NCBI GenBank assembly: GCA_964415605.1
Contig: CAYQBA010000011.1
Location: 1-45,754 of the forward strand
Direction of reading: 5' to 3'
Source of the DNA: an uncultured Anaerolineales bacterium
GTDB taxonomy: Bacteria; Chloroflexota; Anaerolineae; Epilineales; Epilineaceae
Length of the DNA: 45,754 bases
A program made the translations under genes and the position numbers. Under the pieces are notes generated by a model. That model saw only the letters and a program-made list of their open reading frames with translations, searched no databases and had not been told where the DNA came from. Below, one piece after another: positions 1-45,754 of the stretch. Each line of letters begins with the position of its first letter. Positions within the stretch are counted from its first letter, which is position 1.

Positions 1-2
1 GC

Positions 3-377
3 CGCGACGGGCTGCGCCCGCTCCGCCCGCCGGCCGGCATCGCCGCGGCGGCGGCGCGCCTCGTGCCCGGCGGCTGGCTGGTGATCGAGGTCGCGGGCAC
101 GTGGCGCCACCCGCTGGCGCCCTCCGCCTGGGCCGAGGTGCTGCGCGGCCACGGCCTGGTCGAAACGGCGGCGTTCCTGCATTGGCCGGGCTTCGCGGCG
201 TGCAGCCAGATCGTGCCCGCCGCCGATGCGGGCCCGCTGCGCTGGGCGCTCGAGCGCGGGATCGCCTCGGACTGGCCGCGAAGCGTGGCCCGGCTGCTGG
301 CCCGGCCTGGCGTGGCGGGCCGGCTGACCCCGTGCTTCACGGCCATCGGGCGCAAGCCGGGATGGGGGCCTCCATGA
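3..377 (+). CDS. C-terminal fragment of a probable class I SAM-dependent methyltransferase (5' end outside window)
   Basis: The frame is open from the window edge to TGA 375-377. '...AAAARLVPGGWLVIEV...' resembles the 'L.PGG.L.I' strand of Rossmann-fold methyltransferases. The stop overlaps the next start (ATGA at 374-377). Only about 125 aa are visible. Confidence 0.4.
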   Translation, partial: RDGLRPLRPPAGIAAAAARLVPGGWLVIEVAGTWRHPLAPSAWAEVLRGHGLVETAAFLHWPGFAACSQIVPAADAGPLRWALERGIASDWPRSVARLLARPGVAGRLTPCFTAIGRKPGWGPP

Positions 378-1513
378 GCCTGGTGCTGGACTACCTGGCG
401 GAGCACGGTGACCGGCTCGATCTCGCGCACCACGGCGCCGGCGGGTGCCTGAGCGGGGTCTGGCTGACGCCGCGCTTCCGGGCGTCGAGTCACACCGTGG
501 CGCTCGTGTTCCCCGTAGGCGCCGACGTGCCGGTGCTGGTCGCCAAGGTCCCGCGCCTGCCCGACGCGAGCGGGGCGCTGGCGCGCGAGGCGGCCAGCCT
601 GGCCCGGCTCGCCGATGCCCGCCGGGCGGGCGTGGCGGGCATCCCGGAGATCGTCGCCTTCGACACCTTCCGCGGCTGGCCGATCCTTGTCCAGACGGCC
701 TTGGACGGCCGGGCCTGGGACCGGGGGCAGGTGCGGCGGGACCCGGCGGGCGCGGCAGCGGCCGGCCTGGCGTGGCTGGCGGGGCTGCACCGCGCGACGC
801 GGCGCGGCTACCTGGCCGAGCCGGCGGACTTCGACCGGCTGGTCGAGCGTCCGTTGGCGAACCTGCGGTCCGCAGTGGGCGGCGACCGCGAGATCGTGGA
901 TCTCGTCGAGCGCACGCGCGACCTCGCGGCCCCGCTGCGGACGGCGCCGATGCCGCTCGGGATGGAGCACGGTGATTTCAGCGCACCGAACGTCATGCGG
1001 CTGCGGGCCGGCGGCGTCGGCGTGGTCGACTGGGAGCTGGCCGACCCGCACGGGCTGCCGGCGTGCGATGCGTTCTTCTGGCTGACCTACGTGGCCTTCG
1101 CGCGCGCGGGCCGCCGCGCGGACCGCGACCCGGTGGCGGCCTGGGCGCCGGCGTTCTGGGGCCCGGCGCCGTGGGGCCGATCATCCGTGCGCGCGCATGC
1201 TGCGGCGGTGGGGGTCGAGCCGGCGTGGCTCGCCCCGCTCCTGGCGATGACGTGGGCGCGGTACCTGGCGGGGATCGTCGTGCGCCTGACCGACGCGGCC
1301 CCCGGCCGCGGCGCGGCGGTCGACGCCGGCACGGTGGCATGGCTGCGCGCCCACCGTTACTGCCGGCTCTGGCGGGCGTCGGTCGACGGTGCGGCGGCGC
1401 TGGATTGGGCGGCGGACGACGGGGCGACCGCCCCGGCCGACGGGCCGCTCGACCGGGCACCGGGCGACCCGAGCACGACAAGGGGGAGGACACGATGGCT
1501 TGCGTGGCGTTGA
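374..1513 (+). CDS. Aminoglycoside-phosphotransferase (APH)/protein-kinase-like fold phosphotransferase
   Basis: The internal ATG at 374 overlaps the upstream stop. The Brenner-type catalytic motif 'MEHGDFSAPNVM' is followed by 'VVDWELAD' (Mg-binding D), as in APH/choline-kinase family proteins. A lysine-containing strand 'VLVAKVPR' lies N-terminal. The ORF-track entry 101..1513 is trimmed to the coupled start. Confidence 0.7.
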   Translation: MSLVLDYLAEHGDRLDLAHHGAGGCLSGVWLTPRFRASSHTVALVFPVGADVPVLVAKVPRLPDASGALAREAASLARLADARRAGVAGIPEIVAFDTFRGWPILVQTALDGRAWDRGQVRRDPAGAAAAGLAWLAGLHRATRRGYLAEPADFDRLVERPLANLRSAVGGDREIVDLVERTRDLAAPLRTAPMPLGMEHGDFSAPNVMRLRAGGVGVVDWELADPHGLPACDAFFWLTYVAFARAGRRADRDPVAAWAPAFWGPAPWGRSSVRAHAAAVGVEPAWLAPLLAMTWARYLAGIVVRLTDAAPGRGAAVDAGTVAWLRAHRYCRLWRASVDGAAALDWAADDGATAPADGPLDRAPGDPSTTRGRTRWLAWR

Positions 1514-2250
1514 TCGGCCCCGACGGGGCCGGCAAGACGACCATCGGCCGGCAGCTCGAGCACGCGCTGCCGATGCCGGCGCGCTACCTCTACATGGGGG
1601 TCAACCTCGAGGCCAGCGGCCTGATGCTGCCGACGACGCGCCTGATGCTGATGCTCAAGCGCGCCCGCGGCGGCCGGCCGGACATGGTGCTCTCCACGGC
1701 GCACGGCGAACGGCGGCCGCAGCCGCGCCACCCCGTCAAGCGCCTGGCCGGACGCGTCAAGTCGGCGGTGCGGGTGACCAACTGGCTGGCCGAGGAGTGG
1801 TTCCGACAGATCGTCGCGTGGGCGTGGCAGCGGCGCGGCTACCTCGTGGTGTTCGACCGGCACTTCTTCGCCGACTACCACGCCCATGACGTGGCGGGCA
1901 ACCACCCGCCGTCGCTGGCCCGCCGGCTGCACGGCGCGGTGCTCCGGCGCTACTACCCCCGGCCGTCGCTGGTGGTGTGCCTCGACGCGCCGGCCGAGGT
2001 GCTGTTCGCACGCAAGGGCGAGGGCACGCTGGCCTGGCTCGAGGCCCGGCGCGCCGAATACCTGGCCCTGCACTCGGCCGTCGACGCGTTCGTGGTGGTG
2101 GACGCCAGCCAGCCGCCCGACGCGGTGCTGCGCGACGTGGTCGCCGCCATCACGGCCCACGTGGGTGACCCCATCGCCGCGGCGTCCACGGCGGGAGGCG
2201 GCGCGGGCGAGCCCGCGCCGGCGAGCCGGAGCGAGGCATGCGCCGGCTGA
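1495..2250 (+). CDS. Small P-loop NTPase, thymidylate/nucleoside-kinase-like
   Basis: The ATG at 1495 gives 'MACVALIGPDGAGKTT' (Walker A). 'LVVFDRHF' is a Walker B-like strand. The C-terminal half of the 25294..26613 product is a clear paralogue. The gene overlaps both neighbours (1495/1513 and 2238/2250). Confidence 0.65.
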   Translation: MACVALIGPDGAGKTTIGRQLEHALPMPARYLYMGVNLEASGLMLPTTRLMLMLKRARGGRPDMVLSTAHGERRPQPRHPVKRLAGRVKSAVRVTNWLAEEWFRQIVAWAWQRRGYLVVFDRHFFADYHAHDVAGNHPPSLARRLHGAVLRRYYPRPSLVVCLDAPAEVLFARKGEGTLAWLEARRAEYLALHSAVDAFVVVDASQPPDAVLRDVVAAITAHVGDPIAAASTAGGGAGEPAPASRSEACAG

Positions 2251-3266
2251 TCAAGGACGCGCTGGCGTCGGTGGCCGGCGGCGAGGCGGCGCGCGCGCTG
2301 GCCGGGTGCCTCGCGCGCTTCGACGACGCCCGGCCGAACGTCGTCCGGGTGCTGACGTACCACCGCGTCGACTGGCCGGGCGCGCGCCTGACCCTCAACC
2401 CCCGCCTGATCAGCGCCACGCCCGACGGGTTCGCGGCGCAGATGGCGACGCTGGCCGCGGGCCACCCGGTGGTGGGGTTGTCCGACCTGCTGGCGGCGGC
2501 CCGGGGCGAGGCGCCGCTGCCCCCGGGCGCGGTGCTGGTGACGTTCGACGATGCGTGCCTGGATTTCGCCGAGCACGCCTGGCCGGTCATGCGGCGCCTC
2601 GGGTTGCCGGCGACGCTGTTCGTGCCGACGGCCTACCCGGACGCGCCGCAGCGTGCGTTTTGGTGGGACCGGCTGTATCATGGGCTGTGGTTTGGGCGGT
2701 TTCCAACCGGCCTCGACATCGATGGCCAGCGGCTGCCGTTGGCGACGGACGACGATCGCGCCAGCGCCTACGATCGCCTCGCCCGCCGTGTCAAGGCGCT
2801 GCCGCATGCGACGGCCATGGAGCTCGTCGACGCGGTGTGCGCGGCGGCGGACCTGGACGGCGGTGGCCCCGAGCCGGCCGTGCTGGGCTGGGCGGCGCTG
2901 CGCGCGCTGGCGGCCGAGGGCGTGGCGCTGGCCCCGCATACCCGCACCCACCCCCTGCTCCAGCGGCTGCCGCCGGCGGGGGCCGAAGCCGAGATTGCCG
3001 GATCGATGGCCGACCTCGCACGCGAGATCGGCGCGTCGCCGCCGGCGCTGGCGTATCCGGACGGTGGGTACGATGCCGGCACCCTGGCGGCGGCGCGGTC
3101 GGCCGGCATCGAGGTCGCGTTCACCACGCGGTCGGGCGTGAACCGGGTGGACCGCCTCGACGCGCCAGGCCGATTGCGGCTGCGGCGGATCAACGTGGGC
3201 CGGCGGGTCACGCCGGCCGTCCTGAAGGCGCGGCTGGTGGCGTGGCCGCTGCGAAGCGCCGGCTAA
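2238..3266 (+). CDS. Polysaccharide deacetylase (NodB-homology, CE4-like)
   Basis: 'VLTYHRV' and 'VLVTFDDA' (the TFDD metal/catalytic motif) are present, along with 'HTRTHPLL' and 'LAYPDGGYD', in the order typical of NodB-domain deacetylases. Confidence 0.8.
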   Translation: MRRLIKDALASVAGGEAARALAGCLARFDDARPNVVRVLTYHRVDWPGARLTLNPRLISATPDGFAAQMATLAAGHPVVGLSDLLAAARGEAPLPPGAVLVTFDDACLDFAEHAWPVMRRLGLPATLFVPTAYPDAPQRAFWWDRLYHGLWFGRFPTGLDIDGQRLPLATDDDRASAYDRLARRVKALPHATAMELVDAVCAAADLDGGGPEPAVLGWAALRALAAEGVALAPHTRTHPLLQRLPPAGAEAEIAGSMADLAREIGASPPALAYPDGGYDAGTLAAARSAGIEVAFTTRSGVNRVDRLDAPGRLRLRRINVGRRVTPAVLKARLVAWPLRSAG

Positions 3267-3283
3267 AGAGGAGCCTCTCCATC

Positions 3284-4228
3284 GTGCGAATCCTGATCAT
3301 CAGCCCCGTCGACCCGGACGCCATCGCGCGGCTGCGCGAGCGGCACGACGTGGTATGTGCCTTCAATGCCGACGCCGCGACGCTGCGCGAGCGGATCGTC
3401 GACCGCGAAGCCGTGATCCTGCGCAGCGGCGTCAAGCTGGACGCGGCGGCGATGGGGAGCGCGCCGGACCTTCGGCTGGTCGTCCGCGCCGGGTCCGGCA
3501 CCGACAACATCGACCTCGACCACCTCGCGGCGCGCGGCATCACGCTCGTGCGGGTGCCCGAGCCCGGCGCCCAGGCGGTCGCCGAGCTGACGTTCGCCTT
3601 GATGCTCGCGCTGGCGCGCGGGGTGCGCGTGGCCGACGCCCAGCTCCGGCAGGGCCACTGGGCGAAGTACGAGATCGAGGGCCGGTTGATCAGCGGCAAG
3701 GTTCTTGGCGTCGTCGGGGCCGGCAACATCGGCCGGCGGGTGGGACAGATTGGGGCGGCGCTCGGCATGCAGCCCCTGGGGTGCGTCGAACACCCGACGC
3801 CCGAGGCCGTGGCGGCGCTCGAACGGGCGGGGATGACGCTGGCGCCCTTCGACCGGGTGGTGGCCGAGGCCGATTTCTTGACGCTTCACGTACCTTTAAC
3901 GCCGTCTACGCGTTATATAGTCGGTTCAGACGTGCTGGCCCGGGTGAAGCCGGGCGCGTTCCTTGTCAACATGGCCCGGGGGGGCGTGGTCGACGAAGCC
4001 GCGCTGCACGCCGCGCTCGTGCGCGGCGATCGGCTGCGCGGCGCGGCGCTCGACGTGCACGAGCAGGAGGGCGAGGGCAAGCGGTCGCCGTTGGCGGACC
4101 TGCCCAACGTGATCCTGACGCCGCACATCGGCGCCAGCACTGTCGACACCCAGCGCCAGATCGGCGAGCGGGTCGTGGCAATCGTCGAGCAGCACGCCGG
4201 GGCGATGTCGGTGGCCGTGCCGGCATGA
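3284..4228 (+). CDS. D-isomer-specific 2-hydroxyacid dehydrogenase, D-3-phosphoglycerate-dehydrogenase (SerA)-like
   Basis: A GTG start at 3284 lies 10 nt after AAGAGGAG. The NAD-binding motif 'GVVGAGNIGRRVG' is present, together with 'VRAGSGTDNIDL', 'LVNMARGGVVDE' and 'LTPHIGAST' (the catalytic His region). The ORF-track entry 1886..4228 is a composite; only its last 314 codons are this gene. Confidence 0.85.
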   Translation: MRILIISPVDPDAIARLRERHDVVCAFNADAATLRERIVDREAVILRSGVKLDAAAMGSAPDLRLVVRAGSGTDNIDLDHLAARGITLVRVPEPGAQAVAELTFALMLALARGVRVADAQLRQGHWAKYEIEGRLISGKVLGVVGAGNIGRRVGQIGAALGMQPLGCVEHPTPEAVAALERAGMTLAPFDRVVAEADFLTLHVPLTPSTRYIVGSDVLARVKPGAFLVNMARGGVVDEAALHAALVRGDRLRGAALDVHEQEGEGKRSPLADLPNVILTPHIGASTVDTQRQIGERVVAIVEQHAGAMSVAVPA

Positions 4229-4229
4229 G

Positions 4230-4250
4230 GGCGTTGCGGTGCGCAACGCC
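4230..4250 (+). terminator. Small GC hairpin just after the dehydrogenase stop (possible weak terminator or attenuator)
   Basis: ggcgttgcg (4230-4238) pairs with cgcaacgcc (4242-4250) around a 3-nt loop. No U-tract follows. Confidence 0.25.
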
Positions 4251-4294
4251 GTCCCGCGGGTGGGTTCCGCAGCAGACGCGGATGGAGAGAGAAC

Positions 4295-7186
4295 ATGATG
4301 CGATCGCTTGATGCCCGGCGCCACCGGCGCGGGGGCCTGTCGTTCTTGGGTGCGGTGCTCGGCTTGGGGCTGGTGCTCGCGGCGCAGCTCTATTGGATTT
4401 CCCCGACCCGGGCGTCGACGCCGATCTCGGCGGGCTACCTCGGCGCCAACTTCCCGGCGGCCACGGCGGGCAACGGCGACGCCACCGCCGAGAAGCCCGA
4501 AAGCAAGCTGTGGTACAACGACGGCCTCTGGTGGGCGGTGATGTACCACCAGCCGGCGAGCGAGTTCCGGATCTTCAAGCTGGATTGGGCCACGCAGGAC
4601 TGGGTGGCGACGGCCACCGCCGTCGACACGCGCATCAACACCCGGGCGGACGCCCTGTGGGACGGCACGAAGCTCTACATCGTCTCGCACGTCTTTCAGC
4701 AAAACGGTGGTCTGACGGCACCCGCCGGCGAGCGCGGCCAGCTCTACCGCTACAGCTACGACTCGGGCGCCAAGACCTACGCGCTGGACAGCGGCTTCCC
4801 GGTCGAGGTCAACGACGCCAAGTCCGAGACGCTGGTGCTGGCCAAGGACTCGACGGGCAAGCTGTGGGTGACGTACACGATGAGCGACACGCTCGGTATC
4901 CGAGTGGTCGTCAACCGGTCGGTCGGCGGCGACGATGCCACGTGGGGCACGCCCTATGACATCGGCACGACCAAGTCCAGCGGCTTGATCGACGACGACA
5001 TCTCGTCGATCGTCGCGTTCGGCGGCGACAAGGTCGGCGTCGTGTGGAGCCGGCAGGCACCGGGCGAACGCCGGTTCTACATTGCCGTTCACAACGACTC
5101 GGACCCCGAGACGACGTGGACCGAGGCGCTGATCTACAGCGTCTCGTCCGACGACCACCTCCAGCTTCACAACCTGGTTTCCGACAGCGCCGGGAGCATC
5201 TTCGCGGTCGTCAAGACGTCGTCGTCGGCCAACCTGATCAAGCTGCTGAAGTGCAACGCCGGGACGAGCTGCGCCAACGCCACGGACTGGACCAACGCCA
5301 CGATATGGACCAACGCCGAGGGGAGCCCGACGCGCCCGAACATGCTCATCGACACCGAGAACCGTACGATCTACGTGTTCGCGTGCGTGCTCGACGGCAC
5401 CAACCGCGGCGTCTACTACAAGACATCGAGCCTGGACACGATCGCGTTCCCGTCGGGGCTCGGCACACCGTTCATCGCCGACGCCGCCTATTCCCAGATC
5501 AACGACCCGACGACGACCAAGCAAAACGTCAACGGCACCACCAACCTCGTGGTGCTGGCCAGCGATACGTCGGCGCACAAGTACTTCCACAATGTGATCG
5601 ACCTGACCGGCGGGGGGCCGACGGCGGCACCGACGGCGACCACCGCGCCGACCAGCACGCCGACGGCGACCGACACCCCGACCACCCCCGCGACCGCCGT
5701 TCCGACGGCGACCGCGACCCATACGGCGACCGCGACGAACGGCCCGACCGCGACGCGGACCAGCACCGCGACGACCGGCCCGACCGCGCCGGCGACGACC
5801 ACGCCGACGCCCGCATCGGTCATCACGTTGCACCCCATCCACGACGCCCAGGTCAAGAGCACGTCGCCGACGAGCAACTACGGCAGCCTGAACACGCTCC
5901 GCATGCGCTCGACCGACCCGGCGTACAACAGCTTCCTGAAGTTCAACGTGACGGGCATCGGCTCCACCGTCCAATCCGCCGTCCTGCGCCTGTACGTCAC
6001 GGATGCCAGCAACTCCGGCGGGTCGATCTACGTCGTCTCCAACGACTACCTCAACACCACCACGCCGTGGGTGGAGAGCGGCATCAAGTACAACAACGCT
6101 CCGGCGATCGGCGGCACGGTGCTTGATACCAAGGGTACGGTCGGCACCAACACTTGGGTGGAGTTCAACGTGACGGCCGCGGTCACCGGCAACGGCATCA
6201 TCAGCTTCGGGCTGGTCAACGGGACCACCGACAGCGTGCTGTTCAACTCCAAGGAGGCGACGACGAACAAGCCCGAGCTGGTGATCGCCATCGGCTCCGG
6301 CACGCTGGTCCCCACGGCCACGGCGACGCACACGGCCACGGCGTTGCCGACCAGCACGCCCACCGCGACGGCCGTCCCCACGAACACCCCCGTGCCGACC
6401 AGCACGTCGACGCACACGGCCACGGCGACACCGGCCAACACCTCCACGCCCACCGACACACCGACCGCCGGTCCTTCGCCGACGCCGACAAACACGCCGA
6501 CGCCGACCGACACGTCAACGCCGACGAACACCCCGGCAGCGACCCATACGCCGACGCCGACGAACACCCCGGCGGCGACCCATACGCCGACACCGACGAA
6601 CACCCCGGGCTCGACGACCGCGACGCCGGCGGCGCCAACGACGTTCGGGGCGAGCGCCGACGCCCGTGTCAGCAGCGCGGCGCCCAGCACGAACGCCGGC
6701 GGCAGCACGTATCTGCGCCTGCGGGCCGCGTCGGGTGACAACTACCACACCTACCTCAAGTTCAACGTCACCGGGCTCAGCGGCACCGTGACCAGCGCCA
6801 AGGTACGGCTGTTCGTCTACGACGGCGGGCCGAGCGGAGGCTCGATCTACCCGGTCGCCGACACCGCCTGGACCGAAAACGGCATCAACTGGAACAACAA
6901 GCCGGCCTTCAGCGGCGGCGCCCTGAGCACCGTCGGCAACGTACCCAACAACACGTGGGCCGAGTACGACGTGACCGGCGGCGTCTCCGGCAACGGCATG
7001 CACAGCTTCGGGATCGCCAACACCGACTCCAACAGCATCTACATGCGCTCCCGGGAAGCCGCCGACCACAAGCCGGAGTTGGTCATCCAGACCACCGGCG
7101 GCTGGCTGTGGGCCATCAACGCGCCACCGCCCGCCGTGCAGCCCATCCCGATGCCGCGCGACCGTCAGCTCGGCCGACTGTGGTGA
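4295..7186 (+). CDS. Secreted multidomain protein: unassigned beta-propeller-like head + PT linkers + 2 DNRLRE-type modules
   Basis: GGAGAG RBS and ATG 4295. Signal peptide '[22 protein letters not shown]'. The head of about 430 aa shows repeated strand-like motifs ('[13 protein letters not shown]','LYIVSH','LYRYSYD','KLWVTYT','VGVVWSR','FYIAVHND','IFAVVKTS','IYVFACV','VYYKTS'). Two modules of about 150 aa lie at approximately 5818-6290 and 6641-7093, with 'HDAQVKS.SP.SNYG...LR.RS....Y.S.LKF.V.G......A.LRL.V........V.....W.E....NNAP...G.....W.E.DV..AV.GNG..SF.L......V...S.E....PELV'. Confidence 0.85.
5611..5817 (+). repeat. Pro/Thr/Ala-rich low-complexity linker (coding)
   Basis: '[70 protein letters not shown]'. 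Confidence 0.7.
6301..6640 (+). repeat. Pro/Thr-rich linker (coding) containing a direct 36-bp duplication
   Basis: '...[34 protein letters not shown]...'. The unit acgaacaccccggc.gcgacccatacgccgac.ccg occurs twice in tandem around 6520-6600. Confidence 0.7.
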
Positions 7187-7248
7187 GCGTGCGCCTCACC
7201 CGGTGCCGCCCCGACGTCACCGCGATGACGCCGATGGCGTGAGAACTG

Positions 7249-7289
7249 CCCCGGCAGCGGTGCGCCCGAAGGGTGCGCCGCTGCCGGGG
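7249..7289 (+). terminator. Strong intrinsic-terminator-like hairpin between the two tandem paralogues
   Basis: ccccggcagcggtgcgccc (7249-7267), loop gaa, gggtgcgccgctgccgggg (7271-7289). This is a 19-bp stem with two G.U wobbles, followed by the T-containing tail cctgTTaTTggcTTcg. Confidence 0.6.
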
Positions 7290-7326
7290 CCTGTTATTGG
7301 CTTCGCAAGAGATTGAAGGTGACCCC

Positions 7327-10300
7327 ATGCCCTCGGACCATCGCACTTCCCGCTCCGCCGATCGCCGCTCGCTGATCTGCGCGGCGCTTTCCGTGGCCCT
7401 TGCCGTGGCCGCCGCGCTCTCGGCCGGGCCGCCGACGCCCGTGACGGCCTCCACGCCCATCGACGTCGGCTACCGCGACTTCACCTACCCGAGCAACCTG
7501 GCGACGAACGGCGACGCGACCGCCGAGAAGCCCGAGAGCAAGCTGTGGTACAACGACGGGCTCTGGTGGGCGGTGATGTGGAAGACCGCGGCGAGCAGCT
7601 ACCGGATCTATCGGTTCGACGCCGCCACCCAGGACTGGATCGACACCGGCACCAACGTCGACAACCGGGTGGCGTCGCGGGGGGACGTGCTCTGGGAGAA
7701 CAACAAGCTTTACGTGGCGTCGCAGATGGTCGACCTCAACGGTGGGAGCATCGCCTCGGCCGGGCAGCGCGCGCAGCTCTATCGCTACAGCTACGACGCG
7801 GGCACGAAGACCTACGCGCTGGACTCGGGCTTTCCGGTCGAGATCAACGACGCCCGCTCCGAGACCATCGTCCTGGCCCGGGACTCGGCCGGCAAGCTGT
7901 GGATCACCTATACACAGGGCGGGAAGGTCAGGGTCAACCGCTCGCTGAACGGGGACGACGCCTCGTGGGGCACACCGTTTGACCTCGGGACCGCGCACGC
8001 CTCGAACATCAACTCCGACGACGTGTCGTCGATCGTGGCCTACGACGGCAACAAGGTCGGCATCCTCTGGAGCAACCAGTCGGTGGGCTCGGACTTCTTC
8101 TACGCCGTGCACAACGATGGCGACGCCGACACCACGTGGACCGAGGCCACCATCTACACGCCGTCCACCGACGACCACATCAACATCAAGACGCTGCGAG
8201 CGGACAATGCCGGGAACGTGTTCGCGATGTGCAAGACGTCGGCGTCCGCGGCCCTCATCATCCTCCTGAAGTGCGCCGCCGGCACCAACTGCGCATCCCA
8301 GTCCAACTGGTCGGCCTACACGGTGTACACCGGCAACGACGGGAGCCCGACCCGGCCGCAAATGCTTATCGACACCGACAACCGCGACATCTACGTGTTT
8401 GCCAGCATCCAGGTCAACGGCAAGCGCGGCATCCACTACAAGGTGTCGGACCTGGACAACATCGCGTTCCCGTCGGGGAACGGCACCGCGTTCATCCGCC
8501 ACAGCACGAACAACAGCATCAACGACCCGACCACGACCAAGCAAAACGTCAACGGCGCCACCGACATCGTCATCCTGGCCAGCGATACCGGCGCCAACGC
8601 CTACTTCCACAACACCCTTAACATCGGCCCGCCGCCGACGGCGACGCACACGCCGACGTTCGGCCCGTCCCCGACGCCGACGAACACGTTCACGCCGTCG
8701 GTCACGCCCACGCCGTCTGACACCGCGACGGCGACGGCGACCCGGACGCCGACCCCGACGCGGACGCCGACCTCGACGCCGGGCCCGTCCGCGACGCCAG
8801 GGCCGTCGCCGACGCCGACCATCACGCCGACGCCTGCGCCGACGGCGAGCTTCACGGCGGTCCACGACGCGTACGTCAAGAGCTCCTCGCCCACCAGCAA
8901 CTACGGGCTGGACACGTCGCTCCGGCTGCGCAGCGGCGATCCGCTCTACACCAGCCGGCTCAAGTTCGAGGTCACGGGGGTCACGAGCACGATCACCGGC
9001 GCCAAGCTCCGGCTGTTCGTCACCGATGCCGGCCCCGACGGCGGCGCGGTTTACAGCGTCTCCAACGACTACCTGAACACCGGTACGCCGTGGGTCGAGA
9101 GCGGCATCCACTTCAACAACGCCCCGGCGGTCACCGGGTCGCCCCTGAGCACGGCGGGCAGCGTCGCGCAGAACACCTGGATCGAGCTTGACGTCAGCGC
9201 GGCGGTGACGGGGAACGGCACGTTCAGCTTCGCGCTCGTCAGCAATTCGACCAACAGCGTGCTCTACAGCTCGCGCAACGCCGCGACCAACCACCCGGAG
9301 CTCGTGCTGACCCTGGCCGACGTGACGCCGAGCGTGACGCCCACGCCATCGAACACCCCGACGCCATCGAACACCCCGACGCCGTCGTCGACGCCAACCG
9401 AAACCCTGACGCCGAGCGTGACACCCACGCCGTCCGACACGCCGACGCCGAGCGTGACGCCGACGGCGTCGAACACGCCGACGCCGTCGGACACGCCACC
9501 GCCGACCGACACGCCCACCGCAACGCAGACGCCAAGCGTGACGCCCACGCCGTCCGACACGCCGATCCCGTCGGATACGCCGACGGCGAGCGCGACGCCC
9601 ACGCAGGCGCCGATCGTCACGTTCGGCGCCGCGCACGACGCGCAGGTCAAGAGCTCGTCGCCCAACACCAACTACGGCACCGACGCCGCTTTCCGGCTGC
9701 GCAGCGGATCGCCGCTGTACGCCAGCTACCTCAAGTTCGACGTCACGGGGTTGAGCGGTTCGGTGATCAGCGCCAAGATCCGTTTGTTCGTGACCGACGC
9801 CAGCAATCAGGGCGGCGCGATCCGCGTCGTCTCCAACGACTACCTCAACACCACGACGCCGTGGGTGGAGACCGGCCTCACGTTCAACAACGCCCCGACG
9901 ATCTCCGGCACCCCGCTGAGCTCGGTCGGGGCCGTGAGCCAGAACACGTGGGTGGAGTTCGACGTGAGCGCGGCGGTCACCGGCAACGGCACGTACAGCT
10001 TCGGGCTGGACAGCACGTCGACGGACAGCACGATCTACAGCTCGCGCAACGCGACCTCCAACCAGCCGCAGCTCGTGGTCACGGTGGGCGACGTCACCCC
10101 GAGCGCGACGCCGACGCCGTCGGACACCCCGACCCCGTCGAGCACACCCACCGACACCTTGACGCCGAGCGTGACGCCGACACCGTCGGATACCCCGACG
10201 CCGTCCGTCACCCCCACGCCGTCCGACACCCCGCCGCCGAGCGCTACGCCGACCGCGTCGGACACCCCGACGCCGTCGAGCACGCCCTCCGCCACCGCGA

Positions 10301-10893
10301 CCGCCACGAACACCCAACCGCCGACCGCCACGCTGCCGGCGACGAGCACCCCGGCGGCGTCGGTCTTCGCGCCGAGCGACGACGCGCGCGTGGTCAGCGA
10401 CAGCGGTGGCTCGAACTACGGGTCGGCCACCTACCTGCGGCTGCGGCTGGCGGCGTCGCAGGAGTATCAGAGCTTCCTCAAGTTCACGGTCTCCGGGCTG
10501 TCGGGGACGGTCGTCAGCGCCAAGGTGCGCCTGTTCGCCTATGACGGCGGGCCCAGCGGCGGGTCGATCTACCGCGTGGCCGACAACGGCTGGGCCGAGG
10601 GCACCATCACCTGGAACAACAAGCCGGCATTCGACGGCGGCGCGCTGGCGACGGTCGGCAACGCGCCCGACAACACGTGGGTCGAGTACAATGTCACGTC
10701 CGCCGTGACGGGCAACGGCACCTACAGCTTCGGGCTCGCCACCGGGGACAGCAACAGCCTGTACTTCCGGTCCAGGGAGAGCGCGTCCAGCCCGCCCAAC
10801 CGGCCGGAGCTCGTCGTCGAAACGACGACCGGCTATGCGCTGCGTTGGAGCCCGCTCCTACGGCGGCTCGACCATCATCCACCATTGAGGTAA
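7327..10893 (+). CDS. Secreted multidomain protein, paralogue of 4295..7186: the same head + PT linkers + 3 DNRLRE-type modules
   Basis: The start is moved from 7273 to ATG 7327, because the upstream part overlaps the terminator hairpin and GAAGGTGA lies just upstream of 7327. Signal peptide '[22 protein letters not shown]'. The head is collinear with the paralogue ('[23 protein letters not shown]' is identical). DNRLRE modules lie at approximately 8848-9315, 9613-10090 and 10360-10825. Confidence 0.85.
   Translation: [1188 protein letters not shown]
9316..9612 (+). repeat. Coding linker built from degenerate 18-bp 'TPTPS[DNV]' units
   Basis: '[95 protein letters not shown]'. It is collinear with the second linker at 10091-10359. 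Confidence 0.7.
10091..10359 (+). repeat. Second copy of the 'TPTPS[DNV]' linker (coding)
   Basis: '[81 protein letters not shown]'. Confidence 0.7.
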
Positions 10894-10897
10894 CGTC

Positions 10898-11806
10898 ATG
10901 ACCTACATCACCCAGCCGCGCCCTTCGGCCGCGGACAAGCGCGCACGCCTGCGCGCCGGCCTCGCCGGCGCCGCGCCGATTGTCGCCATCGGTGCCCACG
11001 ACGCCATGAGCGCCAGCCTCGTCGAGGGCGCGGGCTTCGACGCGGTGTGGGTCAGCGGCTTCGGCGTGTCGACGATGGGCCACGCCCTCCCCGACCTCAA
11101 CCTGATCACGATGACCGAAGCCCTGGACGCGGCGGTCCGGATCGACGCCGCGACCCGCCTGCCGGTGATCGCCGACTGCGACAACGGGTACGGCGGGCTC
11201 ATCAACGTCGTCCGCACCACCGTGGCCTACGAGCGGGCCGGGATCGCGGCGATCTGCGTCGAGGACAACCTGTTCCCGAAGCGCAACAGCCTGTACCTCG
11301 GCCAGACCCTGCGCGAGCTCATCCCGGTCGACGAGCAGGTCCGCCGCATCCGGGCCGCCAAGGCCGCCCAGACCACCGCCGACTTCGTGTTCATCGCCCG
11401 CGTCGAGGCGCTCATCGCGGGGCACGGCGTGGCCGCGGCCTGCGAGCGCGCCGACGCGTACGCCGACGCCGGCGCCGACGCCATCCTCATCCATTCCAAG
11501 GACAAGACCCTCGCCGAGATCAAGGGCTTCCTCGGCCAGTGGTCCGGCCGCGGGCGCGTCCCCCTCGTCGCCGTGCCGACGCTGTTCCCGGACTTCACGG
11601 CCGAGGCGCTGCACGCCAAGGGGTTCCAGGTGATCATCTGGGCCAACCAGCTCATGCGGGCGTCGGTGAAGGCCATGGAAGACACGCTGGGCGTGCTGGC
11701 GGCCGAGCGTAGGGCCGCCGCGGTCGACCCCCACATCGCACCGGTCAACCACGTCTTCGATCTCGTCGACACGGCGGCGGGCATTGCCCTCGAGGAGCGG
11801 GACTGA
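10898..11806 (+). CDS. pepM: Phosphoenolpyruvate mutase (PEP phosphomutase), isocitrate lyase/PEP mutase superfamily
   Basis: The match to PEP mutase is full-length. Motifs: 'GAHDAMSASLVEGAGFDAVWVSG', 'DCDNGYG' (Asp pair), 'EDNLFPKRNS' (the EDKxFPKxNS signature, not the KRCGH of methylisocitrate lyase), 'ARVEALIAG', 'AGADAILIHSK', 'VIIWANQLMRASV'. GAGGT RBS. The start lies 4 nt after the stop of the preceding giant gene. Confidence 0.8.
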   Translation: MTYITQPRPSAADKRARLRAGLAGAAPIVAIGAHDAMSASLVEGAGFDAVWVSGFGVSTMGHALPDLNLITMTEALDAAVRIDAATRLPVIADCDNGYGGLINVVRTTVAYERAGIAAICVEDNLFPKRNSLYLGQTLRELIPVDEQVRRIRAAKAAQTTADFVFIARVEALIAGHGVAAACERADAYADAGADAILIHSKDKTLAEIKGFLGQWSGRGRVPLVAVPTLFPDFTAEALHAKGFQVIIWANQLMRASVKAMEDTLGVLAAERRAAAVDPHIAPVNHVFDLVDTAAGIALEERD

Positions 11807-11925
11807 CCTACCAGCACGGCCACGGCGTATCCGCGGCGGGCGGCCCGACGTCTTGATACCGGACGGGCGCCCGCCGCGCTTTGTTCCAGACCATTTCGGA
11901 TCCCTTTTCCTCAGGAGCTGTTTGC

Positions 11926-12597
11926 GTGGACCAGACGATTCTCGACAACGTCGCGCGCCCGGAGCTGACGCCGGCCATGATCCTCGTCAGCCTGTCGCTG
12001 GCGTTCGCCCTCGCGTTCCTGTGGGCCACCGTCTACCGCCGCACCCACACCGGCGTCGCGTACACGCGGGGCTTCTATTCGACGCTGATCATCATCGCCC
12101 CGATCGTGGCCATGATCATGATGACCATCCAGAGCAACGTCGCGCTGTCGCTCGGCCTGGTCGGCGCGCTCTCGATCATCCGCTTCCGGACGGTCATCAA
12201 GGACACCAAGGACATGACGTTCCTGTTCCAGTCGGTGGCCATCGGTCTGTGCGCGGGCGCCGGGGCGTGGATCATCGCGCTCGTCGGCACGGGCCTTGTC
12301 GCGGCCATCGTGATCGGGCTGCATGCCATCGGTTACGGCGCGCTCGGGTCGGCGGACTACGTCCTGGTGTTCCGATCGCGCGAGGCCGACCCGTGGTCCA
12401 AGCTGTCGCAGGAGGCGCGCGATCTCGTGGCCTGGAAGCAGCTCCGGGGCGCCACCGACATCGGCGACGACGTCGAGTACACCTTCAACATCCGGCTGGC
12501 GCCCAAGACGGCGCCCGAGCACGTCGTCGGCGCGATCCGCGGCGACGTGGCCCGCGAGGTGACCCTGATCACGCCGGAGAACCACCTTGAGCTCTGA
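11926..12597 (+). CDS. DUF4956-family integral membrane protein
   Basis: GTG 11926 lies 8 nt after AGGAG; the ORF-track start at 11881 is a TTG with no RBS. Four or five hydrophobic helices are visible. The conserved loop 'LSIIRFRTVIKDTKDMTF' is typical of DUF4956, a family usually found beside bacterial VTC-domain genes. Confidence 0.75.
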   Translation: MDQTILDNVARPELTPAMILVSLSLAFALAFLWATVYRRTHTGVAYTRGFYSTLIIIAPIVAMIMMTIQSNVALSLGLVGALSIIRFRTVIKDTKDMTFLFQSVAIGLCAGAGAWIIALVGTGLVAAIVIGLHAIGYGALGSADYVLVFRSREADPWSKLSQEARDLVAWKQLRGATDIGDDVEYTFNIRLAPKTAPEHVVGAIRGDVAREVTLITPENHLEL

Positions 12598-12598
12598 C

Positions 12599-13384
12599 GT
12601 GGCCGGACCCGAGGTCGCCACGCGCCGCGCGCGCGACCTCGGGGTCATGCTGGACCGGTTGGAGGTCAAGTACCGGTTGGAGCGGACGCGCCGGACGGCC
12701 CTCGAGCGCGACGTGCGGGCGTTCATGCAGCTCGACGCCCACAGCCGCCGCGACGGCGGCTACGTGGTGCGCAGCCTTTACCTCGACACCCCGGACTATC
12801 TGGCCTACCACGAGAAGATGGCCGGCGCCGCCTTGCGCCACAAGCTGCGGGTGCGGGTGTACGGTGCCGACCCGGGGCGCGAGTCCCCCTTTGTCCGGCT
12901 CGAGATCAAGTCGCGCGTGTTCGACTTCATCCATAAGACCACCGCGACGGTGGCCTGGGCGGACTATCCCGACCTCATGCGGGCCATCGAGCGCCGGTCG
13001 CTGCCGCCCGCGACGCTGATGGCGGACCCGGGCGTGCGGGCCTTCTTCCGGCTGCAGCGCCAGCTCAACATGGAGCCCAAGGTCATCGTGCAGTACCGCC
13101 GCGCCGCCTACGAGCGCCCGGAGGCCCGCCGGGTGCGCGTCAGCTTCGACGACGAGGTGTTCGCGAGCCGGCACCTCGATCTGTGCGGCCCCCTGGTCGG
13201 CGGGCAGCGCCTGCTGCCCTACGGCTGCGCGATCGTCGAGCTCAAGGCCGACGGCGTGATGACGCGCATCTTCCACGGCCTGATCCACAAGTACGATCTC
13301 CGGCACGAGGCGATCAGCAAGTACTGCATCGCCGTGCGCGCCATGGCCCGGCTCTCGGCCCACAGTCGCGCCGACGGCTCCTGA
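12599..13384 (+). CDS. VTC-domain / triphosphate-tunnel (CYTH-like) polyphosphate-polymerase-domain protein
   Basis: Tunnel-strand 'E.K' motifs are present: 'LEVKYRL', 'RLEIKSR', 'VELKAD'. So are the basic strands 'LRHKLRVRVY' and 'VRSLYLDTPD'. The start is uncertain: TTG 12587, GTG 12599 or ATG 12647, all in frame. Confidence 0.7.
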   Translation: MAGPEVATRRARDLGVMLDRLEVKYRLERTRRTALERDVRAFMQLDAHSRRDGGYVVRSLYLDTPDYLAYHEKMAGAALRHKLRVRVYGADPGRESPFVRLEIKSRVFDFIHKTTATVAWADYPDLMRAIERRSLPPATLMADPGVRAFFRLQRQLNMEPKVIVQYRRAAYERPEARRVRVSFDDEVFASRHLDLCGPLVGGQRLLPYGCAIVELKADGVMTRIFHGLIHKYDLRHEAISKYCIAVRAMARLSAHSRADGS

Positions 13385-13435
13385 TCGCCGGGCGGGATCC
13401 ACCGGCGACGATGCGCAGAAAGGTCTGGTCTTGAG

Positions 13436-16400
13436 ATGTCGAACGGCACCCGCCGCCCGATCGGGCTACGCCGCCTGGCCGCGCTCGGCCGGCGCCTTGC
13501 GCGACCGTTTCAGCGGATCTGGCCGCGGCTGCCCGAGGCCCTGTTCGGCATCCTCGCGGTCGGCATCGTCGGCTTTGCCGCCCTCACCCACTCGACCGCC
13601 ATCGCCGAGCGCGCCAGCCGGTTGGTGACCGGCAACCGCTACCTCGCCTTCGCCGACGGCATGTTGAACCCGTTCCGCGGCGCGCACCTCCTCGTCGACT
13701 CCGGCCTGCCGGTCTACGACCTCAAGCTCGCGCCCGAGAGCATCGCGCGGCTCGAGGACGGGGCCGCCCAGGCGCGCCGGGTCGGCGTGATGAGCGAGGA
13801 GATGCGCGCCTGGGTGCCGGGCACGTTCATCGCCGAGGGCCGGCGCTACCGGGTCGACGTCCGGCTGCGCGGCGACCTCCCGCCGCACTGGGAGGGCGCC
13901 AAGAAGTCGTACCGCATCAAGTTCGACAGCCAGAAGCTCGACGACGACGGCACCATCATCGAAGAGGACATCTTCTTCCACGGCCGGCGGCAGATCAACC
14001 TGATCATCCCGATCGACCGCGACTACGCCGTGTCGCCGTTCGTCGCCGACCTGATGACCGACGAGGGGCTCGTGGTGCCGCGCGGCCAGTTCGTCGTCCT
14101 GCGGATCAACGGTCGCCTGCAAGGCCTGTACTACGAGGTCGAGCAGTTCGACAAGCCGCTGATGGCCGCCTACGACCGGCCCGAGACGACGATCTTCGGG
14201 CAGAACGGCCGGGCCCAGCACTTCGAGCAGTACACCGACCTGGGCACCGGCGTGGCCGCCGACGCCCGTTTCGACATGGGGTCGATCCGCGAGACAGTCG
14301 ACCCGGCCTACGACCTCGGCATGCCGCTCATCGCGCTGCTCAACGCCCACGAGCGCCAGCCCTCGCCCGCCACGTTCCGCCGCGCCCGGGCAGCGCTGGA
14401 CTGGGACAAGTACCTGGCGTTTCGCGCCGTCACGACGCTGCTCAACACCAACCACGTCCGGTTCGGGTCCGACAACCTCAAGCTGTACTTCGACGCCAGC
14501 CGCGGTCTCCTGGAGCCGGTGCCGTGGGACGCCCACCTCGTGCGGATGCCGGTGGAGCCCGGGACCATCGACTTCTGGAACGACCACGGTCCGGACGCGC
14601 TGCAGCGCTCGACGCTCGAGGACCCCGCGCTGCGCCTCCAGCGCAACCGGCTCCTGTGGAAGTGGGTCGGCGACGGCGGCGCGTCGCTCATGCGGCGCTA
14701 CGACGCCATCCACGACCGCGTGCGGCTCCTGGCCTGGGCCGACGTGATGGGCACCCTCGGGCAGGGCTACAAGATGGACGTGTTGCGCCGCGACCTCAAG
14801 CACAACGTCGAGCGGGTGCACAAGGTGCTCGGCCTCTCCAGCGCCAACCTCGTCTACCGCCAGCTTGCCCCGGACCTCGGGGCGATCGATGTCTCCACGC
14901 TGAACTTCAGCGGGATGCGCCTCCAGACCATCACGCTGCACGACAGCACCACGGCGCCGGAGGGGAGCCCGATCGCCGTCACCGACAGCCCGACGCTGAC
15001 GCTGCGCTTCGAGGGCCGGTACTTCCTCGTCGAAGACGTCAACGAGGATGGCGCGATCGATCCCGGCGAGCCGGTGGTCGCCCACGCTCAGGCCGCAGCC
15101 GGCAGCGTGACGTTCGCGGTCGACCGCTGGATCCTGCCCGAGGTGGCCTTCAAGGGCGAGATCATCGGCGAGCGTTACTGGGAGTTCATGGACACCCTTC
15201 AGGGCCGGCGGCACTATCTGGTGCGCGGGCACCTCGCGCCCGCCGAGCGCGACCCGCTGGTGACGCCGCTGCCGGCGATCGACGCCGATGCGGTCAACGC
15301 GGTGACCGGCGCGCCGATGGTCGGCGCCGTCGTCGACCCGTCGACGCCGCCGCCCGTCGACGGGACGATCGGCATCACTGCCTACGACGCCTCCGACCCG
15401 TTCGACGTCGAGGCCCGTTTCCTGACCCGCGACGCCTTCGTGGCGCGCCACCCGCAGTTCCGGCCGATGGCCGGTGATCCCGGCGCCGTCACGCTCGGCG
15501 GGACGGTCGTCATCTCGCGCACCGTGATCGTCCCCGAGGGAACCCGCGTCGTCATCCAGCCGGGCGCCGACATCACGCTGGCGCCGGCCACGAGCGTGCT
15601 GATGTACGGCGGCCTCGAGGCCATCGGAACGCCCGCCGAGCGCATCCGGATCCACGGCGACGCGACCGGCCGGCCTTGGGACGTGTTCGCCGTCGTGCGG
15701 CCGCCGCGGCCGGTGGAGGTGCGCCACACCGACATCTCGCACGGGGGGCAGGGGCAGATCAACGGGATGCTGTTCACCGGCGGCTTCGCGGTGCACAACG
15801 GCGACCTGACGCTCGTCGACGCACGCTTCACCGACATGCAGAGCGAGGACGCCATCAACATCAAGAACGGCCACCTGCAGATGGCCGAGAGCCTGGTGGC
15901 CCGGACGGCCAGCGACGGCATCGACGTCGACTTCGGCACCGGCGAGATCCGCGACAGCGTGTTCGAGGACACCACCGGCGACGGCATCGACCTCTCGGGC
16001 AGCACGCTCACCGTGACCGGCACGCGCGTCGCGCGCGCCGGGGACAAGTGCATCAGCGTCGGCGAGGCGTCGGCCCCGACGATCGTCAACAACGTGCTCG
16101 AGGGCTGCGCCATCGGAATCGCGACCAAGGACCTGTCGGACCCGCGCGTGGCGTACAACACGCTGGTCGGCAACCGCTTGGCCTTGCAAGCCAAGCGCAA
16201 GAAGGCGATGTTCGGCGGCGGGGCCGGGACGTTCGTCAACAACGTGTTCGCCGAGAACGGCGTCATGCTGGAGGAGGATTACTTCTCGCGCGGCCAGGTC
16301 GCCGTCCGCCATGCGCTGGCCGATGCCGAGATCGAACGCTGCGAGGCGTGTCGGGTGGTCGACCGGGTGCCCTTCCGCGACGCCGCCAGCGGCGACTGGC

Positions 16401-16540
16401 GTCTCGCGCCCGACGCGCTGCGCGGGCTGGACGTCGGCACCGAGGTCGTCGAGTGGGCCGTCGGCGCCGACGGGGCCGCGACGGGGCCCGGCGTGTACAG
16501 CCTGGCCGGCGCCGTCGGCCGTGCCGACGCGCCGCGCTAG
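13436..16540 (+). CDS. Membrane-anchored CotH-family atypical kinase with a C-terminal right-handed parallel beta-helix domain
   Basis: An N-terminal single TM segment 'LFGILAVGIVGFAALTH' follows a basic stretch. CotH core motifs: 'YRVDVRLRGDLPPHWEGAKKSYRIKF', 'INLIIPIDRDYAVSPFVADLM', 'VVLRINGRLQGLYYEVEQFDK', 'NHVRFGSDNLKLYFD'. The last roughly 350 aa contain repeated 'DGIDVDFG..EIRDS.F', 'GDGIDLSGS' and 'N.L.G' beta-helix rungs. Confidence 0.85.
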   Translation: MSNGTRRPIGLRRLAALGRRLARPFQRIWPRLPEALFGILAVGIVGFAALTHSTAIAERASRLVTGNRYLAFADGMLNPFRGAHLLVDSGLPVYDLKLAPESIARLEDGAAQARRVGVMSEEMRAWVPGTFIAEGRRYRVDVRLRGDLPPHWEGAKKSYRIKFDSQKLDDDGTIIEEDIFFHGRRQINLIIPIDRDYAVSPFVADLMTDEGLVVPRGQFVVLRINGRLQGLYYEVEQFDKPLMAAYDRPETTIFGQNGRAQHFEQYTDLGTGVAADARFDMGSIRETVDPAYDLGMPLIALLNAHERQPSPATFRRARAALDWDKYLAFRAVTTLLNTNHVRFGSDNLKLYFDASRGLLEPVPWDAHLVRMPVEPGTIDFWNDHGPDALQRSTLEDPALRLQRNRLLWKWVGDGGASLMRRYDAIHDRVRLLAWADVMGTLGQGYKMDVLRRDLKHNVERVHKVLGLSSANLVYRQLAPDLGAIDVSTLNFSGMRLQTITLHDSTTAPEGSPIAVTDSPTLTLRFEGRYFLVEDVNEDGAIDPGEPVVAHAQAAAGSVTFAVDRWILPEVAFKGEIIGERYWEFMDTLQGRRHYLVRGHLAPAERDPLVTPLPAIDADAVNAVTGAPMVGAVVDPSTPPPVDGTIGITAYDASDPFDVEARFLTRDAFVARHPQFRPMAGDPGAVTLGGTVVISRTVIVPEGTRVVIQPGADITLAPATSVLMYGGLEAIGTPAERIRIHGDATGRPWDVFAVVRPPRPVEVRHTDISHGGQGQINGMLFTGGFAVHNGDLTLVDARFTDMQSEDAINIKNGHLQMAESLVARTASDGIDVDFGTGEIRDSVFEDTTGDGIDLSGSTLTVTGTRVARAGDKCISVGEASAPTIVNNVLEGCAIGIATKDLSDPRVAYNTLVGNRLALQAKRKKAMFGGGAGTFVNNVFAENGVMLEEDYFSRGQVAVRHALADAEIERCEACRVVDRVPFRDAASGDWRLAPDALRGLDVGTEVVEWAVGADGAATGPGVYSLAGAVGRADAPR

Positions 16541-16587
16541 CCCCGACGCCACGAGCGCCACGACCAGCCCGGGAAGGCCCATCATCC

Positions 16588-17385
16588 ATGCAAGCGCTCA
16601 TCCTCGCCGGCGGCCTCGGCACGCGGCTGCGGCCGGTGGTCGCGGATCGCCCCAAGTCCATGGCCGCCGTGGACGACCGCCCGTTTCTGGCCTATCAGAT
16701 CGCCGGCCTCCGGCGCTGGGGGGTCGAGCATGTCGTCCTGTGCGTCGGCTACCTCCACGAGCACGTGTCGGCCTATTTCGGCGACGGCACCGCGAGCGGC
16801 CTGCGGATCGACTACTCGGTGGAAGACCGGCCGCTCGGCACGGGCGGCGCCGTCAAGCTCGCCGAGCGGTTTGTCCGCGGGCCGTTCCTGGTGCTCAATG
16901 GCGACACCTACTTCGACGTCGACCTGCGGGCCATGGCGCGGGCGCACCAGGCGCGCGCGGTGCCGGGCGGCGTCAACGGGAACGGCCGGCCGGGCGAGGC
17001 CCACACCGCCGGCCCCCTGGGAACGGTCGCGGTGGTGGAGGTGCCCGACACGCGGGCATTTGGATCGGTGGCGCTGCGGGCGGACGGCCGGATCGAGGCG
17101 TTTCGCGAGAAATCGGCGGATTTGGCACCGGGTTTCATCAACGCGGGTATCTATTGGCTCGAGAAAGACGTTATGAATCACATCCCGTCGGGCCGGGCGG
17201 TGTCGCTGGAGCGCGACGTCTTCCCCGGCCTCGTGGCGGATCGGCGGGGATTGTACGCCTTTCCGGCCGCCGGCTTCTTCGTCGACATCGGCACGCCCGA
17301 CGGCTATGCTGCCTTCATCGCCCATATCCATGCCCAGGGAGCCCATTCGCATGATCATCCGGAGCAAGGCGCCGCTTCGGCTTAG
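16588..17385 (+). CDS. hddC: Sugar-1-phosphate nucleotidyltransferase, D-glycero-D-manno-heptose-1-phosphate guanylyltransferase-like
   Basis: 'MQALILAGGLGTRLRP' (the G-x-G-T-R signature), 'PKSMAAVDDRPFL', 'LGTGGA', 'LVLNGDTYFDVD'. The assignment to heptose rests on the adjacent hddA and gmhA genes. The ORF-track entry 15676..17385 is trimmed to ATG 16588. Confidence 0.65.
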   Translation: MQALILAGGLGTRLRPVVADRPKSMAAVDDRPFLAYQIAGLRRWGVEHVVLCVGYLHEHVSAYFGDGTASGLRIDYSVEDRPLGTGGAVKLAERFVRGPFLVLNGDTYFDVDLRAMARAHQARAVPGGVNGNGRPGEAHTAGPLGTVAVVEVPDTRAFGSVALRADGRIEAFREKSADLAPGFINAGIYWLEKDVMNHIPSGRAVSLERDVFPGLVADRRGLYAFPAAGFFVDIGTPDGYAAFIAHIHAQGAHSHDHPEQGAASA

Positions 17386-18373
17386 CTTTTGCGGCGGCGG
17401 CACGGACGTGCTGCCGTACGCCGCCGAGCAGGGCGGGATCGTGCTCAGCGCCACCATCGACAAGTTCGCCTTCGGGACCCTCCGGACGCGCGCCGATCGC
17501 ACCATCACCGTGCAGTCGCTCGACTACGACATGGTGGCCAAGTACGACCTCGACGACGAGATGCGCTACGACGGCGAGCTCGACCTGGTCAAGGCCACGA
17601 TTCGCACCATGTTCCCGGCCAACGGCCTGGAGCAAGGGCTGGACTTCTTCCTGCACAGCGACGCCCCGCCGGGCTCGGGCCTCGGCTCGTCTTCGACGAT
17701 GGTGGTGGCGCTGATCGGGCTGATCCGGCAATGGCAGCGGCGGCCGCTGACGAGCTACGACATCGCCAAGCTGGCCTACCACATCGAGCGCGAGGAGCTC
17801 GGGATCCGCGGCGGCATGCAGGACCAGTACGCCGCCACGTTCGGCGGTTTCAACTTCATCGAGTTCGGCGCCTCCGCCGTCATCGTCAACCCGCTGCGGA
17901 TCGACCCCGACGTCGTCAACGAGCTGCAGTACCACCTGTTGCTGTGCTACACCGGCCGCACCCGGATGTCGGCCAACATCATCCGGACCCAGGTCGACAA
18001 CTACGTGCGCCAGGAGGCCGACGTGCTGTCGGCCATGGCCGAGCTCAAGCACATCACCATCGAGCTCAAGAACGCGCTGCTCCAGGGGCGGCTCGACGAC
18101 TTCGGAGCGCTGCTCCACGACGCGTGGATCAACAAGCAGCGGCTGGCGAGCCAGATCACGAACCCCGTGATCGACGAGCTGTACGCCACGGCGCGCGCGC
18201 ACGGCGCCCTCGGCGGCAAGATCACCGGCGCGGGCGGCGGCGGCTACCTGCTGCTGTACTGCGCCTTCGACAAGAAGCACATCGTGGCCGCCGAGCTCGA
18301 GAAGCTCGGCGGACAGGTGGTGGAGTTCATGTTCGAGCCCCACGGCCTGCAGACCTGGGAGGTGAGGGCATGA
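17351..18373 (+). CDS. hddA: GHMP-family sugar kinase, D-glycero-D-manno-heptose-7-phosphate kinase-like
   Basis: ATG 17351 follows GGAG. '[19 protein letters not shown]' is the typical HddA N-terminus. GHMP motif II '[17 protein letters not shown]' and the C-terminal '[15 protein letters not shown]' are present. Confidence 0.75.
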
Positions 18374-19056
18374 CGACGTCTGGGTCGACAGGGGGCGTGC
18401 CAGGGACGAACGGGTCCGCGGCGGCGCCGGCCATGGCGGCCGACAGCGACGCCGCGTTCGCGGCGCAGCTGCGGCGGATCTTCGAGGACAGCATGGCCGT
18501 CAAGCGGGCGGTGGTGGACGGGCAGCTGCCGGTGCTGGCCGCCATCGCCCGCCTGTGGGCCGACGCCCTGACGCGGGGCGGCAAGATCCTCCTGTTCGGC
18601 AACGGCGGCAGCGCCGCCGACGCCCAGCACCTGGCGGGCGAGCTCGTCAGCCGCTTCCTCGTCGAGCGGCGCGCACTGGCCGGCATCGCGCTGACCACCG
18701 ACACCTCGATTCTCACCGCCATCGGCAACGACTACGGCTTCGACCGTGTCTTCGCGCGCCAGGTCGAGGCCCTCGGGCGGCCGGGCGACGTCGCGGTGGG
18801 CATCAGCACCAGCGGCCGCTCGCCCAACGTCCTGGCGGGCATCGACGCCGCGCGCGCGCTGGGATTGACCACGGTGGGCTTCACCGGCGCCGGCCGCGAG
18901 GGGCTGGCCGAGCGGGTGGACATCTGCTTCCACGTGCCGTCGCGGCACACCCCGCGCATCCAGGAATGCCATCTCGCGGCCGGCCACGCGATCTGCGAGA
19001 TCGTCGAGCGCGTCTTCAGCGACGCCGGCCACGGGGACGCCGACGGTCGGGCGTAG
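18370..19056 (+). CDS. gmhA: D-sedoheptulose-7-phosphate isomerase (SIS domain)
   Basis: The ATGA overlap joins it to hddA. Motifs: '[21 protein letters not shown]', '[18 protein letters not shown]', '[11 protein letters not shown]', 'IQECHL..GH'. Confidence 0.8.
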
Positions 19057-19100
19057 GCTCCACCCGGTAACGGGCGACCGCCGCCGCGCGTCTTTGAGGT

Positions 19101-20225
19101 GTGATGCAGCACGGAAAGACGGCCATGCGCGCCGCGACCGCTCCCACGCCCGCCCAGACGGTGGCGCCGCCCCGACCGCGCCTGCGGCCGATCGAGTGGC
19201 CGCTGGCCGTGCCCGTGGCGACCGCGGTCGGGCTCGCGCTCGTCGGCGCGCGCGAGGGCCTCGGCGTGCCGACCGTGCTCGTGGGGTGGATCGGGGCGAT
19301 CTTTGCCGTCTGGAGCGTGGCCTACTGGGGCTTCGTCGGCGCGCGCGGCGCCTCGGTCTACGCCCGGGCCGCGGCGTGGCTGGCGCCGTGGGTGCTGGCC
19401 GTCGCGGCGGTGCTGGCCGTGGCGTGGTGGGCCGACGGCGCCGGCTGGCTGTGGTACCGCCTGACGGGCTACAACCTCACGCCGGCCGAGTCGACGGCGC
19501 AGGCCGCGGCCGCGTCGCGTGCCGCGTTCCTCGATCGCTGGCCCGTCTTCGTCGCCGATGCCGGCGATCCGACGGTCGTCCGGCTGCCCGCCGGCCCGCA
19601 CGTGTTCACGCGCACCGTCGTGGTGCCGCGCGGCGTCGCGCTGATCATCGAGCCGGGCGCGGAGCTGCGCTTCGGCGCGGGCAGATCGCTGGCGGCCTTC
19701 GGCGCGATCCAGGCGCGCGGCACCGCCGAGCGGCCCATCGTGTTCACCGCGCGTCACCCGGCGCTGAAGTGGGGCAGCGTCGCCGTGATCGGCGCCCCCG
19801 CGTCGGCCTTCGCGCATGCCCGCTTCGCCCACGCGCGCCAGGCGAACATCGACGGCATCGAGCTGACGGGCGGCCTGTCGCTCGTCGACACCGACGCCGA
19901 GGTCGCCTTCAGCACCTTCGGGCCGATGTTCGGGAAGGACGCCATCTACGTGCGCGGCGGCGACGTGCGGATCCACGACAATGTCGTGCGCGATGCCTTC
20001 ATCGACGGCATCGACTTCGACGGCGGCCGAGGCGTCGTGCGCGACAACCGGTTCGTCGACTGCGGCGACGAGGGCATCGACCTGAGCGGCGACCTCGTGC
20101 TCGACGTCTTCGACAACACCGTGCTCGACCGCCGCGGCGGCCGCGTCGCGGCCGAGGCCGAGGCCATGGCCACGGCCATCGTGCTGCGCAACACCCTGGG
20201 ACATAGCGCGGCATCGCATCCTTGA
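19101..20225 (+). CDS. Membrane protein with an extracytoplasmic parallel beta-helix domain (paralogue of the CotH C-terminal module)
   Basis: Three or four N-terminal TM helices are visible ('WPLAVPVATAVGLALVG','VLVGWIGAIFAVWSVAYWGF','AAWLAPWVLAVAAVLAVAWW'). 'TRTVVVPRGVALIIEPGAELRF...GTAERPIVF' and 'DGIDFDGGRGVVRDNRFVDCGDEGIDLSGD' are collinear with residues of the 13436..16540 product. The exact start is uncertain (GTG 19101 or ATG 19104). Confidence 0.7.
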   Translation: MMQHGKTAMRAATAPTPAQTVAPPRPRLRPIEWPLAVPVATAVGLALVGAREGLGVPTVLVGWIGAIFAVWSVAYWGFVGARGASVYARAAAWLAPWVLAVAAVLAVAWWADGAGWLWYRLTGYNLTPAESTAQAAAASRAAFLDRWPVFVADAGDPTVVRLPAGPHVFTRTVVVPRGVALIIEPGAELRFGAGRSLAAFGAIQARGTAERPIVFTARHPALKWGSVAVIGAPASAFAHARFAHARQANIDGIELTGGLSLVDTDAEVAFSTFGPMFGKDAIYVRGGDVRIHDNVVRDAFIDGIDFDGGRGVVRDNRFVDCGDEGIDLSGDLVLDVFDNTVLDRRGGRVAAEAEAMATAIVLRNTLGHSAASHP

Positions 20226-20317
20226 GCCGATCCCCGACGTCCTATTAGGCACGGCCGCGCGCGCGATCGCACGCACCGCGTGGCCCACTCTTTGGAACGC
20301 GGGGGATCGAACACCAC

Positions 20318-21529
20318 ATGCGGATCTTGCACATCACGCCGGCGCTGCAGCACCCCACCGTCCGGGGGCCGCATCGCCATTATCACTTTCTGCGCGAGCT
20401 GTCGCCGCGCCATGCCATCACCGGCCTGACGCTCATCCGCAGCGCGGTCGACGCCGGCGCGCTGCGCGAGGTCGGGGCCCATGCCGACGGCATGTTCGCA
20501 TACGACGTCGCCGACGGGACGCCGCTGCCGGGCCTGGGCTGGGCGGCGCGCCTGCCGGGGCTGGGCCCACGCCTCGCGCGGCACCTGCGCGTCCAGGGCG
20601 GGCTGCGCCAGATGCGCGCCACGTACCGCCGATTGGCGGCCAGCGGGCGCTACGACGTCGTCTTGTTTCACGGCAAGTCGGTGTTCCCGGTCGTCGCCGG
20701 CTGCCGGGCGCTGCCGATCGTGGTCGACTTCTGCGACGCCACGTCGATGCGCATCCGGCAGCGCGTCGACGCGGCCGGGCCGGTGAGGCGGTGGCTGTAC
20801 GCCGCCCGGTATGCCCAGGTGCGCCGCCTCGAGCGCCGGCTCGTGGCCATGACGCCGCACCGGGCCTTCATCTCGCCGCGCGACCGCGCGGCGGTGCTGG
20901 GCGACGCCGATGCCTCGCCGATCGTCCCCAACGGGGTCGACCTCGACTACTGGCGGCGCGCCGCGCCGGCCTGGCGGGGCCGTCCGCGCCTGGCGCTGAC
21001 CGGCGTCATGGACTATCAGCCGAACGCCGACGCCGCCACGGCCCTGATCGACCAGGTGCTGCCGCGCGTCCGGGTGCACCTGCCGGACGCCGAGGTCGTG
21101 ATCATCGGGCGGAACCCCGGCTCGGATCTCGTCGCGCGGGCGCGGTACGTGCCGGGGGTCACGGTGACCGGGTTCGTCGACGACATGCGGCCGCTCCTCG
21201 AGCAGGCGTCGGCGCTCGTGGCGCCGCTGCGGTACGCTTCCGGCACGCAAAACAAGCTGCTCGAGGCGAGGGCGATGGCCGTTCCGGTCATCGCGACGAC
21301 CGTGGCGGCCGAAGGCTTGCGGATCGACGGCACCCCGCCGCCGGTGCTGGTGGCCGACGACCCGGCCGGCATGGCCGACGCCTTCGTACGCGTCATCCGC
21401 GAAGCCGCCGTGCGCGATGCGCTCGAGGCGGCGGGGCCGCGTTTCGTCGCCGAGCGCTTCGATTGGGGCCGCAGTGCCGCCCGCCTGGAGGCGATGTGCC
21501 TCGCGGCGGTCGAAGGGGCCGCGGCATGA
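20318..21529 (+). CDS. GT-B fold glycosyltransferase (family 4-like)
   Basis: The N-terminus 'MRILHITPALQHPTVRGPHRHYHFLRELS' is typical. The C-terminal half has 'VIIGRNP', 'VTVTGFVDD', 'APLRYASGTQNKLLEARAMAVPVIAT' (the E-x7-E-like region). Confidence 0.75.
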   Translation: MRILHITPALQHPTVRGPHRHYHFLRELSPRHAITGLTLIRSAVDAGALREVGAHADGMFAYDVADGTPLPGLGWAARLPGLGPRLARHLRVQGGLRQMRATYRRLAASGRYDVVLFHGKSVFPVVAGCRALPIVVDFCDATSMRIRQRVDAAGPVRRWLYAARYAQVRRLERRLVAMTPHRAFISPRDRAAVLGDADASPIVPNGVDLDYWRRAAPAWRGRPRLALTGVMDYQPNADAATALIDQVLPRVRVHLPDAEVVIIGRNPGSDLVARARYVPGVTVTGFVDDMRPLLEQASALVAPLRYASGTQNKLLEARAMAVPVIATTVAAEGLRIDGTPPPVLVADDPAGMADAFVRVIREAAVRDALEAAGPRFVAERFDWGRSAARLEAMCLAAVEGAAA

Positions 21530-22335
21530 CCGCGCGCGGCGTGTCGACCACCGCCGCGGATCCGGCGGGAACGCCGGCGGCACGCGCGGCGGACGCCGGT
21601 TCGGGCTGGACGGCGACCATCGGCCGCAACCTCGGCCTCGGATCGATCGGCGTGTGGGTGTGGGCCCTCTTGCCGGCCGTGGCCATCGCCGGCGCCGCCG
21701 TGGCCGCGATCCTCGGGCGTGACGCCTACCGGCTGTACACCGGTGAGGACGGCATCGTGGAGTCGCTGCAGGTCGTGGCCTACGCGGTGGCCCTGGTCGC
21801 CGCTGTACGTCTGACCCGGCACCTGCGGGCGACCGGCGCCGCCTTATGGCTCGTCGGGCTCTATGGACTCCTGGTCGCGGGGCTGGTGTTCATGATCGGC
21901 GAGGAGCTGAGCTGGGGCCAGCGGATCGTGGGGTGGGGCACCCCCGACACCTTGGCCAGCGCCAACAAGCAGGCCGAGACCAACCTCCACAACATCTACG
22001 GCGTCGGCGACGCCTTCAAGTGGGTCCAGATGTTGGCCGGTGCCTACGGGGCCGTCCTTCCGTTCGTCGTCGGCCGGTCGACGCGGCTCGCGCCGCGCCG
22101 CGCCGAGCTGGCGTGGATCGTGCCGGCGTGGCCGCTGGCGCTCTACTTCGCCCCGATGTTCGCCTGGCGCGTCTACCGCAACGTGTTCCCCGACCCGGTC
22201 CGGTTCAACTTCCTCATCACCGAGTTCAACGAGGTCGTCGAGCTGATCTTTGCCCTCGGCATCGCGTGGTTCCTGGTGCTGCGCTGGCGCGCGGCTCGGG
22301 CGCCGGCCGTGCCAGGGCCCGCCGATCGGCCGTGA
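21526..22335 (+). CDS. Hypothetical polytopic membrane protein
   Basis: An ATGA overlap joins it to the upstream GT. At least six hydrophobic segments are visible. The motif 'MIGEELSWGQRIVGWGTP' is conspicuous. I recognise no family. Confidence 0.55.
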   Translation: MTARGVSTTAADPAGTPAARAADAGSGWTATIGRNLGLGSIGVWVWALLPAVAIAGAAVAAILGRDAYRLYTGEDGIVESLQVVAYAVALVAAVRLTRHLRATGAALWLVGLYGLLVAGLVFMIGEELSWGQRIVGWGTPDTLASANKQAETNLHNIYGVGDAFKWVQMLAGAYGAVLPFVVGRSTRLAPRRAELAWIVPAWPLALYFAPMFAWRVYRNVFPDPVRFNFLITEFNEVVELIFALGIAWFLVLRWRAARAPAVPGPADRP

Positions 22336-23552
22336 GCCCCGGCGAGCCGGCCTTGCCGGCGGCGGTCGTCATCGGCCTGGACTGCATGACAGGCCTCCAG
22401 ACGGCCCGGATCCTGGCCCGGCGCGGGGTGCCCGTGGTCGGCCTGGCGGCCGACGCGGCGCACCCGTGCGCCCGCACCCGGGTGTGCCGCGCGATCGTCG
22501 AGGGGCCCATCGACGGCGATGGGCTGATCCAGGCGCTGCGCCGGCTCGGCCCGGGGCTGGTCGCCGACGGCCGGGCGGTGCTCTATCCATGCACCGACGC
22601 CGCCGTCCTCACGGTCTCGCGCGGCCGCGGCGCGCTGGCGGAGTGGTATCACGTCGTCCTGCCGGCGCCCGAGGTCATCGAGACGCTGATGGACAAGCTG
22701 GCGTTCCACGCGTACGCCGAGGCGGCCGGGCTCCCGGTGCCGCCGGCATTCGTGCTCGGCGGCCGTGCCGACGCCGTCGCGGCCGCCCGGCGGCTCACCT
22801 TCCCGGCGGTGCTCAAGCCGCCCATCAAGACGGCGGCGTGGCAGGCGCACACCAAGGCCAAGGTCTTCCGCGTCGAGGACCCCGACGACCTCCTCGCCAC
22901 ATACGACCGCTGCCACGCCTGGGCCGATGCGCTGGTGGTCCAGGCATGGGTCGAAGGCACCGACGCGGACCTCTTCTCGTACAACGGCTACTTCGGATCG
23001 GACGGCGAGCCCTTGGCCGGGTTCGTCGCGCGCAAGCTGCGCCAGTGGCCGCCGGTGACCGGAACGAGCTGCCTGGGCGAAGAGTGCCGCAACGACACGG
23101 TGCGCGAGGTCGCCGAACGCCTGTTCCGCGGCATCGGCTACCGGGGCCTGGGCTACGTCGAGCTCAAGCGCGACCAGCGCACCGGCGAGCACTTCATCAT
23201 CGAGCCCAACGTCGGCCGCCCGACCGGCCGGTCGGCGATCGCCGAAGCCGGCGGCGTCGAGCTGCTCTACACCATGTACTGCGATGCCGTGGGCTTGCCG
23301 TTGCCCGCCGGGCGCACGCAGCGCTATACCGGCGTCAAGTGGATGCACCTGCGCCGCGACGTACAGTCGGCGCTGCACGAGTGGCGTGCCGGCCGGCTGA
23401 CTCCCGGTGCCTGGTGGGCCTCGTGGCGCGGCCGCAAGGCGCATGCGCTGTGGGATGCCGCCGACCCCGTGCCGTTCTTCGCCGACATCGCGCACGTCGT
23501 CGGCCTCGGGCTACGCCGGGGCGTTACGAATCCGGGCCGTCCGACGTCGTAA
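22332..23552 (+). CDS. ATP-grasp fold carboxylate-amine/thiol ligase-like protein
   Basis: A GTGA overlap joins it to the upstream gene. 'KLAFHAYAEAAGLPVPP', 'FPAVLKPP', 'LVVQAWVEG', 'GYRGLGYVELKRD..TGEHFIIEPNVGRPTG' follow the ATP-grasp order (K-loop, large loop, E/N Mg ligands). Confidence 0.7.
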   Translation: MSPGEPALPAAVVIGLDCMTGLQTARILARRGVPVVGLAADAAHPCARTRVCRAIVEGPIDGDGLIQALRRLGPGLVADGRAVLYPCTDAAVLTVSRGRGALAEWYHVVLPAPEVIETLMDKLAFHAYAEAAGLPVPPAFVLGGRADAVAAARRLTFPAVLKPPIKTAAWQAHTKAKVFRVEDPDDLLATYDRCHAWADALVVQAWVEGTDADLFSYNGYFGSDGEPLAGFVARKLRQWPPVTGTSCLGEECRNDTVREVAERLFRGIGYRGLGYVELKRDQRTGEHFIIEPNVGRPTGRSAIAEAGGVELLYTMYCDAVGLPLPAGRTQRYTGVKWMHLRRDVQSALHEWRAGRLTPGAWWASWRGRKAHALWDAADPVPFFADIAHVVGLGLRRGVTNPGRPTS

Positions 23553-23627
23553 CGTGTGCATGCGCATGTCGCGCGGCTTCGGAACCTTGTTGCTGTCGAC
23601 CGTCATTGGGATTGGATTGGGTGAGCC

Positions 23628-25286
23628 ATGGACCTCAACTTCGACCGCCGGTATTTGGACCTCATCGTTCGGTGGCTGTGGCTGATCGCGCTCGCATCGG
23701 CGGTGGCCGCGGGTGTGAGCTACTATTTCAGCAGCCAGGAGACCCTCAAGTACGAGGCCAAGGCGCGCCTGATCGTCGGCCCGGGCGTGGACAGCTCCAA
23801 GCCGAACATCAACGACCTGCGCACGAGCGGGGCCCTGATGCAGACGTACGCCGAGCTGGCGCTGACGCGGCCGCTCCTCGAGCGCGTGGCGTCGGCCCTC
23901 GGGCCCGACACCGACGCGTCCAAGCTGTCCAAGAAGGTGGAGGTGAAGGCCAACACCGAGACGCTGATCCTGACGATCCAGGCGACCGACACCGACCCCG
24001 AGCGCGCCGTGGCCATCGCCAACGCCATGGCCCAGGCCGTGGTGGACCTGCCCCAGACGTCGATGGAGGAGATCATCGAGGGCGTGCGGCAGCAGGTGGC
24101 CGAGATCGAGTCGGAGATCCAGCGGAGCTCCACCACGATCGACCGCCTCGAGGCGGAGCGCCAGGCGTCGACGGATCTCGCTCAGCAAAAGCTGTTGCAG
24201 GATCAGATCAAGGATGAGCGGAGCCACCTGACCGAGTCTCACAAGACGCTGGCCTCGCTGTACGAGTCCCTCCAGCAGACCGTGACCAACCAGGTCAAGC
24301 TGGTCGAGCCGGCGGTGGAGGCCGTGCAGGAGGCGTCGACGGTGCGCCTGAACGTCATGGTGGCGGCCCTGGCCGGCCTGGTGTTGTCGATCCTCGTGGC
24401 GCTCGTGGTCGAGTTCCTCGACACGCGGGTCAAGACCACCGACCAGCTCGCGGCGCTGTCCGCCGCCCCGCTGATGCTGGCGGTCAAGCGCCACGCGGCG
24501 CTCGATGGGACCGGCGTCGACCGGCTGGTCGTCAAGGCTCGCCCGGACGCCAAGGCGGCCGAGGGCTATCGGATGCTGGCCGCCCGCTTGCTGTTCGCCC
24601 GCGACGGCCAGGCCCCGCGCACCGTGATGTGCTGCGGCCCGGCTGCCGCCGGGGTGGACGACAGCGCGGAGGCGGCCGCCAACCTGGCCGTGATCCTGGC
24701 CGAGTCCGGCTACCGGGTCGTGCTGGTGGACGCGAACCTCGTCCGCCCCTCGCTGGCCGACATGCTGGGCATCGCGAATCGCGGCGGACTGGCCGAAGCG
24801 CTGCTGGGGAAGGAAGGGCGCGCGGCGCCCGCGGCGATCCCTTGGGCCCCCGGCCTGCGGGTTCTGCCCGCGGGCGGGGCGGCGCCTGAGGCCATGCGCC
24901 GCCTCGCCTCGCCACGCCTCGCGGAGGTCATCGCGGGGCTGTCCGCCGACGCCGACATCGTCATCGTCGTCACGGCGCCGGTGTTGGCGTCCGCCGAGAG
25001 CCTGGCGGTGGCGCCGCATACCGACGGCGTGCTCTTGGTGGCGCGCAGCGGGCGGGTGGATCGCGCGGTGATGGCGCAGGCCGCGGAACAGGTGCACGCC
25101 GTGCAGGCGGTGTTGTTCGGCGTGGTGCTGACGCAGGCGCGGCGGCCGGGCACGGCCTCGCCGCGGCCCGCCCCCGGCGCGTACGCGCCGGCGCCGATGG
25201 TCGTCGAGGTCTCGCGGCAGCCGCGCGGCGAGCTCATGCTGCCGCTGGCCGCCCCGCGGGTGGCCTCCGATCCGCCGGCGACTTGA
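23628..25286 (+). CDS. Wzz/PCP-2-type polysaccharide co-polymerase with a degenerate (pseudo) BY-kinase domain
   Basis: An N-terminal TM 'LWLIALASAVAAGVSYYF' is followed by the Wzz motif 'YEAKARLIVGP', a long coiled-coil periplasmic region and a second TM 'VMVAALAGLVLSILVALVV'. The C-terminal MinD/BY-kinase-like domain has 'VMCCGPAAAGVDDS', 'VVLVDANLVRP' and 'DIVIVVTAPV' in place of canonical Walker A, A' and B. Confidence 0.75.
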   Translation: MDLNFDRRYLDLIVRWLWLIALASAVAAGVSYYFSSQETLKYEAKARLIVGPGVDSSKPNINDLRTSGALMQTYAELALTRPLLERVASALGPDTDASKLSKKVEVKANTETLILTIQATDTDPERAVAIANAMAQAVVDLPQTSMEEIIEGVRQQVAEIESEIQRSSTTIDRLEAERQASTDLAQQKLLQDQIKDERSHLTESHKTLASLYESLQQTVTNQVKLVEPAVEAVQEASTVRLNVMVAALAGLVLSILVALVVEFLDTRVKTTDQLAALSAAPLMLAVKRHAALDGTGVDRLVVKARPDAKAAEGYRMLAARLLFARDGQAPRTVMCCGPAAAGVDDSAEAAANLAVILAESGYRVVLVDANLVRPSLADMLGIANRGGLAEALLGKEGRAAPAAIPWAPGLRVLPAGGAAPEAMRRLASPRLAEVIAGLSADADIVIVVTAPVLASAESLAVAPHTDGVLLVARSGRVDRAVMAQAAEQVHAVQAVLFGVVLTQARRPGTASPRPAPGAYAPAPMVVEVSRQPRGELMLPLAAPRVASDPPAT

Positions 25287-25293
25287 GGCGGCC

Positions 25294-26613
25294 ATGCCAG
25301 AGCTGCTTGCGCGCACGCTGCGGGCCTTCGACGGCGCCGAGCTGAACTACTGCGTGTTGCGCGACGCCGATCGCCTGGCCGATCTGGCCGGCGGGGGGGA
25401 GATCGATGTTCTGGTGGACCCCGGGCACATCGACGCGCTCCGCCGGTGCGTGGCGCGGCTCGGGTTCGCGGAGCTCTCGCGCCCGGGGCATGCGCCGCAT
25501 CACTTCTTCGTCGGCTACGACGCGGCGGCGGACGGCTGGCTGAAGCTCGACGTCGTGACCGCGATCGCCTACGGGCGTCCGTCGCACGCCTGGCGGACGC
25601 CGCTGGCGGGGCCATGCCTGGCCCATCGCCGCCGCACCGGCGCGGCCGTCGGCCCCGCGGCCGAGGAGGGGCTGGTCACGCTGCTCCTGCACTGCGTGCT
25701 GGACAAGGCGGCGTTCCCAGAGGCCGACCGCGCGCGCCTGCGGGCGCTGGCGGCCGCGGCGCGCGACCATGGCCGCGTGACCGACCTGCTTGACGCCGGG
25801 GGGGCAACGATGTGGACGGCCGCGGCCGTCGCCGCGGCCGTCGCCGGCGAGCAATGGGCGGAGCTGCTCGGCGCGCGGGCGGCGATCGGGACGGAGCTCG
25901 ACCGGCGGGACCCGGTGGGCACGCCGGTGCGGCGGCTGCGCGACCGGTTCATGCGCAAGGCGGACCGCCTGCGGCGGATGGTGCGCCCGCAGCTGCCGAT
26001 GGTCGCGCTCCTGGCCCCGGACGGCGCCGGCAAGTCCAGCTTGGCCGACGGGCTGGCGCGGGCATTCCCGTTTCGCGTGCACATGGCCTACATGGGGCTG
26101 TACCAGCAGGGTGCGCGCCGGCGCGCGTGGTCGCGCGTCAAGGGGCTGGGGCTGATCGGGCACCTGGCCACCCAGTGGGCGCGCTACGGCGTGGCGCGCT
26201 GGCAGCAGGGTCGCGACCGGCTGGTGGTGTTCGACCGCTATCCCTACGACGCCTATCTGCCGGCGGCCCGACGCGAGGGCGCGCTGCGCCGTGCGCGGCG
26301 CTGGCTCCTGGCGCGGGCATGCCCGGCGCCGGACATGATCGTGCTGCTCGACGCCCCGGGCGCGGTGCTGTACGCCCGCAAGGGTGAGCACGACCCGGCG
26401 GCGCTCGAGGCCGCGCGACAGCGCTACCTGGCGCTGCGCGCCTTCCTGCCGCGGATGACGGTGGTCGACGCCACCCGACCGGCCGACCGTGTCCGGCGTG
26501 ACGTGACGGCCCTGATCTGGCGGCACGTCGCGACCCGGTCGGACGACCGCCATCGCAGCGCCGCCTGCGTGGCCGACGCAATGGCTGACGGCGGCGTGAT
26601 GGGGGCGCCATGA
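25294..26613 (+). CDS. Two-domain protein: nucleotidyltransferase-like N-domain + P-loop kinase (paralogue of 1495..2250)
   Basis: The N-terminal half has 'ELNYCVLRDADRLADLAGGGEIDVLVD', a Pol-beta-type NTase-like G..(D/E)xD strand. The C-terminal half has 'LLAPDGAGKSS' (Walker A), 'LVVFDRYPYD' and 'IVLLDAPGAVLYARKGEHD', collinear with 'LIGPDGAGKTT...LVVFDRHFFAD...VVCLDAPAEVLFARKGEG' in the first operon. Confidence 0.65.
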   Translation: MPELLARTLRAFDGAELNYCVLRDADRLADLAGGGEIDVLVDPGHIDALRRCVARLGFAELSRPGHAPHHFFVGYDAAADGWLKLDVVTAIAYGRPSHAWRTPLAGPCLAHRRRTGAAVGPAAEEGLVTLLLHCVLDKAAFPEADRARLRALAAAARDHGRVTDLLDAGGATMWTAAAVAAAVAGEQWAELLGARAAIGTELDRRDPVGTPVRRLRDRFMRKADRLRRMVRPQLPMVALLAPDGAGKSSLADGLARAFPFRVHMAYMGLYQQGARRRAWSRVKGLGLIGHLATQWARYGVARWQQGRDRLVVFDRYPYDAYLPAARREGALRRARRWLLARACPAPDMIVLLDAPGAVLYARKGEHDPAALEAARQRYLALRAFLPRMTVVDATRPADRVRRDVTALIWRHVATRSDDRHRSAACVADAMADGGVMGAP

Positions 26614-27959
26614 GATTGCCGCGCCCGACGGCATCGCCCGCGGCCGCGCCGCGGGTGGCCTACCTGATGTCGCGCTTCCCGAAGCTGACCGAGACGTTCG
26701 TGCTGTACGAGATGCTGGCCGTCGAGGCGGCCGGCGTGCCGGTCGACGTGTACCCGCTCCTGCGCGCACGGGACACCGGCGTGCACACCGAGGGCGCCAC
26801 CGTGCGGACCAAGCTGGCCGAGCGCTTCAAGCCGGCGCGGGCCGACGCCGTGATGCACGCCGAGGCCGCGGGCCTCGTCCGGCGGGCGCGCTACCAGCCG
26901 CTCCTCTCGCCGGCGATCCTGGCGTCGCAGGCCTACTGGCTGGCGCGGCGCCCCGTGGCCTACCTGTCGGCGTTGGGCACCCTGGTGCGGGCCAACCTCG
27001 GCAGCCGGCGGCTGCTGGGCGGCGCGCTCGCGTTCTTCCCGCAGGCCGCGCACAACGCCCGCCAGATGCAGGCCGATGGCGTGACCCACGTCCACGCGCA
27101 CTTCGCCACGCACCCGGCGGCGATGGCGTGGGCGATCCACCGCTTGACGGGGATCCCATACAGCTTCACGGCCCACGGCTCCGACCTGCACGTCGACCGC
27201 CACATGCTGACCGAGAAGGTGTCCGAGGCGGCGTTCGTCGCCACGGTGTCTGAGTACAACCGCCGGCTCATCGCCGACACATGCGGCCCGCGCCTCGGCG
27301 CATCCGTTCGCGACAAGGTGCACGTGGTCCGCTGCGGGGTGGACACGGCGGTCTTCCAACCGGCGTCCACCCCCACCACCCAGGATCGCCCCCCGTTCAC
27401 CGTGCTGTGCATCGGCACGCTGTACGAGGTGAAGGGGCAGACGTACCTCGTCGAGGCCTGCCGGCGGCTGGTAGAGGCCGGCGTCGACGTGCGCGCCTGG
27501 CTCGTCGGCGAGGGGCAGTACCGCGACCGGCTGGCGGCCCAGATCGACGCCGCCGGGCTGGCGGGGCGGGTGCACCTCCTGGGGCGGCGCACGCGCGCCG
27601 AGATCGCGGACCTGTTGCGGCAGGCCGACGTCCTGGCCGTGCCGAGCGTGCCGACGGCCGATGGCCGGCGCGAGGGCATCCCCGTGGTGCTGATGGAAGC
27701 CATGGCCAGCGGCGTGGCCGTGGTCGCCAGCGACCTCTCGGGCATCCCGGAGCTGGTCACCGATGGCGAGACCGGCCTCCTCGCGCCGCCGCGCGACGCC
27801 GCGGCGTTGGCCAACGCCCTGGCGCGCCTGGCGGCCGACCCGGCGCTGCGCCGGCGGCTCGGAGAGGCCGGCCGCGAGCGGGTGCTCGCCGAGTACGACG
27901 TCGAGCGCAATGCGGCCCGGCTGGCGGCGCGCTTCGCGGCGGCCGGAGCGACGTCGTGA
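26610..27959 (+). CDS. GT-B fold glycosyltransferase (family 4, WcaL-like)
   Basis: An ATGA overlap joins it to the upstream gene. Motifs: 'VAYLMSRFPKLTETFVLYEMLA', 'HAHFATHPA', 'VLCIGTLYEVKG', 'REGIPVVLMEAMASGVAVVASDLSGIPELV.DGETGLL' (E-x7-E). Confidence 0.8.
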   Translation: MRLPRPTASPAAAPRVAYLMSRFPKLTETFVLYEMLAVEAAGVPVDVYPLLRARDTGVHTEGATVRTKLAERFKPARADAVMHAEAAGLVRRARYQPLLSPAILASQAYWLARRPVAYLSALGTLVRANLGSRRLLGGALAFFPQAAHNARQMQADGVTHVHAHFATHPAAMAWAIHRLTGIPYSFTAHGSDLHVDRHMLTEKVSEAAFVATVSEYNRRLIADTCGPRLGASVRDKVHVVRCGVDTAVFQPASTPTTQDRPPFTVLCIGTLYEVKGQTYLVEACRRLVEAGVDVRAWLVGEGQYRDRLAAQIDAAGLAGRVHLLGRRTRAEIADLLRQADVLAVPSVPTADGRREGIPVVLMEAMASGVAVVASDLSGIPELVTDGETGLLAPPRDAAALANALARLAADPALRRRLGEAGRERVLAEYDVERNAARLAARFAAAGATS

Positions 27960-29494
27960 TCGCCCCGCTGGCGCTGTGGCGGGCCCGCTGGCAAGACCGC
28001 CATGAACGCGACCAGCTGCTCCAGGACCTGCGCCCGCCGCTGGCGGCGCTGGCCGGCGCGGCGGCCCTCGGCGCGCTGACACCCTCTTCGCCCGAGGTGG
28101 TCGTGATCGTGCTCGCGGCGCTCGCCGCCGGGTTCGTGCTCCTGGGCTGGCCCGACATGTGCGTCCCGCTGGTGATGTTCGTGATCTGGAGCGACGCGGC
28201 TTCGGTGGCGATCGGCTCACACGGCGTGCCGGCCATCGTCGGCATGGGGCTGCCGGCGCTGCTGCTGGTGCCGATCGCGCACCGCCTGGTGTTCCAGCGC
28301 GACCGGCTGACGTTCCATCCGGTCATGAAGTGGATGGTCGGCTACCTCGGCGTCCTCGTCGTCGGCACGCTGTTCGCGCGGCGGATCGACCTGGCGCAGC
28401 GCGAGATCGTGGTGTTCCTGACCGAGGGGCTGCTCCTGGTCTTCCTCATCACCAACGCGGTGCGCGGGCCGCGTGTCCTGCGCGCCGCCACGTGGGGGAT
28501 CGTGCTGGGCGGGATGTTCCTGGGGCTGCTGTCGTCCTACCAGCAGGTGACCGGCACGTTCGAGAACGACTACTGGGGGTTCGCCAAGGTCACGGCCGCG
28601 ACGTTCGGCACGGGCGAGGAGTCGCTGGGCACCGAGGTGCGCCAGGTGCGGCTGGGCGGCCCGTTGGGCGACCAGAACCGCTACGCCCAGAACGAGCTGA
28701 TCGTGGCGTTCCTGGCGCTGTTCCTGGCGTGGTCCGAGCGGCGCATGCCGTTGCGGCTGTTGGCGCTGGCGGGGGCCGGGTTCGCGGCGGCCGGTTCGGC
28801 GCTCACGTTCTCGCGGGGAGCGGCGGTGTCGTTCGTGCTGGCCCTGGGGGTCATGGTGTTCCTGCGCTACATCCAGGTGCGCCACCTGGTCGTGGTGCTT
28901 CTGGGCGCCGGGCTGTTGCTGTTTGCCTTGCCGCAGTTCTCGCAGCGGCTGCTGTCGCTGGCGGTGCTGACCTCGGCCGGCGACGACGACACGGCCGGCC
29001 TGCAATCGGCGGATGGCGCCACGCGCGGGCGGCTCAACGAGATGATCTCGGCGGCGATGGCCTACGGCGACCACCCGATCATCGGGGTGGGGCCGGGGAT
29101 GTTCCGGCTGGTGTTCCTGGACTATGCCGAGGACGCCGGCTACAAGGCGCAGCTCAAGCCGCGCGAGGCCCACAACCTGTTCCTCGGCATCGCCGCCGAC
29201 ACCGGCACGCTGGGGCTCGTGACGTTCGGCGGCGTGCTGGTGATCACGCTGGCGGCGCTGCACCGCGAGCGGTCGCGCTGGCTGCGTCGCCGGCCGGCCC
29301 TGGCGATGCTGGTGGCCGGCTACCTCATGATGGTCGTCGCGTATCTGGCCACGGGCGTGTTCCTGCACATGGCTTACGAGCGCTTCTACTGGTGCATCAT
29401 CGGCATGGCGTGCGCCGCGGCCACGGTGGCGGCGCGCGAAGCCGAGATCGAGGCCGAGCAGCGGCCCGGCGGGGCGGGCCTCCCGGCGGCTTGA
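27956..29494 (+). CDS. O-antigen ligase/polymerase (Wzy_C) family polytopic membrane protein
   Basis: A GTGA overlap joins it to the upstream gene. At least ten hydrophobic helices are visible. 'LTFSRGAAVSFVLALGV' and the loop 'PIIGVGPGMFRLVF...AHNLFLGIAADTG' are typical of the family. Confidence 0.75.
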   Translation: MIAPLALWRARWQDRHERDQLLQDLRPPLAALAGAAALGALTPSSPEVVVIVLAALAAGFVLLGWPDMCVPLVMFVIWSDAASVAIGSHGVPAIVGMGLPALLLVPIAHRLVFQRDRLTFHPVMKWMVGYLGVLVVGTLFARRIDLAQREIVVFLTEGLLLVFLITNAVRGPRVLRAATWGIVLGGMFLGLLSSYQQVTGTFENDYWGFAKVTAATFGTGEESLGTEVRQVRLGGPLGDQNRYAQNELIVAFLALFLAWSERRMPLRLLALAGAGFAAAGSALTFSRGAAVSFVLALGVMVFLRYIQVRHLVVVLLGAGLLLFALPQFSQRLLSLAVLTSAGDDDTAGLQSADGATRGRLNEMISAAMAYGDHPIIGVGPGMFRLVFLDYAEDAGYKAQLKPREAHNLFLGIAADTGTLGLVTFGGVLVITLAALHRERSRWLRRRPALAMLVAGYLMMVVAYLATGVFLHMAYERFYWCIIGMACAAATVAAREAEIEAEQRPGGAGLPAA

Positions 29495-29537
29495 TCCGGC
29501 CGACCGCAACAAGGCCGGCCCCCGGCCCCGTCGCGGC

Positions 29538-31217
29538 TCAGGCGTAGCGCGGGTAGACCGGCTCGAACATCGCGCCGCGGATGGCGACGGGAAGGTCGGG
29601 CGGTCGCGGGGCGGCGGCCAGGCCGCGCTCGAACGCCACGCCGGCCACGGTGACGGCGATACGGGCGGACACGTCGCGGATGCGGTCCAACGCCGGGAAC
29701 AGCCGTCCGACATCGAGGTCGGCGTCGGTGACTTCGGCCGCCAGGGTCTTGGCGGCCACGAGGAACATCTCGTCGGTGACGCGGCGGGCGCCGCTGGCGA
29801 TGACGCCGAGGCCGACGCCAGGGAAGATGTAGGCGTTGTTGCCCTGGCCGGGCTCGAGCCGGCGCCCGCCGACGACCACGGGCTCGAACGGGCTGCCGCT
29901 GGCGAAGACGGCGCGGCCGCCGCTCCACGCATAGGCCTCCGCCGCCGTGCATTCCGACTTGGATGTCGGGTTTGACAGCGCGAGGATCAGCGGGCGGTCG
30001 TTGGCGGCGGCCATCGCCTCGATCACGTCTTGCCTGAACGCCCCCGCTACGCCGGAGACGCCGACGATCGCCGTCGGGTGCAGCGACTCGACGGCGGCGA
30101 GGAAGTCGCCGGCGGGCGGATGGTCGTGGGCGTACCGGCGCTTGTGGTCGGTGAGGTCGGCGCGCTCACGGACGACGAGGCCCCGCGAGTCGTAGAACCA
30201 GCACTGGGCGTCGGCTTCGGCGGCAGGCACGCCCCGCTCCGCCAGCGCGGCGCCGATCATGTGGGCGATGCCGATGCCGGCCTCGCCGGCGCCGAGGAAC
30301 AGGAAGCGCTGGCGGGGGAGCGGCACGCCCGTCAGCCGTTCGGCGGCGAGGAGGCCGGCCAGGATGACGCTGCCGGTGCCCTGGATGTCGTCGTTGAACA
30401 CGCAGTGTCGGTCGCGGTAGCGATCGAGCAGGCGAAACGCGTTGGCGTTCCCGAAGTCTTCGAGCTGCACCACGACGTTCGGCCACCGGGCGGTGGCCGC
30501 CTGCATGAGCTCGTCGACGAGGTCGTCGTAGGCGGCGCCGCGCAGCCGGCGCCTCGGCAGCCCGACGTACAGCGGGTCGGCGAGCAGCTCGGGGTTCTCG
30601 GTGCCGACGTCGAGGGTGACCGGCAGGCACTGGGTGGGGGCAATGCCCGCGCAGGCGGAGTAGAGCGCGAGCTTGCCCACGGGGATGCCCATGCCGTGCG
30701 CGCCGAGGTCGCCGAGGCCGAGAATGCGCTCGCCGTCGGTGACGACGATGATGCGCACGTCGGGGTGCGGCCAGTTGGCGAGCACGTCGGCGACGCAGCC
30801 GCGGTCGTCCGCGGAGACGAACATCCCGCGCGGCCGGCGGAAGATGTGGCCGTAGGCTTGGCACGCCTGGCCGACGGTGGGGGTGTAGATGATCGGCATC
30901 AACTCGGCAAGGTGGGTGGTGATGACGCGGTAGAACAGCGTCTCGTTGCGGTCCTGCAGCCCGTTGAGGAAGATGTACTTCTCGAGGTCGTTGGGCTTGC
31001 GCGCGAGGTTCTCCATGGCGCGCTGGACCTGGAGGTCGTCGGGCAGGACGCGCGGCGGCAGGAGGCCGCGAAGACCGAGCGCGTCGCGCTCGGCGGCGGT
31101 GAAGGCCATACCCTTGTTGCGGACGGGGTCGTGCAGCAGGCGTACGCCGCGCGGGAAGTCGGTGGAGATGGGCGTGGGGTGTGCCTCGGCGCCCGAGGTC
31201 GGCGCTTGCGCCGTCAC
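29538..31217 (-). CDS. NAD(P)-dependent malic enzyme (large, SfcA-type)
   Basis: 'LLHDPVRNKGMAFTAAERDALGLRGLLPP', 'YTPTVGQAC', 'VVTDGERILGLGDLG', 'FNDDIQGTGSV', 'FLGAGEAGIGIA'. The GTG start at 31217 overlaps the upstream stop by 4 nt (GTGA). Confidence 0.9.
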   Translation of the reverse strand: MTAQAPTSGAEAHPTPISTDFPRGVRLLHDPVRNKGMAFTAAERDALGLRGLLPPRVLPDDLQVQRAMENLARKPNDLEKYIFLNGLQDRNETLFYRVITTHLAELMPIIYTPTVGQACQAYGHIFRRPRGMFVSADDRGCVADVLANWPHPDVRIIVVTDGERILGLGDLGAHGMGIPVGKLALYSACAGIAPTQCLPVTLDVGTENPELLADPLYVGLPRRRLRGAAYDDLVDELMQAATARWPNVVVQLEDFGNANAFRLLDRYRDRHCVFNDDIQGTGSVILAGLLAAERLTGVPLPRQRFLFLGAGEAGIGIAHMIGAALAERGVPAAEADAQCWFYDSRGLVVRERADLTDHKRRYAHDHPPAGDFLAAVESLHPTAIVGVSGVAGAFRQDVIEAMAAANDRPLILALSNPTSKSECTAAEAYAWSGGRAVFASGSPFEPVVVGGRRLEPGQGNNAYIFPGVGLGVIASGARRVTDEMFLVAAKTLAAEVTDADLDVGRLFPALDRIRDVSARIAVTVAGVAFERGLAAAPRPPDLPVAIRGAMFEPVYPRYA

Positions 31218-34200
31218 GGAGCGCGCCGGCCGAAGGGGCGGAGCGGCAGGCGGCGGTCAAGCGCAAACCGTGACGGCGGCGCCGCGGGCCGTAGCCGCAG
31301 CACAAGCTCCGGATGCCGCACGGGGGCCTCCTTGCTGTGGAAGTAGATGCTGTTCTCGCTGTCGGTGCTCAGGCCGAAGCTGACGGGGCCGTTGCCGGCG
31401 ACAGCGGGCGACACGTCGAGCTCGACGTAGGCTTCGGTCCGCACCGGCGCCGCCGTGGCCAGCGGCGGCCCCGTCAGCGGCGGGGCGCTGTTCCACGTCA
31501 GCTCGAGCTCCGTCCACGGTGCGCTGCCGTCGGCGAACGTGTCGGCCACCCGCCGGACCGCCACGCCCGTTCCGCCGTCGTAGGCGTACAGCCGCAGCGT
31601 GGCGGTCAAGACGTCGCGCGGATCGGCGAGCCCGTCGACCTCGAACTTGAGGTAGCTGGTGTAGACCGTCGTCGTGATGCCGGCGCGCAGGCGCAGCTGC
31701 GGCGCATCGCCGAAGGCGCGGTCCGGTGCCGTGCTCTGGACGCGCGCGTCGTGCACCGGCTCGAACAGCCTCACGCTGCCGGGCTCGAACGTCGGCGACG
31801 GCGTGAAGGTGGGCGTGATGCTCGGCGTGTGCGTCGGGCCGACGGTCCGCGTGGCGCTCGGCGTCGGCCGCGGGCCGGTTCGCGAGGCCCATGGCAGGTA
31901 CGCGCGCCCGGCCGGCGGCGTCGCGGTCGCGGTCCGGGTCGGCGATGGCGTGCGGGTCGCGGTGGCCGGCGTGCCCGACCCCGGCGTGTCGGTCGGGGTG
32001 ACCGGGGCGGGCGTGTCGGTCGGCGTGACCGGCGTGGCCGTGGGTGTGGGCGGCACGGGCGTCGGCGGCGTCACGGGGTTCGAAGGATCGGGGCGCACGC
32101 GCACGATCAGCTCGGGACGTCGATCCGGCGCCTCCTTGCTGTGGAAGTAGAGGCTGTTCTCGCCGCTGGTGCTCAGCCCGAAGCTGACCGGGCCGTTGCC
32201 GGTCACCGCGGCCGCGACGTCGAGGTCGACGTACGCCTCGTCCATCACCGGGGCGGCCACCGCGAGCGGCTCGCCCGCCATGGCCGGCGCGTTGCTCCAG
32301 GTCAGCGCCGCCTCGGTCCACGGGGCGCTGCCGTCGGCGAACGTGTCCGCCACCCGGCGGACCGCGAGGTCCGGACCGCCGTCGTAGGCGTAGACCCGCA
32401 GCGTCGCGGTGAGGATCGCCGCCGGATCCGGGATCCCGCTGACCTCGAACTTGAGGTAGCTCGTGTGGATCGTCGTCGTCACGCCGGTCCGGACGCGGAG
32501 CTGGGCCGAGTCGCCGAAGCCCTTGTTCGGCGAGCTGCTCTGGACCCGGGTGTCGTGGATGGGCGCGAACACCAGGGCGCTGCCGGGCGCGAACGTCGGC
32601 GACGGCGTGAACGTCGGCAATGCCGTCCGTGTCGCGCTGGGAGTCGGTGTCGCCGACGGCGGGGGCGTGTCGGACGGTGTCGGGGGCGGCGCGTCGGTCG
32701 GCGTCGCCACATCCGTCGGCAAGGGCGTCGGCGTGGCGCTGGGGCGGACGACGTTGGCCGGGGTCGGCGCCGCCGCGATCCGCATGTCGATGATCAGGAG
32801 CGGCGGCGCGGTGTCGGCCTCGCGGCTGTTGTAGTCGACGCGGTCCGCCGACGCGTTGGCCAGCCCGAAGCTGTAGGTGCCGTCGCCGGGCACGGCCGTC
32901 GACACGTCGAATACCGCCCACTGGTTGTCGGCGACGGCGCCGCCGCGTGCCAGCGGCGTGCCGGTCAGCGGCGGGGCGTTGTGCCACGTCACGTTGTCCT
33001 CGGTCCACGGGGTGGGGGTGGTGTTGGGCGTGGTCGTTGGGTACTGATCCGCCACGGCGTACAGGTCGCCCGCGTCGTCGCTGCCGTTGTTGGCGAACAG
33101 GTGCAGGCGCGCCGTGCGGCGGTGGCCGACAACGGCGGCGGCATCCTCGACCTCGAAGCGCCAGTAGCCGCGCATCACCTGGTCGGGCGCCTTCCGAACC
33201 TGGATCTCGCTCCCGCCGCCGAAGCTCTTGTCGGGCTCGGTGTCGCGCACCATGGCGTCGTCGCTGGCGCGCGCGACGAAGGCCGAGCCCGGCACGGGCC
33301 ACAGCGTGTGCACGCGCTTGAGGTCGATGTCCAGGTATCGGAGCACGACCGGCGCGCCCGGCAGCGCCGTCTGCTTGTTGCCGCACGCGCCGAGGTTGGG
33401 ATCGTACACGCCGAGGGCGTAGAACTGGCCGGTGGCGCGGCGGATGCGCGGCAGCCGGACGTCCGGCTTGCAGACCACGCCCTCGAGCGTGCTGCTGGCG
33501 ATCGGGAAGGTGGGTGGGTCGGCTGTCAGGCGGCAGGCGCCGTTGCCCTCGCCGATCCACGCCTCGTCGCCGCCGAGCGCGTTGACCACCGTGGCGCGGC
33601 ATGTCAGCTCGCCGCTGGTGTACCGCCCCTGCTCGAGGTCGTAGGCCCGCCGGAGCCGGACGTCGTCGCTGGTCGGATCGGCCGGCAGGTCGAAGATCTG
33701 CACCCGCTTGCCCTTCCGGTCGCCGACGGCCAGCGCCCGCCCGTCGGGGCTGATCCCGATGTCGGTGAAGCTGTTGAACTGACCGCGCTCCTCGCCCTTC
33801 TCGCCGAATCGGAAGAGGTCGGCGCCATCCGGCGCGAACACCCGGATGGTGTAGTCGGTGCGGTCGGCGACGAACACGCGGCCGTCGGGAGCGACGGCGA
33901 TGCCGCTGCCCTTGATCTTTGGCCACTCGGCGATGTACCCGCCGTCGAGGTCGTAGACCACGACACGCTTCGAGCCGGCGTCGAGCACGTAGAGCCGGTC
34001 GCGGCCGCTCACCGGATCGCGGCCGACGGCGACCTGCGCCGGCGTCTCGAGGCGCGCCTCGTCCGGCCCGGCCAGCCCGATCGGCGCGCCGAACTCGCCC
34101 CACGGCCACATCACCTGCACGACGCCGGGCCCGGGGTCGCTGAGGTACACCCGTCCGTCGGGCGCCACGTCCAGGCTGACGGGCCGCTGCAGCACCCCCT

Positions 34201-34351
34201 GCAGCATGGGGGCGGCATCGGGGGTGGCCATCGAGCGGTGGGGCGAGCTGAGGCCGACGGTGGTGGCCAGCAGCGCGATCGCCGCGACCGCCCCGGCGCG
34301 GCGGCGCACGGCGGGAGCGATCGAAGAGGCGACGTTGACGGGGCGCGTCAT
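31214..34351 (-). CDS. Secreted protein: NHL-repeat beta-propeller head + 3 DNRLRE-type modules separated by PT linkers
   Basis: The start is set at ATG 34351, giving signal peptide 'RRRAGAVAAIALLATTVGLSSP'. The upstream part of the ORF back to 34465 overlaps the divergent promoter. NHL-like blades: 'RLYVLDAGSKRVVVYDLDG', 'GIAVAPDGRVFVADRTDYTIRVFAPDG', 'GQFNSFTDIGISPDGRALAVGDRKGKRVQIFDL'. Three modules have 'HD.RVQSS.P...FGD..QLR.R.G.......SYLKFEV.G......LTATLR.YAYDGG...AVRRVAD.FADGSAPWTE..LTW..AP'. Confidence 0.85.
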   Translation of the reverse strand: MTRPVNVASSIAPAVRRRAGAVAAIALLATTVGLSSPHRSMATPDAAPMLQGVLQRPVSLDVAPDGRVYLSDPGPGVVQVMWPWGEFGAPIGLAGPDEARLETPAQVAVGRDPVSGRDRLYVLDAGSKRVVVYDLDGGYIAEWPKIKGSGIAVAPDGRVFVADRTDYTIRVFAPDGADLFRFGEKGEERGQFNSFTDIGISPDGRALAVGDRKGKRVQIFDLPADPTSDDVRLRRAYDLEQGRYTSGELTCRATVVNALGGDEAWIGEGNGACRLTADPPTFPIASSTLEGVVCKPDVRLPRIRRATGQFYALGVYDPNLGACGNKQTALPGAPVVLRYLDIDLKRVHTLWPVPGSAFVARASDDAMVRDTEPDKSFGGGSEIQVRKAPDQVMRGYWRFEVEDAAAVVGHRRTARLHLFANNGSDDAGDLYAVADQYPTTTPNTTPTPWTEDNVTWHNAPPLTGTPLARGGAVADNQWAVFDVSTAVPGDGTYSFGLANASADRVDYNSREADTAPPLLIIDMRIAAAPTPANVVRPSATPTPLPTDVATPTDAPPPTPSDTPPPSATPTPSATRTALPTFTPSPTFAPGSALVFAPIHDTRVQSSSPNKGFGDSAQLRVRTGVTTTIHTSYLKFEVSGIPDPAAILTATLRVYAYDGGPDLAVRRVADTFADGSAPWTEAALTWSNAPAMAGEPLAVAAPVMDEAYVDLDVAAAVTGNGPVSFGLSTSGENSLYFHSKEAPDRRPELIVRVRPDPSNPVTPPTPVPPTPTATPVTPTDTPAPVTPTDTPGSGTPATATRTPSPTRTATATPPAGRAYLPWASRTGPRPTPSATRTVGPTHTPSITPTFTPSPTFEPGSVRLFEPVHDARVQSTAPDRAFGDAPQLRLRAGITTTVYTSYLKFEVDGLADPRDVLTATLRLYAYDGGTGVAVRRVADTFADGSAPWTELELTWNSAPPLTGPPLATAAPVRTEAYVELDVSPAVAGNGPVSFGLSTDSENSIYFHSKEAPVRHPELVLRLRPAAPPSRFALDRRLPLRPFGRRAP

Positions 34352-34359
34352 GGACGGCA

Positions 34360-34368
34360 ATTCTATCA
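34360..34368 (-). promoter_or_regulatory. Candidate extended -10 element (TGaTAGAAT) giving a leaderless or near-leaderless transcript for the 31214..34351 gene
   Basis: On the minus strand the sequence reads ...ccgTGATAGAATtgccgtccATG. The -10 ends 8 nt before the ATG, and no Shine-Dalgarno is present. No convincing -35 was found. Confidence 0.3.
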
Positions 34369-34446
34369 CGGATCGGGGAGACCGCGTGACGGGGCATCGA
34401 GGCGCCTGCCGCCGGAGCGTGCGGAATGCGTTGCTGGCGTGCGGGG

Positions 34447-34475
34447 TTGACAAACGCGCGTGCAAATGTTAAGAT
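34447..34475 (+). promoter_or_regulatory. Near-consensus sigma70-type promoter: TTGACA - 17 nt - TAAGAT with a TGn extension
   Basis: TTGACA is at 34447-34452 and TG at 34467-34468, with one spacer nt before TAAGAT at 34470-34475. The spacer is exactly 17 nt. The element sits in the only AT-leaning patch of the divergent intergenic region. The predicted leader to ATG 34636 is about 150 nt. Confidence 0.55.
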
Positions 34476-34635
34476 GGTGTTCCCCACACGCCGGATGGTT
34501 CAGCATCGATATTGACTTTGCCGCATTCCCGGCGAGCCGTCCTGCCCCGGCTCCCAGGGGGGATTCCGCCAGACCACCGCGTCGGCGGCCGACCCCGTCC
34601 AGCAGCCCGTTTTCAAGACCTTGGGAGCGATTGTC

Positions 34636-37569
34636 ATGCGTGGTATCAGGTGGTTGGCGTTGGTCGTCGCCGTGGTCGCCAGCGGGTCGGTCGTGTCCGA
34701 TGCCGGCGCCGTCATTCAGGCTCAGCACACGTTCGACGCTTCGCACGATACCCACGTCTCGAGCGCCAATCCAGGCTCGAACTACGGCACCCTCGTCAAC
34801 GCCCGTGTGCTCGGCGATCCGGCCAACACCTATCGCACGTACATGAAGTTCACGGTGAGCGGGATCCAGGGCGAGATCGGGAGCGCCCGCCTGCGGCTGT
34901 ACGCGCTCGACGACAGCGTGTACGGCGGGGCGGCGTACATCACCTCCAACAACCTCGACGGCACCGGCACGCCGTGGACTGAGCGCACGCTGACGTGGAA
35001 CAACGCCCCGCCCTCCACGGGCACGGTGCTCGACACGCGCGGCAGCGTCACCAGGAAGACCTGGGTGGAGTGGGACGTGACCGAGGCGATCACGGGCAAC
35101 GGCACGTTCAGCCTGGTCGTGGTCAGCACGTCCACCGACGAGGTCCAGTACGCCACCAAGGAGAGTGGAGGAAGCACCGCCCCGGAGCTCGTCGTCGAGA
35201 CGCTGCCCACCCCGACCCCGACGCTGACCCCGTCCCCGACGCGCACGCCGACCCCCACGCCCACCGCGACGCCCACCGCCACCCGTACGCCGACACCGAC
35301 CGCGACCCCATCGCCGACCGCCACCCGCACGCCGGCCCCGACCGCCACCAATACACCGGTGCCGACGGCGACCCAGACTGCGACCGCCACCCGGACGTCA
35401 ACGGCGACGGCCACAGCCGTGCCGCCGACAGCGACGCGGACCTCGACGGCCACAGCCGTGCCGCCGACGCCGACGCGGACGTCCACCGCCACGATCCCGC
35501 CGCCTACGCCGACGCGGACGTCGACCGCCACGGTCCCGCCGTCCACGGCGACGCGGACGTCGACCGCCACGGTCCCGCCGCCCACGGCGACGCGGACGTC
35601 GACCGCCACGGTCCCGCCGTCCACGGCGACGCGGACGTCGACCGCCACGGTCCCACCGCCCACGGCGACCCGCACGGCGACTGCCACCGTCCCGCCGCCC
35701 ACGGCGACCCGCACATCGACCGCCACGATCCCACCGCCCACGGCGACGCGGACGTCGACCGCGACCGTCCCACCGCCCACGGCGACCCGCACGTCAACCG
35801 CGACCGCCGGTTCGCCCACGACCACGGCCACGCCGCAATCCACGTCGTTCGGCGCCGGCCATGACGCCCACGTCAAGAGCACATCGCCCAACACGAACTA
35901 TGGGTCGGTGACGTACCTGCGCGTGAGGAGCGGGTCGCCCGGGTACAACACCTACCTCAAATTCACGGTCTCGGGCCTGACCGGCACCGTCGTCCGCGCC
36001 CGGATCCGCCTCTTCGCCTACGACGGCGGACCCAGCGCGGGCGCCATGCACGCCGTCTCCAACGACGACGGCGGCGGATCGCCGTGGACCGAGTCCACGC
36101 TGACGTGGAACAACGCCCCACAGATCGGCGGCAGCCCGCTGAGCACGGTGGGCGCCGTCGGCAACAACGAGTGGGCCGAATGGGACGTGACCAGCGCCAT
36201 CACCGGCAACGGCACGTTCAGCTTCGGCCTCAAGAACACGTCGACCAACAGCGTCAACTACCAGTCCGAGGAAGCATCCGGCGACCGCCCGGTCCTCATC
36301 GTCGATACCGTCGGGGGCAACACGCCGCCGCCGCCATCGCCCTCGCCGACGGCGTCGCGCACCGCCACGGCCGTGCCGACGTTGACGCTCACCGCATCGC
36401 CCACTCGGACGGCGACGAGCACCGCCACGCGCACGCCCACACGGACGCCGACGCTGACCGGTACGCCGCCCACCAGCACCCCCACGGCCACCGGGTCGAC
36501 GCCCACGCCCAGCCGGACGCCGACCGTCGCGGCGTCGCCGACCGCCACCCGGACGGGCACCGCGACGCCCGTGCCGCTTTGGATCTCGCGCGCCGAGATC
36601 GAGGCCCTGCCGACGTCGGGCACCCCGTGGGCCAACGTCATCAACACGGCCAACAGCTACGAGGGCAGCCCGACGGTGTGCAACCAGGACTCGCCCAACA
36701 ACGTGATGGTCCTGGCCAAGGCCCTGGCGTACGTGCGCACCGGCAACCAGACCTTCCGGACGCGTGTGCGCGTCAACGTGATGAACGTCATCGGCACCGA
36801 GAACGGCTCGACATGCCGCAGCCTCGCGCTCGGGCGCAAGCTCGCGGCCTACGTGATCTCCGCCGACCTCGTCGGGCTCACGTCGTCCGAGGAGACGACG
36901 TTCCGCAACTGGCTGACGAACCTGCGGACCAAGCGCTTGAACGGCGACAACCGAAGCCTGGTGGAGTGCCACGAGGAGCGCCCCAACAACTGGGGCACGA
37001 TGTGCGGCGGCAGCCGCGCGGCCGCGTCGGCGTATCTCGGCGACCGGACCGACCTCGACCGCACGGCGGAGGTCTTCAAGGGCTACCTCGGCGATCGGTC
37101 GTCGTACGCCGGCTTCAGCTACGGCAGCGACCAGTCGTGGCACGCCGACCCCAACGCGCTGCGCGGCATCAACCCGCAAGGCTCGGTCAAGCAAGGCGTC
37201 AACATCGACGGCGTGCTGCCCGACGACATGCGGCGCGGCGGGTCGTTCCGGACGGGCTGCCCCGTCTACACCGGCTACCCGTGGGAGGCGCTGCAGGGTG
37301 TGATGGTCCAGGCCGAGATCCTGCACCGCCAGGGCTACAACGCGTGGGGTTGGGAGAACCAGGCCGAGCGGCGCGCCGTACAGTACCTGAAGAACCTCTA
37401 CGACCAATGCGGAGGCCAGTGGTACGGCGACACCGACGACGAGTTCACGCCGTGGATGATCAACCACGTGTACGGCACGAGCTTCCCGACGGCCAGCCCG
37501 GTCCACATGGGCAAGATCATGGGCTGGACCGACTGGACGCACGACCGGGCCACGCGGCAGCGGCAGTAG
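34636..37569 (+). CDS. Secreted protein: 2 DNRLRE-type modules + long tandem-repeat PT linker + C-terminal alpha/alpha-toroid polysaccharide-lyase-like domain
   Basis: ATG 34636 lies 8 nt after GGGAG; the ORF-track start at 34621 is a TTG. Signal peptide '[22 protein letters not shown]'. Modules lie at approximately 34720-35200 and 35840-36300. The C-terminal domain of about 330 aa ('[15 protein letters not shown]','[25 protein letters not shown]','[22 protein letters not shown]') looks alginate-lyase-family-like and has two paralogues downstream. Confidence 0.8.
35389..35823 (+). repeat. In-frame tandem array of about 11 copies of a 39-bp unit ([10 protein letters not shown][PS]TA)
   Basis: Unit boundaries are 35389, 35434, 35473, 35512, 35551, 35590, 35629, 35668, 35707, 35746 and 35785. 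Units 4 and 6 are identical. Units 5 and 7 differ at one base, giving a 78-bp higher-order repeat. Confidence 0.9.
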
Positions 37570-37717
37570 CTGGCAGCCCGGCCGGGGCGTCCCGCATCGC
37601 CGGCGACGCCGGGCGGCGGCTTCGAAGGCCGCCACCGCTCCCAGTCGCCGTGCGTGACCCGTCCGGGCCCCGCGACCACCGGACAAGATCACCGCGAGCC
37701 GGACGATTCGCCCAAGA

Positions 37718-37749
37718 TCCCTGTAGATCTGGCGCCAGATCTACAGGGA
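37718..37749. repeat. Perfect 32-nt palindrome in the convergent intergenic region (bidirectional terminator hairpin or protein-binding site)
   Basis: tccctgtagatctgg cg ccagatctacaggga. The arms of 14-15 bp are fully complementary. It contains AGATCT twice and a central GGCGCC. It is much less GC-rich than its surroundings and has no U-tract. Confidence 0.6.
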
Positions 37750-37791
37750 AGTGCGGTGGCATTCCCCAGGCAACTTGGCACCGGATCCCCA

Positions 37792-37820
37792 GGGGTCTCG
37801 GGTCGCCGACCCGAGACTCC
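37792..37820 (-). terminator. Hairpin downstream of the prohibitin gene
   Basis: gtctcgggt (37795-37803), loop cgccg, acccgagac (37809-37817). The stem can be extended by ggg/tcc(c), including one G.U pair. It lies 34 nt past the TAG at 37854-37856. No U-tract follows. Confidence 0.35.
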
Positions 37821-37853
37821 CGGTTCCCACCTCGTCCGTCGCCGCGGGCCCGG

Positions 37854-38795
37854 CTACTGGCCCGGCTGGACCAGCCCCCTGAGGTCCATCAAGAACTGCT
37901 GTCCGCCGGGGACCATCATCACCTGCACCTTGTCGCTCAGCTTCTGGATGTAGGTGTAGGTCAGCACCGGCTCGGTCAGCGACTGCGCCAGGCGCTCGTT
38001 GGCCTGGGCCTGGCCCTCCGCGCGTTCGATCGTCGCCTGCGCCTCGCCCTTGGCCTCGGCCACCCGCTGCTCGGCCTGGATCCGGCGTTGCTCGAGGATC
38101 TGCTTCTCGGTCTGCACTTGCTGCTCGGCCACCTGCTTGAGCTCGATGGCGCTCTCGTACTCCGGGCTGAAGCGGATGTTGGAGAGGTAGATGTCGTCGA
38201 CGACGATGTGGTAGCGCGACAGGTTCTCGCCCAGCGCCTCGCGCGCCAGCCGGCGGATCTCGTCGCGTTCCGAGAGGATCGCCGTCACCGGGTATTGCGG
38301 CACGACCTCCTTGATGAAGTCGTTGAACGCCGGGTCGATGACCTTCTCGGCGAAGTCGAGCCCGACGGTGCGGTACAGGTCGTAGGCCATCGTGGGGTCG
38401 ATGTGGTAGTTCATCGTGCCGGTCAGGCGCACCGCCTGGTACTCCTTGGACGCGGCGTCGATCTCCTGGAAGGGGTGCGGCTGGACGCGGATGTCGACGA
38501 TGACGACCTGCTCGGCGATGGGGGTGACGATCTGCAGCCCCGCCGGCAGCGTCCGCTCCTCCACCCGGCCGAACCACGTGACGACGCCGACGTGGCCGGC
38601 GGGGACGATGACGACGAACGTGCGGATCAGGCCGAAGACCGTCACGATCAGGCCAACGGCGAACAGTGTCCGCCAGCGGGCATAGAGCACCGTCGACCCG
38701 CCGCGGCCTTGGGCGCTCGCGGCGCGCCCAGTGGCTGCCGCGGCCAGCGCGAGGATGATCAACATGGCGCCGATCATGAACAGGGAAGAGCTCAT
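37854..38795 (-). CDS. SPFH/band-7 (prohibitin-family) membrane protein
   Basis: ATG 38795 is preceded by AAGGAGG. N-terminal TM 'LFMIGAMLIILALAAAA'. 'VIVPAGHVGVVTWFGRV', 'YHIVVDDIYLSNIRFSPEYESAIE' and a coiled-coil tail 'QVQTEKQILEQRRIQAEQRVAEAKGEAQA' are present. The ORF-track entry 37854..40337 is a composite; only its last 313 codons are this gene. Confidence 0.85.
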   Translation of the reverse strand: MSSSLFMIGAMLIILALAAAATGRAASAQGRGGSTVLYARWRTLFAVGLIVTVFGLIRTFVVIVPAGHVGVVTWFGRVEERTLPAGLQIVTPIAEQVVIVDIRVQPHPFQEIDAASKEYQAVRLTGTMNYHIDPTMAYDLYRTVGLDFAEKVIDPAFNDFIKEVVPQYPVTAILSERDEIRRLAREALGENLSRYHIVVDDIYLSNIRFSPEYESAIELKQVAEQQVQTEKQILEQRRIQAEQRVAEAKGEAQATIERAEGQAQANERLAQSLTEPVLTYTYIQKLSDKVQVMMVPGGQQFLMDLRGLVQPGQ

Positions 38796-38978
38796 CGGAA
38801 GCGGGCCTCCTTGGCACCGGGATGGGCGGCGGCACGTGCGCCCAGGTCGATCGCGCACCGATCGACACCATGGCTTACGATGCGTGCCCCCGCCCGGTCG
38901 CGGAATCCCCGCGGCCGCCTCACGGCGTGACCCATAGGGATGGCGCCGCCTCGTCTCCCCCCCAGGCCCCCGACATGC

Positions 38979-39012
38979 CGCGGGGGGCATGCAACGTCGC
39001 ATGCCCCCCGCG
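38979..39012 (-). terminator. Perfect 14-bp GC hairpin downstream of the phytase-fusion gene
   Basis: cgcggggggcatgc (38979-38992), loop aacgtc, gcatgccccccgcg (38999-39012). It lies 44 nt past the stop at 39056. No clear U-tract follows. Confidence 0.5.
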
Positions 39013-39055
39013 ATCATCCTGGGCGCGCGAGCGCCCCGACGGCTTGCCGACCCGG

Positions 39056-41620
39056 CTAGTTCTGCACGAAGAACCAGATCTTGGCCACGCCGGCCGGGTT
39101 GTTGTGCTCGCCGCTGCAGAACTCGCAGCTCGACGTGCCGCCGTCGCCGGTGGACGTCACCGCCAGCGAGTGCCAGCCGTTGGCGAGCTGGCGTGTGTCC
39201 ACGGTGATCGGCGTGAAGCTCTGGAAGTTGCCCGCCCGGTCGAACAGAATCCGCCCGGCGGACGGGGCGACCTCCGGCCACGAGCCGACGGCCGGGATGA
39301 AGTGCGACTTGTCGAGCGCCACCTGCAGGTGGTTGCTGGTCTGCTGGGCGCGCACGTTGAACGTGTGGACGCCCGACACCGGCGCCAGCGGGACGCACTC
39401 GATCACCGCGTTGGTGTAGCCGAACCCGTCGTACCAGCCGCGGCCGATCAACGAGCGGTTGTTGCACCAGCGGTTGTAGTTGTTGCCGCCCCCGCCGCCG
39501 CCGTTGACGATGCGCAGCGGGATGCCGCTGGAGTTGAGGAACCGCTTGCCGTCCGGGCTGTCCGACGTCGCCCGGATGCGGATCTCGCGCCAACCGTTGG
39601 TCATCTTGGTCGTGTCGAGCGACACCGGCACGTTGAACGCGCAGTTGGTGCTCGTCCGGCCGTCGTACGGGCAGCGCAGGTTCAGCGGGATCCGCTTGAA
39701 GACGCCTTGGTCGGTGTCGATCCGCAGCTCGAACAAGTGGCTGGGGTTGTCGTGCAGCACGATCCGGACGTCGAAGTCGAGCGTGCCGGACACGTCCTGG
39801 CCCAGCGGCAGCATCGCGGCGGCGTGGATGTGGCCGAAGTTCGGCGCCCACCACGCCTGGAGCTCGATCGGGATGCGGCGGGCGTTGAACGTGCTGTCGG
39901 GCACCTGCCGCCCCGGCGGATCCTGCGGCAGCAGCCCGCCCGGCCCCGGCGTCGACGTCGACGGCGCGATCGGCCGGGCCGTGGGCTCCACGGCCGTGGC
40001 GGTCCGCGTCGCGGTAGGCGCCGCCGGTTGCGTCGGGGTCCGCGTCGCGGTGGGTGCCGGCGGCTGGGTCGGGTCGGGCGGGCCGGTCAACGGCCCGCAG
40101 CTCAGCGCGATCTCGCCGGTGGATTGCGTCACGATCGTCAGCTTGCCGTTCGGGCACGTGACGCTGACGGACTCGCCCGGGGCGAGCTGCATGTCGTGGC
40201 CCCCGCCCGACGGGGTCGCGGTCGCCGGCGGCGGGTTGTTGCCGCCGGGTGGCGGCGGATCGGACGTGGCGCCGCGTGGATCCTCCGTGGTGTTGACCAT
40301 GAGCGGCGGGCTGGCCGAGGCGGCGATGTCCGGCCACCGCACCAGCTTGTAGTTGTTCGCGCCGCGGTCGTTGGACCCGTCGTGCGCCACGAACAGCCCT
40401 TGCGGGAACGTCCCGTTCAGCGCGACGTTGGTCACGTCGATGCCGTCGGTGCTGCCCACGGCGTCGATGCCGTTGCCGGCGCCGATGGTGAACGACGTGA
40501 CGAAGGCGTGCGGCGGCTGGCGATCGTAGACCGCGAACGTGCTGTCGCCCTGACTCGACGCCAGGACGTAGCCGCTGCCGCCGGGCCCGTAGTAGATCGC
40601 CACGCCCTCGACGTCAGCCTTCAGGTGGCCGCCGCCGCTGGTCCCGTCGATCTTGGTGCGCGCCGTCCCGTCGCCGGGCTCGGCACCGTACTTCCACAGG
40701 CCCACGCCTTCCTCGCCGATGTACAGCGCACCGGTCTCGTCGTCCGCGGCGCAGCCCTCGGTCTGTGTGCCGACGTCGAACGCACGCACCCGGACCCCGC
40801 TGACCACGCCGTCGAGGTCGCCGAGCTCCCACTGCTCGACCTGGCCGTCCTTGTCGTTGACGAACGCGTAGGTCTTGCTGCTCACCGGCGAGCGGTAGAG
40901 GCAGAAGCCATACGTCTCGCTCACGCCGACGGCGATGCCGGGCCCGCTGATGTTCGACATCTGGCGCGTGACCGGGTTCACACCGTACACCCGGATGCGG
41001 TTGCCGTTCTCGTCACCGGTGGCGACGATGTCGACGGTCGCGCCTTTCAGCGGGAACCCGTAGCGCACGTCGACGTTGTTGGGCTCGCCCCCGTTGACGA
41101 ACTGGACTTGTGTGCCCGCCAGGTCCCAGCTGAAGAGCCCGGCGCTCTTGTCGGTGCCGATGATCATGCTCTGGGCCGGGTCGGTCGGGTGCACCCAGAT
41201 CGCCGGGTCATCGGCGTCCTGGCTCACCGACCCCGTCTCGACGATGGGCGCCACGGTGCTGACGTCCAGACCGTCCGGCGCGCCGCCGGCATCGCCCAGG
41301 GTGACGTCGTCGTCGTCGTCGGCCCGCTCGTCCGCCGGCGCGCCCGGCGCCCGGGCGCCCGCCGCGGCCACGGGCTGGGCGCCGAGGTCGCGGATGATCT
41401 TCCAGGTCGACGGCGCGAACGCCAGGAGGTCGCCGTCCGTCACGCTGCACCAGGCGTCCTGCACGGCGTTGGCGGGCGCCTGGAACGCGCCTGCCGCCGG
41501 CCGGTTGGCGAAGCGCGCCAGATCGGGGGGGAGCGACCGCGCGTCACCGAGGATGGGCACGATCCAGGCGGCCAGCACGGCGCCGGCCACGAGGAGCGCT
41601 GCGGTTCTCAGTCTGGTCAT
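39056..41620 (-). CDS. Secreted beta-propeller phytase (BPP, 3-phytase family) fused through a 2-Cys mini-module and PT linker to an uncharacterised C-terminal domain of about 290 aa
   Basis: AAGGAGAG RBS. Signal peptide 'LRTAALLVAGAVLAAWIVPILG'. The BPP core (approximately 40322-41250) is collinear with Bacillus PhyC-type phytase: 'DADDPAIWVHP', 'IIGTDKSAGL', 'NNVDVRYGFPL', 'ETYGFCLY', 'VRAFDVGTQTEGCAADDETGALYIGEE', 'DVEGVAIYY', 'GYVLASSQGDSTFAVYDR', 'STDGIDV', 'GLFVAHDG'. I do not recognise the C-terminal domain (39059-39930; 'WWAPNFGHIHAAAM', 'LRCPYDGRTSTNCAF', 'GGGGGGNNYNRWCNN', 'SSCEFCSGEHNNPAG'). Confidence 0.85.
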   Translation of the reverse strand: MTRLRTAALLVAGAVLAAWIVPILGDARSLPPDLARFANRPAAGAFQAPANAVQDAWCSVTDGDLLAFAPSTWKIIRDLGAQPVAAAGARAPGAPADERADDDDDVTLGDAGGAPDGLDVSTVAPIVETGSVSQDADDPAIWVHPTDPAQSMIIGTDKSAGLFSWDLAGTQVQFVNGGEPNNVDVRYGFPLKGATVDIVATGDENGNRIRVYGVNPVTRQMSNISGPGIAVGVSETYGFCLYRSPVSSKTYAFVNDKDGQVEQWELGDLDGVVSGVRVRAFDVGTQTEGCAADDETGALYIGEEGVGLWKYGAEPGDGTARTKIDGTSGGGHLKADVEGVAIYYGPGGSGYVLASSQGDSTFAVYDRQPPHAFVTSFTIGAGNGIDAVGSTDGIDVTNVALNGTFPQGLFVAHDGSNDRGANNYKLVRWPDIAASASPPLMVNTTEDPRGATSDPPPPGGNNPPPATATPSGGGHDMQLAPGESVSVTCPNGKLTIVTQSTGEIALSCGPLTGPPDPTQPPAPTATRTPTQPAAPTATRTATAVEPTARPIAPSTSTPGPGGLLPQDPPGRQVPDSTFNARRIPIELQAWWAPNFGHIHAAAMLPLGQDVSGTLDFDVRIVLHDNPSHLFELRIDTDQGVFKRIPLNLRCPYDGRTSTNCAFNVPVSLDTTKMTNGWREIRIRATSDSPDGKRFLNSSGIPLRIVNGGGGGGNNYNRWCNNRSLIGRGWYDGFGYTNAVIECVPLAPVSGVHTFNVRAQQTSNHLQVALDKSHFIPAVGSWPEVAPSAGRILFDRAGNFQSFTPITVDTRQLANGWHSLAVTSTGDGGTSSCEFCSGEHNNPAGVAKIWFFVQN

Positions 41621-41703
41621 GTCAGGGGCTCTCCTTTGTCAGGGGTTGGATGTCGGCCGGCTGGGCGGAGCCGGCGGTCCGGGACCGAGCGGTGGGGTTG
41701 CGG

Positions 41704-43191
41704 TCAAGGGCGGGTACGGGTGGCGCGATCGTGGGTCCAGTCCGTCCAACCCATGATCTTGCCGGACTGCGCGGGGGTGGTTGCCGTGAACCGCGTGCCG
41801 TACACGTGGTTCACGATCCACGGGACGAACTTGTCGTCCCCGCTCGTGGCTTCCGACGCCCAGCCCCCGCAGCGGGCGTCGAGACCATAGAGGTACGCCA
41901 GGGCGCGGCGCACGGCCTGTTGCTCCCAGCCCCAGGCGTCGTAGCCCTGGCGGTGCAGGATCTCGGCCTGGACGACCACGCCCTGCAGCGCCTCCCACGG
42001 GTAGCCCGTGTGGCTGGGGCACCCGGTGGTGAAGCCGGCGCCGCGGCGCATGTCGTCGGGGATGGCGCCGTCGATGTCGACGCCTTGCTTGGTGGCGCCG
42101 GCGGCGTTGATGCCGCGCGGCTGGGACGGGTCGCCCTGCCAGGACGTGTCGCCGTACGCGAAGCCCGCGTAGCTGGCGCGATCGCCGACGTAGCCCTTGA
42201 ACACACGGGCGGTCCGGTCCAGATCGGCCCGATCGCCGAGATAGGCCGAGGCCGCCGCGCGGCTGGCGCCGCACATCGTGCCCCAATTGTTGGGGCGATC
42301 CTCGTGGCAGCTCACCAGCGAGCGGCTGTCGCCGAGCTTCTTCGTCCGCACGCCGGCCAGCCAGCCACGGAACGCGGCGTCCTCGGCGGCGGTCAGGCCG
42401 ACGAGGTCCGCCGCGATGACGTACGCGGCGAGCTCGCGCCCGAGCGCGAGGCTGCGGCAGCTGCCGCCGGACTCGGTGCCCATGGCGCTCAGCACGGCGC
42501 GCCGGACATCGGTCCGATAGGTTTCCTCACCCGTCCGGGCGAAGACCAGGGCCTTGGCCAGCACCAGCACGTTGCTGTTGCTGTTCTGGTCGCACAGCGT
42601 CGGCGTGCCCGTGCCGCCGTCGGCGGCGGCGCGGAGTGCGCTCCAGGCCGGGCCGGACATCGGCAGGCGGCGGACCTCGTCGGATGAGATCCACAGGCCG
42701 GCCGACGGGCCGGTCGGCGGCGCGGCCGCCGAGGTCGGTGCGAGTGTCGGCGTCGGCGCGGCCGCCAGCGTGGGAAGCGCGGTGTGCGTCGGGGCGGGCG
42801 TTTGCGACGCCACGGCGGTGGGCGGCCCGAGCGTGGGCGTCAGCGTCGGCGCCACGGCCAGATCGCACACGATGTCTACGCGGCCCGACTCCAGGCGGGT
42901 GATCCGCAGGTTGCCCGCGGGACAGCGCAGACGGGTGGTTTCACCCAGCTCGAGCGGCATGGTGCGCGAGCCAGGATCGCCGCCCGCCGGCGTCGCCGAG
43001 GGCGACGGGCTCGTCGCTTCGGCGAAGCCGCCGGCCGGCGGCGATCCCACGGAGACGTGCGCCACGGCGGCAGCGCCCCTGCCGCCGTGGGCGAGGTCGA
43101 TCGGGCCCTGGCCGCCCGCAACCGCGGGCGAGAGCCATGCCACGACCACCGCCAGCCTGAGCGGGCTGGCGGAAAGGCGGGACGGAACCAT
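41704..43191 (-). CDS. Secreted protein: 2-Cys mini-module + PT linker + alpha/alpha-toroid lyase-like domain (paralogue of the C-terminus of 34636..37569)
   Basis: AAGGAG lies 7 nt before ATG 43191. Signal peptide 'LRLAVVVAWLSPAVAGG'. The C-terminal 330 aa are collinear with the upstream protein ('LWISSDEVRRLPMSGPAW' vs '[18 protein letters not shown]'; '[25 protein letters not shown]'; '[16 protein letters not shown]' is identical in both). Confidence 0.8.
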   Translation of the reverse strand: MVPSRLSASPLRLAVVVAWLSPAVAGGQGPIDLAHGGRGAAAVAHVSVGSPPAGGFAEATSPSPSATPAGGDPGSRTMPLELGETTRLRCPAGNLRITRLESGRVDIVCDLAVAPTLTPTLGPPTAVASQTPAPTHTALPTLAAAPTPTLAPTSAAAPPTGPSAGLWISSDEVRRLPMSGPAWSALRAAADGGTGTPTLCDQNSNSNVLVLAKALVFARTGEETYRTDVRRAVLSAMGTESGGSCRSLALGRELAAYVIAADLVGLTAAEDAAFRGWLAGVRTKKLGDSRSLVSCHEDRPNNWGTMCGASRAAASAYLGDRADLDRTARVFKGYVGDRASYAGFAYGDTSWQGDPSQPRGINAAGATKQGVDIDGAIPDDMRRGAGFTTGCPSHTGYPWEALQGVVVQAEILHRQGYDAWGWEQQAVRRALAYLYGLDARCGGWASEATSGDDKFVPWIVNHVYGTRFTATTPAQSGKIMGWTDWTHDRATRTRP

Positions 43192-43539
43192 CTCAGCACT
43201 CCTTGATCCAGAACGGAATCAAGAGCAGCGGCGACGCCGGCCGACCGGGTCGGAACCCGAGGGTCGGCACGGCGGCGCGGCGGGACCGCTGCCCGGAGCG
43301 CTGACCGTAGCGTATGGGTGGGGGGTGACGTCAGGGACGGGATTGCAGGAATGATGACGGCCCGCGCGGCGGCCCGATACGGGGTGGGAAGCCCGCGCGG
43401 GTCACACGTGGGGCTCGCGACGGGGGTGCGACGGACGGGCGTCGGACGGGGCCGGCAACGGGTGTTGACCGGTGCGGCGGGCCACGCGCGCCCGCGGCTG
43501 GAAGCGGAGCAGCGTTGAGCCCCGATGCGCCGAGGGCGC

Positions 43540-45300
43540 CTACGGCGCGGGCGGCGCCACGGCCGGCGGATCGGCGACGACCTCGCCCGGCGCAAAGCCA
43601 TGGGTGAGCGTCCCGAAAGCGATGTCCTGGTCGGGTCCGGCGGCGGGGACCTGGAGCTGCGGCGCCCAGACCTCGGTGTGGCCAAACTGGCCATGCCGGT
43701 GGTAGTAGCGGTAGGCGACGTACAGCGCCGACTCGTGCCGCCACTCGGTACCGGCGTCGACGATGACGGCGTCGATGGCGCGCTCGACCGAGCCGCGGCC
43801 CGGCCAGAGGCGCACGGTGCGCGGCCGGCCGTCCGGCCCCTGGAATGGGTGCTCCGGCACGTCGGTCGGGTCGATGTTGTCGTAGCACGCGCGGTCGCCG
43901 CGCCGCAGCATCAGCTCGCACTGCTGCACGAGGTTGCCGAGGTGCACCTGCGGGTAGTTCTGGTACTCGCCGTTGTAGCGCGGGACGTTGCAGAACTCCT
44001 CGCGCCGGGCATCCTCGGGGATGATGCCGGCCGGCGTGATCTGAGACTTGACCGCCGGGAAGGCCAGGCTCTGCTGCTCGCCGGACAGGTAGTCGCAGCT
44101 GTCGTTGCTGGCCAGCTCCACGCGGTAGCCGTTCATCCGGTCGAGCGCCAACTTGTTCGCGTAGGCGTAGGCCTGGCCGGGGGTGAAGCGGAGGTCCCGC
44201 CCGCCGTCGATCTGCGCCGGCTGGCGATGCACCAGCGTCACCTCGGGGCGGTCCCACAGGTAGTCGGCGATGTAGGCCGTGGCGTTGGTGGCGGCGGCCC
44301 CCCAGTTGGACTGCCGCGCGGCGGCGGTCTCCGAGACGGCGTAGTACGGGTTCTTGACCAGCCAGTTCTGGAAGAGCACCTTGCACGGGCCCGTGCCGAG
44401 GCTGTCCTCGCCGTACACCGTGCCCGTCGGACCGTCACACGTGCGGCCGGCCCAGTAGTCCTCGATGAGGTCGGCGGCGGCCACGAGCTCCGGCGTCCCC
44501 CAGCCGAAGTTGAGCTGGCATTGCTGGCCGTCGGCCTCGTAGTTGATGGTGCGCACGCGCGACATGATGGTCTGGAGGATCACCACGACGGCCTCGGCGT
44601 AGGCCGGGTCGCCCGTGAGGTGGTACGCCAGGGCCTTGGCGTAGACGACCGTGTGGCCGGACTCCTCGTCCATGAACTTGGGGCTGTCGGCGCCCGAGCA
44701 CTTTACCCGGTCCTTGAGCCCGCTGGTGCTCCACTTCTTGTCGGCCCATTCCAGCGTCAGCGCCACGGCCGCGGCATAGGGCTCGATGCCCGCCGCGGCC
44801 TTGCGGCGCACGGCATCGAGCTCGCCGGGCGTGGTCAGATAGCCGCGCGAGCGCGACGGTGGCGCCGGGGAGCCGGCAGGCTCCGGCGTCGACGATGGGG
44901 TGGGCGGGGCCGTGGGGGTCGCCTCCAGCGTCGGGATAGGCGGCGCCGTCGCGCTCGCGGGCACCGTCGCCTCCGCCGTGGGCGTCGAGGTTCCCGTCGC
45001 CCGTGATGTCGGGCGGGCCGTGTGGGCGCCGACCACCGTCGCGGCGTCGAGCACCAGCGGGACGAAGACCGGCGCGCCACCGCCGGACGCCACATGGGCC
45101 GCGCGTTCCGGACCGCCGGCCACCGCGCCCGTTGCGCTCCGCGGGACGTCGCCCGTGGGCACGCCGCACGCGAGGGCTGCGGCGCAGGTGCCCGCGGCCA
45201 GGCCCCAGACCGCCAGGCGCCACCGGACCGCCAGCCCGTGGTCCGGGGCGGCCGCGCCGCGGCCGGGCAATCGGATCGCTTGATCGGGGGGTGGGCGCAT
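43540..45300 (-). CDS. Secreted (possibly lipoprotein) alpha/alpha-toroid polysaccharide-lyase-like protein, more distant family member
   Basis: The signal region 'WRLAVWGLAAGTCAAALACG' is followed by a PT linker. 'VVYAKALAYHLTGDPAYAE', 'RQSNWGAAATNATAYIADYLWD' and 'AYAYANKLALDRMNGY' show a helical-repeat organisation like alginate-lyase-family (PF05426-type) proteins. Confidence 0.7.
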   Translation of the reverse strand: MRPPPDQAIRLPGRGAAAPDHGLAVRWRLAVWGLAAGTCAAALACGVPTGDVPRSATGAVAGGPERAAHVASGGGAPVFVPLVLDAATVVGAHTARPTSRATGTSTPTAEATVPASATAPPIPTLEATPTAPPTPSSTPEPAGSPAPPSRSRGYLTTPGELDAVRRKAAAGIEPYAAAVALTLEWADKKWSTSGLKDRVKCSGADSPKFMDEESGHTVVYAKALAYHLTGDPAYAEAVVVILQTIMSRVRTINYEADGQQCQLNFGWGTPELVAAADLIEDYWAGRTCDGPTGTVYGEDSLGTGPCKVLFQNWLVKNPYYAVSETAAARQSNWGAAATNATAYIADYLWDRPEVTLVHRQPAQIDGGRDLRFTPGQAYAYANKLALDRMNGYRVELASNDSCDYLSGEQQSLAFPAVKSQITPAGIIPEDARREEFCNVPRYNGEYQNYPQVHLGNLVQQCELMLRRGDRACYDNIDPTDVPEHPFQGPDGRPRTVRLWPGRGSVERAIDAVIVDAGTEWRHESALYVAYRYYHRHGQFGHTEVWAPQLQVPAAGPDQDIAFGTLTHGFAPGEVVADPPAVAPPAP

Positions 45301-45363
45301 CGTCTCTTAAGACGCCGTGCGAGATATTAAGGATACTGTGGCGTGCCCGGCACGGTCGGTACC

Positions 45364-45392
45364 TTGCGGCGGCCCGGCGGACGCGTTATGAT
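45364..45392 (+). promoter_or_regulatory. Candidate promoter TTGCGG - 17 nt - TATGAT for the downstream lipoprotein gene
   Basis: The -35-like TTGCGG is at 45364-45369, the -10 TATGAT at 45387-45392, and the spacer is 17 nt. It lies in the divergent intergenic region, about 98 nt upstream of ATG 45490. Confidence 0.3.
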
Positions 45393-45489
45393 CTCGACGG
45401 CGATGCCAGGCGTCGACCGATCGCCGGTGCCCGCCGCCCGCGGGGCCCTGCCCGGTGCGGGCGATGCATGCTCAACGAGGAGACAGCCC

Positions 45490-45754
45490 ATGCGAGTGCC
45501 AAACCTGGCGTGGATCGGACTGTTGGCGGGGTTGACCGCCGGCTGCGCCGCGCTGAACCAGGGCGACCTGTCGCCCACGCCCGACGCGGGCGATGCCCGG
45601 CCGGCGGCCATGGGCGAGCCTGGCGACGGGGCGGGCACGGCCGCCGAGCCGGCGTCGGCGGCGACGACGGTGGACGCATCGGCGCCGGGCGGCGACGCGG
45701 AGGCCGCGCTCGATCAGCCGGGCGCGGCCGATACGGCCGCCGAGGCGTCCACGG
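45490..45754 (+). CDS. N-terminal part of a putative lipoprotein (runs off the window)
   Basis: This ORF is not in the supplied track because it has no stop within the window. GGAG lies 8 nt upstream. 'MRVPNLAWIGLLAGLTAGCAALNQ' has a lipobox-like LTAGC, followed by an Ala/Asp/Pro-rich low-complexity spacer. Confidence 0.55.
   Translation, partial: MRVPNLAWIGLLAGLTAGCAALNQGDLSPTPDAGDARPAAMGEPGDGAGTAAEPASAATTVDASAPGGDAEAALDQPGAADTAAEAST

Follow-up and report, generated by a model that had tools for sequence, protein, structure and literature searches.

An EDN-type PEP-mutase-like gene and a candidate phosphonopyruvate reductase in an exopolysaccharide locus of an uncultured Anaerolineales bacterium

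The stretch of DNA analysed here, which we refer to as the window, comprises 45,754 nucleotides from an uncultured Anaerolineales bacterium and carries a PEP-mutase-like gene (pepM) within a set of genes for a surface polysaccharide. The features of the locus are as follows.

1495..2250, forward strand: P-loop kinase-like gene, dTMP-kinase-like, with the motif GPDGAGKT; weak Thymidylate_kin and TIGR00041 matches
2238..3266, forward strand: polysaccharide deacetylase of family CE4 (PF01522, 58.7 bits), PgaB-like in NCBIfam
3284..4228, forward strand: 2-hydroxyacid dehydrogenase resembling phosphoglycerate dehydrogenase (PGDH), 314 aa; GTG start after the ribosome-binding site AGAGGAG
4295..7186, forward strand: secreted CBM96 (DNRLRE) protein A, 963 aa, with PT-rich linkers and two CBM96 modules (209.6 bits)
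7248..7290, forward strand: perfect 20-bp GC-rich hairpin with a T-rich tail, terminator-like, between both CBM96 genes
7327..10893, forward strand: secreted CBM96 protein B, about 1188 aa from the ATG at 7327, with three CBM96 modules (302.9 bits)
10898..11806, forward strand: PEP-mutase-like gene, 302 aa, GC3 0.96, of a clade with DxDN, EDN and NS motifs
11881-12597, forward strand: DUF4956 gene (Pfam)
12587-13384, forward strand: VTC polyphosphate-polymerase-like gene (Pfam)
13436-16540, forward strand: CotH kinase gene with a C-terminal beta-helix (Pfam)
16588..19056, forward strand: HddC-like nucleotidyltransferase, HddA-like GHMP kinase and GmhA isomerase, a GDP-D-glycero-D-manno-heptose set
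22332..23552, forward strand: ATP-grasp carboxylate-amine-ligase-like gene, about 406 aa, its start set from an alignment with homologue P0121 (87% identity)

The reading frame of CBM96 protein B is open from a GTG at 7273 (1206 aa) and ends with a TAA at 10891-10893, which is followed after 4 nt by the ATG of the PEP-mutase-like gene at 10898, with a GAGG at 10887. The original prediction had placed this gene 4 nt behind a giant DNRLRE gene with a terminator upstream of it, and ahead of DUF4956, VTC and CotH genes, and this description is accurate: the giant protein has three CBM96 modules, the hairpin at 7248-7290 is perfect and has a T-rich tail, and Pfam matches to the three families cover 11881-16540. 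The heptose genes are recognised in NCBIfam as HddC (159 bits), HddA (302 bits) and GmhA (180-199 bits). A phytase is also encoded within the window. Another open reading frame, 3355..4311, was considered as the gene between the deacetylase and CBM96 protein A and was rejected, having no family matches and lying in the wrong frame.

The product of 10898..11806 is a real protein of the superfamily of PEP mutase and isocitrate lyase and is nearest to PEP mutase by both sequence and fold. Its match to PF13714 (PEP_mutase; 178.6 bits, E 2e-52) lies above the gathering cutoff of 31.5; that family spans the whole superfamily branch and is therefore not specific for PEP mutase. When compared with the more narrowly defined families, as the original prediction had proposed, PEP mutase came out on top with all scores below their cutoffs: TIGR02320 (PEP mutase) gave 256.2 bits, under its curated equivalog cutoff of 319.55, followed by phosphonopyruvate hydrolase (PPH, TIGR02321; 196 bits, cutoff 374.4), methylisocitrate lyase (prpB; 163 bits, cutoff 354) and carboxy-PEP mutase (TIGR02319; 94.6 bits, cutoff 420). 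The best PDB sequence match is the PEP mutase 5UNC (211 bits), with which the AF2 model of the protein (pLDDT 82.8) aligns at TM 0.86/0.90. Overall, the protein shares with the characterised PEP mutases (EC 5.4.2.9; Mytilus edulis 1M1B and Streptomyces platensis 5UNC) a common fold (TM 0.84-0.90) at 34-41% identity, together with the Mg2+ ligand set, the phosphoryl-binding residues, the K-x-N-S element of the gating loop and the C-terminal helices.

Alignment with 1M1B and 5UNC reveals that D58, D85, D87, E114, K120, N122, S123, R159 and H190 (Mytilus numbering) are all kept, including the phosphoryl-contacting residues R159, H190, N122 and S123; catalytic roles in PEP mutase have been assigned to all of these except K120 (PMC7916636). 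The lyase-type K(R)CGH catalytic loop with its cysteine is absent, the loop reading FPKRNS, and the PepM-type K-x-N-S is strictly conserved in 120 of 120 close homologues, so the earlier statement that the protein does not carry the KRCGH of methylisocitrate lyase holds. In the oxyanion hole the protein has the triplet SGF of PPH instead of SGL. It had also been claimed that the protein keeps every motif of a true PEP mutase, and this stands in part: the strings DCDNGYG, EDNLFPKRNS, ARVE and IHSK are all present, but the lysine of EDK and the threonine of DxDTG are both asparagine and the TIGR02320 cutoff is failed. EDNLFPKRNS had been read as an instance of EDKxFPKxNS; its lysine is replaced by asparagine, the protein does not match the signature EDKx5NS, and EDN is found in 120 of the 120 closest homologues. 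Both substitutions, K116 to N and T88 to N (so that DxDTG reads DxDNG), are invariant across the clade and distinguish it from characterised PEP mutases. The two positions co-vary (odds ratio 16, p 5e-11, a raw value without phylogenetic correction) and both clade-specific substitutions adjoin metal-binding residues, and could therefore change the chemistry. The EDN motif, overlooked in the original prediction, is the most interesting feature of the protein.

No fewer than 362 species-level genomes from soil and sediment, belonging to Chloroflexota, Actinomycetota and KSB1, encode proteins with this motif, which together form a tight clade. Cultured carriers include Blastococcus colisei (WP_142027783, PepM-like; WP_170182633, reductase), Geodermatophilus telluris DSM 45421 and Nocardioides caldifontis YIM 730233. 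In a neighbour-joining tree of PepM and PPH proteins with 200 bootstraps the clade is monophyletic (bootstrap 100) and, in the phylogenetic placement that had been suggested earlier, falls outside the PPH subclade of 2DUA and P0351 (bootstrap 96); bootstrap values along the backbone are near 0, so the tree carries no claim for or against a basal position of the clade. It sits on a long isolated branch, the score falling from 409 bits to 275 bits between the clade and its nearest neighbours. Departure from EDK is not confined to this clade, the motif being absent in 44 of the 130 representative clusters nearest the window protein. In three of these other non-EDK relatives (P0249, P0243 and P0244) the gene is followed by a ThDP decarboxylase encoded in split form (TPP_enzyme_N and TPP_enzyme_C), and an Aminotran_5 gene flanks one of the three as well to give a canonical Ppm-Ppd-AEPT set; several non-EDK relatives are fused to MobA-like nucleotidyltransferase domains. 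The contig of homologue P0246 was uninformatively short. As non-EDK relatives adjoin genes for phosphonopyruvate decarboxylase (Ppd), the EDK lysine would seem to be dispensable, although, with backbone bootstraps near 0, this transfer of function is by analogy and not by orthology.

PPH (PalA, 2DUA) is the second-best family, and with it the window protein shares 38-39% identity, the fold and the SGF triplet; one homologue (P0008) is even named 'phosphonopyruvate hydrolase' in one database. Together with the phytase of the window, these features might suggest a hydrolase or other catabolic enzyme in a route from phosphonolactate via phosphonopyruvate to PEP, or to pyruvate and phosphate, which would serve phosphorus scavenging. 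Such a role is highly improbable: position 122 is asparagine as in PepM, not threonine as in PPH, the motif is EDN rather than EDK, the protein lies outside the PPH subclade, and the gene has no transporter, regulator or PalB-type aminotransferase context, but is surrounded by polysaccharide biosynthesis genes and an ATP-consuming ligase. A functional enzyme of the PEP-mutase type is the most likely identity of the protein, rather than a methylisocitrate lyase, PPH or carboxy-PEP mutase.

The gene neighbourhood was studied in 85 related loci besides the window, using unbiased clustering of all ORFs together with tblastn and Pfam searches. The original prediction had noted no ThDP, homocitrate-synthase-like or aminotransferase ORF in the window, and rightly so: among the substantial ORFs of the window a profile search detected neither ThDP nor HMGL/homocitrate-synthase-like nor aminotransferase domains, genuine Ppd and AEPT sequences used as tblastn queries gave no match, and in the ORF clustering none of the ThDP, aminotransferase and HMGL families occurs in eight or more of the 85 loci. 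Its wider conclusion that there is no recognisable coupling enzyme, a reductase included, fails on the D-2-hydroxyacid dehydrogenase at 3284-4228, a complete gene on the same strand as pepM, 6.7 kb upstream of it, whose coding region is hidden inside a long stop-free frame (1886..4228). The enzyme matches 2-Hacid_dh_C (175 bits) and 2-Hacid_dh (76 bits), reaches 256 bits against the PGDH family TIGR01327, and has the PGDHs 1WWK (195 bits) and 1YGY (186 bits) as PDB matches. The catalytic Arg, Glu and His are retained, as are the cationic RS, RAG and W-x-K positions that align with true PGDHs, and R47, S48, R68, K128, R232, E262 and H281 are at least 97% conserved among 79 reductase orthologues.

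This reductase is the most conserved neighbour of the EDN pepM clade. Upstream of the pepM-like gene, 82 of the 85 loci carry an orthologue (81 by tblastn, and L052 by Pfam), across three phyla; the gap is less than 300 bp in 76 of the 85 and has a median of 78 bp. Of the three loci that lack it, two have no upstream DNA, and the third, L032, carries an Ldh_2 gene instead, for which the best match is L-sulfolactate dehydrogenase (243 bits; next family 135). Sulfopyruvate, the substrate of that enzyme, is the sulfonate analogue of phosphonopyruvate. A neighbour that could consume phosphonopyruvate, as is looked for beside a PEP mutase, is thus found as a candidate phosphonopyruvate reductase in the window and in 82 of the 85 loci. 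A malic enzyme at 29541-31256 was also considered as a phosphonopyruvate reductase or decarboxylase and was rejected, since it is encoded on the opposite strand, has a housekeeping-type score of 711 bits and has no homologue in the related loci.

That a 2-hydroxyacid dehydrogenase can drive PepM by reduction is accepted (PMC8942020; PMC12871164), and the closest precedent is the early pathway to valinophos and DHPPA, in which the PepM VlpA and the 2-hydroxyacid dehydrogenase VlpB are proposed to lead to phosphonolactate (Li & Horsman 2022, PMC8942020). The EDN loci resemble it in having pepM beside a 2-Hacid_dh_C dehydrogenase as a thermodynamic pull and an ATP-grasp ligase in the cluster, and show the combination by which the VlpB-type branch is recognised (PMC8942020), namely pepM with a 2-Hacid_dh_C dehydrogenase and without Ppd. 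The window reductase belongs to the same enzyme class as VlpB, the level at which the two are compared. Beyond the pair, the vlpABCDE core continues to 2,3-dihydroxypropylphosphonate, and the neighbours that recur in the EDN clade are a P-loop kinase, an ATP-grasp protein, an HprK/FomB-like P-loop protein and polysaccharide genes. The systems differ in context, which for the clade is exopolysaccharide assembly rather than a small-molecule cluster, and in their hosts, which for the clade are Chloroflexota, Geodermatophilaceae, Nocardioidaceae and KSB1. As the PepM of the clade carries EDN, it would have dropped out of the inventory that defined VlpB-type neighbourhoods.

The conserved pairing with a PGDH-like enzyme can also be read differently. 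The clade might consist of PepM-superfamily enzymes with a different activity, their active site retuned by the DxDN and EDN substitutions to another 3-substituted 2-keto acid; oxaloacetate, phosphohydroxypyruvate or sulfopyruvate-like compounds might for instance be hydrolysed, decarboxylated or cleaved by them, with the partner making or consuming the keto acid (for example converting 3-phosphoglycerate to phosphohydroxypyruvate), and the decoration would then be of a glycerate, lactate or phosphoglycerate type and not a phosphonate. Members of the superfamily are known to have diverged in function on a single scaffold, and such a shift would agree with the sub-cutoff TIGR02320 score, the missing EDK, the long isolated branch and the true PGDHs that are the nearest characterised relatives of the reductase. 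We consider it unlikely, because the K(R)CGH loop is absent while K-x-N-S and all four phosphoryl contacts are kept, other non-EDK relatives lie in unmistakable phosphonate operons, and a dedicated enzyme for making pyruvate or lactate would be redundant; the sulfolactate-type dehydrogenase that substitutes in L032 likewise argues for a three-carbon acid with a C-linked anionic group as the substrate.

The genes directly behind pepM offer a further possibility, in which an orphan PEP mutase has its phosphonopyruvate drawn off by new chemistry of the DUF4956, VTC and CotH proteins. The order pepM, DUF4956, VTC, CotH is indeed found in loci L005 and L006 of the window lineage and in four KSB1 genomes (L020, L023, L024 and L052) of very different G+C, and in the window the pepM-like gene comes after the terminator-like hairpin and lies translationally near the gene before it. 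These six of 85 loci show that the association, whose conservation the original prediction had wished to see checked, is not a general property of the clade: about 79 of the 85 loci lack the three families, in seven loci other than the six a beta-propeller phytase stands behind pepM, and the reductase is present in the window and in all four KSB1 loci that bear the module. Furthermore, the trio is known as an accessory module beside Gram-positive Pel operons without pepM (Whitfield et al., bioRxiv 10.1101/768473), which the window copy resembles in having the three families contiguous and attached to an exopolysaccharide locus, differing in that this locus is of a non-Pel, Wzx/Wzy type, that the module comes right after a pepM-like gene and that its CotH protein has a C-terminal beta-helix. 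The orphan-mutase explanation is therefore largely refuted by the neighbourhood statistics and is very improbable, the DUF4956/VTC/CotH genes forming an exopolysaccharide accessory module of their own that was inserted behind the pepM-like gene.

The usual order of the cassette is P-loop kinase, reductase, PepM(EDN) and ATP-grasp ligase, set in polysaccharide-synthesis loci. The ATP-grasp gene is present in 76 of the 85 loci, in 61 of them less than 300 bp downstream of pepM, and its homologues carry names such as 'carboxylate--amine ligase' or 'D-aspartate ligase'; the AF2 model (pLDDT 88.3) gives generic fold matches (biotin carboxylase, PurK and Ddl at TM of about 0.6), and neither fold search nor sequence comparison found a close characterised relative. 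The P-loop kinase (52% identical to B. colisei WP_170182634, with weak family matches of 24-37 bits) occurs in 59-64 of the 85 loci, as a rule some 1 kb upstream of the pepM-like gene and in most genomes directly upstream of the reductase. Orthologues of the CE4 deacetylase are less frequent (22-23 of 85 loci) and usually follow the ATP-grasp gene, about 1.3 kb downstream of pepM in 19 loci. A 422-aa HprK/FomB-like P-loop family, present in 62 of the 85 loci, is absent from the window; its similarity to FomB is weak (19-26 bits) and is therefore only a hint. In the window this ancestral four-gene cassette has been pulled apart, the reductase and mutase being split by the insertion of the two giant CBM96 genes, a layout that is colinear in L005 and L006, and the mutase and ligase by the DUF4956/VTC/CotH module and the heptose genes. 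With the reductase 5' of the terminator-like hairpin, the two genes are probably not co-transcribed in the window.

Recurring neighbours of the cassette include an initiating sugar transferase, GT2 and GT4 glycosyltransferases, a flippase, Wzz, Wzy, the deacetylase and sulfotransferases, and the window locus is a surface-glycan or exopolysaccharide locus. For this reason a phosphonate decoration of a glycan, one of the products that the original prediction had envisaged, is the most plausible product. The best comparison is with the Pnt phosphonoglycan loci, which combine Ppm, Ppd and AEPT with the cytidylyltransferase PntC (Rice et al. 2019, PMC6697681). Both have pepM amid cell-surface glycan genes and a phosphonate-decorated polysaccharide as the predicted product, but no Ppd, AEP transaminase or PntC/LicD-type transfer system was found in the window or in the 85 loci, neither a PntC-type cytidylyltransferase nor LicD recurring in the latter. 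The clade is never fused to nucleotidyltransferase or decarboxylase domains, in contrast to other PEP mutases, and pairs with the PGDH-like reductase and not with Ppd. The sole nucleotidyltransferase of the window was rejected as a PntC-like activator; it is HddC-like, belongs with HddA and GmhA to the heptose set, and occurs in only 3 of the 85 loci, the genes of the set as a whole in only 2-4. Without a Pnt-type transfer system, activation would have to use the ATP-grasp and P-loop kinase proteins.

Computation shows the family and fold, that the catalytic residues are conserved, that the reductase is an obligate neighbour and that the setting is one of polysaccharide genes. The occurrence in the window of a PEP-mutase-type clade member together with a PGDH-like reductase leads us to propose that the exopolysaccharide is probably decorated with a phosphonolactate-type group, and we have reasonable confidence that the locus encodes a functional EDN PEP mutase and a reductase whose product would be ligated onto the exopolysaccharide. 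What the enzymes act on, which way the reactions run, how the ligation proceeds and what serves as acceptor are inferred, as follows. The PEP mutase, of the DxDN...EDNxFPKxNS clade, would convert PEP to 3-phosphonopyruvate, and the enzyme at 3284-4228 would pull the unfavourable equilibrium by reducing phosphonopyruvate to phosphonolactate with NAD(P)H. The ATP-grasp ligase would probably form an acyl phosphate on the carboxylate of phosphonolactate and then join it to an amine, plausibly that of an amino sugar exposed by the co-encoded CE4 deacetylase, while phosphorylation of the phosphonate may be the task of the dTMP-kinase-like P-loop protein. The exopolysaccharide made by the surrounding glycosyltransferase, Wzx/Wzy and Wzz genes would serve as acceptor.

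More tentatively, and as a possibility that we would not yet call probable, the widespread EDN PEP mutases with their reductase, ATP-grasp ligase and P-loop kinases may place a phosphonolactate-derived group on exopolysaccharides in general, as a new class of phosphonoglycan made without Ppd. In the literature that could be reached we found no described phosphonate cluster of this context, as the original prediction had supposed, and no paper describing the clade, whether sought through the EDN motif, the cassette or phosphonolactate glycans. All pepM inventories in that literature require EDK, and by demanding EDKx5NS they exclude the EDN clade and would therefore have missed such a class.

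Phosphonates are of interest as antibiotics and herbicides, and they account for a considerable pool of organic phosphorus in the environment. Both discovery pipelines and estimates of abundance depend on recognising pepM by EDKx5NS, and if the EDN clade is active this filter yields false negatives, as the Ppd-linked non-EDK relatives also suggest, so that natural capacity for phosphonate biosynthesis would have been systematically underestimated. The new class of phosphonoglycan, if real, would rely for its activation on phosphorylation and ligation in place of nucleotidyl transfer, and the cultured Blastococcus, Geodermatophilus and Nocardioides carriers provide a clean test case for the tolerance of the PepM active site and for nucleotide-free glycan attachment. 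Should the EDN enzymes prove active, their conserved cassette would mark an uncharted phosphonate-bearing polysaccharide in common soil phyla.

The window is a polysaccharide and surface-glycan locus, and the phosphoenolpyruvate (PEP) mutase-like (PepM-like) enzyme encoded in it is no orphan: mutase and reductase form a strongly conserved pair. The original prediction identified a real finding, while its premise of a mutase without a partner falls to the conserved reductase described below.

Genes of the window (coordinates, strand, product)
101-1513 (+): APH-type kinase
1495-2250 (+): dTMP-kinase-like P-loop protein
2238-3266 (+): CE4 deacetylase
3284-4228 (+): D-2-hydroxyacid dehydrogenase, complete (2-Hacid_dh_C, 175 bits)
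4295-10893 (+): two giant CBM96 proteins
10898-11806 (+): PepM-like protein, 302 aa
11881-16540 (+): DUF4956, VTC, CotH
about 16588-19056 (+): HddC/HddA/GmhA heptose set
19098-20225 (+): beta-helix protein
20318-21529 (+): GT1 glycosyltransferase
about 22332-23552 (+): ATP-grasp ligase
23628-25286 (+): Wzz-like protein
about 26002-26538 (+), inside ORF 25132-26613: second P-loop paralogue
26589-27959 (+): GT4 glycosyltransferase
to 29494 (+): Wzy-like polymerase
34621-37569 (+): CBM96 protein with alginate-lyase domain
further along (-): malic enzyme; CBM96 protein with NHL repeats; beta-propeller phytase; alginate-lyase-like protein

The PepM-like ORF is genuine, with a third-position G+C of 0.96 (window G+C 70%) and a match to Pfam PEP_mutase (E 2e-52). 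PEP mutase is its top match in NCBIfam (256 bits, ahead of phosphonopyruvate hydrolase (PPH) at 196, methylisocitrate lyase at 163 and carboxy-PEP mutase at 95), among PDB sequences (5UNC PEP mutase 211 bits, PPH 184, Mytilus PepM 174) and in fold comparison (AF2 model, pLDDT 82.8; 5UNC, TM 0.86/0.90), yet its TIGR02320 score of 256.2 bits lies below the curated cutoff of 319.55. The strings DCDNGYG, EDNLFPKRNS, ARVE and IHSK are all present as quoted in the original prediction, but its statement that every true-PepM motif is kept fails on the canonical motif, which here reads EDN for EDK and DxDNG for DxDTG. Alignment with solved enzymes (Mytilus numbering) shows D58, D85, D87, E114, K120, N122, S123, R159 and H190 all retained, and catalytic roles have been assigned to each of these except K120 (PMC7916636). 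The substitution N122T separates PPH from PepM (PMC7916636), and the window protein has the PepM asparagine. Its sole deviations at the compared positions, T88N and K116N, fall outside the set of residues with assigned catalytic roles.

Both variant motifs, EDN-x-FPK-x-NS and DCDNG[FY]G, occur in all of the 120 closest homologues (70-94% identity). Clustering of the library at 50% identity leaves this EDN clade with a single full-length representative (409 bits), and the nearest match beyond it scores 275 bits at 52% identity. In a neighbour-joining tree, whose backbone is without resolution, the clade is monophyletic (bootstrap 100) and does not fall within the PPH subclade (bootstrap 96), itself nested among EDK sequences. 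When each GTDB species was represented by a single genome, 362 genomes contained a relative, most of them from Chloroflexota, Actinomycetota (Geodermatophilaceae, Nocardioidaceae, Acidimicrobiia and others) and KSB1. The closest of them, a MAG labelled UCB3, is colinear and shows an identity of 95% in protein and about 85% in DNA. The window protein is a member of a non-canonical PepM clade that has apparently been overlooked.

The EDK lysine is lacking in 44 of the 130 representatives nearest the window protein (asparagine in 32), while D58, D85, E114 and R159 are invariant in this sample and K120 is kept in 129. Positions 88 and 116 co-vary (65 T/K and 37 non-T/non-K, against 21 and 7 in the two mixed classes; odds ratio 16, not corrected for phylogeny). 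Several non-EDK relatives are fused to a MobA-like nucleotidyltransferase domain. At three loci (L086 752-3538, L087 1039-3993 and L088 1838-5139) a non-EDK homologue, with even Cys for Asn122 (EDNxFPKRCS), is directly followed by split genes for the ThDP-dependent phosphonopyruvate decarboxylase (Ppd), and L088 adds an Aminotran_5 gene, giving the canonical arrangement of mutase, Ppd and AEP transaminase (AEPT). Judged by this genomic context the EDK lysine is dispensable; the argument is one of analogy, since the Ppd-linked proteins belong to different subclades. The L088 cluster also encodes, at 6715-8901, a 728-aa protein in which a methyltransferase is fused to a thymidylate-kinase-like domain, the second instance of a dTMP-kinase-like domain in the company of phosphonate genes.

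A complete dehydrogenase gene at 3284-4228 contradicts the earlier claim that no coupling enzyme, reductase included, was encoded. It starts at GTG 3284 after an AGAGGAG ribosome-binding site, inside a long stop-free frame (1886-4228). The absence of ThDP, HMGL and aminotransferase domains from the window was correctly noted, and genuine Ppd and AEPT sequences gave no tblastn match there. Among 85 related loci, compared over up to 10 kb either side of the PepM-like gene, a dehydrogenase orthologue lies upstream in 81 (tblastn; mean identity 57%). In 80 of these the two genes share a strand, and in 76 they are no more than 300 bp apart (median gap 78 bp). Pfam adds L052, leaving three loci, two of them without any upstream DNA.

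The closest characterised relatives of this enzyme are D-3-phosphoglycerate dehydrogenases (PGDH; 1WWK 195 bits, 1YGY 186 bits, TIGR01327 256 bits), whose keto-acid substrate 3-phosphohydroxypyruvate differs from phosphonopyruvate solely by a bridging oxygen. Its catalytic Arg/Glu/His and cationic RS, RAG and W-x-K align with PGDH positions and are at least 97% conserved in 79 orthologues. The single full-length locus without it, L032, encodes an Ldh_2-family dehydrogenase (12706-13773, -) 1.9 kb from the pepM-like gene, with L-sulfolactate dehydrogenase as top NCBIfam match (243 bits, against 135 for the next family). Sulfopyruvate, which has a sulfonate in place of the phosphonate of phosphonopyruvate, is also the ligand in a PepM structure cited in PMC7916636. 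This apparent non-orthologous replacement, providing chemistry of the same type, is good evidence for the role of the reductase step. A reducing 2-hydroxyacid dehydrogenase is among the recognised means of pulling the PepM equilibrium (PMC8942020; PMC12871164).

Of the 85 loci, 76 have an ATP-grasp gene, which in 61 lies no more than 300 bp downstream of the PepM-like gene, and a dTMP-kinase-like P-loop gene precedes the dehydrogenase in 59-64. The recurrence of this arrangement gives the ancestral order as P-loop kinase, reductase, PepM(EDN), ATP-grasp. About 20 loci have a CE4 deacetylase gene after that of the ligase. Clustering all ORFs without pre-chosen queries regained the same families, and no ThDP, aminotransferase or HMGL family recurred. 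A further P-loop family of 380-420 aa, missing from the window, sits just upstream of the cassette in 62 loci (e.g. L082 2-1267; L032 11570-12706, -); its sole similarities are weak ones (19-26 bits) to HPr kinase and FomB, the fosfomycin-monophosphate kinase, and it might phosphorylate a phosphonate. Other recurring genes are of ordinary polysaccharide type (initiating transferase, GT2, GT4, flippase, Wzz, Wzy, epimerase, sulfotransferases). Sulfotransfer_3 genes occur in 13-17 loci (e.g. L065 4105-5277, L069 17038-18051, L001 1-1009), and the polysaccharide may therefore bear sulfate in addition to the predicted phosphonate group.

In the lineage formed by the window, L005 and L006, this order is interrupted by two CBM96 genes between reductase and mutase, and by DUF4956/VTC/CotH and heptose genes between mutase and ligase. 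The heptose genes (16588-19056) represent the GDP-D-glycero-alpha-D-manno-heptose route; HddC-like, HddA-like and GmhA proteins are present, but the window shows no recognisable GmhB phosphatase. The ORFs of the kinase and the nucleotidyltransferase have about 80 nt in common. The second P-loop copy, between the Wzz-like and GT4 genes, is divergent (32% identity). Four large secreted CBM96 proteins are encoded within 45 kb (4295-7186, 7327-10893, 31217-34468 (-) and 34621-37569), each with two or three CBM96 modules and long Pro/Thr-rich linkers, one with NHL repeats and one with an alginate-lyase domain. An N-terminal domain of about 430 aa, unmatched in Pfam, is conserved between the first two. 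The gene directly before pepM has three CBM96 (DNRLRE) modules, and the reported 4-nt junction is exact (stop TAA 10891-10893, ATG 10898, GAGG at 10887). The terminator claimed upstream of this gene corresponds to a terminator-like feature between the two CBM96 genes, a perfect 20-bp GC-rich hairpin with a 3-nt loop and T-rich tail (7248-7290); it overlaps GTG 7273, the first possible start of the second gene, and the true start is therefore probably ATG 7327. The phytase protein (39059-41638, -; 860 aa) has its beta-propeller domain at residues 134-455 (316 bits) and about 400 further residues without a family match, and its gene adjoins alginate-lyase-like genes.

DUF4956, VTC, CotH and beta-helix genes do follow pepM as originally described, but this adjacency is not general, being missing in about 79 of the 85 loci. 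Outside the window lineage the trio follows pepM in four KSB1 genomes (L020, L023, L024, L052) at 50-62% identity, with a G+C of 45-52% against 70% in the window. Gram-positive Pel loci that lack pepM are described as carrying the trio as an accessory module (bioRxiv 10.1101/768473). In our reading the trio is an independent, possibly phosphorus-related accessory to exopolysaccharide loci, and a coupling role for it is very unlikely. Seven loci (L003, L004, L007, L008, L011, L012, L014) have a beta-propeller phytase in the same slot directly after pepM, a position at which accessory genes related to phosphorus seem to be exchanged.

The EDN-clade loci share their coupling logic with the branch of VlpB, the valinophos 2-hydroxyacid dehydrogenase, and their glycan context with phosphonoglycan loci, from which they differ in having no Ppd, AEPT or PntC. 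Our literature search found no description of the EDN clade or of phosphonolactate-bearing glycans. Public annotation of the cassette is generic, the four genes in B. colisei being named thymidylate kinase, D-3-phosphoglycerate dehydrogenase, phosphoenolpyruvate mutase (or ICL/PEP mutase family protein) and ATP-grasp carboligase. A perfect EDKx5NS was demanded by the Rice 2019 inventory, which discarded 26,231 PF13714 sequences as presumed non-Ppm (PMC6697681), by Li & Horsman 2022 (PMC8942020) and by a 2025 actinomycete survey (PMC12723261), and each would therefore exclude the EDN clade. Since non-EDK homologues adjoin Ppd genes, this filter of phosphonate genome mining seems to drop genuine pepM genes. 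In the proposed pathway PepM(EDN) would convert PEP to phosphonopyruvate, the PGDH-like reductase would yield phosphonolactate, and an ATP-dependent step would attach this to a glycan; we consider the first two steps jointly to be rather likely, and hold the attachment with less confidence.

Follow-up and report, generated by a model that had tools for sequence, protein, structure and literature searches.

The window (the whole 45,754-nucleotide stretch of DNA that was analysed) contains three co-directional open reading frames on the + strand encoding a DUF4956 membrane protein, a triphosphate-tunnel (VTC) protein and a CotH protein. The genes are contiguous in this order and occupy positions 11926-16540, as an earlier sequence-only reading had stated; their GC3 values of 0.93-0.96 are of coding type. 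Translation of the VTC gene may start at TTG 12587, giving an 11 nt overlap with the DUF4956 gene, or at GTG 12599, leaving the two genes 1 nt apart; 51 nt separate the VTC and CotH genes. The domain calls of the sequence-only reading were confirmed for all three products (Pfam PF16316, PF09359 and PF08757), as was its inside/membrane/outside arrangement, with no transmembrane (TM) segment in the VTC protein, five in DUF4956 and one anchor in CotH. The features are listed in Table 1.

Table 1. Features of the trio and its surroundings in the window.
Feature	Position	Strand	Basis
PEP-mutase-like gene, directly upstream of the trio	10898-11806	+	Same position in L001, L002
AGGAG, Shine-Dalgarno-like, 8 nt before the DUF4956 GTG start	11913-11917	+	
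DUF4956 gene, 223 aa	11926-12597	+	Pfam PF16316, homologue length, hydropathy/charge, AF2
DUF4956 signature S83-I-I-R86-F-R88-T-V-I-K92-D93-T-K-D96	12172-12213	+	Alignment of 81 sequences
Soluble Vtc4-type triphosphate-tunnel (VTC) protein, 265 aa, no TM	12587-13384	+	Pfam, 3G3Q profile, AF2, Foldseek
CotH gene	13436-16540	+	Pfam PF08757
CotH N-terminal cytoplasmic tail, aa 1-31	13436-13528	+	Charge, homologue alignment
CotH signal-anchor/TM helix, aa 32-50	13529-13585	+	Hydropathy
CotH kinase-like domain, aa about 84-492, His-type subfamily	13685-14911	+	Pfam PF08757, 5JD9
CotH non-canonical catalytic loop H340-V-R-F-G-S-D346-N347	14453-14476	+	Alignment
CotH D365, PWD motif, equivalent of metal-binding Asp (B. 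subtilis D251)	14528-14530	+	Alignment, register with 5JD9 D247
CotH C-terminal right-handed beta-helix (CASH/NosD-like), aa 784-936	15785-16243	+	Pfam PF13229, PF05048
NTP-transferase, nucleotide-heptose gene	16588-17385	+	
HddA-like GHMP kinase, nucleotide-heptose gene	17306-18373	+	
GmhA-like SIS isomerase, nucleotide-heptose gene	18370-19056	+	
Membrane beta-helix protein	19101-20225	+	Kept after heptose genes in L002, L003
GT4 glycosyltransferase	20318-21529	+	Kept after heptose genes in L002, L003

Predicted properties of the three proteins

The VTC protein was matched by PF09359 over residues 24-253 (E = 1.3e-28, 100.6 bits against a 23-bit cutoff) and its profile matched PDB entry 3G3Q with an E value of 7e-5. 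The AF2 model (pLDDT 86.6) has a closed beta-barrel tunnel fold. The top 13 Foldseek matches of the model were all VTC subunits (E values from 1.6e-13 to 8e-11, TM scores of 0.58-0.68), the best being Vtc4 (E = 1.6e-13, TM score 0.68), and generic CYTH triphosphatases were weaker, with E values of about 1e-6 to 1e-7 (6e-7 or worse). The tunnel strands LEVKY, LEIKS and VELKA named by the sequence-only reading are all present and contribute E26/K28, E106/K108 and E218/K220. The residues that Vtc4 needs for polyphosphate (polyP) synthesis are K200, R264, R266, K281, Y359, R361, E426, S457 and K458, the last of which is Ile or Leu in the inactive Vtc2/3 (bioRxiv 10.1101/2023.01.27.525886). R88, R90, Y170, R172, E218, S244 and K245 of the window protein align directly to R264, R266, Y359, R361, E426, S457 and K458, and K28 and K108 would correspond to K200 and K281 by strand register. 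Equivalents of all nine catalytic residues, K458 included, are kept, and each mapped position is 98-100% conserved across phyla in a set of 83 sequences. The protein has a complete predicted polyphosphate-polymerase active site.

The DUF4956 protein was matched by PF16316 with an E value of 4.9e-15 (56 bits, gathering cutoff 30.6 bits), and its start was placed at GTG 11926 because homologues are about 223 residues long. TM helices were predicted from hydropathy and charge distribution at residues 16-40, 48-68, 71-89, 94-111 and 115-134, in an N-out/C-in orientation with the K/R-rich loops inside. In the AF2 model (pLDDT 68, with a low-confidence TM bundle at pLDDT 50-67) residues 144-215 form a predicted cytoplasmic beta-alpha-beta-beta-alpha-beta domain, ACT/ferredoxin-like, for which Foldseek returned generic ACT/ferredoxin-like folds only. 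The loop quoted by the sequence-only reading, IIRFRTVIKDTKD, was found at the signature position, and conservation within the family peaks in this stretch, which covers the cytoplasmic end of TM3 and the TM3-TM4 loop; R86, R88 and D96 are 100% and K92 is 93% conserved in 81 DUF4956 sequences from many phyla. The conserved basic residues of the protein lie at the membrane-cytoplasm interface and not along the helices.

A Vtc1-type DUF202 channel was rejected as a model for DUF4956, which has five TM helices rather than three. DUF202 matched none of 31 DUF4956 members at E values up to 0.05, and Foldseek searches with the window model gave no match to 7YTJ or 8I6V (best E value 0.04, to unrelated small folds) and no similarity to any solved transporter or channel-like fold. 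The earlier proposal of a split VTC analogue can hold in a functional sense only, DUF4956 being unrelated to the yeast VTC membrane domain in sequence or fold; the channel role of DUF4956 is putative. The protein looks like a distant MgtC/YhiD relative: sub-threshold MgtC matches were obtained for 24 of the 31 members (best E value 2.8e-4), the window protein scoring 17.8 bits against Pfam MgtC (threshold 31.4) and 16.5 against NCBIfam PRK09977 (threshold 214).

The CotH tail contains nine Arg/Lys and no acidic residue before the single hydrophobic segment, and carries a juxtamembrane motif, P-x-R-x-I-W-P-R/K, that is conserved in the clade. A candidate AxA site at residues 55-57 is not conserved among homologues. 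As had been proposed, one N-terminal signal-anchor follows a basic tail and the body is predicted to lie outside the membrane. The domain was matched by PF08757 (E = 2.5e-17, 63.8 bits, threshold 23.8) and the fold by 5JD9, both with the single window sequence (E = 1.4e-5) and with a profile of 30 trio-linked CotH domains (E = 1.7e-45, chain residues 2-347). The term 'CotH atypical kinase' is upheld for fold and domain but not for the canonical catalytic Asp: in the window protein and its clade His340 occupies the column of B. subtilis D228, so the kinase label is not established here. N347 is the loop Asn, in register with 5JD9 N229. His is found at the catalytic column in 139 of 147 sequences of the His-type subfamily (95%), each sequence representing a separate 50%-identity cluster; in the same set N347 is 97% and D365 95% conserved, and conservation is 93% or higher for each of H340, N347, D365, H151, S158, R145 and E236. 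Trio-linked CotHs overall have Asp at this column in 59 of 69 cases. The beta-helix is also part of the His-type consensus and is encoded by a separate gene in locus L001. CotHs of this type with a beta-helix form a large and apparently undescribed subfamily.

Genomic context and recurrence of the trio

The nucleotide-heptose genes lie directly downstream of the trio, in the same order in loci L001-L003 of the clade. Pfam scans of the larger open reading frames identified GT4, Wzz, Wzy_C, deacetylase and CBM96 families, as in a Wzy/Wzz-type glycan locus; several frames had no match, and Pel-specific or DUF4832 families were absent from these scans. The deacetylase, a polysaccharide deacetylase, is located at 2238-3266, and deacetylases are also present in L001 and L007. 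Elsewhere the commonest neighbour of the trio is a membrane GT2 synthase (30/81 loci), followed by deacetylases, MBOAT/AlgX and GGDEF-EAL proteins. The module belongs to exopolysaccharide loci.

DUF4956 accompanies VTC in 81 of 84 VTC loci from many phyla, the two genes typically lying 0-4 nt apart and in most cases overlapping, and CotH is encoded within 1.2 kb of VTC on the same strand in 73 of the 84, in four different gene orders. Both partners were present in 13/14 well-flanked loci when the search was begun from distant His-type CotHs and in 25/25 loci of the window clade; in total 38 of 39 independently sampled loci hold the trio, and the adjacency extends across phyla, archaea included. 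Export segments (hydrophobic, signal-like) were found in 74/76 linked CotHs and, as a control, in 3/84 VTC frames. No VTC-DUF4956 or VTC-CotH fusion was seen among the loci examined. CotH is kept in about 90% of assessable loci; six long loci hold the VTC-DUF4956 pair alone, which means that these two genes serve some function by themselves. Two CotH-less loci, L027 and L039, encode a beta-helix or carbohydrate-binding protein after the pair; one of them, a single case, also has a phosphate-selective porin homologue there. None of the three computational outcomes that the sequence-only reading had named as counting against it (tunnel residues lost, CotH cytoplasmic, no co-occurrence elsewhere) was found.

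Proposed mechanism and alternatives

The trio is a widespread gene set of bacterial surface-sugar loci, predicted to span the cytoplasmic membrane, and may be a means for cells to pass phosphate chemistry across it. The most economical reading, held tentatively at somewhat below an even chance, is that the window carries one instance of a membrane-spanning exopolysaccharide module in which polyP export supplies a phosphotransferase outside. The VTC protein, docked on DUF4956, would make polyP from ATP at the inner membrane face, and DUF4956, probably as an oligomer, would hand the chain or its phosphoryl groups on to the outer side. Here the membrane-anchored CotH-beta-helix protein would transfer phosphate to a nascent heptose-containing polysaccharide or to surface proteins, its fused beta-helix being the putative glycan-binding part; the His conserved in this clade could act as a base or as a phospho-His intermediate. 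That polyP is the phosphoryl donor for CotH is purely what we infer. This reading is favoured by the Vtc4-like fold and active-site residues of the VTC protein, the linkage of the three genes, their predicted topology and the glycan-locus setting. Against it weigh the dissimilarity of DUF4956 to the VTC channel and to solved transporters, its low-confidence TM bundle, the interfacial position of its conserved basic residues, the lack of fusions in the examined loci, the published guess that polyP stays cytoplasmic, the loci with the pair alone and the missing catalytic Asp of the window CotH.

polyP might itself be the exported product, an anionic matrix component complexing a partly de-N-acetylated cationic polysaccharide, with CotH and the beta-helix tethering or trimming it or modifying the matrix independently of any polyP-fed phosphotransfer. 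The near-obligate VTC-DUF4956 core and its occurrence without CotH agree with this, as do the deacetylases that recur nearby (in the window, L001 and L007), the association of the module with Pel loci and the polyP secretion reported for some bacteria (PMC10653871). The retention of CotH in most loci with its metal-binding residues intact suggests a catalytic role linked to that of the pair, and we consider this alternative unlikely.

An equally improbable alternative keeps polyP inside: DUF4956, as an MgtC-like protein, would anchor or regulate the polymerase, holding it at the membrane or gating it there, with local buffering of ATP/Pi for exopolysaccharide synthesis, and the exported CotH would use another donor or be co-regulated only. 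It draws on the MgtC matches and MgtC architecture of DUF4956, its ACT-like domain of ligand-binding type and its lack of a channel-like fold match; the authors who modelled the S. intermedius homologues also guessed that polyP stays cytoplasmic (bioRxiv 10.1101/2024.04.20.589940). It leaves unexplained an adjacent, same-strand extracytoplasmic enzyme that persists through permuted gene orders across phyla and archaea. A further point against it is that bacteria generally possess PPK enzymes, which already serve cytoplasmic polyP.

Lacking the catalytic Asp, as does 95% of its subfamily, the window CotH may be no phosphotransferase at all; the D228Q substitution inactivates B. subtilis CotH (PMC7821199). 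It could have a pseudokinase fold with another activity, such as nucleotidyl transfer or glycan cleavage by the beta-helix, or bind or scaffold polysaccharide, as the conserved NosD/pectate-lyase-like beta-helix and the beta-helix proteins that take the place of CotH in L027 and L039 would suggest. The conservation of the active-site-region residues listed above fits a working rather than a decayed site, and Asp-type CotHs fill the same slot in most trio loci; this explanation is rated lower still. Incidental adjacency of three unrelated genes in a polysaccharide island is effectively refuted by their recurrence in 73/84 and 38/39 loci in varied orders.

Comparison with known systems

Co-occurrence of the trio is not new. 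cotH, a poly-phosphate polymerase and DUF4956 were reported beside Gram-positive pel operons without an assigned function (Whitfield et al., 2020; PMC7112168), and S. intermedius has SIR_1594, SIR_1593 and an adjacent third accessory gene (bioRxiv 10.1101/2024.04.20.589940). In agreement with the sequence-only reading, no assigned function was found in the searchable literature, nor were biochemical data on bacterial VTC-module members. The pel-locus trio comprises the same families, adjacent and co-directional within an exopolysaccharide locus, with the same predicted topology: a secreted CotH, a cytoplasmic tunnel enzyme and a multi-TM protein with a C-terminal ACT-like domain. It derives from Firmicutes or Actinobacteria, is contiguous with pelDEADAFG and a DUF4832 gene and has an Asp-type CotH with FN3, whereas the window lineage is high-GC and Chloroflexi-like, its gene order differs, its CotH is His-type with a fused beta-helix, and its Wzy/Wzz-type locus has nucleotide-heptose and PEP-mutase genes and no recognisable pel genes.

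The yeast VTC complex (Vtc4/Vtc3/Vtc1; PDB 3G3Q, 7YTJ, 8I6V) shares the tunnel fold and the nine residues, and there too the tunnel enzyme has a membrane-protein partner on the same membrane face. The window protein is, by Pfam and hydropathy, a single domain with no SPX, no fused 3-TM DUF202 domain and no hydrophobic segment; unlike in yeast, inositol-pyrophosphate sensing is not expected, and its partner in the membrane, a distinct 5-TM protein with a putative role in translocation, has no relation to the yeast one.

MgtC/SapB/YhiD proteins resemble DUF4956 in having five TM helices (a low-confidence part of the DUF4956 model) followed by a cytoplasmic ACT-like domain, and the profile similarity is weak but consistent; the R-x-R-T motif presumably lies where MgtC has G-L-R-T. 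DUF4956 differs in its own signature, its obligate VTC partner and a score below the Pfam MgtC threshold. MgtC is not known to be a transporter.

The Bacillus spore-coat Ser/Thr kinase CotH (PDB 5JD9/5JDA) shares the Pfam domain, the whole-fold profile alignment, the active-site Asn and the PWD Asp. It works in the mother cell on the products of the neighbouring cotB/cotG, whereas the window CotH is membrane-anchored, predicted to be extracytoplasmic and adjacent to VTC, DUF4956 and glycan genes; its loop is two residues longer, with His340 in place of D228, and it has about 540 extra C-terminal residues including the beta-helix. CotH has been described as a distant relative of Fam20C. The xylose kinase Fam20B and POMK are secretory-pathway enzymes of kinase fold that phosphorylate glycans using ATP imported into the Golgi/ER lumen. 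Their likeness to the window CotH was considered at the superfamily level, and they provide a precedent for a kinase-like fold outside the cytosol acting on a glycan instead of a protein.

Gene calls and conservation of the gene set

GC content in the window was 68-77%, and true genes were told apart from abundant spurious ORFs by third-position GC (GC3). Three consecutive co-directional genes were confirmed at 11926-16540 by ORFs and Pfam matches, as the sequence-only reading had described, and all of the peptide strings cited there were found in the translations. The DUF4956 start was placed at 11926 because homologues are about 223 residues long and AGGAG lies 8 nt upstream. The VTC start overlaps the DUF4956 gene by 11 nt; an alternative GTG at 12599 lies 1 nt past the DUF4956 stop codon. 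Two antisense ORFs, and others like them, failed the GC3 filter and were rejected as genes, long antisense ORFs that mirror true genes being usual high-GC artefacts. Coordinates are collected in the table.

Coordinates of the genes and neighbours discussed (window unless an L handle, denoting a homologous locus from the genome and metagenome scans, is given)
Feature	Position	Strand	Details
DUF4956 gene	11926-12597	+	223 aa, GTG start; Pfam DUF4956, E 4.9e-15
VTC gene	12587-13384	+	265 aa; Pfam VTC, E 1.3e-28
CotH gene	13436-16540	+	1034 aa; Pfam CotH, E 2.5e-17; Beta_helix/NosD at aa 784-936
CotH juxtamembrane motif	13499-13522	+	aa 22-29, P-x-R-x-I-W-P-R/K
Antisense ORF (rejected)	13466-16585	-	1039 aa
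Antisense ORF (rejected)	7294-10317	-	1007 aa
Paralogous-looking proteins	1063-2250; 25294-26613	+; +	about 400 aa
D-2-hydroxyacid dehydrogenase	3278-4225	+
PEP-mutase-like gene	10898-11806	+	directly upstream of trio; TIGR02320 at 256 bits, short of the 319.55 cutoff
PEP-mutase/dehydrogenase counterparts	L001 7228-9110; L002 972-1937 / 8029-8937
CBM96/DNRLRE proteins	4295-7186; 7273-10893; 31214-34465	+; +; -	very large, secreted-looking; 2-3 modules each
ATP-grasp/HPr-kinase-C-like protein	21846-23552	+	weak matches (CPSase_L_D2)
Its counterpart	L008 5973-8477
Beta-propeller phytase-domain protein	39056-41620	-	854 aa; PF02333, E 5e-94; about 22 kb from trio
Exported protein of about 720 aa	L061 12896-15064		Firmicute locus
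Pair without CotH	L027 4271-6987		next gene beta-helix, then phosphate-selective porin O/P homologue
Pair without CotH	L039 4519-7503		next gene Cthe_2159 carbohydrate-binding, then calcineurin-like phosphoesterase
Tandem CotH paralogues before VTC-DUF4956	L127 9740-14277; L131 8436-12514; L134 9779-14271		about 600 and 920 aa

A scan for genes of VTC relatives, run on one genome per species, yielded at least 573 confirmed stretches, and the analysis retained the best 80 loci. They belong to Firmicutes, Spirochaetes, Myxococcota, Alphaproteobacteria, Acidobacteria, Thermotogae, Caldisericia, KSB1 and two archaeal MAGs, with a Clostridioides difficile locus (L040) among the matches listed. Partners were sought with custom-built HMMs in 84 VTC sequences. 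With the scan loci being the best 80 of at least 573, DUF4956 was found in 81 of the 84, mostly 0-4 nt from VTC, and CotH within 1.2 kb in 73, nearly all on the same strand, in agreement with the expected co-occurrence of the three genes elsewhere. Four gene orders were seen (DUF-VTC-CotH, VTC-DUF-CotH, CotH-VTC-DUF and CotH-DUF-VTC), and no fusions among the three (Rosetta-stone) were found in the 84 loci. Several CotH misses were contigs ending early; six long loci were truly without CotH. The neighbours in two CotH-less loci (L027 and L039) offer only hints as to mechanism, and the porin in L027 was rejected as support for diderm export, as it recurs in no other locus.

The reverse test started from His-type CotHs, in which His340 (window numbering) replaces the catalytic Asp, using a metagenome scan with a 15-sequence alignment. 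Both partners were present in all 25 window-clade loci with adequate upstream sequence and in 13 of 14 distant His-type loci (23-32% identity) with adequate flank; in some distant loci two CotH paralogues stand in tandem. Two archaeal-binned contigs, L035 (Methanosarcinales MAG) and L043 (Nanoarchaeota MAG), likewise have the complete trio, a finding that could reflect horizontal transfer or mis-binning.

The VTC protein and its membrane partner

A single-sequence PDB search with the VTC protein gave no real match, and a profile of 34 homologues (A1) matched the catalytic domain of yeast Vtc4 (3G3Q, E 7e-5). In a Foldseek search with an AlphaFold2 model (pLDDT 86.6, pTM 0.83), the best 13 matches were exclusively VTC subunits (E 1.6e-13 to 8e-11, TM at most 0.68), generic CYTH/TTM triphosphatases being about six orders of magnitude weaker. 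Polyphosphate (polyP) synthesis by Vtc4 requires K200, R264, R266, K281, Y359, R361, E426, S457 and K458, and the inactive paralogues Vtc2 and Vtc3 differ at K458 alone of these nine (bioRxiv 10.1101/2023.01.27.525886). After conversion of the 3G3Q chain index to native numbering by offset, direct alignment equated R264 with R88, R266 with R90, Y359 with Y170, R361 with R172, E426 with E218, S457 with S244 and K458 with K245; by strand register, K200 and K281 would correspond to K28 and K108. Among 83 VTC-like proteins spread over many phyla, all nine mapped residues are conserved at 98-100%. Both the SPX domain and the membrane domain of yeast are absent, and no hydrophobic segment is present. 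Because of this mapping, its conservation and the lack of a hydrophobic segment, the window protein is predicted to be a tunnel domain that stands alone, is soluble and keeps the whole Vtc4-type active site, which upholds the solubility proposed from sequence.

For DUF4956, hydropathy and an AlphaFold2 model of moderate confidence (pLDDT 68 overall, 50-67 in the transmembrane part and 80-89 in the C-terminal domain) gave five transmembrane helices followed by a beta-alpha-beta-beta-alpha-beta domain at aa 144-215. An N-out/C-in topology is predicted by the positive-inside rule from K/R-rich loops at aa 37-48 and 86-95, which would put the C-terminal domain as well as the signature loop on the cytoplasmic side. 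The family appears strongly constrained, with a mean column identity of 72% in the window clade against 45% for VTC. Its universal core in 81 diverse sequences comprises G77, G80, S83, R86, F87, R88, T89, K92, D93, D96, G107 and G111, with R86, R88 and D96 conserved at 100%.

Homology of DUF4956 to the yeast VTC channel was rejected: a DUF202 profile matched none of 31 members, and the Foldseek matches of the model did not include the VTC cryo-EM structures. Since that search gave no significant match and the model is of moderate confidence, channel or transporter homology could not be claimed in general; only the C-terminal domain matched generic ACT/ferredoxin-like folds. Sub-threshold MgtC matches were obtained for 24 of the 31 members, JGI annotates these proteins as YhiD-like, and DUF4956 is best described as a predicted distant MgtC-superfamily relative.

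The CotH protein and its glycan locus

CotH has a single hydrophobic segment (aa 32-50) preceded by nine Arg/Lys and no acidic residues; its N-terminus is therefore predicted to lie inside and some 980 residues outside, which bears out the earlier placement of the body beyond the membrane. A basic-then-hydrophobic N-terminal segment was found in 74 of 76 linked CotH ORFs, the two exceptions being truncated; as a control, a comparably hydrophobic stretch occurred in just three of 84 VTC ORFs. The clade, including L001-L009, conserves the juxtamembrane motif but not the candidate AxA cleavage site; this suggests that the anchor is uncleaved and its tail functionally constrained. The short tail may contact a cytoplasmic or membrane partner.

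When 30 trio-linked CotH domains were aligned as a profile with the B. cereus CotH structure (5JD9, E 1.7e-45), the match spanned the entire structure. It located the PWD Asp (B. subtilis D251), the loop Asn and, in the catalytic loop, the Asp that is D224 in 5JD9 and D228 in B. subtilis. B. subtilis CotH carrying D228Q or D251A is inactive (PMC7821199). The catalytic-loop position is Asp in 59 of 69 trio-linked CotHs (from the best 80 of at least 573 loci). His takes its place in the window, its clade and one Roseovarius locus, with a loop longer by two residues (N-T-N-H340-V-R-F-G-S-D346-N347 in the window). Conservation was assessed in 147 sequences, namely the window CotH and the representatives nearest to it from 50%-identity clusters: H340 95%, N347 97%, D365 95%, H151 98%, S158 99%, R145 93% and E236 95%. 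Such conservation (93-99%) argues against decay of the site. The C-terminal beta-helix is present in the subfamily consensus, and the window protein appears to belong to a large His-type CotH + beta-helix subfamily, of which no description was found in the literature searched, and whose active site, judged by alignment, differs from that of the sole characterized CotH. The CotH domain and kinase-like fold alignment agree with the atypical kinase proposed earlier, whereas the replacement of the catalytic Asp by His340 does not, and would fit a rival view in which the His-type protein is something other than a phosphotransferase. The label 'kinase' is not justified on sequence alone, and 'CotH kinase' would be a wrong annotation for members of the subfamily.

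Between about 1 kb and 29.5 kb, the window is a single co-directional surface-glycan locus comprising a polysaccharide deacetylase, a 2-hydroxyacid dehydrogenase, two large CBM96/DNRLRE proteins, a PEP-mutase-like gene, the trio, an NTP-transferase, an HddA-like kinase, a GmhA-like isomerase, a beta-helix membrane protein, GT4 transferases, a Wzz/P-loop protein and a Wzy_C protein. Three divergent contigs repeat the stretch that runs from DUF4956 to GT4, and one of them has Wza/Wzc/Bac_transf genes upstream in place of the PEP mutase. Loci with the PEP-mutase-like gene also conserve the dehydrogenase, and no phosphonopyruvate decarboxylase was seen in the window, L001 or L002. The phosphonolactate route is a reduction of phosphonopyruvate. 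The glycan may carry a phosphonate decoration, possibly of phosphonolactate type.

CBM96 genes flank the module in L001 and L002 too. In the window, their modules are spaced by long Pro/Thr/Ser linkers, and one of the three proteins has NHL/beta-propeller repeats. The phytase-domain protein is another extracellular phosphorus-related enzyme near the trio. The ATP-grasp/HPr-kinase-C-like protein occurs in five window-clade loci. The sole match of the two paralogous-looking proteins is weak, C-terminal and thymidylate-kinase-like (P-loop); L001 has an APH-type kinase gene beside the deacetylase at the equivalent position.

Across 81 loci, the scan loci being drawn from the best 80 of at least 573, a membrane GT2 synthase of PgaC/chitin-synthase type is the most frequent neighbour (30 loci); others are HEAT-repeat, GGDEF-EAL, MBOAT + AlgX-like, deacetylase and Wzc proteins and an unannotated protein of about 720 aa. 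The last, which is exported, ranks second (14 Firmicute loci), has no Pfam match and may correspond to the DUF4832-type gene of Whitfield et al. (2020). The ORFs of about 380 aa directly upstream of many diderm modules are not a single family.

Proposed mechanism and known systems

A complete cytoplasmic polyP-polymerase site, a near-inseparable membrane protein and an extracytoplasmic enzyme kept through rearrangements call for one explanation. Most economically, a product made inside would be passed across the membrane to a user on the outer side. On the Vtc4 analogy, this product would be polyP and its user the CotH-fold enzyme; in the window clade, the beta-helix of CotH and the setting in a glycan locus favour a polysaccharide as acceptor. 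In its full form, the proposal is that VTC-DUF4956 is a prokaryotic polyP synthase-exporter and that exported CotHs are polyP-powered ecto-phosphotransferases, the His-type phosphorylating surface polysaccharides via the conserved histidine; we regard this as tentative and rather unlikely to be right in every part. If true, it would give bacteria a polyP-making system apart from PPK1/PPK2. PolyP might instead be itself an exported matrix component, as the surroundings of the module would allow, with the retained CotH enzyme then left to be accounted for. Alternatively, polyP would be kept inside with DUF4956 as an MgtC-like regulator; the MgtC matches agree with this, and the exported enzyme again fits the cross-membrane hand-over better.

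The gene set is already described; its mechanism is not. Among the conserved accessory genes of Gram-positive pel loci, Whitfield et al. (2020) named cotH, DUF4956, DUF4832 and a poly-phosphate polymerase gene, and they suggested that CotH might regulate Pel through protein phosphorylation (PMC7112168). Models of the three proteins in a 2024 S. intermedius preprint led to the same domain and topology calls, and its authors suggested that polyP stays cytoplasmic, other VTC subunits being absent (bioRxiv 10.1101/2024.04.20.589940). The module is reported from the Streptococcus milleri group, and C. perfringens NELoc-2 carries the set of three. A 'VTC domain protein' is mentioned in two bacterial papers, in table entries only, and the literature searched gave no experiment on any member of the trio, as the sequence-only reading had supposed. 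Overall, the observation made there is confirmed and its interpretation partly supported. New here are the His-type CotH + beta-helix, the Wzy-type heptose/phosphonate locus and the Chloroflexi-like lineage.

The module is common (at least 573 stretches), being present in gut Firmicutes, pathogens, many environmental phyla and some archaea, and probably shapes matrix chemistry, because among the matches listed it always lies in biofilm or surface-polysaccharide loci. Its frequency, its wide medical and ecological spread and the clear experiments to which it lends itself make it of fairly high interest. If the coupling is real, both the route of bacterial polyP out of the cell and the phosphoryl-donor source of ATP-less extracytoplasmic kinase-fold enzymes become directly testable.

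Spore-coat CotH (B. subtilis/B. cereus) works inside the mother cell and adjoins the genes of its substrates, whereas the trio CotH is exported; the zetaproteobacterial CotH-containing stalk gene sfz6 usually lies in a cluster adjoining an ATP/ADP antiporter gene (PMC8250860). Both would fit a need of exported CotHs for a dedicated donor supply. The yeast VTC complex (7YTJ/8I6V) differs in its membrane subunit, which is unrelated to DUF4956, and in the SPX and membrane domains that the window VTC lacks; if the proposal is true, the logic of the two systems would be convergent, the bacterial membrane subunit being MgtC-like.

Follow-up and report, generated by a model that had tools for sequence, protein, structure and literature searches.

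A beta-propeller phytase fused to a member of a large unnamed domain family and encoded beside alginate-lyase-family genes in an uncultured Anaerolineales bacterium

Introduction

The beta-propeller phytases (BPPs) of Bacillus (PhyC/TS-Phy; PDB entries 1POO, 2POO, 1H6L and 3AMR) are six-bladed, single-domain proteins of about 355 residues. The residue roles in TS-Phy are reportedly due to the studies of Ha et al. (2000) and of Shin et al. (2001). Throughout this work, we take the 12 residues between D55 and N339 that are listed below to be the Ca2+ ligands and catalytic residues of the catalytic site, Arg122 to be the phosphate-binding residue of the cleavage site, and E338 and I340 to belong to the stabilising Ca site. 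A history of a different kind attaches to CBM33: regarded for many years as a binding protein, it turned out to be an LPMO. BPPs carry the signature motifs D-A-[ATE]-D-D-P-A-[ILV]-W and N-N-[VI]-D-[ILV]-R-[YDQ], and those of Bacillus are devoid of cysteine (PMC4017775). Tandem BPPs of about 700 residues, common in metagenome-assembled genomes (MAGs) of Chloroflexota/Anaerolineae, combine an active propeller with a degenerate N-terminal one. Among polysaccharide-degrading systems, Dp0100 is the founding case of the multimodular CBM96 alginate lyases, CBM96 being an alginate-specific carbohydrate-binding module (PMC9971899).

Here, we describe a BPP whose propeller is joined to a C-terminal domain (C-dom) of a family with no name, encoded in a 45,754-nucleotide stretch of DNA (the window) from an uncultured Anaerolineales bacterium.

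Domain architecture

The minus-strand open reading frame at 39056..41620 begins with ATG and encodes 854 residues; its GC3 of 0.96 in a window of 72% GC marks the coding frame. The protein is laid out as signal peptide, N-terminal segment, BPP, Pro/Gly linker, two-cysteine mini-domain, Pro/Thr-rich (PT) linker and C-dom. Residues 1-27 (MTRLRTAALLVAGAVLAAWIVPILGDA; 41540..41620, minus strand) are predicted from the sequence to form a Sec-type signal peptide or N-terminal anchor with a putative cleavage site; a basic n-region is followed by a hydrophobic core, as is common to the N-termini of the orthologues P0086 and P0087. Residues 28-125 (41246..41539, minus strand) constitute a clade-specific segment that is 39-98% identical in P0086-P0090 and has no Pfam match. 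It contains a single cysteine (C58), a DDDDD acidic run and a conserved WCSV...PSTWKI..DLGA.PVAAA stretch.

The BPP domain, a predicted six-bladed, Ca2+-dependent phosphatase, spans residues 126-452 (40265..41245, minus strand) as judged from PF02333, PDB matches and motifs. By composition, residues 453-476 (40193..40264, minus strand) form a Pro/Gly-rich linker, which leads to a 34-residue mini-domain (MQLAPGESVSVTCPNGKLTIVTQSTGEIALSC; C489 and C508) at residues 477-510 (40091..40192, minus strand). The motif of this mini-domain recurs at residues 78-109 of the upstream neighbour's product and in 27/229 C-dom family proteins, mostly straight after the signal peptide. The PT linker, likewise assigned by composition, occupies residues 511-577 (39890..40090, minus strand) and has counterparts of varying length in the orthologues. 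C-dom follows as a 277-residue, two-lobed beta-sandwich at residues 578-854 (39059..39889, minus strand), delimited with the help of homologues, an AF2 model and conservation; the N-lobe covers residues about 578-710 (nt 39491-39889, minus strand) and the C-lobe residues about 711-854 (nt 39059-39490, minus strand). An initial sequence-only reading had described a PT linker continued by some 290 unassignable residues. This simple layout gives way to two linkers, a mini-domain and a 277-residue domain. The signal peptide, the PT linkers and three co-varying cysteine pairs in C-dom point to an extracellular location, and the protein is probably secreted.

The propeller

PF02333 (Phytase) matches residues 128-449 with an E-value of 5.3e-94 and 315.7 bits (cut-off 21), and residues 129-452 share 45% identity with the solved Bacillus phytases (1POO/2POO, 3AMR and 1H6L; E about 1e-79), which bears out the collinearity with Bacillus-type BPPs noticed earlier. 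Both signature motifs are present (DADDPAIW at 135-142 and NNVDVRY at 181-187). All 12 catalytic-site residues that were checked, given in TS-Phy numbering, are kept: D55, D56, K76, Y159, E211, E227, D258, E260, Q279, D308, D314 and N339. They are identical in 7/7 members of the clade, each is retained in 109-114 of the 114 active-type domains of tandem BPPs, and they vary in the degenerate domains. The objection that the core might have lost its acidic Ca2+-binding residues thus fails, since the core is intact, and the domain is predicted to be a catalytically competent, Ca2+-dependent phosphatase. A match to the myxosortase-dependent phytase-like phosphatases (NCBIfam NF045638) was rejected at 272 bits against a cut-off of 440.

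The position of Arg122 is occupied by Glu (E204). Arg is found here in 112/114 active-type domains, while Glu or Gln is found in 6/7 clade members, and the alignment is unambiguous because the loop has equal length in both groups. This exchange makes an altered substrate conceivable, possibly one less highly charged than phytate; phytate specificity becomes less sure, while membership in the BPP family is unaffected. The missing Arg122 might be offset by R208, a clade-invariant Arg five residues further on. By default the presumed substrate is phytate, and the domain could be a plain ordinary phytase.

The C-terminal domain

The motifs first picked out by eye are all found in this part of the protein: WWAPNFGHIHAAAM at 590-603, LRCPYDGRTSTNCAF at 648-662, GGGGGGNNYNRWCNN at 707-721, IECVPL at 740-745 and SSCEFCSGEHNNPAG at 830-844. 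The six or more cysteines expected number six, at 650, 660, 719, 742, 832 and 835. The pairs 650/660, 719/742 and 832/835 are present or absent together across the family, as disulfide partners would be, and this behaviour agrees with the extracellular disulfides that had been suggested. The run of six glycines in one of these motifs is no family feature, since two of its residues lie in insert columns missing from about 190/203 relatives.

A word search returned 85 homologues of C-dom and a profile search 1043 clusters, which makes C-dom part of a large family that has no name and exceeds 1000 clusters. The last 294 residues have no Pfam match at E <= 1; the only NCBIfam match is GTA_spike_fiber (E 0.019, 15.5 bits, below the cut-off of 36), and profile searches against PHROGs, PADLOC and PDB gave zero matches. 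Relationship to CBM96 was rejected at an hhalign probability of 3%, and assignment to a named CBM, Ig-like or FN3 family was rejected as no curated sequence model matched. The earlier view that C-dom stands outside these common families is upheld by sequence; its fold resembles only generic Ig-like sandwiches. The confident AF2 model (pLDDT 95.9, pTM 0.93; pLDDT 94.2 for another model) consists of two generic Ig-like beta-sandwiches. Structural matches in PDB and BFVD are generic tandem or single Ig-like/E-set sandwiches, none with E <= 1e-3; query-normalised TM-scores are at most 0.30 for the whole domain and reach 0.6 for the N-lobe, against arrestin/VPS26. The best single-lobe Foldseek matches include, weakly, AA10 LPMOs and the copper protein PmoD, and the superposition of AA10 on a C-dom lobe is poor (rmsd 6-8 Å, target-normalised TM 0.26-0.38).

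The near-invariant residues are E586, Q588, W590, W591, H597, H599, R619, H623, R681, Y730, Y735, D808 and H817. The four His residues are kept in 197-200/203 members, and E586, Q588, R619, R681, Y730, Y735 and D808 in 177-198/203. Four near-invariant His together with conserved Glu, Gln, Arg and Tyr are a pattern met more often in catalytic or metal sites than in simple binding modules.

A search for C-dom joined to other enzymes, proposed at the outset, was productive. Three independent fusions with a PF05426 lyase were found (P0092, arranged BPP-lyase-C-dom; P0215 and P0308, arranged C-dom-lyase), and ten family members consist of CBM96 and C-dom only, in either order. The remaining partners are Ig-like spacers and wall anchors (Big_7, PKD, SLH, CWB2, RTX), and known GH or PL catalytic domains almost never occur. 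In 104/229 members, C-dom is accompanied by nothing more than a signal peptide or linker. C-dom is not restricted to the phytase: its family is large, stands alone in nearly half of the 229 members at hand and is partly phage-borne. Several stand-alone secreted C-dom proteins sit on phage contigs, where the genes bear signal peptides and lie in varying places: in the tail region (L006), between terminase and portal (L012), and between portal and head protease (L013). A phage structural or tail protein was considered and rejected on the lack of a PHROG match and the inconstant position in the gene modules; C-dom has no match among 50,697 GenBank phage records. One phage copy is adjoined by a PF14099 polysaccharide lyase, and a Caldilineaceae copy is flanked by sulfatases.

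Gene neighbourhood

Upstream of the phytase, 83 bp from its start, the gene at 41704..43191 (minus strand) encodes a 495-residue protein in which a signal peptide, the two-cysteine mini-domain and a PT linker precede an alginate-lyase-family domain (PF05426; 35.2 bits, cut-off 22.2). At least 1990 proteins make up its family, with frequent CBM96 fusions; among the 120 homologues listed, nearly all carry a precomputed PF05426 match and several bear the name alginate lyase family protein. PL5-type lyases possess a catalytic Asn-His...Tyr constellation, and the family-invariant motif HEDRPNNWG of the neighbour would place a Trp at the position of this His. No solved relative of this PF05426 clade was found by sequence, profile search included. 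The first gene of the conserved block, at 43540..45300 (minus strand), encodes a 586-residue, presumably secreted protein with a PT linker and a distant relationship to the lyase family (hhalign probability 95.6%, E 1.1e-8, 244 columns); its product has no sequence match in Pfam or PDB. Pfam-less genes of 544 and 565 residues, likened by position only, occupy the same upstream place in L003/L027 and L001.

On the other side, a 983-residue, presumably secreted protein (34621..37569, plus strand; GC3 0.93) was read by translation as a pair of CBM96 modules with long PT linkers and a lyase domain of PF05426, paralogous to the 41704-43191 product. Its CBM96 segments align with other CBM96 copies in the window, and its L027 orthologue has precomputed CBM96 and Alginate_lyase matches. 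The gene directly downstream of the phytase (37854..38795, minus strand) encodes a 313-residue SPFH/Band_7 protein (PF01145, E 3e-31) and is syntenic in L003, L004 and L027; a functional tie to the phytase is not evident. The PF05426 and phytase genes keep their arrangement in L003, L005 and L027. The conserved partners of the phytase-C-dom protein are PF05426 alginate-lyase-family genes and CBM96. We also note that the L002 orthologue, P0088, has no lyase neighbour; this, the His-rich conserved site and the 104/229 stand-alone members count against the reading favoured below.

Proposed role and alternatives

We tentatively favour, at somewhat less than an even chance, the reading that C-dom directs an active Ca2+-dependent phosphatase to an extracellular matrix in activated sludge that is acidic and resembles alginate. 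The flexible PT linkers would tether the BPP to C-dom, which would recognise an extracellular acidic polysaccharide. The conserved secreted set of 586-residue lyase relative, PF05426 lyase and BPP-C-dom protein, along with the nearby CBM96-CBM96-lyase paralogue, would act on a Ca2+-rich matrix of alginate-like exopolymer, for instance that of activated-sludge flocs. C-dom would dock the protein on the polymer, and may also act on the polymer itself; the lyase-family enzymes would open the matrix; the BPP would then hydrolyse Ca2+-complexed phosphomonoesters in or on it, with phytate as the default, and phosphate would be released. The binding role of C-dom is putative, and the candidate polysaccharide is suggested solely by the CBM96 and PF05426 annotations.

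A rather unlikely alternative is that C-dom is itself an enzyme of a new metal-dependent, polysaccharide-active family, which would make the protein bifunctional instead of an enzyme with a targeting module. The near-invariant His and accompanying residues suggest it, as do the many members that are the domain alone, the ten CBM96 proteins with the classic layout of a CBM and a catalytic module, and the scarcity of known catalytic partners among the spacers and anchors. The signal-peptide-bearing phage genes at variable positions resemble cargo, and the weak single-lobe resemblance to AA10 LPMOs and PmoD points the same way. Conversely, C-dom is PT-linked to two unrelated enzyme types, the BPP and the lyase, at either terminus, as binding modules are; its generic Ig-like sandwich has no catalytic relative; and, with no N-terminal His, the domain cannot form a His brace of the LPMO type. 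A bolder form, which we consider unlikely, is that C-dom founds a family of metal-dependent (four-His) acidic-exopolysaccharide enzymes spread by phages as cargo, and would here be part of a matrix-degrading, phosphate-mining toolkit with the phosphatase and the PF05426 lyases.

It is quite improbable, in our estimate, that the substrate of the BPP is not phytate but a phosphorylated polymer produced by a neighbouring exopolysaccharide (EPS) island. The window encodes a PEP mutase (pepM), DUF4956, VTC, CotH with a beta-helix protein, a GHMP kinase, glycosyltransferases, and Wzz-like and Wzy proteins. CBM96 proteins are encoded both in the island (4295-10893) and next to the phytase (31214-37569), suggesting a single polymer common to both, and a polysaccharide flippase and GT4 flank the L027 cluster. 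The Glu/Gln at the Arg122 position would also suit a substrate with sparser phosphorylation than phytate, although R208 might make up for Arg122, and P0090 and P0208 retain Arg122 though fused to C-dom. The co-location with pepM, VTC and CotH emphasised in the sequence-only reading is real within the window, but the link is not conserved: these genes lie 22-28 kb from the phytase gene, past a malic-enzyme (housekeeping) gene, and none of them occurs within 10 kb of the L001 and L002 orthologues. Moreover, PEP mutase forms C-P bonds, which phosphomonoesterases do not cut. Of the suggestion that the substrate is something other than phytate, the room left by the Arg122 exchange stands, whereas nothing specifically indicates an island-made phosphorylated polymer. 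A polymer context is plausible, and what the findings favour is a matrix of acidic polysaccharide.

Very doubtful is an ordinary phosphate-scavenging phytase that C-dom anchors to the producer's own surface or sheath, with no tie to the lyases. C-dom is C-terminal after a PT linker, like many wall-anchoring domains; some family members have SLH, CWB2 or Por-secretion tails and are thus surface-associated, and P0088 has no lyase neighbour. Against this, extra anchors such as SLH and CWB2 are not usually needed in a protein that already has one, the frequent stand-alone secreted form is unexpected, and C-dom is 61-80% identical in MAGs of Anaerolineales, Acidobacteriaceae and Methylococcales despite their very different envelopes. 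The lyase and CBM96 fusions point instead to a shared soluble or matrix substrate.

That the fusion is an artefact, either an assembly chimera or a frameshift joining a phytase gene to a mini-domain-linker-C-dom gene, is effectively refuted: genes of the latter kind do exist alone (P0008, P0009, P0037) and an in-frame Met stands at residue 477, where the mini-domain begins, but the frame is unbroken with GC3 0.96 throughout, P0086-P0091 show the same architecture in independent assemblies at 47-95% identity, 93-100% of the words sampled from 39056-43191 are present in contigs of 20 metagenome runs from sludge, wastewater and digesters, and both junctions are crossed by RNA-derived contigs (40148-40529 across the Pro/Gly linker; 39832-40139 over the C-dom end and most of the PT linker, into the mini-domain). 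A second, divergent BPP lineage, P0208, is also joined to C-dom. The RNA-derived contigs speak for transcription of the gene in situ, DNA carry-over in the libraries being possible. As to habitat, the sequence is found in activated-sludge, wastewater and digester metagenomes of 13 studies (P1-P13).

Significance

The BPP half of the protein is ordinary, and the C-dom half comes from a family of more than 1000 clusters without name, structure or assigned function. Its functional-site marks, its spread across phyla and phages and its repeated joining to alginate-lyase and alginate-binding domains single out C-dom as a concrete case to test for a new family, whether carbohydrate-binding or carbohydrate-active. 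Should it prove to be an enzyme, the course from CBM33 to LPMO would be repeated. The host belongs to the widespread Chloroflexi of activated sludge, where alginate-like exopolymers and phosphorus cycling are of practical importance; a coupling of matrix breakdown to phosphate release, if true, would matter for the stability of flocs and granules and for the recovery of phosphorus. The clade with Glu in place of Arg122 offers a natural group of BPPs for probing substrate specificity.

Comparison with known systems

The query belongs to the same six-bladed family as the Bacillus BPPs, with 45% identity over 332 residues. In contrast to these single-domain enzymes, it adds the N-terminal segment, the mini-domain, linkers and C-dom. 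Besides the Glu at Arg122, it differs in having Ser at E338 and in not conserving I340, which different alignments match to Asp or to a gap; these two positions vary in other BPPs too. Its propeller has two cysteines (C240 and C290), whereas the Bacillus enzymes have none. The C-terminal, active-type domains of tandem BPPs are 45-56% identical to the query propeller, which shares their conserved residues, unlike the degenerate domain. The tandem proteins pair the active propeller with the degenerate one where the query pairs it with C-dom, and their active domains nearly always have Arg where the query has Glu. Only P0090 has both partners, in the order BPP, mini-domain, second propeller and C-dom.

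With the CBM96 alginate lyases typified by Dp0100, the system shares a design of secreted catalytic modules linked to polysaccharide-recognition modules. The window encodes a CBM96-CBM96-PF05426 protein, and C-dom takes the positions of CBM96 relative to PF05426, or accompanies CBM96. The two domains are unrelated: C-dom is twice the size, has two lobes and contains a His-rich conserved site. The phosphatase partner seen here is unusual for systems of this kind.

The AA10 LPMOs (once classed as CBM33; e.g. CBP21) provide a functional analogy only. Like C-dom, they are secreted Ig-like sandwiches with conserved His that occur alone or in fusions with CBMs or enzymes, and viruses encode them too. 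C-dom differs from AA10 in having two lobes rather than one, with its conserved His at domain positions 28, 30, 54 and 248, and in sharing no sequence similarity. As C-dom is internal in the fusions, and its stand-alone members start with some 15-20 residues other than His ahead of the first conserved one, AA10 membership is excluded; what C-dom may have in common with CBM33 is only the history of a family first taken for a binding protein.

Architecture of the fusion protein

The open reading frame at 39056-41620 (-), in which the sequence-only reading had recognized a phytase, indeed encodes an 854-aa protein from an ATG start, with a GC3 of 0.96 in a window of ~72% GC. In Pfam, its product matches PF02333 (Phytase) over residues 128-449 (E 5.3e-94), and the Bacillus beta-propeller phytases 1POO/2POO, 3AMR, and 1H6L align by phmmer to residues 129-452 with E values of ~1e-79 and 45% identity. 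A signal-peptide-like N-terminus (residues 1-27) is followed by a clade-specific segment with an acidic DDDDD run (28-125), the beta-propeller phytase (BPP) domain (126-452), a Pro/Gly linker (453-476), a 34-aa mini-domain with two Cys, C489 and C508 (477-510; window 40091-40192 (-)), a Pro/Thr linker (511-577), and the 277-aa C-terminal domain, C-dom (578-854).

The mini-domain, which the sequence-only reading had not singled out, has no Pfam match. It is a recurrent module of ~32-34 aa with two Cys and a consensus of roughly L.xGE....C..G.L.I......G.I...C; a PT linker always comes after it, and its usual place is the mature N-terminus of secreted proteins. Among 229 proteins of the C-dom family it is present in 27, mostly right behind the signal peptide and ahead of the PT linker, and the carriers include the homologues P0001, P0008, P0009, P0014, P0018, P0033, P0037, and P0085. 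The motif also occurs near the N-terminus of the product of the upstream neighbour, as MPLELGETTRLRCPAGNLRITRLESGRVDIVC (window 42865-42960 (-)).

The C-terminal domain

C-dom belongs to a very large family that has neither a name nor a structural assignment but shows a clear candidate for a functional site. The C-terminal part had appeared unassignable from the sequence alone, and no Pfam family matches the last 294 residues at E <= 1, while NCBIfam returns only a sub-threshold match to GTA_spike_fiber (E 0.019, 15.5 bits versus a cut-off of 36). All five motifs cited from this part were found, at residues 590-603, 648-662, 707-721, 740-745, and 830-844; the G6 run, listed among them, is not conserved in the family. 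A word-based search retrieved 85 homologues of 28-76% identity, and an exhaustive profile search retrieved 1043 representative clusters at E <= 1e-3 (371 at E <= 1e-30), none of the 1043 bearing a name. The domain stands alone with a signal peptide or linker in 104 of 229 architectures and is C-terminal in 67, N-terminal in 52, and internal in six.

The AlphaFold2 model from a 64-sequence alignment is all-beta (pLDDT 95.9, pTM 0.93), with two lobes of ~8 strands each. Foldseek against the PDB gave only generic tandem Ig/FN3-like matches (PorU, RbmA, C5a-peptidase Fn3, and transglutaminase barrels) with TM-scores of ~0.3 or below by either normalisation, and, in addition, poor matches of a single lobe to AA10 LPMOs; a viral structure library likewise gave generic matches only. 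Modelled alone (pLDDT 94.2), the N-lobe resembles E-set/Ig-like sandwiches (TRAP, MD-1/2, RhoGDI, arrestin/VPS26, AA10, and PmoD), with no Foldseek match at E <= 1e-3, and no PDB sequence matches the C-dom profile at E <= 10. The fold class is therefore common, yet no known family claims the domain. A divergent CBM96 was rejected at an hhalign probability of 3%. The His motifs and the two-lobe design led us to consider LPMO, Cu/Zn SOD, PHM, PNGase F, M23 peptidase, cupin, and PL7-like jelly roll; none gave a meaningful Foldseek match, and motif order or the requirement for an N-terminal His does not fit.

Over 203 full-length domain sequences, four His residues are nearly invariant, H597 (197/203), H599 (200/203), H623 (198/203), and H817 (200/203), together with W590 (202/203), W591 (199/203), and Y730 and Y735 (198/203 each). 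Q588 is kept in 194, R681 and D808 in 189 each, R619 in 187, and E586 in 177, with Asp in a further 19. Judged by the strand assignments of the model, strand 1 (E586, Q588, and W590), strand 2 (H597 and H599), and strand 3 (R619 and H623) should present these residues on the same side of a sheet. The six Cys residues occur together in three pairs, as disulfide partners would, in keeping with the earlier proposal of extracellular disulfides. Both members of the 650/660 pair are present in 170 sequences, the first only in 0, the second only in 18, and neither in 15; the corresponding counts are 72, 20, 0, and 111 for 719/742, and 111, 7, 8, and 77 for 832/835.

Integrity of the beta-propeller core

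The residues which we take to be the Ca2+ ligands and catalytic groups of BPPs (TS-Phy numbering) are those reportedly identified by Ha et al. 2000 and by Shin et al. 2001; with an offset of +28, each of these residue types is matched in the 1POO chain at the expected number. The query possesses both published BPP signature motifs (PMC4017775). Conservation was tabulated in an alignment of 232 BPP domains, taken from the 120 homologues that scored best. The query and all seven fusion-clade proteins have D55, D56, K76, Y159, E211, E227, D258, E260, Q279, D308, D314, and N339 unchanged; each of these 12 positions is kept in 109-114 of the 114 C-terminal (active-type) domains of tandem BPPs, and they are variable or replaced in the degenerate N-terminal domains. 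With the 12 residues and both signature motifs in place, the acidic Ca2+ ligands, whose loss the sequence-only reading had named as a refutation, are thus retained.

The one clear exception is Arg122, which is Arg in 112 of the 114 active-type domains; here the query has Glu, and six of the seven clade members have Glu or Gln. The alignment is unambiguous at this point because the loop is equally long in both groups, NR changing to DE, NE, or NQ; within the fusion clade, only P0090 retains NR. R208 of the query, five residues past the Arg122 position, is an invariant Arg in the clade and might or might not compensate for the loss. K77, K179, and E338 also differ from Bacillus, at positions that are variable across BPPs generally. 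On these residues, we read the BPP as a Ca2+-dependent phosphatase that is catalytically competent, but for which phytate specificity is not guaranteed.

Neighbouring lyase genes and domain partners

The gene at 41704-43191, 83 bp upstream of the fusion gene, encodes a PF05426 domain (35.2 bits versus a cut-off of 22.2). At least 1990 members make up the family of its product; they bear the name alginate lyase family protein, and fusion to CBM96, a module defined as alginate-specific (PMC9971899), is frequent among them. The next gene upstream, 43540-45300 (-), encodes a 586-aa secreted protein without a Pfam or PDB match that is a distant PF05426-family relative (hhalign probability 95.6%) and carries the motif R.SNWG versus RPNNWG in the family. 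Genes of 544 and 565 aa without a Pfam match hold the same upstream position in the homologous loci L001, L003, and L027. A close paralogue of the 41704-43191 product is encoded at 34621-37569 (+), a 983-aa gene with a signal peptide, CBM96-CBM96, very long repeated PT linkers, and PF05426; a reading of the minus strand alone misses this true gene and gives its antisense shadows, ORFs 34830-35894 and 36258-36653, instead. No solved relative of the lyase-like neighbours was found by single sequence or profile.

In the family alignment (window 41707-42714 (-)), the motif HEDRPNNWG is invariant throughout this uncharacterised PF05426 clade, and its Trp stands where the catalytic His of PL5-type lyases (NNH) would be expected. 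Given this Trp and the lack of a solved relative by sequence, the chemistry of the clade may differ from that of canonical alginate lyases.

The L027 locus shows the order 544/586-aa gene, lyase, fusion, Band_7, CBM96-lyase, NHL-CBM96, and malic enzyme; its stretch between the 544-aa gene and Band_7, both included, is also seen in L003, which comes from a close relative. The opposite side of the block carries a Cu-amine-oxidase-like gene and GT4 in both loci, and a polysaccharide flippase in L027. The Cu-amine-oxidase-like gene is truncated (PF01179, 368-391 aa) and, with a 283-304-aa gene lacking a Pfam match, adjoins the lyase/phytase block in divergent orientation, at L001 5787-7741, L003 3905-5991, and L027 4120-6206; the partial frame at 45331-45753 (+), within which the window ends, is probably the counterpart of the 304-aa gene. 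A promoter and terminator scan of 37500-45754 was uninformative.

The associations of C-dom are consistently polysaccharide-related. The lyase domain is fused to it in three architectures, namely P0092 (BPP-lyase-C-dom) and P0215 and P0308 (both C-dom-lyase), and ten family members consist of exactly one CBM96 and one C-dom, in either order. The partners in 47 long members are Ig-like spacers (Big_7 and PKD) and surface anchors (SLH, CWB2, and RTX), and the phytase is the sole known catalytic partner among these 47.

Proposed function

We tentatively favour a reading in which the fusion protein is a secreted, active Ca2+-dependent phosphatase that C-dom would direct onto an acidic alginate-like exopolymer matrix, where it would operate together with the PF05426 enzymes encoded beside it; the substrate assignments are ones that we infer. 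The host is a member of the Chloroflexi that is common in activated sludge. Such targeting fits what is known of flocs there, which contain much bound phosphorus and abundant alginate-like exopolymer cross-linked by Ca2+, and of BPPs, whose substrates are complexes of Ca2+ with phosphoesters. C-dom could instead be catalytic itself, a reading that we rate as less probable and for which the site of four His, the large number of stand-alone members, and the proteins made of CBM96 plus C-dom speak. Attachment through linkers to two unrelated enzymes, at either terminus, favours a binding role.

The sequence-only reading had tied the phytase to a pepM/VTC/CotH island. These genes are present in the window, where PEP mutase (10898-11806, +), DUF4956, a VTC domain protein, and a 1034-aa protein with CotH and a right-handed beta-helix (13436-16540, +) lie in a row (10898-16540, +), followed by a GHMP kinase, glycosyltransferases, and Wzy; the row, directly preceded by two large CBM96 proteins (4295-10893), suggests a pathway for a phosphonate- or phosphate-decorated exopolysaccharide. 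The tie itself fares less well, as the row lies 22-28 kb away, past the malic-enzyme gene, and is absent within the 10 kb examined around the more distant orthologues at L001 and L002. This distance and absence weigh against the minority hypothesis that the BPP acts on a phosphorylated EPS polymer, which we regard as improbable even though CBM96 proteins occur in both the island and the phytase region, making a shared polymer possible, and the Arg122-to-Glu change, the sole such feature of the enzyme itself, points away from phytate. In the EPS cluster, the products of 1063-2250 (+) and 25294-26613 (+) resemble thymidylate kinases weakly at their C-termini, below threshold (E 7e-4 and 3e-5), and may be paralogous P-loop kinases. 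An ordinary phytase that anchors itself is rated slightly lower still than the phosphorylated-EPS reading.

Occurrence of the fusion and spread of the domain

Six proteins share the overall architecture in the full-length search, namely P0086 (95% identity), P0087 (86%), P0089 and P0091 (66%), P0088 (64%), and P0090 (47%). P0090 (L001 10001-13783; 1260 aa) has a second propeller between the mini-domain and C-dom and is thus a tandem BPP plus C-dom; this propeller keeps most catalytic-site residues, with Y159 replaced by Pro and R122 by Ala. In P0208, the BPP joined to C-dom is far more divergent (36% identity) and has kept the catalytic residues, Arg122 among them. In 20 metagenome runs of activated sludge, wastewater, and digesters (13 studies), contigs contain 93-100% of the sampled words of 39056-43191. 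Coverage by metatranscriptome contigs of 95-100% identity, for which DNA carry-over in the libraries is possible, extends to the lyase and 586-aa genes as well as to the fusion gene, where it includes the BPP part, C-dom, and the two linker junctions (at 40148-40529 and 39832-40139). The conserved architecture, the metagenome contigs, and the metatranscriptome contigs over the junctions effectively rule out an assembly or frameshift artefact.

C-dom also occurs on phage contigs. P0037 (L006), between tape-measure and Amidase_2 genes, is a stand-alone prophage-borne copy with mini-domain, linker, and C-dom, and its MAG assembly, GCA_026645665.1, also includes L027, where the BPP-C-dom fusion (P0333) is chromosomal; the module may derive from a phage or be carried by one. 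The contig of P0066 (L008) also encodes primase, DnaB, and a pectate-lyase-like tailspike, and P0012 (L009), whose contig has an SU10 adaptor, is adjoined by a PF14099 polysaccharide lyase. Four IMG/VR contigs carry C-dom. In L012 the domain stands between the terminase and portal genes, in L013 between those for portal and head protease. The N-termini of P0012, P0037, P0066, and the L012 and L013 copies have a signal-peptide-like hydrophobic segment, and this, together with the variable position in phage genomes, suggests that phage-borne C-dom behaves like mobile cargo. A phage structural or defence protein was rejected on the same variability of position and on the lack of a PHROG, PADLOC, or GenBank-phage match; among GenBank phage records, C-dom is absent from isolated phages. 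At 61-80% identity the domain is found in Anaerolineales, Acidobacteriaceae, and Methylococcales MAGs, and copies of lower identity occur in CPR bacteria, Steroidobacteraceae, Arthrobacter, and Alphaproteobacteria, a distribution that points to horizontal transfer.

Relation to known proteins

The fusion proteins are already in public databases as hypothetical; the NCBI members, each named hypothetical protein, come from 'Chloroflexi bacterium CFX6' and 'bacterium' (UCB3). For a possible new family of carbohydrate-binding or carbohydrate-active proteins, C-dom is a well-defined starting point. The BPP belongs to a known family, as a new member that differs notably at one active-site residue.
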